The notes beneath the pieces were generated by a model that searched no databases, was not told the DNA's origin, and worked only from the letters and a program-made list of their open reading frames with translations. Both the position numbers and the translations under genes were made by a program. A stretch of DNA of 64,000 nt from Raillietiella orientalis (Eukaryota), in assembly GCA_036172245.1 (NCBI GenBank), contig JAYWIR010000035.1, positions 1,054,001-1,118,000 of the forward strand, given 5' to 3'. Positions 1-64,000 of this stretch are shown one piece after another. The first letter of the stretch is position 1. Each line of letters opens with the position of its first letter.

Positions 1-1310
1 AGCTGGAAAAACTGCAAAGGAAGACATTATGGGGCAAATATCGCCCAAGAGTTCGTTTGAAACCCCTTTGTCGTCCCAAAGAAGAAGGTGGAACCGGGAT
101 GAAGTCGCTTGCACACTCCATGGCAATCATGGACACGCGACACATCCTGGATATCGCCGAACAATGGGACGACTGGCCGTACGCGGCGCATAGGGCCTAC
201 GCGTTGTTGCTTAACAACTCGAAAGGTCTGATGACTGCGCTGCTAGGCCGAGTAGGGGAGTGGATGACCATCGACCCGACCTGGAGGAGGAAACAACTGC
301 TGGTACGAAAGTACAAGATCAAGATCGTGCCAAGAAGCAGGGAACTCTGGCAACAGGAGTCCATCCTCGTGATCCTTTCGATGCTTCCGGTCCCGGACGA
401 TACCGGAGGATGGATCTACCGGCGGCACAGAGTTACCTTGCAACGAATCCAGGAATGGAGAAAAGGAGGCCACCTACATCATGTTCGTATACTTCGGTAT
501 ATCGAGAAGATGCTAGGTAGGTTCACCCACCGGATCCGCGAAGTGTGGATAAACCACGATGACTTTGCGTGGTCCAGGGTAACCAAAACAAACCTCCGAA
601 GAATGATAAAGGATCAAGATGAAGACACCAGTACCCTCCAGGAAGCGGTCAATCGACACGGAAGCAACAGGATCAACCTGTTGACGATCGGCACGACCCT
701 ATGGAGGAGTGACCTTCCGCCGGACAGCCAGGACAACCTCCTGATGTTTTATCACGGAGGAATCCTGAGCGGGTCCAGACTAAAGTACTTCACAAGAAGA
801 AGAGGAGACGAAGACTGCCCAGCATGTGGAGACACGGATACCAGACTTCACATCCTGACGTGTCCCACATTGCTCCACGACTGGCTGATCCTTGAACGGA
901 TCATTAGAATCACCACCAGTTCCACGATGGAGATCCTAGCCGGGATGTTTCAGGGAGATGGTAATGTTCCCTGTTACAATCCCATGGTGAGGACGACCAT
1001 TGCCCTCTTCATCACTGCCATTCTGGTGCGGTGGTGAAAGATGAGGAAAGCCAGGAGAGCCGCACCTCCGATGGAGATCCTGCAAGGACTCCTGAAGAAG
1101 GAAATCGGCATAAGAAATTGTGGAAGACGAGCAGCCTGGACGTACAGACTCATCCTTAAGAGGATTGAAGACCACGCCCGGGACCAAACACCCTCATACC
1201 CACCCTAAGTGCAGAACTTCAGTGAATCCCAAGGACTTCCAGTGAATACAGAACAAGTAGTGTATTGTATGAATGTGACTGTAGTGTGAATGATATTAAA
1301 AAAAAAAAAA
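1..1310 (+). mobile_element. 3' end of a Tx1/L1-clade non-LTR retrotransposon (post-RT region, zf-RVT, 3' UTR, poly(A)); inactivated copy, cut by the window edge
   Basis: Frame open from base 3: TLWGKYRPRVRLKPLCRPKEEGGTGM matches the L1/Tx1 'FLW.GK.PR...L..PK.EGGLG' motif. CPACGDTDTRLHILTC is the C-terminal zinc motif. The TGA at 1035-1037 looks premature, since the same frame continues to TAA at 1206-1208. A short 3' UTR ends in an A run at ~1298-1310. Confidence 0.9.
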
Positions 1311-2805
1311 TGAAAATAAATTTATCCCACCCCTTGTGGGACTTGGGAAAATCAAAGTTCGCACTTGCAGCGTGGTTTTGGAACAAGAAGCCAAGAGGGA
1401 TTTCATCTCAGCCTTCCTCTCGACTACATTTATTTTCATCCATGCTTCCCACACTATCACATCCCGAACCCTTCCCGCTAAGAGCAACTGTTCCGTGGAC
1501 ATCGCTCCCTGTCTTGCATGCGCCTAGTAGGAAATCACATTCACATCGGATTTATTATATTTTGTTTCAGATGAGTAAACGACCAGGTGCAGACTCGAGA
1601 TAAACCCACAGCATGCTACTCAGAATGCAGTATGGCATGAAAAAGGGGTATGTTTTCCACCAAGCAGAACTTTCCTTTCTTTTTCGATTTTTATGGTTAT
1701 TACTCGTTTACTTCTTTCGTGATAAAATTGAGTCGATGGCGGTCTCATTGCATTACTGTACCGAGTAGCAACAATCTGTATATTCTAAGCAACCAAGATC
1801 TTCCCGTGATCAAAAGGCGAATTTTAAAGCCTGTTCTCGAAACACACGAGTTTTACCCCTTTCTTTCTTTCTTTTTTTTTCAATCCGTTCGCCTCGTCAG
1901 AAGCGCCTGGACTGCTGGATGCTTTATTTTGAGCTCTTTGCACGCTCTTGCGTATTTCATCTTCGGTTTCCTGATTATCTTGAGATTAGCGTTCCATATG
2001 CATCTTTTTGAAAGGAAAAAGAAAGAGCATCCAAACGAACGAAATCGAACAAGGTGGGGTTCCGATGATCTTTCACGGGATGTGTGTCTTCCCATTCTTC
2101 CCGTGAACATTCCAAAGTCCTTCTTTTCGTGTTCGCTTCCGTACTTTTCTTTTCGCTGCTGATTCCAAACCTCCAAATCGTTGAAGTGAGGACGCGCATT
2201 GAAAACCGGATCCAAGCTGGGAACAAAAAAATGGAGATTTTCTTTTATTTAGTGGCTTCCTGGATCTTTTTGCTGTTGTTTGTTTCAACGTCAGTCATCA
2301 CAACGAGGCTTTGACTCACTGGTATCGTGTAAATGTGCGAAAAAGACGAAAGATGGAGATGAACCGCAGTTGCGAGACAGTTCAGGGACTTTCAAGCTTC
2401 TCAGAATTTCTCTTGAGTCCGACTTTCTTACAGCTTTTCTTTTCCAAACGGGTAGGGAGAAAGGTCTGGTTTTTCCATCTTCCGCATCAGTTCATTTGGT
2501 GCCAGTGTTCAGCAACCACTCTGCATGTGTCCATACAACCCAAAAACATGATTAGAAACGAAATTTTCTTCTCATGGGATGGCTTCGGGCGGTGACAGCT
2601 GTCCTGTAAGGTGACATGGATGTAAACGTGAGAGTGTGAGCGTGTCGACGTCTCTTCCTAGGCTCCGCTGCAATGATGAGAGGGGATCCCTGAGAAGGTG
2701 ATTGAAGGCAGAAAGCGGGTGTGAGTGTTTCTTCGCAGCGTCTGGTCTCACACGTCTCACGTACCCTCACACGTCTTGATGGATGGTCCATTGGGAGGCG
2801 GCCGC

Positions 2806-2975
2806 TTTCCTCCCCTACCCTCTCCTGCGTTCCCCCAGCAACCCAAAAGGGCAATCGCCCTTCCTCTTCTTCCTGTTCTTCCTCTTCTCCATTTCCTCCC
2901 CGGCTCCTCTTCCTGCTCCTGTCTGTTTTGATTCTCACTCCTCTCCCCCTCCTTTCGTCTCCTCCTCCTCTTATC
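2806..2975 (+). repeat. Polypyrimidine (CT/CCT/CTT-rich) low-complexity tract
   Basis: Runs such as ttcctcttcttcctgttcttcctcttctccatttcctcccc and ctcctcctcctct. Confidence 0.75.
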
Positions 2976-3149
2976 CACTGAATCCCGGCTACGTGACCAG
3001 GAGTTGCGAGGTGGCTCCCTCTCCCGGAGGGGGCTTGGGAGAGATCGGCATCTCGATAGGGCGGTCCTAGAGCGTGCCGACGTCTCTCCCTTTTCCTCCT
3101 GCCTCCCTCCTTCCCCCCGGGATGAATAGAGTTGCTGGAGAGCGCTGGC

Positions 3150-3560
3150 TCTGGGCCCGAATGTCCCCCCCCCCTTTCTTCCCAGCCTCACTGCATTGCC
3201 GGGCGATGGCGACCGAAAACCCCCGGAGGGGGGTGCGCGGAAGCAAATGAAACCCCGCAATTCGGCAATTCCCCTTCTGGCTTGTGGTGCCCCAGTTCCT
3301 GCTTCCCCTGACCCTGTCAACCCCCGCTGGCTACGCGGCCACGACGACCTACGGGAAGGCGGAGCCGGAACACGCTCGGGGCCGGGATCTGCACCGAGAT
3401 CCCGTTCCCCTGACAACTGCAAAAGCTGCAAACAAACCAACACCGGAAGAGCCTACAAAGCACGATCCATCCGCTTCTACCCAATCTTGCCAGAATTTCT
3501 TGATTCGTCTCGACTTTCACCTCTTAACCAATTTCTTCTGGCATTGGTTGGTCTCTGAGA
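3150..3560 (-). mobile_element. Degenerate gag-like ORF1 (zinc knuckles) of a non-LTR element, possibly R1 clade
   Basis: The minus strand gives LGRSGWIVLCRLFRCWFVCSFCSCQGNG, resembling 'IGW..CR......C..C...GH', followed in shifted frames by GKQELGHHKP and PNCGVSFASAHP. The region is GC-rich and frameshifted. Confidence 0.35.
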
Positions 3561-6500
3561 CTGTTCCTTGTTTGTGTTTGTGAAGGTGAATCGGGAGCAC
3601 ACGAGAATTTGCTTCAGACACCTCTCTCCTATTTCGTGGTGCAGTTTTTTCCTATTTTCCAAGGAACAAATCCAGGGTATAGAGTGGATGTCAGAAGAGA
3701 CGGTCCATTTATAGTCTTTTACCTTTTTTTCTTGCTTCTCTGTACTGTTGACACAGAATCTGAAGAAAGATCCTAAAATGTGGGTGTTACAATGATGAAC
3801 TCACATGTGGAACTTCCCTTTCATAATTTACATATCCACTTCAGAAGTCTGAGATCAAATCCGACGGAATCCTCTTTTTTGTCCACCTTTTTCCCATTAA
3901 CTCATCATCCGTTTGTTCGTTTGTTGGATTAAATTTACGTAATGACACAATGGCAGTAGTCGTTTATCGTTAATCAGCGGTGATGACAAGTAGAGCACTG
4001 AGAAAAAAGTTATGTAAGAATATGTTGACCATTTCTCTTCCAAAACCGTCATTATTTCTAATGGAACAGCCGTCTCAGTGATCAATGCAGTTGAGCACGC
4101 CCTAGTAGTGGTCCAGAGGTAATCGTGACTGATCCAGAGTATTCCTGATCTCGTCGTCCCACGTCCCACGCCCTGACGCAGTCAACTCGAAGCCTGCAAG
4201 CTGGAGGAATCTCATGCATCTTTCAAAAGACATTTGTCTGCATGCATTTGTCGACTCTGTGGGTTCTTTTCATGTTTCCAAAATTTACCCATCTTTGCAA
4301 ATGATCTTGAAAGTTTCTTTCTCACCAAAAGCCTTCTCTTTTGTGGTTAGCTGCCTGGCACTCCGGGGATGAAACCGCTACAATGGTAACCATGGATCAC
4401 CCGCAGACTGAATTCTTGTAAGATAGGAAGAATGTGCTTGCAGAAAGCGAGCCTTATTCCCAGATACACCCCCTCTCCTTATCCTATTCCATCTGTCTTC
4501 CTCTGCCTTCCGGTCAGAGAATATGCGCTCCCGCCAAGGGCTCGAGTATGAATTCGGGTTGGAGCTCAATTCCACTGTAATGAAGAACAAGAATTTTTCT
4601 TGATTCTCTCAATCACCAATTCTGAATAGAAAAGTTACAAAAATCACACATAGCACTTGTGACAAATGCTGCTCGTTTCTATCAGCTTTGTGGTAAGAAA
4701 GAGTTTGAAAGTCCCCTGATTTATTTAAAGACAAGAGGACCGTTTGTTGGTTGCGACTCAGATGTGAAACAGCTATTCTTTCAGAAAGATGAAGCCTTCG
4801 AGAGTCAGTTTCGACTCTATTTGCTAGCCTGCATGAATCTGTTTTCACGGCCGATAAACCTACTTCCGTTTGAAAAGAGTCAGATCAAAAGGAAGGGTTG
4901 CACTGCCGCTGCTTCCAGGATTGATTTGTTTCCCAAGAGATCACCCTGCTTTCGGATTAGGTAATTCATGAGAAATGAATGTCAGGAACTACGATCACCA
5001 AACTCAATGATTAGTACATTCATCAACTTTATTAATTGATAACTTCATCTACAAATACGCATTCTCCTTAATCACTGCTTCAGATTATTCGCCAAATTCA
5101 CTAGCCAGTTGTTTCGTAGACTGAAAGGAAAAGAATTTTCCAAATATTCTCACAAGATCAATATAGACAACAGCAAAAGATCTATAGACAAGGAGGAAAG
5201 CTCTGCATCCCAGCACTTCAAAACACCAGAAATCTCTTTTTCTTCCAGCTTGGCTATTCTTGCAGTAGCTTCAAACCAACTCTGTATATGTCTTCTGTTG
5301 TCTGGAATGCAAATTCTTCTCATTCCGTATTTTCAAATGAATTTCAAGTAAATATGTCAGTTTCTCTCATTTCCGATGAAGAAAACTGGTTCAAAGAAAA
5401 TACATGCATAAATATAATGTTTGAGAAAAATTAAAAGTAAATAATTTTCATATCATGCTTTCATAGAAACTGAAGCATTTTTTTTTTCCAAAACCTTAAA
5501 GGCACACAAGGACATGATAGCTAAGGGAAACCAATTCGGGTTCTGAAAATCACATTAATGAAAGTTATTGAAAACACACCGTAAAAACTTTAATTGAGTG
5601 AACTAAAATTCTAGTGGAATAAAACTAATAGGATATAGAAGCAGGAAGAAAATGCGATCTTTCCACAGTTTCTGTTGATTAATCAATTCTTTTATCAAAC
5701 TGAATAGCTCGATTCAATATTTAGTTTAGTTCATATCATTATTTACGGTTATATAGGACACAAAAGTAATTGTAGCCAATCTGTTTTTGCAAACAGAGCT
5801 TCTTTCGCATGCCACATTATCATATGGGCATCTAATTTTTGCATTAAAAAAATGCATGAATTTTGAAGAAAAGATCCCTAAAATGTTGTCTATAGGAATA
5901 ACTTGATGTTCTTTTAGCTTTCTGCAGCCTTCCTTTTATGTGAATCACTTGCAACTTGCTTAAATAAATTTAAGGATTGACTAAGACGATCGATGATTCG
6001 AAGTAAGCGGTATTCATCAATAAATTAATTTGCGTTGATTTTTCGTATACAATGTACAGAAAATAACATGCATACTTTAATAATCGGATCTACTGAGAAT
6101 TTTTGATAAACTTTGGTAACCATGACTTATTCAAATAAAACTAATGCTCTGTCGGTTTCCAATATCGATCGCAGGATTCGCTTGCGGAATTCCTTGAAAT
6201 TTCAGTCATGATCAGTTTCGAAGACAAATCTGTTTTTCGTACTCTTGGGAGTCCGAGCCGATCATGATCAAATACCAGTGTTTTTCCTGATGTCTATGAT
6301 ACAACACTGAATGCACATTCCTATCATGCATGTTGTCACAGAGCGCATTAAAAAAGAATACATGAATCAAAGACCACGTCAGATGAAAAGGTAACGGAAG
6401 GAAAATGATAGTTACATTAGCAAAGACAAATGCCTGCAGGACAGAGCTTCTCTGCAGTTCTTGTTTCCCATGTAGTTCACTGCCAAGTGAACTAAGATCT

Positions 6501-8399
6501 TCGGAGCTCGCGGCAAAACTTTCGCTGCGGTTTGCACTGATCTTGAGAAAATAAACCAAATGTCAACAAAGCGCTTGCGGTATTGAACATTAAAAAGGGA
6601 AAAAACACCAGCCTGGATTTATCCAAGACATCAAATGTGAAATGACAATAATACACTGCTTCTATTACTTAATTAGGAATTTGTTCCGAACCTCTGTGAT
6701 TGGCGGCGTCAGATCAAACTTTGATAGCTTCTTGAGAAGTTTAGTGGGAGTTTTACCACTGGTAGCCAAAGTTCTCTGACGAAGCAGCTCGTCTTCCATC
6801 CGCCGCTGTATTCTTCTAAGATTAAGCAATCATATTTCAAATAGCAAATCCCAATCTAACTTGGTTATGGTGTCGCTCATTTCGTTGCTCTGACACTTCA
6901 TCAACTTTTGCATCGCCAATCCGTTATGAAGAACGAGTTTGGGGTTGTTGCTCAAGAAAAAAAATTCTTCATCCAAAGACAGCTGCATCATGGTGTCACT
7001 TGAGGAAAAAAAAAACAAAGTGACCATTTAGGGATCTCTCTAGACAATTAGGGGGACCTAAATGTGGTAGCTCTATTTCTGATTAGTTTGCATTTATGTA
7101 TAGTACTCTTAAATGAGGCGACTTCGACGCACATTCTTAGAAAGTGTATGCTTAAACAGACTACCAATCGAGAGTACGTGGTCATCAGTGGCACGTGTTC
7201 TCGGGGGTCAACTCCTCTCGAGGGGGATCATGTAGTTTTAAAATCACGCCCCATCCGTTGTTTTGAGCAGAGGGATGAGAATGCAGCCGTAGCTGGTCAG
7301 CAGATGTCTGAATTCTTAATGCCCTGTTAGCAGTCGCATCAGTTGGTTTTCCATGGAAGTGAATATTCATCGAATCATTTATTGGTGGAAAAGTCGATGA
7401 TTACTAACAGTACGCTGCAGCATAAAAGGGAACGAGAAGTCCTGTAGGATCGGACCCGAGTTCGAAAATGTATTCGTCTGGGAATGAAAAGGAAATACTA
7501 TGCATTCTAGAAAACTGTACTGAAAAAAAAAACGAAAAAACATACAGGATTACCTGATCATCTCTGTATATTGACGTACAATAAGAGACATCTCTTAGGT
7601 TACAAAAATTCGGAATAAGAATCAGGATAAATGATGAATCCCAAAATCACACGGATCCTCGAAAAAAACCATTACATCCGTATCCCATCAGACACTCAAT
7701 ATATGCAACGAGATCTTTTACAATAATCAGAGTACGAAGTACGAATCAATAGAGTACGAAAACATAGCAAAATAAGTGACGTGCATATTTGTAAAGCAAT
7801 TTTTTTGCGAACAACCCTAGCCGTCCAGTTTCAAAAACTCAATGACATAAAAAAAAAAAAAAACAGAGTCCACGTCATTTCCACGTCACTTCGAGATGTG
7901 ACGAGTGTTACATGAAATGATTCAATCATGACTTCTTGATTCCCAGTTTCAAGTATTTCTAGCAAATGGAAAGAATTTTCGAAAATTATGGGGGTGCAGA
8001 TAAGCACGCAGGACTGCATCGGAAGAGTAGCTCAAACGAAATTTATGGGACCCACAGTCGGTCATTCACTGAGACCGATACTAAGATGTAATGAGGCTGA
8101 AACCATGTGTACCGATCTGAATTAAAATTTGGAATCGTCTTAATGGAGAACATACAATTTTCATCACAGAGCCGAAGAAATGAAAAAATTGTCGAAATCT
8201 TCAGATAATCAACTGCTTCAAAAACAAGCATTGCGGAAATACACGACATAAACAGTTATGTGTAGAAATTGATGGATATATATCTTAGATTTCCTCCGGA
8301 GTGAGCACAGGATCTCGATCCAAAACACCGCTTTAGTTGTACAGTACAAAAGTTTCCCCAGATTGCAAACACTGGCATTACATTTGATCGGTCGCAATT

Positions 8400-8700
8400 G
8401 CCTGACGTCTTGGCAGCGTTTTGTCTTGATGATATTTATTCAAATGCCTGATCACATCAAGAAAGATGTTTGCTTCTATCCGTGGTCTCCTGCAATTGTG
8501 GCTTTTAAACTTGTAATTTTCCATAGTTTGCTACACACTTAGAGCAAAATTTGGACTAAGGCTGTAACCCAGGGAAACGGCATTCAGGCAGACTCACTGT
8601 TGGCTCTTATAAATCGTTTTCAACTAAGGGCATGATTTCAGGCAGACTTTCATTAAAGGATTACATGTTGATCATAAGAGTTAATTTGCAATCTAAATCA
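8400..8700 (-). mobile_element. Possible MULE (Mutator-like) transposase remnant
   Basis: Minus-strand fragments TIYKSQQ*VCLNAV and FPGLQP*SKFC resemble the MULE motif 'TIISDQQKGL.NAV..VFP...HRFC'. Heavily decayed. Confidence 0.3.
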
Positions 8701-10549
8701 GTTGCGATATTCGATTCTAGCAATCAATAATACAATCAAATCAATACTTGAAAAACTGAAATTCAGATGTTTTAAAAGTGACACCTGCGTACAAGGCGAG
8801 GAATATATAAACAAAAGGGAACTAAAATCGCAAAATGAAGGAATTTTTTGGTAATTATTCCCTTTAAAAAAATCGAAATCTGCTACAAATATTAATTTCA
8901 AAAACCACTGTTCTTGAGTCGCGTTAATGGAATGGGCAGAATTCGTAGCTTCCAACGCAAGACAAGTGAATGCCTATTAGTTGCTCGCTTACTTGGCTTT
9001 AGAAAAAGTTTCTTTTTCAGCATATGGGAGTTTAAGGTTTAAGCACACATAGAATAAAGGAGAAATCCTATTTCTTCGAACCATTTTGTAATCGAGATTT
9101 TGGGTGACTTTGAAATAATTGAAACCAGTTACCCTTTCAAATCAGGGTGTATATTTTGAAACGAATATTCCAATAATGCATAAAGTAAACATTTCCTTCT
9201 TGTTTAGATGGGAGGTTTCGAACAGCTAAAGAAAAAAAAAATACTTGGTTGTACCTGCTTGAAAGGTATAAAAAGTATTTAAAAAGTAATTGAAATGGTA
9301 TTCACATCACACGGTATTTTTATTTTATGTAACAGTATTTTCCCAACAACATGGCTCGAATTTTTATTTCCGTTTTGAGCTAAATTTATTATAAGCTCAC
9401 TCATGAAAGAAAGTTAAGGCAGAGAGATCGGAAAGCGAACTATCATAAAGGAATTCAAACTATCCACTACTTGCAGGAAATGACACTGTTAATGATCAGG
9501 AACAGTCAGATTAACTGGTTATCATATTTTATTTAATTCACACTTTGAGGCAATTAGAAATATGGTCTTATAGAAGAAATCACAGAAATCATCACTTCCC
9601 CTACTTTCCGAATATTCGCTTCCTGTGCCTCGATTCAACCAAGTTTGGTACCCATGAACGTTACACGTGAAACGCAGAAGTTCCAACAAGGGAGTCCTTT
9701 TCACATTCAATTTGGTAAATTATCGGCTAAATTTGGAAGGATGTTTCTCGATTAATGCGTGGCTGCTGAGAATACTTATACTGAGATACAGGATTCTGAG
9801 GATCTGGCGAATATGATGCCAGAGAATGCCCGAATCTACACTTTGCATTGCCAAATGAGGAAATGACAGAGTTAGCTGCCATTTCCTCATAGCCGGGAAA
9901 GAGCGTGCTCATAAGGGTCTCATATGACTGATGTTCCCCCTACCTCCTCCCCCTCCCAAAATCCTCATCAAAGGATGAGAAGTTAAAGACTTAAGATGAG
10001 ACTTTAGGAAAATTTATCAAGTTCTCGGGTATTTTAGAAATACTGATCAGGTTCAGATTGTGCTACTCAAGGAAGAATGTGGAGCGGAAAACGTGTTACC
10101 AGCTTATTATGCAATTTTATCTGGAAAGCTGCATCAAGAGCCGTAAACATCCGACTCTGCTCATCACCCGTCACGAAAAATTCTGAACTTCAAGGAGATT
10201 CTTGTGACATTGACCTCTCTCATCAAATGGTCTCTGTCTACGTCTAATCGTCCCAGGAGCCTGACTGCGGTCAAGTTAGGTCCACTGCTTTTCAAAAAAT
10301 AGGACACTCAGAAATCGATAACTTCTGAGCTAAGGTGCAAGATAAATAAGGGAGGTGAGGTAAGAAAAAAGAATACTTACAAATGAGTTAGCATAATTTT
10401 GAAGGCGAAGTTTATCTTATTTGCATTATTTCATATAGATTTTTGACCCTCATACTGAGTGAATCATTCACTGTAGGTGGTTTTTTCTGTGTTCCATTAC
10501 TCTCAAACAACGAGGATCTGGATTTCCAGCTTGCATGCAGCTATGCTGT

Positions 10550-10800
10550 GTAGATGGATCAGTTGTTTAAACAAGTTTCATTGAAAAAATTTGAAGGCAC
10601 TTTGATGATCGATCAACAAACCACCAAAGAGAAATCAAAGAGAATGGCTGACCGATCTTTGGCAGCGCCCTACTGTCTAAGAACATTTGTGGAAGAGCAG
10701 TTGAATGAAATGATTTGCAATTATTTGATAAACTTCTTTTGACAGAAAAGTGGAAATCTTGTCAGGTTTAGGTCAAGAGGAATGGACAAATAAAAAACTT
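10550..10800 (+). mobile_element. Possible decayed LINE reverse transcriptase fragment
   Basis: DRSLAAPYCLRTFVEEQLNEMICNYLINFF...LVRFR resembles 'YRPISL....K..E.....QL..YL.....Q.GFR'. Confidence 0.25.
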
Positions 10801-13683
10801 CCCCAAAGGTATTTTTCATTTATTCATCAACTAGAGCATTCAAACACATTTCGAGATAGAGGTAACAGTCGATGGATTAGCTAATTCTTGAAAAACAAAA
10901 AACATTTTTAAAATGAGCACGGAGCACTAGAAAACCACTGTTTGTTTAGAACCTCTTGAACACTGTTTGTTTCTCAAAGAAAAAAAAAAAGCAGTCGACT
11001 ATAAAGATCGTAGACCATATCTAGAAGCGAGTCTAATGGACAGCACAAATAACTGCACGCTTAGTGGCGATTAGCAAAACGTTACTTCGCTACAAGACTT
11101 ACATCCACCAAATCCTTATCTGAATAACAGTTCGTCAGTTTTCTGTTTCTCTCCAAAAATCGCTGTTGTTACTGTTAGTCTTCTACCTCACAGCTTGCTT
11201 GTTCGGTTCTCTTGAAGTATCAGAAGTTTATCTACTTGTGCACTGTTTCAACATTCACTTTGTTCTCTCCTCAATCTCCCCTAGATATTTGCCTATGAGG
11301 TCGCTAACGGCTTATATGCGTAATCCATAGGCGCTTCAGTAAGAATCTCAATGTCCGTGACCCTTATTTGTGATAACAGAGATGCTGAACTGCCTAACAC
11401 AAGAAGGATCTAGAGGCAAGAACAAAAAAATGAGAAAGATGAAGTGGTGTGGAAAGTGAAAATATCCTATCTATTACAGTATGCTGTATTCTAGTGAATC
11501 ATTTATAGAAAAAAATTGAAAGGATTACTTCGGAATGACTATCAATAGCAATGATAACAACAATACAGCTTTCGAACACTGTTACAACTCCCTAAATGAA
11601 GAATCTCAAATTGTAGTCTAGTTTTATATCATAGTGACGAATCGAGCATTGTCAATCATTAAATCATCAAACTTGCTTGAATCAATTTGAAGCTTTTTTG
11701 TCTGCACTTTGAGATGAGCCTTAATGCGATGGAACTGTACACGATCGGTAGAGCAAAGGCAGAATCAGTTTATGATCGTTCAGATATATCTGCATCCTCT
11801 ACCTACAAGTAATTTATTTATCGAGAATAACATCAATGTGTAATATTGCAATTCAGATTCCCAAGGAGCTTCCGTTGGATCCTGAAAATAAAATACTCAT
11901 GTGTATAGTAGAGAATAATTGTCATTGTTATTGTGGGAACAAAACGAGAGGAATTTTCGACCATGAAGAATAAATTGATCCAATTTATCTTGTGCTCTAA
12001 TAAGTCAGTGTCTGCATTTCTGAGTATTCTGTAATGTGCTGAATGGCAAATAAAAATCATAGAACTGAAATAAACATAAGAACGATGATGATCGATATAT
12101 TAATTATGATGTCATATGTGAAAAAGGTTCGATCCAAATTGAGGAGCAATTTTGAGTTGTTGAGATGTCAGTTTTGTACTCTGTAGCTACTGTTTATTGT
12201 ATTTATTTATTTTCTAAATATAATAAGGAGTATACGATTTCTCATAAAAAAATTCACATCATTTCAGATTGTTTATTAATTACAAGTCAAGACTAAGGCT
12301 GTCAGCTGTTTCTTGAGGGAGTAGAAAATAATGAGGAAACTATTGTTTGAGGAATAATAAAAACCATATGTAAGATAAGAGAAAATCATTCCTGTTTGGA
12401 TAAGCATTTTCAAGATCAAAATCTGTTATATAGTACCAAAATACAGATTCGGCATGAAAATACAGATTATTCCATACAAGAAATTATTCTTTGATAATTT
12501 ATATCTGAATGGACACCATACTTTGTGTTTCAAAAAAAATCAAAATCCACGTTTTTTTTAAGGAAACTGTGTTCAGTCTCACATACGTGATCTGAAATGC
12601 TTTTCGAAATTATTGATACTTTAAATTATGTTTGTAATATGATGTATCTGTTCTCTCCAAAAAGTATAGTTAAGTCGGAAGACTATGAATGCAAATATGA
12701 ACTGTCAGCCTGAAATCGAGTATCCCAAATGAATGTCAATCCAAATGTTTGAGCAAAATTTACAATCAAATACCTTATTGTTCCAAATTCTGATGGAATT
12801 ACTACATGAAGTGCTTCTCAATAAATTTTGTTCTGTACATGATTTTCAAAATTGAATATAAAATCACAGCGAAAGCAGTACATCATAATTAGTACCAGAT
12901 GATTGCTTATGTGGTATAGAGCACATTCACTGCATCGTACTGTTTGCGATGAGTAAATAATCAAAGAAGAAAAGAACTCTTCATCGGATGGCATACTTAA
13001 AAAAAAACGGGAAAATTAACAACCGCTGCGAAAAACACAAAAAACACACAAAAAAGCAAAAGACAAATGCTTTTAGCTTATTCCCTTTTTATCAAGTCAA
13101 GAGATTGTCAAGAGTTTATTTTGTTTATTTATTAGCAAGAAATTTTCAGCTTTTTTAAAACGTATTAAAAAGTTGAAATTTACTTTTGGTTATGGTTTTT
13201 GTTTTGGTTTTCAACGTTTAATTTGTTTTAGACAGGAAATTGGGAGCTGCAAAACGAACGTTATTTTTGTGGACTTTAAACGAGTCCACAAAAATAACGG
13301 TCGTTTTGAACGAGGGAACTTCAAAATTCTTTGCAGTGTTAGCTGACTGCGGTCAAACGATATTTCAAACCTGCCAGTGTTTATTTTGTGCTAACTGTGC
13401 ATGTTCATATTTGCTGCCTGTTTTTGCATATGTGTTAAACTTGTGGAATCCATGAACCTGAATGTATTTCCGAGAACTTTGTTTTGATTATATTAGGTGT
13501 ACATTTTAAACAATTATTCGATTATTATTCCTTGACTACATAAGCTTCGAATATTAATTCAATTAATGCATTGTTGATTCAATTTTTACTCCGTTTGAAT
13601 TTTCAGTTTTAAATATCCACATCTTTTATTATTTTAGCATTCCCTTATGACTTTTGTAAACATGTTAATATAGATTTGCTACA

Positions 13684-16600
13684 ATGATAACTGTTATACG
13701 TAAACGAAAGAGGGATGATCGTTTGCAGTGTCTAACACCAAATTCAAATAAAAAAGATCAGATTACCGTGGATATAAGTTCTAAACATAAACGTTCAAAG
13801 CTGAGTTTATGTATTGATGAAAAACATAAAAAGGAGGAAGTCACCAAAAAGCAGAAAGTATGCAAAGTTTGGATTCCTGAAAGTTACAAACGATTTCAGC
13901 AATGTGAACATTGGGAAGTACATTCAGAAGCATCACTGCAGATGGGAGTTCCTTTAATGGCTGTACAAAATTTTTCAAAATTACTGGATGATAACTGTAC
14001 AGTTCCCTTTATTGCAAGATACAGACAAGAAATGGTGAATAACATCACCTGTACTGACCTATGGAAATTGAAAGAGTGTTTGAATAATTTGAAGTAATGA
14101 TTTTTAGAAAGTTATAATATTTAGGCAGACAAAATGTTATAAAGTACTAGTTTACTTATCAAAACTGTATGCATTATTTGAATTGTAAGAACTTAAATTT
14201 GAGAAGTATAAGCAAGAGCTAAAAGTATTTATGTGAAAAAAAAAACTGTTTCGTAACATTTTATAGGATAGGTATTTGTTTTTTACATTGATGCGTTCAA
14301 TCTGTAATGTACTTTAAAAAAAAATGACTAATATTTGATTGCCGTGCTGCTTATGGATATAATGATCCTTCTGTTCATTAGGGAAACAAAGAGTGCCTCT
14401 ATCAAAATTCTTGAATCAGTGGATAAGAAAAAATTGGATTGCACAATTGAATGGCAAGAGGCTGTTTCATCTGCCAAAACACTCCAAGAACTTGAAATTC
14501 TTGTAGGTGTTTTGGGCATTAACACTTATGTAATTTCCAGTAAAGTATGAGCCTTATAGATCCAAGAAAACAAGCTTAGCTGAACGTGCTTGTAAATTAG
14601 GTTTAGAGGAAGTAGCTAAAAATATTCTCATTGATTCTGATATACCCAGCATCAGTGCACTTCAGAAAATTTCCCATCTTAAGAAAGTACAGTCAGTTGA
14701 TGAAATATGGACTGGAGTACAACACATCATTGCAGACATCATTAGCAAACATTTGGATGTCCTGGAATTCATTCGAGAAAAGTTCGAGTTACTCTTGTAA
14801 TGATGCATACTCATTGTAGTGGTTTAAAGGACCAACATTCCTGATATAATGCTGACCACAGAAAAGATCAAATCTAAACGGGTTCCTAATGCTGCAAAGA
14901 CATGTACAGAGAAGGAAGAGCTGAAGTTCGATTTATATCAAAATTTTTCATCATCTTTGAATAATTTGAAAACTCATCAAGTATGTTTGGGATGTTGCTG
15001 ATGAATTATTTTGTTGGCATTAAGGTTTTAGCAATTAATCGTGGAGAGCGTCTCAAGATACTGAGAGTCTCACTTAAACTGCCTAGTTATGTCAATTTTC
15101 AGTTTGAAGCACTTTGCTCTCAGTTGTGGCTGCAACCTCCTTGTAGTTTCAGGAAAGTCTCATTTCTGAAAAAGTGCATTGCAGATGCTTTTACCCGTTT
15201 AGGTAAGTGACTGACTATGAAATGAGACTAATGCCTTTACAGTGAAACGCAGTCTTTTGCGTAGTGTACGCTCACATTTAACTCGCAATGCAGAGCATGC
15301 ATCCTGTGAAATATTCTGTCAGAATCTCCGAAATTTGCTGCTGATGTCACCTGTCAAAGGAAAGACAATTTTAGGAATCGATCCTGGTATGGATATTCAG
15401 TTTTTAGTGTCATTTGTGGTTCAGGATTTTCCCATGGATGCAAATTAGCTGTTATCAATTCATCTGGGGCTGTGTTACATACAGATACTATTTTTGTTCA
15501 TAACAAAGATTCTAAACAGCAAGATGCTGTCTTGGTTTTGCATAATATCTTGCAGAATTTTCAGTGAGTATTTTGCAGGTTTTCTGTGTATGTATGTTCA
15601 TTTAGATGTGAAACCATTGCTTTAGGTACAGGACATGGCTGTAGACTTGCTGAGCAATTCTTAGCAGCTTGTATTTGCAACAACAAGTTTCATCCTTTAA
15701 ATGTAGTGTATTCTTTAGTATCAGAAGAAGGTTCTTCCATTTATTCCTGTTCACCCCAAGCCCAAGCTGAATTTCCTACACTGTCACCATGCCACATCAG
15801 TGCTGGTAAGTGGGTCACTTTGCGATTGTTTATTGTGTTCTCAGTTAGCATTGCTCGCCGACTACAGGACCCATTGGCTGAACTGATTAAAATCGATCCA
15901 TGGCATCTTGGTGTTGGCATGTATCAACATGATCTTCCCAAACAACAACTTCGAGAATGTTTGGAAGACGTTGTAACTGAGTGTGTTAGTCTAATAGGTG
16001 TAGACTTAAATACAGCATCAGAACATTTATTTAGGTAGGAAAAGATGATATGCACCTATGCTTATGTAATACTCATTTAGAAAAGTAGCAGGTTTGAATG
16101 CTAGTAGGGCCAAAAGTATTGTGGCTTTTCGCAGTTTGCATGGAAAATTTTACAGTCGTTCCCAGCTATTAACTGTCAAGGGAATAGGATCCAAATCATA
16201 TGAGCAGTGTGTGGGCTTTATTAGAATTTTGCCAGATTCTCTGTAAGCATATTGAAATTATGCGTGTTTCATTATGAGACTTATTCAGTAATGATTTTTC
16301 ACAAGATAAAAATCATACTAAAAAAGATAAGCATGGAAAGGAATTAGAGGTGAATCCATTGGATAGAACTTTTATCCATCCAGAATCCTATGCTCTGGCG
16401 AAAAGGTAGTCTTCAAGTAATTTTGCTATTACCATACTCTGTTTTCAGAATTCTGGAAGTGTTGAATTTGAATACCTTGGAGATTGGTCTCGCAGCATTT
16501 GCAAAAAAAGTAAAAACTTTTGCACAATTCCATGGTAAGACAAGCAAAATTTCCTACATTTTTCCTACATTTGTTTCAGATACTGCTAAGATGGCACAAC

Positions 16601-17044
16601 AGTTAAAAGCTAGTGAAAATGACGTTCGTTTTATTATGACATGCTTATCACAATCCTTTAACTATGATCCTCGTACCAACTTTTGTCAGCGAAGATTCCA
16701 TACTGATGTTATTCAAGCAAAGCAATTGAAAGAGGACATGGAACTCACGGGTAGCTATCTAATCAGGTTCTTGTGTATTATGTTTTTTTAGGTGTTGTAA
16801 AAAATGTCACAAGTTTTGGCACTTTTGTGGACATTGGTATTGAGTTTGATGGACTCATACACAAATCTAAAATTCCATATGCTTTATCAATTGGTTAGTA
16901 AAAGTGTTTTTATGTGCAATGAAGTCTCATGTAATTTCAGGTGACTCTCTTACAGTGAAAGTATTGTTCATAGACTTGAAGAAACAGCATGTTCATCTTG
17001 GTGTGAGCAAAATACATCAACAGTGCAAATTTTTGCTTGCATGA
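13684..17044 (+). CDS. SRBD1: S1 RNA-binding domain-containing protein 1 (Tex/SRBD1 family), multi-exon
   Basis: Tex motifs in successive exons: LLDDNCTVPFIARYRQE, YEPYRSKKTSLAERACKLGLE, VLAINRGE, ILGIDPG, VSEEGSSIYS, VSIARRLQDPLAELIKIDPWHLGVGMYQHD, GVDLNTAS, HhH (KGIGSKSYEQCVGFIRI), NPLDRTFIHPESY and S1 (GVVKNVTSFGTFVDIG). Exons are joined mostly by short GT-AG introns, e.g. 14503-14545. Stop TGA at 17042-17044. Confidence 0.95.
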
Positions 17045-19316
17045 TAATAGTTAAATGCTGAGATTAACAAAAAAAGAATAGTGGAGAATATAAGATTTCA
17101 AAGAACACCAGATTCATGGTTTTTATTTAAATTGATGAAGTTGGTTGTACATATGTGTACAGCTTTTAAGCTGATCTCTGTATGGAATACATTCCATTTT
17201 TACTGTATGGTAAGTCACATGAAAGTGCAAGTCAGGATAAGGTTAGCATTGATGCAAAATTCAAACACACTGTTGCAGTTTGATAATACAAGGTGCATTC
17301 TCGACAACTGCTACTGTTAAAAAATTTGACATTTGCAGTATTCAGATATTGCTTACTAAATCAGCCAAAAACTATGATCTACTCTAATAGTTAGCAAGGG
17401 ATGAGGAAGGAAGGGCTAAGTGTAAAAACATGTGTATATTATTCATTGAATACAGAAAACAATGTAAAAAAACGTAATTCATTAAATTAGATAAATGAAC
17501 TATTCCAAAAATTGTGAACACAAATCATTTAACAGACAGCTGATACAAGAATTCTTTTTCCTACAAAGATTGTACACAAATTCAAAACTTTTTTATGGAT
17601 TCTAAAAGACTGCAAAACAGCATATACTCTGCAACTGGTACTCATACTACTGATGCACACATTTGTAATGTAGTGATTTTACATGTTTGTTTTGTTTTGC
17701 TTATAATTTAAACCAATAAACACAGAAATGAATCACTTCATTACAGTAAACATCTATATTATACATTCAACAGACAGCATTTTATTGAAGAAGACCCAAT
17801 ATTCAGCAGTAAAGATGCGTTGATCAACGAATCCAGTTCAAATAATTAAATTCTGCACCAAAGTATGGGTTACTCATTCAGTTGTTGGTCCACAAAAGTT
17901 TCTGCTACTTTGAGAAGAAAAAAATTTACGAACTCAACAACGGATCTTTATTTATTATGGCTGCGTAATCATTTGGAATTGGAATCGTTCTATCAATTTA
18001 TTTGGGCTTTAATTAAACTGGGGATGAGTAAAACTCCCTACTCAGATGGTAGGTAGTGAAACCTTAACGGTAAAATTGAGGAATTACAGTTAAGTGCCTT
18101 TCCATTTAATTTTCAAACTCCCAGTTTCCAGTTTTAGTTACAATAACAAAAATTCATTGTGAATGAAGAATCAAAAAGAGAATGCGGGGACATATCCCGA
18201 ATTGCTTTAGCATGTCGTTCATCTGTGCCTTATGATTTTGAATTATCGATTACGATGGGCGACTTCTCACAAAGCAACCCACGCGTTCCGTTAAAAGCGT
18301 GCTCGAGTTTTACTGGTTAGTCACGAAGAAAGGATGAAAGACCCCCTTTGTATTTTCATATTACGACAAAGTCATATCTAAAATTGTATTTTTACTTTAA
18401 TTTTTCATGAAATGTGGTATCTTTTACGTATGATGTGGATCTAAAACAATATAAACATATTAGCATTCATTACATTGCTGAAATTTTTTATAAGTGAGAT
18501 CATTCCAATTTGAATTTCAGAAATTCAAACTGCATGCATTGCTTTGATAAAAATTCATTTCGGTGTAATGGGATAAAATTTTATTAGACTTCATTACAGC
18601 AGAATAGATGGAAGTAGAAGAAAGAAAGGCAATAACGAATGTTTTGTAAACGTTTTTTTTTTTTTGATGCTTTGAAAAATTTGAAAAATATGCTCATGTA
18701 TTAGAGTGAATATTATATATTTTTTTTGTGCGAATTGAAATAATATGTGAGATATAAATTAAAAGTATAAAAACAAGGTGCAGAACAAGGTTATTATAAT
18801 ATCAAAATTCATTCTACTAAAATAAGCTGAAGCTTCATACAATAGGTGGTATGCGTGTTGGCGAACTACTCGCCCTTGTTTCTGTTGGGAGTATATTTCA
18901 AGTTTTTTTGAAACGGTAATGGGGAACTCTACATGTATTTGTTTGATTTGAATTGAAAGTGTTTGTTTGTGCCAATAGAGTTAATCATTGAAAAATAAGC
19001 ACCTTTTATCTTTGATCTCAGTGTTTAAGCCCAATATTTGAATGTTTTGATTAATTTTTTGATTTCGTTTACTAGGGCAGTTTAATTTAATTTTTTTTTT
19101 CATTTTAATGCCTCATTGTAATGTGTTGAAAGTATATTTTAGCATTTGAAAGTTAATTTTCATTTGAGAGCCAATATTAAGTTTAATTGTGACTTCTATC
19201 AGTACCCAGTAATTATTTGTTCAGTATTTAAGTTCAGAAGTATCAGTAATTATTCCTTTATGGTATAAGTTAGGTACATGATCACATGTAGAATATTAGA
19301 ATGATAAGCAAAAATA

Positions 19317-19991
19317 ATGAGTGGCACGGTGTATCACTGCCCTAAAAGTGCTTGTGAAGCTAATTTCCGAACTCGTTCAGGGTTGATAAATCATTTGCGA
19401 CATCATCGTACTGAAAGACCATTAGAGTGTGAACATTGTCAAAAACAGTTTTCCTGGTGGGGACATCTAGTAAGTCATGTTCAGTTAGTTCATGGCGATT
19501 TAGAACAGTCAGTCAATCTGTATAGTTGTGAAATATGTAAATTGAAATTTAAAGATATTGAAACATTTAAGCAACATATTCATACAGGATACCAGGCATC
19601 AGGAGAAAGCGAAACCATGACTCAATATAAATGTGATGTATGTCAGGCCTTGTTTCGTACTCTTTCTCTGTTGAATACACATAAAACTAAAGAACACATC
19701 ATGGAAGATAATCAGTTGAAATGTCCTATGTGTACTAAAGTGTTCCATCGGAAATATAATCTCATAAGACATTTAGAGACCCATGATAAAAATGAAGATC
19801 CTGAACGCTATTATCAGTTTAGTTGTCATATATGTGGTGCTAGTTTTTATCGTAAAGATCATTTAAAAAGACATTTAATAATTCATCAGAATGTAAAGCC
19901 TTATGAGTGTAATATTTGTAAAAAAACATTTAGGAGAAATGATAGTTTAGCCAAACATTTAAAACGGCATCAAGTTTTGTGCAGCAAATGA
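19317..19991 (+). CDS. Intronless C2H2 zinc-finger protein, 224 aa, ~7 fingers
   Basis: Repeated CxxC-x12-HxxxH units (e.g. CPMCTKVFHRKYNLIRHLETH, CHICGASFYRKDHLKRHLIIH) with KPYEC/RPLEC linkers. AATAAA signals at ~20094 and ~20109. Confidence 0.92.
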   Translation: MSGTVYHCPKSACEANFRTRSGLINHLRHHRTERPLECEHCQKQFSWWGHLVSHVQLVHGDLEQSVNLYSCEICKLKFKDIETFKQHIHTGYQASGESETMTQYKCDVCQALFRTLSLLNTHKTKEHIMEDNQLKCPMCTKVFHRKYNLIRHLETHDKNEDPERYYQFSCHICGASFYRKDHLKRHLIIHQNVKPYECNICKKTFRRNDSLAKHLKRHQVLCSK

Positions 19992-20319
19992 TAGCAAATA
20001 CCCCTGCATAAAATATTCAAATACATTAACAACAAAATGAAGGAATAATTATTTAAAAGTAACCTATTTTAATAGTAAAAATTCACTGTATGAAATAAAA
20101 TTCCAGTAAATAAACTTTGTTTTTGTACATTTATTAAGCTGAAGCAGAAGTTTTTAAAAATTGCATTCTCAGTGAAGTAGTTATAAGCATTTTAAAAATT
20201 TATCTCTGAAATATGCAAAAAATGTTAATATTAAATTCTTCTTAATGTAGAGGAGTTTCAGAGTGAAATTTTTTGAATAATATACCCTAATTTTTATTAT
20301 ATCAATTTTGTGCCAGGCA

Positions 20320-21652
20320 ATGGTAAGAAATGCTTTATAAGTTTGGCCCTTCAAATTACATTTCAGTCACTTACTTTACATACAGATTTAGGAGATTTAA
20401 AGTTGGAATTATTTTGTGAGCAGTGTCCTAAATCATGTGAGGTATGGAATGTTATTTTGTACACTTTAAAAATATGCTTTTGTATGCATAGAATTTTTTA
20501 GCTTTATGTGCAAGTAATTATTATGATGGATCTCTTTTTCATCGTAATATTAAAGGTTTTATGATTCAAACAGGAGATCCAACAGGTACTGGCAAACGTG
20601 GTACATCTATCTGGAATAGAAAGTTTGAGGATGAAATACGCGAAGATTTAAAGGTATATGTTCATAATTTTAGATGGAAATAACAGTCTCCTAGCATGAT
20701 CAACGAGGTATTGTATCTATGGCCAATAGTGGTCCCAATACAAATGGCTCCCAATTCTTTATAACATATGCTAAACAACCTCATCTGGATTTGAAATATA
20801 CTATCTTTGGAAAGTACGTATTTGCCAATGCAAATATTTAAAAATATCAAAAACATTTGAAAGTTCAAATATTTCTTTCGACTTTTCATTCCATTTAGTA
20901 TAATAAGCATTTGATGGTTTCTTCATGGTAACTCTAGTAAATCATTCTCCAGGCCATAATTAAAAATCGAAGCAAACTAAAGAATCTGATGCAAAAACTA
21001 AAATAATTTATATGTTCATTTAGCTTTGGAAGCTTTTTTTTTGTTTTTTGTTTCAAAGGCTATTATAAGTTTTATGATGAAGATTCTTTTTCAATCATTA
21101 ACCTCATTTCTGGACAGTAAGAACTTCTTGTGACCACTTTTTTATTTGTTAATTACCATTCACAGTTAAAACAGCCATAAGTATTCCTTCTGTGAGCATG
21201 GGTTAGAACTCTGAGAAACATAGCCAACTTTTTGGAACATGAAAATATAAAAAATCGTGTCTCAATTTTGGTACATTTGATTAGTTCAATTCATATTTTT
21301 TATACCTTTAGACCATAAGCTTGAATATCGGTAACCTCAACCTTTAGTTTCTCTATCTTACTCAGTTATTTAATATCAAATTGTTTATCCTGTAAATAAA
21401 TTTGCTGCGAATACGGGAATTTTTTCATTTTATTTCATTTGTGTGAAGATGCATAGAGACTGCTAGCAAAAGAATTTCACACCGAGATTTGTGTTTTGGA
21501 AGGAAATAAATTAAGTATTTGTTAGGTTAATAGATGGAATGGAAGTACTAGATGAACTTGAGAAGGTACCTGTAAATACGAAAACCTATCAGCCATTAAC
21601 TGACATACGGATCAAAAGTGTCACAATACATGCCAATCCAATAGCAAAATGA
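20320..21652 (+). CDS. PPIL3: Peptidyl-prolyl cis-trans isomerase-like 3 (cyclophilin), 161 aa, 5 coding exons
   Basis: Exons 20320-20322 (ATG), 20367-20441, 20492-20653, 20695-20813 and 21526-21652 sum to 486 nt: [37 protein letters not shown]...[19 protein letters not shown]...[22 protein letters not shown]...TIHANPIAK. All introns are GT-AG. Confidence 0.95.
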
Positions 21653-23899
21653 TTATCTTCCCTTGAAATATTTAGTAAGGTGAAAATTTTTCTTTGAATT
21701 ATTATGTATGCAATTTTTGTGAAGAGAAAGCAGGACACTGCAGCCATTTTAAATTGTTCATCATTATTTCAGCATTGATTTAAACTTTCATGTTGTTTAA
21801 AGCTTACTTTACTGTAGCATGAATTGTATCTTTATTTTTAGATGTCTATCACCAGGTGATGCTCCTATGGCTGAATTCATCATTTTGTAACCACAATTAT
21901 GAATCTTGATTGTGGATGTGCTGAAGTGGTGAATTTCTTAAATTCAGCATTCACATGTGTATGATTTGTTGCACGATTTATTGCATTCGAAATAAAAGTG
22001 ACTTGAAAATACTTGAAAGTAAACCTTCTATATGTATGTATTTTTTTCTTAATTTTTTTTCCATGACTGAAGTTACTAAAATTTTGAGAATTTGAACTTT
22101 TAAGTGATGTGAAGTTTATCAAACGGATTTTTTTAAATTGGAACCAGTATGACAGTCTGCATGCCTTTTTTTAATTCAGCAGTTCATATAGTTCATAAAT
22201 AGGAAATATTGTTTTGGCATCAGATGAAACTTTTTCCTTTGTATTTTCTATTTTTTGATAACTAAGAAAAGTTCGTTTGTTTCTCATAGGAAACTTGTGC
22301 ATTTAAAATCTTTTGTGCTTGGAACATTTCAAATATTATCCTAAGCAGTGCAGAAGCAGCACAGGTTCAAAGAGGAGAATTAAGATTAGTAGTATCAATA
22401 GTAGTAGTGTGTTCTTAAATAGAATTTCGAGCCAAAAAAGGGATAAAGGAAAAATATCTGTTTTAGCATGTTTCATAAAAACATTCATCTAAATGTGGTG
22501 CTTCACTGATCATGCTTTAAGATTAATATTTCCAAAGCAATGGATGAAAGAGTCCAAAACAAAAGCTATGATTGCTTCAATGGAAGATTTATTGTCTCTG
22601 TATCTGTTTTCCGAATTCAATGTAGTTCACTCAGTAATAAGCAGTTTCTTCCATCATTTTGCTTCTCATAATCCTGGAAAACCCAGTTTCCGTAAAAAAC
22701 AAAAGTGACTCCACAAATCAAAAACGAGGCTTTACAAATTGCAAAACATTTCCATACAAATACTTGACAAATAAAATTACCACCTACATGCAACATTCCA
22801 ACATGTATGTGCTACATATTATATGCAGCCTTTCCTTATGCATTGTGTGCATTCAGTACATATGTAGCACACATTGCATACTAGGTCATACATCCATTCA
22901 AGCTATTTTTTAACGGATGCTTGTCATAACTGTATATAATAATAACTGTTTTGTGATGGGTAGTCTTGGGAAGTGGCCCCAAAAAGTTCACTTATTCTAA
23001 GAAGTCTTCAATTCTGAGAATCTGCCCACTTTAAAATTTTAACACTTTACATATTTAAATGAAAAATACTTGAAATTGGTAATGTGTCCCTTCTTTGATA
23101 GTGCATAAAATCACACACATGAAAACATGCATTATTATTGAACTGTTCAACTGCTGATTTCTGAAGCTTGATTTGAAACTAAGATGTGGATGTGCATTGC
23201 TCCCTTGCTTGATACGTTATCTCATATTTGCATAATAAATTGTATTAGAATACTGGAAAATGAACACAATCACAATCTTAGATTTCTTAAAAATCTAAAT
23301 GAAGCCAGTTTGATGTGCAAGTGATCTTGTAGTTTGTCAAGGCAAGCGTTGAAAATGAAAACCAAACAGGCACTCTTATTGAAAGTTACTACATGGAAGG
23401 ACAAGAGTTTTGCAAGGATACAAAAATCCAATTAAGTCAGCACATTTAAGAACTTCATTACACTAGGAATTCCCACAGAAAATATATGTTCAGATATAGA
23501 TAAAAAATGCATCGCTTTATTCCAGAAACATGGTTAAATTTAACCTAGACAAAAAAGAAAGTGATTTCTATGCTTACATGAACACATGTTGGTGACGAAA
23601 TTTTCCAACTTTTTTTTTTTTTTCCAAAGGAGTTGTTCCTAACATTATATGATCAATTATCATGAGGTAATGGTTGTTAGCAATCAAAGATGCATTCCAT
23701 TCTCAAGACATGATAAAATAAATGAATCAGTTATGGTAGCTAATGAATTCTTTGTACTGATGAACAACAATGTGGATGTTATTCTGACGAGATTTGCAGC
23801 ATCACCCAGTGTTAATATTTTATTTGGTGTCTCATGTTTCATGTATTAAAGGGATGCAAGGTCAGGAATATAGTGTTACTTACGTTATTGGAAACTTTA

Positions 23900-24480
23900 A
23901 AATCTATAGGATTCACAGAGCATGAAAACAAAATTATCAAGAGACCAAGCTGGTTTTCTTGTATTGAAATCTCGCAATTCACGTTAAAATCGCGAGTGGC
24001 TATTCTAGTGAATGGCCACTCATTGCTTTATTCCACAAAAAAAAAATAAATAAAGATCTGGAATATGGAAGTGCCATCCAACTTTCTTTTGAGAACAAGG
24101 AAACTGATGAATGGGTAGTATAAGGTGTCCTTATCAATTGCAGAGCCACATTTGGATTACAATAAAGCTGAAAGGGTTCATCAGTTATAGAAAGGTTTTA
24201 CAGCAACCAATTAGCAGAAATCCACATGCACGTACATTGTGGGAAGTAAGGTACGTACTTTTTATGTAAAGTACTTTTTTCCTTTAGTTTTCCGTAATTT
24301 TCTCTGAACTTTTGTAATGAAGCAGTGAGTCACACCACCTGAACCCAAATTTCCCTGAATGCTAGTTTACAAACTGATGATAACATGATCTGCACTGATT
24401 GCATAACATGGTGTTTTGACCCCATAGCATGCAACAAAGTCGCTTTCAAGCCGATTTTCCGTTGTCTCAATCACACGATA
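23900..24480 (-). mobile_element. Possible decayed LINE APE endonuclease fragment
   Basis: Minus-strand IETTENRL (cf. ITETWL) followed by IATRDFNVN (cf. LGDFNVD) in the expected order. Confidence 0.25.
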
Positions 24481-26526
24481 CCTTTGAAGAATAATATCAT
24501 ATAAATTAGATGTACAGAAATCCTCTCAATGGGTGTCACAAAATCGAAAGGGAATCCTGAGAAACTGAAAACTTTATCTCCTCCTTCATGTAATTTTATG
24601 AAAATGCCAAGATCAAATGTGATTTCATCGTTGCATTTCAGTCAAGACACCAAACAAACAACCCTTTCATCTGGTAGTTTGCCACTTGTTATGCACACAA
24701 ATGATCGTTAGTGATGTGTGAATGCCACTGCGGAACGGAGTGCTTCGTAAAATACGCTTTGTGCTCGTCTCCGGTGCATCCTATTGTTTCTATGCAAAGA
24801 TATATTCATGTGTGACTACTTCACAAAAGGCCTCCAATTCATAAAGGAACGTGGAAATACGGCATGCAAACAACGGAAGTGTGAATCATCGGTATGAACT
24901 CCACAATTAACTGCAAACCGAACGCTGCTCGACATGAAATTTTACAAGCAACTTGCATTGCCAGACATGATAGAGAGTCCAAAGAGCCTCTTTCCCTTAA
25001 GAAACTCCAGCAAGCTACCAAAAGAATGCCTACTGCAGGATTCAAGAAGAGGAATCTGTTCCAAATATGGAAACCTCCCAATCGATGAAAAGAAATAAAA
25101 CAAAATGCAAAACTCCTGAAAAGAAATAACTTTAAGGCTTATACCAGACTACAAAGTATCTGGAACTAGCGGTACCATTGCAACTGCCCCCTTCCGCTTC
25201 TTCTGCGGAGAACGAAGAGGCCTCTTGCACAACACCAAAAGGAAAACGGACGTGGAAAACCCGAGGAAGCAACACTAAGCGTTTGCTCAAACACTTAGTG
25301 TTCCTTGGGCCGAACCAGTCTGGCTGCTTGGCAGCAATCCTCCAGCAGTGGTGGTGATCCCGTCAACCAGAAGGGAGCAAGGGAGCGATTTGTACTTGAG
25401 GCCTCTTTGTAGGACTGAAAACGAAAGCATCAAAGTTTTCCCGAACTGGCTACACAAAAAATCTCCTACGTTTTTAGCAAGTAACTGTTTTCAATAAAAC
25501 TGCCTTCCAGGTGGAGATCACGGCAACTGCCAACAAAAATTACCGATACTCAAATATCGACATGTGCATTTGAAGATTGCATATTTTGTCCCTGAATTCA
25601 AAATCTTGAATATTAATATTTCATCAGTTCAATATATAATCACACGCTTGACATTCAAAATAGTGAATGTTAAACTATAATTCAACCGTTCTTTAATTTG
25701 ATACTATTTGGAATAGAAACTATAAAGACAAGTTAAAATGCTGTGTATTTCTCCTGAGCTTAATTGTAGAAATACTTGAAAACAGACTTGATGGGAAGAA
25801 TGTGAACTTTCTATAGGAGTATTCTACTGAAAATTTCGAACTTTCATTAGTTGTTCTTCCGATACATTGCCCCAGGTTTCTCTCGTTGTTGTTGGCTGGT
25901 GTTTATGACCTGATCAAGAGAGTGATCCGGAACAATAAATACAAATTACCACGCAAAGTGCTTGAAATATTCGTTTTTTCCCATGTATTCTTCCTTTTAG
26001 ATGAAAAAAAAAATGTGAAACGAAAAATGTGAAACGTGCTATCGCGAAAACAGAAAGCACAGCTCTGCAGCTTCCTATCCGGCTTCCTATCCACTCTGCA
26101 GCTTCCAGCAATCACTTAAATAACAGTTAGATTGCCGAGATTCCTGGACAGGAAGCTGAAGTCGACGTTTATATTACGCTTGCATATCCTGAGCATCCAT
26201 TTATTATAGAAGGTTATCTACTCAGGAAAGAATAAATTTTTCTCTCCAAATACCGGACTTTAATAATAAAAAAAAAATGGATGCCGTAGTTAGGAGGAAA
26301 TAAGTTTTAGTCAGATTGTGTTTCGTACTATAAACTGATTTCAGATGTCTGAGAACAGGATGTCGAGAGCCTCTCAGGAAAGGAAGCACCTGTGCTCTCA
26401 AGAGTTACAGACAGCATGCCAGACAAACGCCGTCAACCAGAAAAAAGTAGTGCAATCAGCAATCCATGCAAGAGCAAATGTTGCATGAGCCACATCTAGG
26501 AGACCATTCAATTACGACCATCTGCA

Positions 26527-26544
26527 TGGCGCCATCTGGTGGCA
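26527..26544 (-). promoter_or_regulatory. Candidate CTCF insulator binding site
   Basis: The minus strand reads TGCCACCAGATGGCGCCA, a near-consensus CTCF core (CCASYAGRKGGCRS). Confidence 0.45.
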
Positions 26545-29500
26545 GCTGAACGTTAATTCTGAAAGCCTAGGAGAACGTCTCGTAAAATGCGAGCAAAGTG
26601 GAATGATTTTTATTCAGACGTGCACAGAGTTGAAAATATTAGTGACGGGGACCAAGAGTTTGGAAAAACTTGCAAGTCATGCCATTTGCATCATCCAATT
26701 GCAAATTGCTACTCTTTATGGAAATGAAGGCTACCTTCACGAGACTACGCAAAGGAAAACTGTTCGTGCTAGAAAGCTTGAAGACACATAGCCATGTTGC
26801 CGTATGAAAAGGAATTTCTTGTAAAGGCGCAGAAAGTAAATACAATAAAAAAAGAAAAAGTTCCCTTTGCAAGCACTAAACTGTTTTTTCCTTCCAGCTT
26901 TTTTTTTTCGGGTTTTTTGTTTTTTGGTTCGCTAGGGCGTGTAATCCTACAGTGTAATTCTTCAGGATAGGGGGCACCCTGGGACCGGAAAATTTCGTTT
27001 GGTGGAGGCCGCGTTTCTTAGTTAGAAAGAGGGAGCAGGGTCCACAAAGCGTTTCAAGAATAACAGGAAGCGATGGGATAGCAAAGTCAACTGTGGCACT
27101 GGATTCGTTCCTTTCGCAACAGTACAAGTTTCAATGTGTCGGGAATTTTTGCATGCCGAAGAAAGTCACGTTTTTTTTCTTCAGGATAGTCGCGAATTTG
27201 CCTCATTTATCTGAAGGCTACAAGCATGGGTGTCATCTTCAAATGAAGCAATTGCTGCTGACATGTGTCCATGCAGCTCCATAAAGGATAAATGAAACTA
27301 TTGGAAATCTGTTTCCCTGGTAAAAGGTTTTTTCTTATACTCCTTCGACATTGTTTGATGCTAAAGCCAGAAAGCTGTAGACGTTGCAGCGAAGTCAGCA
27401 CCAGCACTTTCCGCGCCGAGATGAGAAACAGATGGGAAGATGCATCTTTTCGATTCTTCTGACAAACACCTGATTGCGTAGGCGCGACAGAATACGCAAT
27501 TCCCGACGCAATAGTCTGGATGACTTGGACCAGATCCGGTTGAAATGAGAGAGACTGATGACGGATAATCGCAGTTTATATGAGTGCTTTCCAGGGTCCC
27601 GGACGAGAAGGATAAGAAGTTCTGTTCGTAGATCTCAGAGCCTAGAATATGTTTGCTAACGCTACCTTTCGAGAAAGACATACGGACACCATAGCTGGAT
27701 TTGGGAGGTTGGGATTTCCTCTTGGTCTCTGCCCTCTTTTTTCCCGCAAAGATGAGACTGACTGCAACTCACTTCAAATCTAGAAGCTTGTTTCCGAATT
27801 CCAGCAGAAGAGTGGAATGGTTAACGAAGATCGAAAACATCCGATAGCCATTGTCCAAGACTCGAAAAATATGCACGCATTATCGTACTCTCCAGAACTC
27901 TGTTTACAAGTTTTGTCTTGTAAGGAGCCAATGTGCGTAAAGCCCTTCACCGGATTAAAAAAAATCTATCAAAAGGTCGTTCTGGTGTCGTCGTTTTGGT
28001 GACTTCAGAAGACGGAATCTTTCGAGAATTCTGCAATGCTGGTCTGCTAAGATCCCATTGCTTTCCTTGAAGACCAAGCAATAGATAGGAAGCCCGTCTG
28101 GAGGATTTTAGTAAGGATAAACATCCAAACCTAGGGCTAGAGAAGCAAATTTCCCAGTTTGTAAGCATCTCTGATACGCCACAGAAGAAAAGAAAGAAAC
28201 AGGGGAGAGAAAGGTTTCATCCATATAAGCAAACTCTGACACATATTCGGTTGAAATAACGTATCTGCAACCTTTCTTGTTCAAACAAGTTTCGAATGAA
28301 AATGTCAGCAGAAAGTTCAAGTGTAAAGTTTAAAGTCAGTGTACGTATCTACAAGATGTCAGTATTTCAATTATCCAAGATTATGTATATATCTCTGTCA
28401 TTCTGTATTGCATTTCTTGCGAGTCTCCTTGAGTGAGCAGCACTTACTGAGCTATTTGCATCAGCGGGGTTCTGCTGTCCTTTGCTTGCCCGAATAGAGA
28501 TATACATGCTGTCCATTCCTCATGAATGATTCATCGTTCCCAGAGACGGCCGTGTTATCTATAACCTCAACTTGACTGCAGTGCATTTTTTCTCGACTAA
28601 AATAACAATCAACAGATGTAAATTTAGTAGCAAAGAGCAAAAATGACAAAATTTACGGCATGATTGAAAATAGAGGAAAGGAAGTTAAACATTACAGGTC
28701 GTGCTCCGATTCAGCACCAAGACACGAAACTTCGTCAGCAGAATGATGCTGTTTAAAGGAATGCAAGCGGCTCGATGCACGGAAGCGAAGAACAAAAGGA
28801 GCATGCTTCTCTCATAGGGTCAAAAAAAAAAAAAAAACATGCAGCCAAATGCTTCTATGGAATTTGTTACTGACAGAAGTGATGATGTCTGTCAGTTTCG
28901 ATGTGCGTAACATCAATACGACATGGGAAGCTACTTAGAGATGGGATCTATATCTACGAAGCATGACAGGGATGTGCCCTATTCTGGATTTTTCAGTAAG
29001 AAAGAGACAGAAAAAAAAGAAAACAGACAGAGCATAAATAGCTCTATGTACGAAAACAATAAAAGACAGAAGAACCAATACAGGGGATTTGTTAAAAAAC
29101 GAATTTATTTTCTACAGGTCGTGTTGGGAGTTCCGGTGGTCGAATCGCCATTTCGAGTACATATTTTTTATTGTCCGACATTCCATTCGAAGCAAATGTG
29201 CTACTAGTAAAGTTGGCAAATTCCTCGCCATCATGCAAGGGAGAATGCGATGAAGGGAATGTGCGTGGAGAGAACTCGAAGTTACAAGGCGTTGGGAAAG
29301 CCGTGGGTGCTAGGTTCGGGAACGGAAATGCCTTCCGAATAAAGCTGAAGACGTTTACAACTTCTAGCATTCTTACCTGATAACACCTTGATCCCGAAAT
29401 GCACGAAAACCTGCCACCGAATGAAGACGGGTGTGCCAAAGAGTATTTTTTTTCATCGTATACGCAACAGCTGTACGGTTGAAATTTGTTTGCCACGGGA

Positions 29501-30059
29501 AACTTGGAAAAACAGGGGAATCCGAGAAATAGCCTAACGAACAATTTTTGGGAACCCTACAATCGAAGATGCTTGCACGGGTGTTCATGCAGTCTTGCGG
29601 CTCAGTTGGCTGGATTACAATCCGGCTCAACACAGGGGCAAGAGCTCATCAAATTGGGCTCAACCTGTTGACTGTCCGAACAACCGAGGTGAAGTAACGA
29701 GAGTGCTCATGGCATTCCCGAAAATTTTTCCGCACGGCAACGTGGCTGCTTGATTGCCTTTTTCCTCGAGACGATGTGGGTTCTTCTATCCCCTTTCCCC
29801 CCTCTCTATAAGATCAAGCAGTGAGAAACACACTCGATCCACAGATGGACCGGTGCTGCCCCTGCCATTCACGGAAGACAAATGGTTTCGCATCGGCGTG
29901 CGTTTCCTCGTTTTTCGCAAGCCTGTTGATGAGATGAGAAACCTGGGCTCGAGCAGGAAAAACAAAACGCGAAAGTCATCAGCATGACTTTGGGTTCATG
30001 CCTTACCCCAGGTCCGATGAGCAGTAGGGTCGGTTTGTTTATCTAAGCTCAAGCTATTC

Positions 30060-31188
30060 ACAAAATTTCGCTACCGCACTGCGCGCGTTTAAGACTCCAC
30101 ACTGAACCTCGCATATTCTGGATCTCCGTCCTGGAACATTCGCATTTAGGAGGAGGGCAGGAGGTTGTTAGGACCCCCTTGCACTCGCTTGGACATCTGC
30201 AGCTTTTGCAGGTTGTACCTGAGTATCCAGGAAGACAAGCCTTGCTGCCGTTGCATATCACGATCTCCTTTGCCGGCAAGTTTTTCCCCTGGGTGAGCTC
30301 CCACCTTCTCTTCAAGGCTCTCACGATGAAGGAGGCGTACCATGTGGTTCTATGCCGGGGCTACGCCGCCACTGCGGAAGAGCCCACTCGGGGTTTGCGA
30401 CGACTTCTCAGAGTCTGTCACCTGTCGAGCTACTTTCCAATCATGGGGTGTGTCACCCGGTCACACCGGGGTGTTTATTAAAAACGCTCTATACGTTAGC
30501 GGTGGACCCGCTACGGGCGCTGCTTGTGCTCCATTGGGGACTTTTAAGCAGAGCACGCCTGTCTCACTGGACATTGGGGAGACTGGATGCCCATTGTGCG
30601 GGGAAAGGGAGACCTTCCCCCACTTAATAATCGAGTGTGTTGCCCTCCGCCTCATGTGGGATCGACTCTCGTCGGCCCTACACATTCCGGTGGGCGACCC
30701 TAAAAACATTTTTCGTCGCCTCCTGATTCGGGACGCCCTGCCAGCCGCCGCGTGGGTTGCAGTTCTCTGCAGCATACGCGGAATCCTGGATAAGTGGACC
30801 GCGTCAAGAAGAGGTCGCAGGAGTCGGAATGCCATCCACTGGGCAGTCATCTCCATGGAGAAGGCCTCAAGTTGGCGCCGGCTAAGTAAAATTCTGTCAG
30901 CACTTCTTCGCATCCAGGACCAGATGCAGAGGCCTCTTTACGGCGTACCGTGATCCCTTCCCTTCCCTCCCCTCCCCATAGACACTGTCCCCCAGGCGTT
31001 TTTGTTTTTTTTTCCTGGTTTTTCCGCCCCCTTCGCCAGTGGAGAGGACCTTACCGACCTGCTGGTCGGTACGGACAGATGCCCCAAGACAGTCAGAACC
31101 ATGTGTTCTGACTGAAAAAATTTAAGAAAGGGCCAGACTTCATTGTAAAATTTGAATAATAATAGCCCCGGCTTACCCGGGTGAAAAA
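30060..31188 (+). mobile_element. 3' part of a second Tx1/L1-clade retrotransposon (frameshifted ORF2 C-terminus with zf-RVT, 3' UTR, short A tail)
   Basis: PRIFWISVL, then FIKNALYV and GCPLCGERETFPHLIIECVALRLMWDRL (zf-RVT), with stop at 30951-30953. The 3' UTR is pyrimidine-rich, with a terminal stem-loop CCCGG-CTTAC-CCGGG and A5 at 31184-31188. The 5' boundary is approximate. Confidence 0.85.
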
Positions 31189-31347
31189 CCCACTCTCGGC
31201 ACGGGGATGTAGTGACAAAAAATAACGATACGGGACTCATATGAGGCCCCGTAATCGCAATGAGTAAACTTTAAATCCTTTAACGAGGATCTAATGGAGG
31301 GCAAGTCAGGTGCCAGTAGCCGCGGTAATTTCTGCTCCATAAGTATA
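31188..31347 (+). rRNA. Degenerate ~160-nt 18S rRNA fragment (non-functional)
   Basis: ACCCACTCTCGGCACGGGGATGTAGTGACAAAAAATAACGATACGGGACTC...TTTAAATCCTTTAACGAGGATCTAATGGAGGGCAAGTCAGGTGCCAGTAGCCGCGGTAATT is colinear with eukaryotic 18S up to the universal GTGCCAGCAGCCGCGGTAA (530 loop) motif. It has several substitutions at normally invariant positions, and no further rDNA is visible on either side. Confidence 0.95.
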
Positions 31348-33220
31348 CGAGAAGTCGAGGAGCTTGTCTTCCAGCTTCTCACTCTGGGTTTCATCCACCA
31401 CATTATTTATACCCTCCTGGACCTTGGAGATGCGTTGCAGGAGTTTCCCCTGCTCCTCTCCGCTGGTTCCCGGTTGGACCTCTTCATTCAGCTTCGCCAA
31501 TCCCTCATTGATTTGCAGAGTTTCCTGCGTTTCCTGCGTTTACGGGCTCGCTGTTTCCATTTTCTCTTGTGTTTTTCCTCGGGCCTGTCGGAGGCCTGCT
31601 GCTCCTTGGCAAGCATCCTCCTCTTCCCCTTTTTCCTCACTTCGATGAAGCCGTCCTCCGATACTGGGACGACCTCCCTTACTTTTTTCACCTTCTCGGT
31701 GATTTTTTGAGGCTGTTTCACATCCTTCTGGGGTCTCTCTCGTAGAGGTGAGTCCGCGCATGGTACAACCAGTTGGCGTATTCCGGGAAGCTCCACCTCG
31801 CGTGGCCCGTTGCCTTACAGAAGGCACACACTTCAGGCTGGTTGCAAGACTGGATCTGGTGTCCCTGCTTGCCGCAGCGGAAGCACCGAGATCTTGGACA
31901 AGCAGTGACCCTGTTGCCAAAGTGCTTGCAACCCGTGCAAAATATTGGCTGTTACCTATATCGTATGAAGACTTCCTGGGAAGCCCCATCGATGTGGGCG
32001 AGTCCCGGAATCTTCGCATCCCCAAATAAATTGGTCTTGGCGATGACATCTCCGAATAACACCTTTCCGGAGTAGTTCCGGAAGATCACATCCAAAGCTT
32101 CCCTGTACTTGGTTAGGAAACTCCATACCGCTTGTTTATTTGTTGTCACACGGAATCCTCCAAGAAACACCGTCGTATAAGGCATTTCACAGATTCTGTG
32201 CACCATCCTCCCTTGTACATTTATGCCCTTTTCGATCAGGGCCTCGATGAGGGGTTCACTATCGGCGTAGACTGAGAACCCCGTCGTGCTCGATTTGATT
32301 GCTTGTACGTGGTCAAAGTCTATATTCTCTTTATAGAGGGCCAAATACACCTCTTTGATATTATTTATCCTGATGTGCCGTGTTTTGAATGTGATCGGCT
32401 TCACATTCGGACTGATCCGCACGATCGGCTCATCCACATTTTCGATTTCGCCAACCTCCGGCTTTCCAAATGTTCGTGGTGGTGATTGAGCGTTGGAATT
32501 TCCGGCCGCCACTGCCGCGTAAGAAAATGGCAGCGTCGTTGCAACCGAACAAGATGGCGTCGCGTCCTTCGAGCTCCCCACTACTTGGGAGGTCGTAGGC
32601 TGCGATGCCAGCGCTGTTACATAGGTGACACGCGGCGACACTGCACATTCGCCGAACGCTACCTCCATCAGCTGAGGTGACGTCGGCCTGTCCTCCAACT
32701 CCCCTTGCATTCTTGCGGCGGACTGGTGAACTCCTGTCGCCGTGGTGGAATGCAAGTCCTCCACTGTGATGTCGCTGCTGCTGGTTATTGTCCTCAGCTG
32801 CTCTGCATTGTCACTGGAGGTTGGGATGGAGTCACTGTCCCCCTTTTGCTCTGGAACATTTAGACCTTCCCTGTGGGTAGGATTTGGGGATGATTTGCAG
32901 TTTTAAACTCCTTCGACCCTGAGTCGTTCGTTAAACCCGTTTGCCGTAACTGGTTATGCACGCCCGTAAGCACTCTCTTGCCGCGGCTTGGCGAGTGCAT
33001 ACGGGAACTCCAGAATTCTTTCGGGAGTCACGGATCGCCGTTCCCTTGGGAACTCCCTCCAAAGAGGCTCTACGTACCCGAGGTCCTTTCCCAAGTATTG
33101 CCAGTTTGGTCCCTTCGGGGTTCCTCTTAACAGCGTCACACGTATCCTCAGGTGGCGTGACAGTGAAGGAAAAACCTCGTGAACCTCCATGCGGCAGCGG
33201 CATTGAGCCTCTCTAAGGGG
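31348..33220 (-). mobile_element. 5' part of a Tx1-type retrotransposon: structured leader plus pseudogenised ORF1 (three CCHC knuckles, ZCCHC3-like)
   Basis: Frame open 32902-31952 with SYAAVAA. Past an in-frame stop it reads VFIRYR*QPIFCTGCKHFGNRVTACPRSRCFRCGKQGHQIQSCNQPEVCAFCKATGHARWS (Tx1 'Y.GQP' plus 3 knuckles). A frameshifted DGFIEVRKKGKRR basic tail follows, truncated at the 18S fragment. Confidence 0.85.
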
Positions 33221-36079
33221 TGAACGATTCTTGAGTACTATGCGAACCACGAAAAAGAGAGCCTGGAACGAAGACAGCAAATCGAAGAACCACAGGATTC
33301 CATTCTACGTCTCGAATTCGCTAACCAACTTGTTTTCGCCATCGTTGCCGTCCATAATTTCCGTTGCTGCTTTCAAGCTTCAAGATCTGCATCGCCGCTT
33401 TTTTCCAGAGGTACCACCTTTGGCTTCAGCAAAAATCAATGATGTTGGATGGCACGAAAGGCTGGCCTAAAGTTGCTAGAACTGTTTGCGATTTCCTGGG
33501 GAGCGGTCTGCTTTCGAGCCGGGGTCTTCAGCTCTCCATGACAACCCCACGAGTTTTTTCCTCGTATTTTTTTTTTTTAAATAGGGGAGCTTATTGAATT
33601 CTTTGCTTTCCCCAGACTTCGTAACCTGAGCTCAGTACGGCTTGTTGCCATCTTTGGAAGTAGCAAAACTTATAGGAAACGATTCGAGAAGAGAAAATAC
33701 CCTTTTTGCTTGAGATGGAACCCAAGCAGAAGAAAGCATTTCCATTTTCTGGAGAAGCCAGGGAGGAAGAAAGCATACTCCAGTCTAATCCGGATGGAAG
33801 ACGTGATTCCTGTGGAAGCAACAACAGCAGATAGTTTTTTCGCTATTAACACCCGAGAAGACTAACTTTGTTAGGACGGGATCATTCGAATCCTTCCGAG
33901 GAATTAACTACGTTCCCATGGAAACAAATTGTGAAAGAAGAAATGCGCTGTATCAGGTAAGAACAAAAATTCTATTGGTCTGTGTACGTTTTGCAAGCTG
34001 GGAATGATTTCTAAATGGGCTTTGGTGGAACACAATAGCAACTGGTAAGCGCATCCTCTTCCATATGGAGAGCATAACTCGTGGATCGAAGCACCCATCG
34101 AACAAAGACAAACATTCCCCCAGAATAGATCATAGATTTCCGTAAAAATACGACTGTATAAAAGAGTATTCCTGCCACATATCAGAAATTCCTGTTATGC
34201 TGATTCGCCTCATTATCGACTTTGCCCACCATTTCGTGTATTTGTGATCTTGGACATATAAGGATATGCCGAAGGATGTTCGACTCTCATAGAAAGAATC
34301 GTGATGGGATTATTGCTCGAGGAACTTTGATTCTGTGCAAAATTGCAATTCTTTTGATATGAAGATCTGTGGAAATTATCCAGGAATTTTACGAATAACG
34401 TGGAAGCAGGAAATGAGCACCATCCAAACGGAATGAGAGCTGCAAGCATTTATAAATTGGCTGCACAGCATCCAGCACGTGATGATTGTTGCAACTTTTA
34501 AACTGAAATTCGATGTTCATCACTTAACAGTAGTGCACACTGAATTTTGAACGAATGGCTCTGTGAAGCTCAGAGCCGAGAGAACAGAGATGTCAGCGAA
34601 GTATGGGACTCCGGTCTCCAGTGTCCCGTAGTCATAATGGTCGAGGTAGAGGAGAAGTAGGAAGAAAAGTGGTTGCAGCAGTTGTAGCACTAAGGTAAGA
34701 TGCGGAGTAAAATTGTGAGGAAGAAGAGGAAAAAACAAAACTTCCTTTTTTCTTCCAAATGGAAAGCGAATTCGAAAATCAATAGATGTTAACCTCAGTT
34801 TCATTTTCAAGGACGTCAGTTAATCGTCATTGAACCCTTCGATTTAACTCTTCTTTACTTGGTTGGTGTGATTTTTTTCAAGTGGTTCCTCAAATGTCGG
34901 AAGAAAAAAAAAAACTTGGTGATGAGAGCAGATGACGATGCTGGCTTACTTGGAGACAGAATCAAGAACGAAGCTAGTGGATGCGTTGCAAGGCAGAACG
35001 ATCTCGTTCCTTGCTCCCTGAAGTGTTCTCCGGGAATGTTGAGGGTATTTTGATGGTTTCCTGTTTTCCACTTTATGATTCTGCTTGCGTTAGCCAAGGG
35101 CATGGCATGCGAAGGTTATAGTCGAAGCCGCGTTCATCAGGAACAGCAGAACTAAATAAGTGAAGCGATGAAGCGTTGGATAGTGAAAAATAATGAGAAG
35201 ATTGCTATCGATGGTGTTTGCTGCCGGTCTTGGAAACTATTTCCGAGGTCTCAGAAAGCCACATCCCAGAACCTCCTCCGCTTCACACTTCAGTGTACCT
35301 CCTTGCTTGCTTGGAAGGACATTGAAACCAAAGGAATAGTTTTCTCAAGGCTAGTTGATTCCGGTTCGGATGAGGTCTTGGTCTTTCGAAGACGCAGCAA
35401 TGCCAGTTTACGATTCGCAACACAGAAGCCTGCTGCCACCCTCACCTAGCGAAAGATACAGAATTCCAGTTGTGCCAGGTCATTTATTCACATGGAATAA
35501 GCATACAGTACAGAAATAGCCTTCGTCCGAATGAGTCCATTGGGGAGACCCCAAAGTGAAATAATCAGGATGAGAGTGGAGGGCGAAAGGGTAGGGTTAG
35601 GGAATAAATGAACAGATGGTGAAAGGGATGGACCGGTCTTTAACTAGTAATGACTCCTTGGAGAGTGAGTCGAGAAGATTTGAGGATGGGAAAGGGGAAA
35701 AACAGTTGTAGCTCACCAGTTTGGTTTGCGTAGCTTGTCTGCAGTTGTTCCGATGAGCCTTTGAGCGTCAATTGGGGACCAATCCACGACCACTACGCAT
35801 CTGTTCTACTAAAGAATTGAAGGATTCTCGGGATGATAGCAGAAGAGCAGCAGTGATGCTTTTCTGCTGTTCGGACGCTACTGTTATTCCTATAAAGCAA
35901 AATCTTGCTAAAGGGAAGGCAGCCGGCAATTACGAGAAGAACGCTCTCCTCACCACTTATTGGAGTGAGATCACCGGAGTGGACCAGAACAATGTGTAGT
36001 CTAGTCATCTGCCTAGGGTTTGGCATGAAGGCAGCCTTCCATATTCCAGATGAGGAAGAACTAGAAAAAAATAAAATAA

Positions 36080-36550
36080 AAACTTACTGCTGGAGCTCCC
36101 ACCAGTTTGCTGATAAGGGTTTGTCGATGATGTCTCTTGACAACAGTAGTCTGCTCATACAGAGCAACGTCTCACCTCACGCACTTCTGATTATTTCCCT
36201 GATCCATGTGATCTTAGTGCTCACGAATGAAACGCAAGCAACCCTTTCGTGATCGAAAGGATTCTGTGACTAATCGTTCGCACTCCAGGCATCGAAGCCT
36301 TTTGCGGTCCGAATGCTCCGTTTACCCATTCGAAGCTCCAATTTTAATACATGGTGCAGCAGCACAAAGCACTTCCAGATGATGGAACGATTGGACAAAG
36401 TCTTCCAGTCGTAGAAGGAGACCCTGATAAAAATGATGGGCAATTATGTTTGGTTTCTGTGCCTCCTTTATGACTTTGGACTGTCGAACAATGTAGGAGT
36501 TTCAAAGGAGATTGATCATTCCAGAGTAGGAAGCACTCATTCATTGCTTG
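36080..36550 (-). mobile_element. Possible decayed LINE reverse transcriptase fragment
   Basis: Minus-strand DHMDQGNNQKCVR*DV...HRQTLISKLVG resembles 'LD.G..V..V.LD...AFD.V.H..LL.KL'. Confidence 0.3.
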
Positions 36551-39500
36551 CGCCTGCAGTGATCTGGAATTCGCTCTTATTTTTTTTTTTTTTTTGAAAG
36601 TCGTTAGTCCTGATTGCTACTTGTATCAATTTGTATCATGAGAAGACGTCCTGTATGCGACATGCCTAACAAAAACAAATACTTCAAAAACCTTTTAAGC
36701 TTTACTGTAGCAACACGTGTATGCGTGCATAGACTACATACTATTTCATATGTGTCTCACTTATTATGTACTGCTCATCCCTCATTGATGAATTTTCTTA
36801 TGTTATTTGGCATGCATTGCAATTCTTCTTATAGATACACATTTTCTATAAAATTTTCAAATTCTAAAAAAAAAGAATGATCGACATATGTCAATAGCTC
36901 AAGCTATTATGAGGTTCTATTTCTGCCGTCCGAATCATGTTCTTAGTATCGTGCGGTTAGTGAAGTCAAAAGATCCATCCTTGCATCCCTTAAAGTATTC
37001 CGCAGTCTCTCAGGGTCGTTTTATACATATCTGCACGTTCCAGATCGAGAATTTCTTGGCGATGTCCCTTTATTTCTTAGCAAGGAGAATCCTTGGAATT
37101 TCTACCACAGCCTCGTCCGGAGTAGATTGTCCGTCTGGGTGGGAAGGTGATTCAAGGAGATCAGTCACTCATCTAACGAATTATTGATCTCTTCATTGAA
37201 AAATAAATTTTCAACCTTTCGGGCAGAGTTGGAGATTTGGCAACAAATTTTAGATAAGTACACAAGCAATAGATCTGGAAAACATTGCATCTGAGAAAAA
37301 TGAGAATAGAGATCGAGCCGTGCTGGAACGCAACTTCAGCTCTTTAGCACAGTTAATAAAAGGCTGGGCGGGAGGATTTATGACATCATTTGTGATGTAC
37401 AGAACCTCATAGGCGGCATGCTCTAGCTCCCGTTCTCTCCAGAACCGGAAACAGAAGAGTTCGTAAGGGCTGCTCCTACGGTCGAAAGGGGAATGGGTGG
37501 AGAGTCAGATCGGCATGAGTTGTGCACACCTGAAACGCCTATTCCGCTGTGGACCACGTATCCGTTCAAACAGCGTTCTGTGGCCACAGTTCCATGCAAA
37601 CAAATACCACATGTTAAACGAAACAAAAAAATTACAAGTGAAAAGCAAAAGGTTGCCACTCCAAATTAAATCTTAGTAATCAGTTATTCGGATCAATTTC
37701 AAATGTATTACGTATGGTATACTTGACAAAGTGCGAACTGTTATTCTCACTTTGTCCATTAATGAATATATTATTTATATTTAGGTATAAGAAGTTTATC
37801 TTATCTCTGTACAAGCATTTAATAATGAAACAAAACAAAAGTAATCCACATTTATTATGTACGTTCATGGTATTAATTATCCTTCCCTGTAATGTATCGG
37901 TCTCTAAGAAATCGATTAAACAATATGATAAAAAATATTAATTTTAATTTACTTTTAAATGAGTTGAGTATATTTTCATCAGCAAGCTTCAGCTGCTTAC
38001 AAATTCGAAGAATTCTCAAGGGCAACACTGGGAAAGCTGCAGGTTGCATTTTTTCCATCTTTAGCTAGATTCTGATCGTTCGTGATCTCAATCAAGCATT
38101 CTGTGGGCCTTTTCAGCTGTAGAAGAAAGCGATTCACAATCTGTCAGAATGGACAAGGTTGTGCCATACGAGGATGTTAACTATTTGTCTAGCAGCACAT
38201 CTGCACATTTACCCAACCATGCCATACACTTGTTACGGGACAATGCAGACTCATGCCCCACTTCAGTCATGCCTGCCATGCCTGCTAGCTGTTTACATGA
38301 GCAGCAAGACTCCACCAAATCCTATATCTACTGGAGAAGGGGAGGTATGCTTACTTTCCGGGGTTTGCACACGAGAGAAAGGACGGCGGCTGTCCAAAGG
38401 ACTCGACCCCCCCCCACACACACTCCCTGTGTCAGATAGGAAGCGCACGATGCAATCATCACAACCAAGCATTGCAAACGAGTGGTACCTTCAGCAGCTA
38501 CTTATAGCCATTAGTACCACCCTCCGCCGCAATTGCTGCAGAGGGGAGGTGGAAAACTCTTGCTCTTGTTTACTCCACTCGTCCACTTATGATGTCCTGG
38601 ACCCCGTTCGAAAACTGACCGTTTTTCCCGCAACAAGACCAAATAGGAAAAACAGTAGCAGCCTTTGGACCAATTTCCTCATTCTCAATCGAGGGAAAAG
38701 TCTAACCGTAAACACGTCAACTTTTTCGAATGCTGCCTTGAATCCACCATTCGGAACTCAGGCTGCTCATGACGAACCCTGAGGCTCAAACTGCGCCCAT
38801 ACGTTCCTAGAAGCCAGAAGCAGCATCCTTTCTTGAACCACACTTTTTACAAATCACATCCTCCTTGTGTTCCTCTTTCCAATCTCTTCCACTCCTGGGC
38901 GCCAATCCTTGCTAGCTGAGCGTTTTAGCAGTCGCGATGCTTCTTTGTAAGGATTGCAAAGCTGCAAACTCTTGGTCGAACGCATGCTGCTTCACATGGT
39001 ATCCGTGACTCGAGCACAACCTCCCAACGCTCACCCAAAAGCAACGAGGGTTTCATCGAAAGAGAAGGAAGATGCAGAGTGCTTTCTCGAAACTCCACAC
39101 ACACGGCAAACCAAGGTATGAATCGAAACACACCAATCTGCACCCATTTTCGAGGCATACGTGTACGTGTCCCATGGTTCTACTACTATCTTTGCGCGAC
39201 AGACTGGATGCAAGCACTCACAGTCAACCTGCTGTACGAAAGGCAGCCCTGCATACGTATTGCCTAATGGTGGGATTACATCATATCTCAGTATCAGAGA
39301 CAACTATGATTGCTAGAAAGAATTAGGCACATTCCGTGTTAGGATTTCAAAAAGTGGACTTGAATCTCAGATCTTGCAGATCAAGATAACTTACTCGTTT
39401 CATTATTGTTAGTTTACCTTGCTGGAAATGCATAAAAAACATAACCTATCAGAATCTGAGTTGATGTTCATAAATTTTGGAGATGTGTACGTGTTTTTTA

Positions 39501-39785
39501 CTGAGTTGTAGATTGTGCACTCTGCATTCTGCACACATCCCATTTTGTGACTTGGCAGATTAATCATCTCGACTAACTGATCATGTTTTTCTAAGAAAAC
39601 AGCACCATCATCTCAGTAATTTCGATCTTGGGAGAGGTGCAAAGATTATTCTTTGTCAAAAATAAGTCAATAAAAACAAATTAGTCTATGCTTGCACTCA
39701 CAGTTTCTTATGTGAAAGCATGTTAAACAACTAATAGTAATGCAATCCAACATAATCAATTAAGTATCATAAACATGATTTGCTT

Positions 39786-42364
39786 TTATTCATGATAATT
39801 CAGTTTAAGGCATTTTAAGCTTTGCTTAAAAAATTTTGGAAGTGGGGCTGTAATAAACACATTTTGTGATCCTATGATTCCTGGCAATACAAGCTTCTTG
39901 GCATGCAAATGCATCGGTATAGTGCGAACTTTCTGTTGTCTTACATTTAGGCATTTGAGCATAGCTTCAGGTAACATCTAGAATCAGAAGAACAAAAGAT
40001 CAACATGAGAAACTACAGAAACTCTTTACCTGAGGAGCCAATTTATTAAGATAGTTGTATTTATGATCTCCCAAAATTGGACACTGCAAAGCAAACCCTA
40101 AATGCACACGAACTTGATGTTTTACTCCAGTCAAGGGATATATTTCCACAAGGCTGGCAGATACATTTTCAGAGGTTTTCAATACCTTTTTAAATGTGTT
40201 GAGACAGTAAGTCAATGCCTCATGCTACTCACTTTATATTGAGTTACAGTTTGAAATATTTTTGATGTTGTCTGCTTCCTACGTAGTACATCAGGCACAT
40301 CAACTGGATGCAAAACCATGCGATACTTTTCAAAAATTTTGCCTTCCGCAATTGGTATTTCAATGCTTCCTACACAATATTATTCGATCTTTGTAGATTG
40401 GAGCTACCTTCCATTGGTGAAGGAATTCCTTTGCACAAGGCCCAGTATGTCTTTTGAACATTTCCATGTGAAAACATGTTTTTGATTTTTTTGCTCATTT
40501 CCTTTGAAGTAGCAAACAGAAGCACCCCTGTAGTACTTTTATCCAGTCTATGGACAGGAAGGATGCACTCCACTTTCAAAATTCGGGCAAGAATTTCCAA
40601 GTGTGATAGAATGTTTAATTTGCTGTCTTCATCAATACCACCACCTGATTGACTCATCAATCCATAAGGCTTATTGATTGCTAATAAGCCATCTGGAATT
40701 AGCTCAAACATTAGATCTTAGACTTCTATCTTCATACTTTGATTATAGATCACGCTTCCTTTTAGCACTGATAAGATTTCTTGACGAGTATACTTTTCAT
40801 AACAAGGAACTTCGTGAGAATAAACTTTATAACCAAAAGAATCCAAATCTTTCTCAGATATCGATTTTTCAGAGATTTCAAAGTCGACTAGATCTTTCAA
40901 GTTTCCTGTCCTGAGTTTCTTAACGAATGTATGTGCTGTAACTGGATTTTCTTTTTCTGAATCTGAAGCTTAACATGTGCTACTGTTTAGTCATACCTAA
41001 AACTAGTGCCATACTTACATTCAGCAGTGCTATTTTTCTGCAAATGAGTTGATTTTTTAGCTTGTGTCTTCAATGAGTGACACCTAAGCTGTGGCTCATC
41101 AACATAATCATCTGTGAAAACATCTGAAGCTTAACATGTGCTACTGTTTAGTCATATCTAAAACTAGTGCCATACTTACATTCAGCAGTGCTATTTTTCT
41201 GCAAATGAGTTGATTTTTTAGCTTGTGTCTTCAATGAGTGACACCTAAGCTGTGGCTCATCAACATAATCATCTGTGAAAACATCTGAAGCTTAACATGT
41301 GCTACTGTTTAGTCATATCTAAAACTAATGCCATACTTACATTCAGCAGTGCTATTTTTCTGCAAATGAGTTGATTTTTTAGCTTGTGTCTTCAATGAGT
41401 GACACCTAAGCTGTGGCTCATCAACATAATCATCTGTGAAAACATCAGAGAGTAAAACAGAAAAGAATGATATACTTTATCATCACCATTGCTAATGCTT
41501 GTATCTCTTTCCTGGTGTTTCTGTTTATCCACATCTATGTTTGGAGATTTTGACCAAGATGCTGATGAAGTTTCTGATTTCCTTTTCTCATCTTTCTCTT
41601 TCCCTTGCATGAGCTCATTTTCCCTTTCCAGATTTATCCTGCATGATAACTGAGACATTTTATTCTTAGGTTCTGTATATGTCCTTGAAAAGTGAAAGCT
41701 TGACTGCTTGAAATAACTATTAGATGAGTTTTTGGAAACTTGGGGTGGAGTAATCTTATGTGTAACAGTGGGAAGACTACTTAACACAGCATTAGAGGAT
41801 GATTCTGAGGTTAGCATCAAAATGTGTAACAGAAGCAACGTTGCTCTTACCTGAACAAGGGGCTTCAGAATTCTTAAAATCTGATGAAATAGGCAAACTA
41901 GGTAAGGAAGACTGTACTGAAAACTTCTTCAAAGATAATTTTTCTAATTTGCATTTTTCATCTATCTGATCTTCCTTGGAATTTTCATGTTCAGTTACAT
42001 TTTCATGTTTTGGATGCAAGTGAATCATAAGATCCTCTGGAGAATGGTTTAACAATTTGTTAGTAGTTGAACTATTAGGCAACTTTATGCTGTTTTTAAC
42101 TTGAGGTGTGTCACTACGATCTAACCTTAAAGTCCCAAAGTGAAGGGAATAACAATACTCAAAATCAGAATCTAATTTTTTTTTTTCAAATAGATATGCA
42201 TATTTTTCCAGGGGATTGACTTGGGGTTCAGAATCAACAATTGCTTTTATTTTGCATTCCCTAGGATGTGCAACACATCTGGGAAAATTCCTTTTCTGGG
42301 TTATGAAAATACAGTTCTCTTTATGGACAATAAATGAAAATCCAATTCTTTGCATACGTTTCAT
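39786..42364 (-). CDS. RPUSD4: RluA-family RNA pseudouridine synthase, RPUSD4-like (probably mitochondrial), with long N-terminal extension
   Basis: Motifs LLAINKPYG, VHRLDKSTTGVLLFA (catalytic HRLD), VQKTYWAL, LVEIYPLTGVKHQVRVHLGFALQCPILGDHKY and MHLHAKKLVLP, joined by short GT-AG introns. The first in-frame ATG at 42364 gives an Arg/Lys-rich start (MKRMQRIG); the start is inferred. Confidence 0.85.
40961..41446. repeat. Three near-identical tandem copies of a 161-bp unit (105-nt exon + 56-nt intron of the RPUSD4-like gene)
   Basis: Unit starts ATCTGAAGCTTAAC at 40961, 41122 and 41283 (period 161). I see only two differing positions, both in the intron portion. Confidence 0.95.
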
Positions 42365-43224
42365 GTTATTTGGAAATGAAATATCCACACGTGCATTATC
42401 TTTCTTTAGTATATTTCAGTGAATAATGCTGAACAGATGAATGCTGCACAAAACAGTAACAGAGCAAATGAGGAAATGTAAATTTGCAAATATTTTTCAC
42501 AGGAATCTGGATTTCTTCATGAAAGCATTATCTGACTTATGGAATAATACATAAGTCCTCTCAGAATAAACTAACTGAGCAATGGAATTAAATACACCAT
42601 GAAAAAGCCTCAAATTTTAAAATATATCTTTAATGTTAAAATACGTTTTTCTATGAGTTCTGCAAAAAACATTAGGCTGAACTTAATTATATTAACTTAA
42701 TTTCTAAAATGACTCATTAACACTGAAAACGGAAATTCAAATTTATATTTCTGCATTTGTCGGCATCAATTTCAAATGACTAATGCATTCTCTTATAATT
42801 GTAATGCAACATTTTCCCTTGGTCTTTGAAATATTGGACATTCATTGCCTTTTGATGACATCATACATAGGTAGACTAAATGTTTTGCCGTGTATATTAA
42901 AATTTCCCTTCCGGACTGTTTAAGTGTGTTTATGCATTAGATAAAACCTAGGAAAATATCGAGCAGAATACTTAATTTGTGACACCTGTCTTTTCTTATG
43001 GTGAAATTTCACACATGATGAATAGTTATTTCAACATCCGATTATTGCATTAATTATTTTAATTCTTCCATTCTAGAAAGCTCTATTTTCCCTGGGGACA
43101 TTCATGAATACAACGCTGTCATATTGTATCTTAATTTTTGGTAGCTTTTTTTGAGATCCCAATCTGAATCACTTCATAAACCTTATGCACACAAATTAAA
43201 CACTGGAATGTTTTCAAAAACCGA

Positions 43225-43365
43225 GTGCACACATAAATACACCTATATGTCATACTTACATATATATATACACATATGACATATAAGTATACATACCTAC
43301 ATACATATATACATTTATATATGCACATGTAATATACACATATGTACACATATACATGCATGCAG
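43225..43365. repeat. Degenerate (TA/CA)n microsatellite-like tract
   Basis: acatatatatatacacatatgacatataagtatacatacctacatacatatatacat... Confidence 0.85.
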
Positions 43366-44239
43366 ACATTAATTAAAATACAAAAATGTAAACATAACTA
43401 AAAAGACGAAGAAATCATACAGAAAAACGCAGTAGTTAACACCTATTACATCTTTTCAAAACCAAAATAGAGAAAATGAGAAAAACAATATTCTTAAATA
43501 AAAAATTAACACCACCACCATAATGATCAAAATAATATTCTGATCTGTAATTTGTAAACATTTTAATCATAAACCATCGTTTTAAGTGAAACATATTTTT
43601 AAAATGAATCGGTAGCCTATCTTCCAAGCAAACTGAAATAAATTGCAATGAACCCTAAGGACCAGTCAAGGCACAGTTTAAACTTTTTTCATGATTTTAA
43701 AATAGCTGCATAGGTCCCTCCTAACCCATTCAAAGGTTGGGACTCAATAATCTCAAAATAAGTCAATATAAAAATAATAACATGAAGGATTGAAAGAAAT
43801 GGGAAACATAAAGTATTCCGGCCGACCTAACCTTCGATTGGCAACGTGTTTTCCATTAAGTCAATAACACCAGCGTTGGGCTTTCGGAAAACAGTCTTGA
43901 AAAAAATAAAATAAAAATGTAAACCATTTACTCGTGGCTCTTGAATAAGAAACGATTCTAAATAAGCAGTGTGCTCGATGCAAATAAAAGATGCAGTGAA
44001 AGTATGATACGGTTAGAGGATTAGAATAAGAGAATCATAAAAGTTTATTTTGATTAGAAATATGGCACAGGTTATGTGGGTTATTTTACGACGACATGCT
44101 GATGAAAGCACGTTACCTAAGCAATTAATTACTGTTCTTAGAGTTTTGATTTGCAGTAAAAAAGACTGACAATGCTAATGAGATCGAGGATGTTGGGTAT
44201 TCAGTTAGCGTCAGACAAACTGGGAATTGCTCATTACTG

Positions 44240-44735
44240 AATATGTTCAATAATCAGCCCGCAGCCCCTCAGGCCGCACGTGGCCTGTGTGGCCCAAGGC
44301 GCCTTTTTTTGCAGCCTTCGAGACTTTCTTGCAATTGGAATTAGCGTCGTAATTGTGAGGCTCGTTGATATGACTGTCCTACTTCACATGTTTAAACGGA
44401 AACACTGGATGAATTCCGGCCACACAAAAAGGACTGCCATTGCACATCATATTGGTTTTAGAGAAACTGCAAAAATCGTCTCATTTAGTGAAGTTTTCCG
44501 TTTCGATGTTTTTCAAATATACTGTTTCGAACCTGTACAAATTGTATCCTGATAAAATGCCAAATGCTAGTGATGGGGAGGGAAAAAATTATGATGAGCA
44601 CCAGAACTCTAATTCTGGTTGGACTAGAGGATTGTTCTTTATAGAAATACGTGGGAGAGTGGTCTGGTTAATGCGTCTTGAATCTGTTGCAGCTACAAAA
44701 AGAAACCAAAAATGCAAACTGCAGAAACATTTCAC
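44240..44735 (+). mobile_element. 5' remnant of a hAT (Buster/Charlie, GTF2IRD2-like) DNA transposon
   Basis: GGCC-rich subterminal motifs (cagcccgcag...ggccgcacgtggcctgtgtggccc) precede YDEHQNSNSGWTRGLFFIEIRGRVVWLMRLESVAATKR, which resembles the N-terminal BED-like region 'R.F...WT..YFF.E..GK.VCL.C...VAV.K'. Confidence 0.6.
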
Positions 44736-44849
44736 CATAGAATGCATAGTTTGTGGGAAAGTAAGGCCATCATTAAGATTTTCCATCCATCATCCAAATG
44801 CCATAATAAATGATTGTTCATTCCTTTGAATTTGTTATACAAAAATCAG

Positions 44850-44871
44850 CCCTATTTTTGGAGGCACTGTA
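44850..44871 (-). mobile_element. Possible Tc1/mariner terminal inverted repeat end
   Basis: The minus strand reads TA-CAGTGCCTCCAAAAATAGGG, a Tc1-like TA|CAGTG terminus. No partner TIR was identified. Confidence 0.3.
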
Positions 44872-45699
44872 CGGTCTTTGGATGTTGGTTAGAAGCCAAA
44901 TAAAGCTCAAGTGCTCCAAATTTAGGAAATAGGAATGAAGTCATCTGTCCTATTTGTTGATCATTAACACAGAGGTGCTCCTTTTTGGTGTAACTTCTAT
45001 TTGAGTTAATGATCACGACAGATTGAAGGTCGAAAGCTCAAACTTTTGCAGGAAATGCAGAGGAATCCGGAGCAGCTGAAGAAGAAACTAAAAAAGGCAT
45101 CTTAGCCTAAACAAGGATTTTCGTAGGAAGAAAGCCTAGCTGGCGTTCAGGAAGTCTGCGTGAGCGCGTAAACTTGCTAAAATACAGAAGATAGAAAAGA
45201 ATAAAGCGAGACAGCCAGCGTGGCAAAAAGAGGAGGAAAGCTAGGATTCTTCCGCATAACAGAAGATATAAGTGAAGACCATAAAGAATAAAAAAGCAGG
45301 GCGTAAGAGATCTGACATAGTATTCAAGGCACCACTTAGGATAGATATATCGAAACTAGAGAAGCTGCACTCCTGGATCAGCTTAGTATCGTATATGAGA
45401 CTCTAAGACATCCATTTCAGTCTGTGTTGTATAGAATGTGGATTCTTCCAAAGAAAAGGAAAAAGACTGTGTTCCATGCGCAACAACTGATCACTATCTG
45501 AAAGACTTGAAGAACCGAGGATCCAGGACGCTGGACAGAATCCTGTGTGGCTTCCCGCCACACAGGCTAAATCAATGCATTCGCCAGAAGGCACCCAATA
45601 TTAAGAGAATAAATGGAGAATATTTAAAAGAAATGCCGTAGACAAGAGCATTGCCAAACTCCAGGATCACCTGCAAAACAGTGTGAAACTAGGAGCTAT

Positions 45700-48650
45700 G
45701 GGAACAGGATAAAAAGAGACATACTCTCCGAAGAAATTTACCAATATTAGCAGAAGCAGAATGGAAAAAACAACCAAGTAAAAATGTTCCTACTAATAGT
45801 ATCCGGTCTACCGCCCACGTAAAGGATCGTAGCCGCTTCTCAGGATGTTCAAACAAAGAACTTGGCAGAGTGCAAACGAATCATACATAAGCATGTCAAC
45901 TGCCTGCAGGTGACCCAGGAATTGATTCAAACTATCATGGATGAGCTGCAGCTTCAAACAAGATAGCACTTCATCAGAAAAAAAAAAGCAGAGATGTAAA
46001 GTTCATCATTAAGAACGATTTATCATTCTAAAAAGCTTCATATTATGAACTGGAAGTTTTATGAAGTTAGGTCCATGAGTTCTCATCCAGAAGCATTCAT
46101 TTTCTGCTCCGCTGGTTCCGTTCCCGGAACGCTCGTCACGCAGTTGTTTGAGAAGAGACAATTCTCAGGATGTTTTATGATTTTTGTAGGAGACCTAATT
46201 GTTGATACTTACAACGAAAAGCTCATGGGTTCACCAGGAACAAAAGATCACCGAGACCTGGTGGAGACATGCAAGTGAAGTTGATTGAGCACTAACCAAA
46301 CTCAAATCACTCATGCTCTACGCATAACAGACATTTTAGACCAGCTGAGTGGGTATCAGGAAACCAATCATAGCTCTTCGAATGCAAACTCGGAAAGTTC
46401 AAACAAAAAGCGGAAAATTTCCGAGGAACGCCGAATGTGAAGTGTCATTATTATGGAAGTCATTTTCATGGAAGCATGGTGCTAAAAGCTCATACCATAT
46501 GGAAAAGTGGAGAAGAGGTTCTAAAAGATCATTCATTACACGTGTAAAAGACTGAGACTCAATGAAGAACACTGTCTAGCTCTTCTAAGAAATGCAAGAT
46601 AGTGACAAGAGTTGACTCCGAGAGGTGTATGGGAAGACGAAGCTAAAAGAATGCTCCTAAGATGCAAACTGATAACAATACCACAGAGAATCGTCAAAAT
46701 GCACGTGAAGGAAAAGAAAAATGCTCGAGAGGATGGATATCATATATTCATGTTTAAGCAGAAAGCGATGTCCCTTACCAGAAACTAGAAAATCTCAAAA
46801 GCATTCCAAATGTGAAGCTGTCTGATCTGTCGCACTGCAATCCTCTAAACAGGAGAAGACTTTGAAATTTGCTTGCGACGAACAAACCGAAGACCACAAA
46901 AGGAGCGTTGATTACGATTTGATAAGGAAGTGGACTAGAAAAATCTTTCCGAAATTGAGGCAAAATGCGACATCTGATCCTGATCAATTTCCCATCAGGC
47001 ATTCACAAATCACCATTGGAATAGTTTCCCGAACAGTCTTGTAGATATACCAAGATGCTATATCAGCAAGATTATTCAAACAGTTCTCTATAAGGCACAG
47101 GCGGAAGGCAGTCTACCGGTCTGTTTCCATGAAGGCAAGAAACAACCAACAGGATAGGGACCTGATAAAAAATGACCTTTTTGAAGTCTTACTCTATGCT
47201 GAAGGGTTTTTTCGATCCTGAACGCCAAAAAGAGCAAAACAAACGAATATGGGAGTTTAGTAATTCCTTTAAAAAAGGACATAAACACTGTCGTATCTCC
47301 CACACAACACATGCAGGTCCAAGATGGAATTTGAAGGAGGATACCCAGAGTTTACAGGTTATCGTAAGCAAGAGGAAAACGATTGTGGAAATTGCGGTGT
47401 TCTATGGGGCTAGAGTGTTGAAAATATGAACATTCAAATCTTGATCATGATCCTTGGAAAAATCTATCCCATTTATAGGTAGAAATGGAACATACCAGTT
47501 TAGGAACATGGGCATGCAAATCTGAAAAATGCTTTGTGTGTGACCTTGCCAACATCTGGAGGCGACACCCAAGTCCGATTCTACGCACTGTACTCGATGT
47601 AAGAGGAGAATCATTTCCCATTGGGAAATGAAGAACATGAGGAGTGAACATAGACCCCAAAACCTTTAAACATCTGCTTCATGCAAAGAACCTCTTTTTA
47701 TTGAAGAACTAAGTAATCAGAGTACTTTGATTTACACTGGTGGCTCAGATGGAAACGCCTGAAGGCGCTATCTCCAACTTTTCATCAGACAATTTGAAGA
47801 TATCTGAAGACACTCACACTTCCACTCTGAAAATCAAACTTCCCATATCAGGATAGAATAGAAGAACACTTAGAGGTACATATTTGAAGGAACTCACTAA
47901 TAGAACCGGAGGAAGACATCTATCTTCTCTAAGATGGAAAAAGAAGCCTGCGGATACTATCTGCAAATACTTTTCACACGAAAGGAAAGCGATTCTTACG
48001 AGTGGCTTCCTCTTCCTTCCAAACACATTATTCCGTGAGGTTTTTTTGAAGATCGTTAAAGCAATAGGAGAATAAAAAAAAAAAGTGCTATGGCATAAGG
48101 TGCAACTGAAGGCCAAGACGAAGCTCTGACGGCTGAGGGTGAAAGAAGAATCAGAACTCTTGAACAAACTTAAGATGAACTCATCAAGGACTTGCTCCCC
48201 ATGAGTCAACCTAGGTCAGCAGCCGAACGCAGCAAACAGACAATAGAGATAGGAAACGAGTATCAAGGATTGACGAGAGCTCGGGAATCACACAAAATCC
48301 ATACAAATGAAAAAACCGACCCGTGAACACAGAAACACGGGATTGTGAGAAGATGCAAGATGACTTGTCAAAATGTAGAAATACTGAAACAGCCACCGGT
48401 TATACTTTTGCACATGGTTTCAATCTTATGAAAAACAGTGAAAATATCAATTCCAAGATCATTGGGAGTGGAGGATACGACAGAAAGAAAAATAAACGAA
48501 GAGGTCCTCTCCTCCTATTGTTGCACAATGGCGTTTGCCGTGAATTTCATTTGGAAGGCAATTGCACTAACACGCACAAAAAGAAGCATGCAATAAATCC
48601 TCATGCTGCTCTCCCAGCTGCACAAAAGAAAACTACGATGATGTGAAGAA
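45700..48650 (+). mobile_element. Heavily decayed LINE ORF2 (APE endonuclease + RT; CR1/L2/Jockey-like)
   Basis: Motif remnants in the correct order: FVGDLIVD (GDLN), ILDQL, LRQNATSDPDQFP (KA.GPD.IP), FKKGHKH (GF.KG.ST), GVNIDPK (LGV.ID.K). Many stops and frameshifts; boundaries are approximate. Confidence 0.55.
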
Positions 48651-49611
48651 CCTCTCTATTAGAACTCTCTCTCTTGAAGGACTTCTTTTTGTCTTGTGCT
48701 TTCCTCATCTTTGATCATTCACATAGTTGTGCTGTTGAGACTCTTAAGCTAGGATTTATATTACTCAGCATGTCACTTCATTCGTCCTTAAATTTCAATC
48801 CCTGACGAACTGCTCTTACGGTTCTCATCCATCTGCTTCGTTTTTAGTCCCTGGTAATGATTTTCAAGCAGTCGTGTTCCCGTGAAGATGAACTTTTTTA
48901 TCTGGGAGCGAGTACTTGTGTTCGATGCAGCTGCTGCCGGAAAGATCATCCCTGCATGAAAAGTGCAGCATTGCTTTGGCGATTCGAAGTTTTCGAGCAA
49001 AGGCTCCACAAGGCGATGGAAACGGCTGCCTGTAGTCGATGAGAATTTTCGTCTTGGGCACTGTTAGAAGGAAGCTGGATTCCGAGATTTTGAGCGACGA
49101 GCATTCGGTGAATCAGCTCCATCATCATTTAGGAAGTGCCGAAAAATGTCCTCCTGCCATCGTGTTCATCGAGGACATCGAGGTGAACCCAGCCATGAAA
49201 TAAAGCTGGCGAGAATGAACCTCGAAAGTCTTCAGAGTGTGTCTCACCCGAACTTTCGATCGTAATCTGTGCTTTCGTCTTCTTTAGGTATATTCGCGAG
49301 GGATCAGCACACGGTTCACAATCCAAAGGATCGATGCCTTTTTTTTAATGTACTTTTCAGAGATGTACCGTGTTCCCTTGCACACAACAATCAAAAGAAT
49401 GGCTGCATCATAATTTGCGTTTTTCATTACCAATTAATGTAGCGTGCTGGACGTGGACGTACGCGTACTTCAAACTTTCCTTAATTGCGCCACATTACAT
49501 GAAGAAATGTATCTCAAAGCGGCTGGCTGGTGGCGAATATTTTTTGTCTCGTGTAAATGAAGCAAAATAGCATTCTTTCTCTTAGTATAAGTGTGAGGAT
49601 TTAACCAGAAC

Positions 49612-55428
<5,817 letters not shown>

Positions 55429-57019
55429 TGACAGTTTTCTATTTATGTTTAGTTGTGTTTGATGCTGTGATCATGCCCACAAGGTTAAATTGAACGTTTA
55501 TTTATTGAATTCACTTTTGTTTCTTACTTTCACTAACTTGTTCATTTATATGAATGTTGCCTGCTCGTTCCCAGGTGTATTTTATTAGGTACTGCCTCCC
55601 AGATTGTAGACTCACACATATATAAATAAAGTAAAATCCTTTTTGTTTATTCACTAGTAAAAGTAATGGAAATAAACTGATGTCAGCATACTTAAGTTTT
55701 TATGAAATTCATTTGAAACACCATGTGACTATCGTGATGTGTAACTTTTTCTCACATGTAGTTATTATATGATGGAATGTTTGAAAATGCGAGTTGCAAA
55801 TGAAAATTGGAAAAAAAAAAAATAAAACTGATAAATTTGTTTGCTATATTGTTGCTGACACAATATTGTTGCTGTAACTCACTTTGTTAATGATGGAAAA
55901 TGTTTTCTGTGTCTCCAGTCTATAATGTTTTACTGATTGTAACAAAAGTTAACAATAAAGGTAGAATTGTATTTCCATTGAGTTTGCAAAGAATAGAAAC
56001 GTGTTTAGCACCACTAGACAAATGAAGTTGTAAGGTTTTCTCGACGAGAGTAGCCCGATTAGTGATTTCTTCCCAGCCCTTGTTGGTAAAGTAAAATCAA
56101 AGACTCCATTCATGAATATATGAATGTTGGAAAATGCGGTGGTTTGCAGCCCGAGCTTGCCACATTGGAGGAAAAAATCATGAGTAAATATTGCCAATGT
56201 TCTGTCGAGGATTTCTAGGTTGGAACATTTTTTATCTGATTGTGCTACTTGCGTGGATATGGGTCAGACGCGGAAATACAGCACACGATAAGTTCAAACT
56301 TTTGAAAGAGTACCCTTGAATGGAGAAAGACTGGTAATTTTGGAACTTTCAAGAAATTTACTCCCTTATTTTATAATCTGTCGGGCAACCGACGCTTGCG
56401 AAACATTGTATAGTTTATTGATGTCTACAATGTATTGGCTACATAAAAGGCACTTTCTAGAAAAAAATTGTATTTGTCATATAAAAACCATATTTGTTAA
56501 ACAGCAGTGGTGTATACTTTCCCGAGTCCTAACAAACAATATAAAAAGCAGCAAGTTGCGCCGCGTACTTTACTTGGGATCAAACCGAGTAACACTTTTT
56601 GTTAATTTGTAAGAATCTTTTCTCATACTACGATGTTTTGGTATGTGCCTCGTGCGTTTGTCTGTGTATGCGTATCACAGTGTGTTTTTCGTTCTACATT
56701 GCCAGTGTTGCTACAATATTATTTCCAGACGTTACAGTTTGTGTGACGAATTCCTAGCTAGGCATTTGCATTATAATTTCGTTTTCGGACTCTTGCGATG
56801 GTGTAACACTGATGGACGGGTCATTTTTGTGCAACCGCAGCAGTAATAGATGGTTAGGTGTTCGTATTTAATTCCGATGAGCTGATTGGAAGAGTGAGTT
56901 TCACCTGTCTACGAAGTGTAGAATTCGGAAAGACAGAAAGGGGAAAAAAATCAGGTTATGACGGTGCAGGTTTTTAAAAAGAAAGTCAAATATATATTGA
57001 AACCAAACAAAAGGCATGT

Positions 57020-57460
57020 TTTCCCCGTCACAGTTTAACTTAGTGCTCCCGCTGCTAGCAAATTCTACTACTGCAGCATCGAACCAAGTACCATTTGGTT
57101 CCATGGTAACCACTAGTTTGATGAGCAACAGAATCCACACTGTTTTGAGAAGCATAGGCCAAGAGCTAACTCCTTTTGCCATTCTCAGTCGAACAGGGTG
57201 ATTTTTCATTACCTTTTGGAGCATGATGGTTTTTGCACTTTCAGAAACATTTGCAATAAGCAGTTAATCATGATTGTATATTCGTGATTCGAACTCCAGA
57301 GGAGTGGGAAGCCTTCCCCCACGAGTTGCAGGCCTGCACTTGGTGTATTGAGTACCGTTCTCGTTGAAATGAATCTTCATAACTATAGAAACAACAGTAG
57401 TTGAATTGGTTATCAGGCTTTCCCCACAGCCATTTAGGACGATGGGCCCATAGATGTCAG
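57020..57460 (-). mobile_element. Decayed non-LTR RT fragment (R2/NeSL/R4- or RTE-like)
   Basis: Minus-strand LNGCGESLIT (cf. GC.EHL), then PVRLRMAKGVSSWPMLLKTVWILLLIKL...NG...VVEFA (cf. GV.QG.PLSP.LF...LD.LL..L...LAFADD). Confidence 0.35.
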
Positions 57461-60355
57461 TTTCCCATATACCCAGATTCGCCGTGCAGCTAATGTAAAG
57501 TAGACGCTGTCACCTTGATTTCTCTCTCTAGGCCAGCAAAGCACAAACTGTCAGCCACTTTTACACACTACATTATGGCCTCGCTGCAAGCCATCCACAT
57601 AAGTAGCAAAAGCAACCCGACTGATCTTTCTTTGAAGGTGCCTCAGCTGAGATGAGCAGCTGGAGTGAACCAAGCAGCTAAGGGCTTAAGATGTGCGACT
57701 GCTCTTTGTTCACAGAGTAATTTACTTCTCCTAGTTTCTTTTTAGACTCTAGACTTTTAAAAATGTTTCCATACGAAAGCTGCGCTGGAAAAGCTACGAA
57801 AAATTAGGCTCGTAGACAAGCACAAAGAGGGAAGGGGTTATCACACTTCAAAAATTCACAAGACATTTGTACCAGTGACCACGATCAATTTTTCTGCAGT
57901 TAGGGAGAGAGTAGAAACCAACAGGAAACAAATTCCTGATTAATAACTAATGAAGGTTCTAAGCACAGTAGTTGGTTTTCTCGTTTGGAAATCCAATATT
58001 TAGGATCTTCAAGAAGCTATAGTTCTTGCAGTCGCATTGGGATAGCCGTTGAGCATGCATACTTCAGAGGGCAAAAAGAGCTGCCTGACTCAGTAATTTT
58101 TTTTTTCCCCTTTCAAAAGATGAAGTGTCTTCTGGAACAGAAGTGTAAAAACACGCAAAAAAAAATAATCACGTGTGACTCAATGCCATTCGTTTATGAA
58201 AACTTTCTTGGTGAGATAGTTTTCTTTAGATTAAGTATAGCTACAGTAAGATGATTTCGTGTTATAAGAGCGAAATTCATTGAGGTAGAGAAAATTCTTT
58301 ATAGCAAGAATTCAGCTGAAGGGTGAATGAAGGAAAACTCATTTATTACCGCCCACGTAAGTAGATCTGCGATTAACCATCAGGACATCTTACCTTCTGG
58401 ACCAAAGGTTGATTTTATCGAGTTTCGAGAAAGGGTTTATGAAGAAGAGTAGTGTTCGTTAAATTTAAGGAACGAAAGTGTTCGACATTTCCCGAGTCCT
58501 AAGTCCGTGTTTGAGGGAAGCGGGTTGCTATTTAGCTATAAAGTACAAATGATCAAACTTTGGATCACAGAAGAGCTTTTGCTGGTTTGAAGGAGTTCTT
58601 CAGGTGGCATACAAAGATTTCCTTTTAAATTCAATCAAACGTGAATCTCTTCCCTCCTGCTGAAACGGGATGTTGTTCTCTAAGCTTTTCCTCGTGATGT
58701 TTTTTCCTTGCGCATGTTGTGTTGTGTTGAATTTGACGGTCGTTTCCAAGAGGTCCGCACGGCGAACAGCTTAGTGTTGCCCTGTTGTAGGGCCGTTCCC
58801 TCCCGATGTCTTTCTGTGTCCTAATCTGCTTCAAAAGAAACACAAATCAATGGTCCTGCTTGTCTTTACTCGAGGAACTTTAAGCACTTCGTTTCCTCCC
58901 AGGACTGATGTGCTCCGTTTGTGCTTTCCAGACGGTATGTTTTGTTCCGTTGTCATCTTGGTTTCACGTGGACTCACGTTCATTCCCGTAACCTGGAGAC
59001 ATCCATCCGTTCAGTAGCCTCGATTCTAATCAAACGAAGAACGCATCCATTGGCGGCTTCGGATCCCAGAATTGAAGCTGCCGTTCGGGAGAATCTTTAT
59101 GAAAGAAGGTTCGCATCCATTGCCATCCGCCTTACACAAGGAAGCGAACTACAGCGGAGGTGCGAGTTGGTGGGGACACCACAGATTCCATCGTTGGTTC
59201 CCAAGTAAATCTTCTTGACAACGAAACGGGGGTTAGTGGCATCTTGTGTGTTTCCGAGCGCGAGAAGCTGCGTGCATGGCAGACGAGATCCAAACTGCTG
59301 CGGGCAGGAGGCTAGACAGTTGTATTCTGCTGAAAGCAACATCCGAACGGAGCACCTTTCTTGTTTGGGAATTTCCACCCGGCTCATGCACAGGTCAGCT
59401 CAGGGCTAGAAACGGAAATCCTCCCGTTCCGCGCATACCCGTCCCTACTCTACCAAGCACACTCATTCTTTGCTCTCGTCCCCGCTGCTTGACCGAGCGG
59501 TCTGTCGTCTGCGAGAAGCTCCTACTTTGAGACCCTACACTTTCCTCGGATCAAAACAACCGCTCTTTGTTTGTTTGTTGCGCTTCTCTTTCTTCAAACG
59601 ATATTCGGCGAGGTTTTGCATGCGCTCCATGAATCCCAGACTATCACAGCCACGCCAGGAATTTGGATACTTCCTGGATCCTTGGATGAAAAGAAACGTG
59701 AAATGTGACAGGCTCAGCCTTTTGAAAGTTCTTTCGAAATGACGTTTTAACCTCCCCCCCCCCTTTTTTTCCTTTTTTTTTTCAAAAAAAAAAAGCTTTT
59801 TTGACTTTGACCTCGTCGTTTCTTTTTTTTTTTTTTTTACTGTTTGCTGCAGGATGTTGAAGGATTCCGTTATAAATTATTAACGGATCTCAGGCTGCAT
59901 GATCTCTGATGTTTGTCTGTATCCAAACAACAACAAAAAAAAAGGAAAGGCCATTGGAATGTTGCCAATAAGCTCCAGAGTCCTTCGTCAAACACCCTAT
60001 AAGTACAAAACAGTTCTGGATGATTTATTATGCACGGTACGGCTTTGTTCTTCCTGGACTGCATTGAGAGGAGCGAAGGGGGGGAACGGGGAATGTCCTG
60101 TGTTTTGGATGAGCATGCACTCTTAGCAGTTCCCTGGATCGATGCACGGATGCACGGAATCGGCTGGCTGCCTCGATATCGCTTGGAGTTCGGAGGCGAG
60201 GCGCTTGATCTGCTTCAACTGGTGGTGACATCCGAGAGCCCTTCTTATCACCTGTATTCCTCTTTGACGCTGGGGAGAAATCGGTCAGCGGAAGCGCACC
60301 TGGGAACACGAGAAGGGGTGTGATCTGCGAGTTCCACGTGCGTCCATCCACTTAC

Positions 60356-60597
60356 CTTTCCACGTACATGCTGTAATACGCTGGCGCCGAGTTGGACCTC
60401 TGGCTGAGGGCTTTCCTTTTGAAAGGGTGCTGGAAGGAGTGCTTCCTCAACATGCTCTTCACAAGGATAAGGGTATCCAGCTTGGGGATGGACCGCACGC
60501 ATTGGGCGATGTCCTCCTCGCTGATTTCGATGAGAACGCAGTTCTCCTCCGTGCTGGGCAGCGTATGCTTCCCGTGTTGCGTTGTCCAGGGGTGAAC
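60356..60597 (-). CDS. CAMKK: C-terminal exon of calcium/calmodulin-dependent protein kinase kinase (autoinhibitory / CaM-binding region); upstream exons not found in the window
   Basis: CAG| VHPWTTQHGKHTLPSTEENCVLIEISEEDIAQCVRSIPKLDTLILVKSMLRKHSFQHPFKRKALSQRSNSAPAYYSMYVE |GTAAGT matches the CaMKK motif 'HPW...LPSEEENC.LVEV.EEEV...V..IP.L.T.ILVK.M.RKRSF.NPF...RS.SAP'. Confidence 0.9.
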
Positions 60598-63500
60598 CTG
60601 GTCAGAGGGCGAGCTGGTTTTGTTTCGTCAGAACCTTACAGACACTCCCCCTCTTGCGGTCGGTTGCGGTAGAGCCCTCTGCCTCTTTCTCTTGCACTCC
60701 CACAGTATTCGGTTCAACACGCTCGCGCGTAGGGAAGACCGTGCAGGCTGCCGTCCAGTGCTCGTTTGCCTGCGAAGCGCGCTCCAGGCATCGGGCCGGC
60801 CCTTCTTTTCGCAACTGCAGAGGTAGATAGGGCCCATTTTCTCGAAAACAGCATGGGGACGATCTTCACCGCTTGTGGGAGGAAAGAAAGTAGCGCATCG
60901 CGGGACCAGAGAAGTCCTCGTGCCGGAAGGTGTGCCTCGGCAAAGTGGTCGCCTCTGAGAAGCATTCGTTCTGCGAACGGAAAGACACCTTCGCTTAGCT
61001 GGCCATAGGGTCCCGCATGTCTGGATGTCCCTGCCACTCTCTCCGTAAAAGCGTGTATGAGCCAGCAGCGTGCGGGTTTTTGCTGAAAGCAAGAAAGAGA
61101 GGTCAGCAATGGACCGTTCTTGGGACAGGTTGTTTGCGGATGCTCTCGGCGCCGGATGATAACGAAAATGTCCAACTGATTACTGAAGCCGGATCCTACT
61201 GGTCGTGGTGGTGGAGGTGGTGGAGTGGGAGATTAAAAGTGCAGTGAGGAGTTACTTCGGACCTACTTTTTCAGGATGGGAACCGCACCTACCTCGGCGT
61301 GCCCTCAAGAACGCACCTTTCTTTTCCCGAAGACATGGGAAAGTTCTCGAGATGAAAGCACAACTGAAATAGGTGAACACCGGAAAGGACGGAGAGGATG
61401 TGTTGTATCTGTGTTCTGTCGCTACGACGTCGGGAGGTCATCTCCTGGACTCCCTCAGGCTCAGTCACTGATGATTGCTGCAGCGAATAAAGTCGCGCCC
61501 GTTCTCCGGTGAACAAATGAGTGGCATCCCCGGGCCAGAGGGAACAGGGAACAAGATGTGGAGTACGCCAATGGGCAGAATGCGTATAGGCCTTCAAGGC
61601 TGGCTAACAAGGGAGCGGGAGCGAAAGAGGGAAGCACGCTTGCTCGTGCTGTTCCCCTTCCCTGACGCGCGAGTGTCGTTGAAGGATCAGGATGCCCCCA
61701 TCTCTGCGCACTCCATCCTAGTGAAGCCCTTCTTGTGGTTCCGCCCAAGTGAATCGCAGGGATTAATCCTTATTTCTCGCTAGGTAAGGATGTGCATCTT
61801 GCGAAGGTTGCTGAATCGATCTGGACCGAGGAACTCCGAACTCTCTGCTGCCAAACGAGAGAAAAGGGGAAAGGAAAAAGTCAAAGATGTAACGGGAGTG
61901 AGGGGAGGAGGAGGCAAGGATGGAGAAAGAAAGAACTGTATTTGCTTCAAGGGAAACGAGAGCTTTTGCTAGAGGGGGCTTCCGTGTCAAGCGGATGCCC
62001 CGGCGCCGCCACCTACGGAGACAATAGCGCTCGAAGCATTCGCCGGCAGATTCGAAGAGAGGAGCACCATGGGATTGCATCTCATCTGCAGGGGAAGAAG
62101 GGGATTCCCAGATACCGGGACAGAGAGGGGAGCAGTGTTTCGCGAGCGAGCTATCGAGATTCCTGAAGACTCAGTCTCTTTCAAATTTATGCTCGCATTT
62201 CTTTTGGCGCCGCGCCTTTGCCCATTGAACGGCAGTGAAATAGGAGCTGAGGAAATCCGTGCCGTCAGTTCCGGAGGTAGTAAAAGAACACGACAAATCT
62301 CGGAGGGATCTCCTCGACGACGACGTGATGGTTATTGGTAGCGTCGCGCAGGCTGCGCGTGATAAACACGACTTGTTCAAAATGCACAACGAAGAAGGAT
62401 GAAACAGGGGATGACAGCTTGATTCTGACGATAGGATGAGCGGAAACCGGGACGATCCGTTCCGTTTTTCCCTGCACGCGGGAGGGGGGGGAGACACATC
62501 AAAAGTGGCTGCAGACGAAAAGCAGCACCCTCGCTGGAGGTCCTCAGCCCACACAGCACTGAAGACCCAAGAAAGATCTATTCTGGTGAGCAGGCCGATG
62601 GTTGGAGTATCCCCACGCGCTACGCAGCAGATCCGGATCGCAGGACTCTGTTCCGCAGGCCGTCGGACACACAGCAATGGTCAGCGCCGCGTAGTTCTTT
62701 CCTTTTCTTTGCTATCCTTGCAACTGGAACCATCGCAAAAAGCTGATAGGAGTCATACGGTTTCACCGGGTGACGAAGGGCACGTGCGTGCGCAGCGAAA
62801 CTCCACGGTCGGGCGACTCGTCTCGAGAGGGACGCTCGTCTTGGGCCTGCCAAGGCTGCAAGAACGAGCACGGCTTCATTACGGTTGGTGGCTGAGGCGA
62901 GAACGCTCCTCTCCCCCTCTACTCCTCTTTCATGCCTTGCCGTACACGTGCTCTTCCGCTTCCGTCGGAACTACTGGCGTGGACGGGTGCATTTTATCAC
63001 CCACATGGGATTGGCAGCTCCAGACGATTTCCGGCGCGCAGCTCCCCGCCAGTATCTCCCGCCATCCGCTCGTCAAAGAAATCTTCACGAGCGGATCTTC
63101 TGGCCCTGCCCCGAGTCCAATCTCTGCTGGAGACGCTGTCTTATCTCGAAGAGCGCCGCCGTCTGCGTTCCGGAGATCCTAGTCAGCGTGTGACGGTCAC
63201 CTCCCGAGCAGAGGCGCACCAGCAGACGCCCGTCCGTGGCGGTTTCGGGTCGAGGGAGAACGCAAAAAGCACCGGCGAGAGCTGTCGCCCACTTCCTGGA
63301 AGTTCCGGGACGTGTCCACTTTCTACCGCTTAGGTGTCGGGAAGGGGATGCCTCCAGCAGGGTGCCATTAGCCAACGGGAGAAAGAAAGGCAACTTCCCA
63401 GTCAGTTACTCGGTTGCAGCCCGTAGTTACTGCAATGGCGCTTGTGTAAGGGAACACCGAAGGGAACCTCCTCCTTGATGTCCTGGAAGGACCCAGGACG

Positions 63501-64000
63501 GTAGTCAACTTTCAATCCCGGCCAGTCAACGGGGTTTCCACTAGTTTTCCATTCAGGCCAACCAGAGTCATCTCGCAGGGGAGACTGGAAACTCACAACG
63601 TACCATTTCTCGGCGTCGATCCTACCCGGAACTCACGGTATCACGAGGGGAGACCGCAACCACATGGCCCCAGGAGTTTTTAAAAGTTAAGGTTAGCATG
63701 GCGGTCAGAGAGCTTCCAAAGTTTGTGGCTCCAAGGAGCCGCACGTCCCGGGTGGATGCGCACCCACATGCATCGGAAAGTGGATTTCTGCAGTAAGCTC
63801 AGAGCCCGCGGTGGCTCTGCAAAGGTCAAGGCAACAGGAGTCCGTCGTCAAGGGTGACGCAAAGCTTCAGAAGGTCGCATTTTCACCCTCACAATAAGAT
63901 GAAGGCGGGAAAGCGAAGAAACCGTCAAGGTGAAGCAGATGGGCAATCGGGAAGTGAGGTCGAAATCGAGCTCTCGGGGTATTCGCATGGTGGCACCTCA

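Follow-up and report, generated by a model that had tools for sequence, protein, structure and literature searches.

The 3′ end of a decayed LINE was found joined, on the same strand, to a short fragment of an 18S rRNA gene in the window, which here means the whole 64-kb stretch of Raillietiella orientalis DNA that was analysed. The C-terminal part of the LINE coding region is followed by a presumed 3′ UTR, a run of adenines and then the rRNA fragment, and both the coding region and the rRNA fragment are decayed. The reading that we favour, and hold to be about evenly balanced between right and wrong, is that a dead, 5′-truncated LINE of the L1/Tx1 group was copied together with the downstream 18S flank of a parent copy that would have been located in an 18S gene.

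What is left of the LINE ORF2, a decayed C-terminal coding part, occupies 30047–30953 (+) and is broken over three frames, at 30047–30481, 30223–30627 and 30330–30953. Its 5′ limit is uncertain, and raised G+C extends back to about 29100. The only open part of the LINE coding region is the stop-to-stop frame at 30330–30953 (+), of 207 codons (product P0001), with a TGA stop codon at 30951–30953 (+). At 30588–30638 (+) a C87-x2-C90-x7-H98-x4-C103 motif is present (CPLCGERETFPHLIIEC), of the type that closes the zf-RVT domain. The Pfam profile for zf-RVT (PF13966) had no match to P0001 at a cut-off of E 0.01; the alignment obtained was sub-threshold (E 0.066, 14.3 bits against a gathering cut-off of 27.5) and paired residues 84–110 of P0001 with positions 58–85 of the 85 in the profile. 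Among the protein-atlas neighbours of P0001, 26 of 30 were in the zf-RVT set, the best at 0.96, with a query recognition of 2120, which is under the 2300 mark.

An exhaustive protein search with P0001 against 1.84 billion representatives returned five matches at E ≤ 0.001. The only convincing relative among these representatives was P0002, an 87-aa ORF on a 2870-bp JGI contig, which matched residues 123–202 of P0001, the 80 residues behind the motif, with 38 % identity (E 4.7e-8). P0005 was a weak second relative (E 7.2e-4) and itself aligned to zf-RVT with E 4.9e-5 and 24.3 bits, under the cut-off of 27.5. P0003, P0004 and P0006 were repeat proteins and were thus rejected as chance matches. 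Searches for longer protein relatives, either of P0001 or of the alignment of P0001 with P0002 (A1), found none.

The CCHC motif, the sub-threshold zf-RVT alignment, the atlas neighbours and the tail domain common to P0001 and P0002 together indicate that this coding part is LINE-like. The region 30047–30953 is thus predicted to be the C-terminus of an ORF2 from a LINE of the L1/Tx1-group kind, the group assignment following from where zf-RVT occurs. An ORF2 C-terminus with zf-RVT had been proposed by the sequence-only reading; a LINE-type C-terminus is borne out by the motif and the atlas neighbours, while the zf-RVT domain itself stays below its gathering threshold. Across 48 ORF pieces taken from 24842–33304 and 3–1037 (both strands, some pieces entered twice), no reverse transcriptase or endonuclease family was matched. 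Exo_endo_phos likewise had no match in the ORF pieces of 24842–33304, a result that is uninformative on the family, the copy being 5′-truncated or decayed.

For the rRNA part, the Rfam model for eukaryotic SSU rRNA (RF01960) matched 31135–31346 (+) with 126 bits against a gathering cut-off of 50 (E 1.1e-33), and this was the sole gathering-level Rfam match in the whole window. In the residue-level alignment, the real 18S homology begins at model position 443 (ACCCAC...) and stops at 600, just beyond the 530-loop motif. The resulting feature is an 18S rRNA pseudogene fragment of about 158 nt at 31189–31346 (+), with its start at 31188/9, which covers Rfam model positions of about 444–600 and contains a mutated 530-loop motif (GTGCCAGTAGCCGCGGTAATTTCTGC). 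With about 158 of the 1831 model positions it is not a full-length functional gene. The stretch at 31135–31152, aligned by the search to model positions 28–45, was considered as an 18S 5′ end and rejected, as a search of 31060–31190 by itself, up to E 10, brought up no SSU match.

The left edge of the homology was also visible in X1, the only sequencing run found, with which 0.04 of sampled words were shared. Its 18S amplicon contigs agree with the window from 31188 onwards, and the letters that they have to the left of this position, GCGCGCAAATT, are absent from the window; this leftward divergence places the edge of the 18S homology at 31187/31188. These short contigs cover 31188–31349, the 18S part, and leave the LINE part uncovered, a pattern of coverage that says nothing for or against a family. 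The Rfam match, the alignment and the X1 contigs agree with the claim of the sequence-only reading that LINE tail, UTR and A-run adjoin 18S on the same strand, and the alignment and contigs also uphold the position that it gave for the junction, with the 530-loop motif about 120 nt further downstream. The canonical letters that it quoted there, CCCACTCCCGG, were incorrect; the window actually reads CCCACTCTCGG.

The RF01960 alignment was further used to judge the state of the fragment. By a count made by eye, 7 of the 82 upper-case (highly conserved) consensus positions are altered, of which one (C in CCCACU) presumably represents the normal metazoan state. Five of the seven fall within the 530-loop stretch GTGCCAG-T-AGCCGCGGTAATT-T-C-T-GC, which to our knowledge is nearly invariant across all life. 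Since highly conserved positions are mutated, the fragment is an old pseudogene piece rather than mis-joined or collapsed rDNA reads.

Between the stop codon and the rRNA fragment lies the presumed 3′ UTR, of about 230 nt (30954–31183, +), with two strong hairpins, an A6 run and a weak 5-bp hairpin. Both strong hairpins, at 31052–31071 (z −4.41) and at 31090–31114 (z −4.89), were equalled by 0 of 200 shuffles, and the second is followed by the A6 run at 31115–31120. The 5-bp hairpin at 31167–31181, for which the role of a terminal hairpin had been proposed, proved no better than chance (z −1.45, equalled by 19 of 200 shuffles). It is followed by an A5 run at 31184–31188 (+), the presumed short poly(A) tail, whose last A (31188) could equally be the A of 18S ...AAATT-A-CCCAC; the window letters upstream of 31188 are ...CCCCGGCTTACCCGGGTGAAAA.

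As judged from these letters, the LINE could alternatively end with the hairpin at 31090–31114 and the A6 run at 31115–31120. An end at 31120 would leave 68 nt of A+T-rich spacer unexplained before the 18S piece. The A5 run directly adjoins 18S, but the absence of any spacer, also part of the earlier description, depends on taking the A5 run as the end of the element, a position that 31120 rivals in this single copy. Mimicry of the downstream 18S by the end of the element, as a form of target-annealing homology, was tried and rejected both for the last 68 nt (local score 16, mean over shuffles 15.1, equalled by 377 of 1000 shuffles) and for the whole UTR (equalled by 308 of 500 shuffles).

The surroundings of the junction were then considered. 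At E up to 5, neither 24000–31200 nor 31300–38000, about 7 kb on each side, contained any additional SSU signal. The element is not flanked by 18S on both sides, with no SSU signal leftward and only 158 nt rightward; a piece this short and isolated, lacking a left partner, indicates that no insertion of the element into an 18S gene took place at its present locus. This is consistent with the earlier suggestion that the flank was brought from elsewhere. A target-site duplication of at least 7 nt was looked for between 31335–31380 and 29500–30450 and none was found, although decay of about 8 % could hide a short one, and there is no A-run after 31346. The locus thus lacks the marks typical of one retrotransposition event, which may have decayed or been lost with the edges.

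To the right, at 31347–32902 (−), lies what remains of the gag/ORF1-like coding region of another retroelement, which carries a CCHC zinc knuckle and is not part of the LINE. This remnant includes a 316-codon frame at 31952–32902 (−), and zf-CCHC (PF00098) was matched in 31721–31951 (−) with E 3.5e-4 and 21.0 bits, above the cut-off of 20.8. No homologues of this remnant were found in the protein search; comparison in the protein atlas yielded leads only. Its reading frame enters the 18S piece, which shows that the remnant is cut internally where the 18S piece ends, and a truncated opposite-strand element at this right edge shows a later or accompanying rearrangement. Twin priming, or an inverted arrangement that would include the minus-strand ORF1-like piece, was rejected because the geometry is wrong: the inverted piece should be 5′ of the tail.

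Overall, the region of about 29100–33300 has a G+C of 0.45–0.61 against 0.40 for the window and forms a block of broken retroelement pieces. Another LINE C-terminus is present in the window at 3–1037 (+), with a CCHC region in common with P0001 (E 0.001) and an A13 run at about 1298–1310. Poly(A)-tailed LINEs of such a type are therefore present in the genome.

No second copy of the element was found within the 64-kb window. Relatives were sought more widely by pattern, with 234 pattern matches to A1 in metagenome contigs, 34 to P0002 in viral contigs and 600 to P0002 in prokaryote genome contigs, of which 0 were confirmed in each case. A junction pattern of A5, CCCACTC, seven N and GGGGAGGTAGTGA gave 0 matches in metagenome contigs and 0 in prokaryote genome contigs, and the last 21 nt of the LINE gave 0 in viral contigs. 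The metagenome, prokaryote and viral collections hold little animal DNA, so these blanks weigh little.

In the favoured reading, a parent copy would have been situated in an 18S gene in sense orientation, between model positions 442 and 443 (...GCAAATT/ACCCAC...), and read-through transcription would have continued past the end of the element into the downstream 18S. The read-through RNA would then have been reverse-transcribed at the present non-rDNA locus, as a 3′ transduction, with subsequent decay of the copy. For the transfer itself, a small piece of the interrupted rDNA unit may instead have moved as DNA, which would leave the same picture and is less likely.

The order of LINE tail, A-run and flank on one strand is that of a LINE 3′ junction, and is carried onward by L1 3′ transduction. 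Both in L1 3′ transduction and in read-through from rDNA-resident R1 and R2, the parent's downstream DNA directly follows the 3′ end of the element, as it does here. The break in the ORF upstream of 30330 and the mutated 18S show that the two parts are both old, in keeping with an origin in one event. In contrast, classical 3′ transductions have a new poly(A) tail and target-site duplications, neither of which is detectable at the present locus, and their lack counts against a clean transduction event.

A special case of copying with an 18S flank was the proposal of the sequence-only reading, in which the copy would be a dispersed relic of an AP-endonuclease-type (Tx1-clade) LINE family aimed at the 18S site. 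We regard such a family as possible but doubtful. An exact junction with a conserved multicopy rRNA gene is the trace that site-specific families leave on nearly every copy. A preference for multicopy RNA genes, microsatellites and transposons is described for many Tx1-clade families in the accessible portion of PMC4494074, and LINEs specific for 18S exist in other clades, namely R8 (PMC5035012, accessible portion) and R7 (PMC13708176, likewise). However, the implied bottom-strand nick, GGGT^AATTT, holds a T^A step, for which a special enzyme is unneeded. The T^A step is cut by ordinary L1-type endonucleases too. The pattern of a poly(A) run joined to 18S was without a match in the metagenome and prokaryote collections, which are poor places for it. 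In the available text of PMC4494074, site specificity is recognized where more than 20 % of copy flanks are at the same target, and one dead copy cannot demonstrate an rDNA-targeting family. A literature search, mostly without subscription journals and Repbase Reports, found no L1/Tx1-group LINE specific for 18S, and with that scope a statement that none is described is weak.

Other explanations need no parent copy in an 18S gene. A one-off RNA chimera, in which reverse transcription starts on an 18S rRNA fragment, reaches its 5′ end at about 443 and jumps to the 3′ end of the LINE RNA, appears unlikely to us. Chimeras of 28S rRNA and LINE-1 are known (n=18, with a median of 269 nt for the rRNA segment and 83 % co-oriented, according to the accessible part of PMC11838501), and the 158-nt size and isolation of the 18S piece would fit a retro-copied RNA fragment. 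In the chimeras described in that part of PMC11838501, however, the partner RNA is 5′ of the LINE, as judged from their partner-first names and 5′-transduction class, whereas here the 18S is 3′. Such a chimera would also need priming inside the 18S rRNA at about 600, without a poly(A) stretch, and no target-site duplication was found. In chimeras of the rRNA or U6/L1 type, the partner is 5′ since the enzyme starts on the LINE RNA.

It is similarly improbable, in our view, that the LINE and an 18S retro-fragment or scrap of rDNA arrived separately in transposon debris and were joined by nested insertion or deletion. The G+C-rich block of broken retroelements at 29100–33300 would be a suitable setting for such independent events, and the 18S piece is cut on its right by, or together with, the internally truncated opposite-strand element. 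The absence of a target-site duplication and the uncertain end of the LINE point the same way. Against this, the A-run meets the 18S without a gap and in the same orientation, which would be rare by chance adjacency, and an upstream 18S remainder, expected to the left of the LINE had it entered a resident 18S pseudogene, is absent. Within this explanation an assembly artefact is the least probable variant; the mutations in the 18S piece argue against a mis-join with rDNA reads.

Comparison with known systems was made for both halves of the junction. Target-specific LINEs of the Tx1 clade listed in the accessible part of PMC4494074 include Tx1 (in Tx1D), Keno (U2 snRNA), Mutsu (5S rRNA), Kibi and Koshi (microsatellites) and Tx1-Mar (Mariner-N4_AMi). 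The families of this clade are described there as AP-endonuclease-type, many of them with a single sequence in multicopy genes or repeats as their insertion site. The targets named in that part of the source are U2, U5, 5S, satellites, microsatellites and DNA or LTR transposons and not 18S, whereas 18S is the sequence joined here. Among LINEs that do occupy a fixed site in 18S rDNA, R7 is recorded in the accessible part of PMC13708176 and R8, from Hydra and of the R2 clade, in that of PMC5035012.

The CCHC-ended ORF2 of the present LINE is compatible with the Tx1-clade group. R8 differs in having a restriction-like endonuclease and in being without a zf-RVT-type end, in contrast to the CCHC end of the present LINE. 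R7 is a LINE of mosquitoes and belongs to the R1 clade. For the chimeras of rRNA and LINE-1, the likeness to the present junction is that short rRNA fragments are fused, mostly co-oriented in the case of 28S, and the difference is that the rRNA is 5′ there and 3′ here (PMC11838501, accessible part).

The locus is one old dead copy amid transposon debris. It shows no sign of function, and well-known mechanisms, 3′ transduction and RNA chimeras, could have produced it. It is of use as a pointer, giving an exact 18S site and the sequence of a LINE 3′ end. Only tentatively can it be taken as the first sign of a LINE family in the L1/Tx1 group, of the AP-endonuclease type, that inserts site-specifically at 18S ...GCAAATT/ACCCAC... 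(442/443, with the 530 loop about 120 nt downstream). Sequence-specific LINEs matter for the evolution of endonuclease specificity and as natural 'safe-harbour' insertion systems. If the family is real, the 5′ domain of 18S rDNA would be a new target of sequence-specific AP-endonuclease-type LINEs; 18S targeting would then have arisen independently a third time, in addition to R7 and R8, and 5S would no longer be the only rRNA gene targeted within the L1/Tx1 group.

A perfect 10-bp hairpin followed directly on its 3' side by a run of six A residues was located at 31090-31120 (+), within the presumed 3' UTR of the decayed LINE that adjoins the 18S rRNA fragment. The pairing was stronger than expected from base composition (z -4.89), with 0 of 200 shuffled sequences giving a hairpin as good. 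The hairpin and its A6 run may be where the LINE actually ends, or may represent a recognition stem-loop.

On the other side of the 18S fragment lies a gag/ORF1-like remnant of another retroelement (31347-32902 (-), perhaps extending to about 33300). It contains a zinc knuckle of the CCHC type (PF00098, E 3.5e-4) and has a basic/coiled C-terminal stretch. The 18S fragment is the point at which this remnant is cut internally, and the sequence left of the LINE did not contain the 3' part that the remnant lacks. A search for sequence homologues of the remnant found none. Its neighbours in the protein-cluster atlas, which serve as leads only, included arthropod hypothetical proteins at 0.90 and one cluster with PRE_C2HC on 14% of its members.

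The C-terminus of another LINE ORF2, which carries the motif CPACGDTDTRLHILTC in an open frame of 344 codons, was observed at 3-1037 (+). It extends beyond the window start and is unrelated to P0001, the open frame encoding the C-terminal part of the decayed LINE's ORF2; similarity between the two was confined to the CCHC region (E 0.001). Its 3' UTR is closed by an A13 run at about 1298-1310, and a Pfam search of the ORF returned zero matches at E 0.1.

Two overlapping long open frames of 211 and 231 codons at 2552-3452 (-) lie in a low-complexity, G+C-rich, Arg/Gly/Glu-rich stretch and are probably not coding. An exon-like open frame at 54931-55431 (+) matched the end of the Metallophos (calcineurin-like phosphoesterase) domain (E 6.1e-5); by eye, we take it to resemble a PP1-type serine/threonine phosphatase catalytic subunit. 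The window also contains a multi-finger C2H2 zinc-finger open frame (19308-19991 (+); zf-C2H2, E 1.4e-29), and a Tex YqgF-like domain was matched in an exon-like frame at 15568-16038 (+) (PF16921, E 8.4e-15). These last two frames therefore identify the window as ordinary animal-type gene-bearing DNA rather than an rDNA array.
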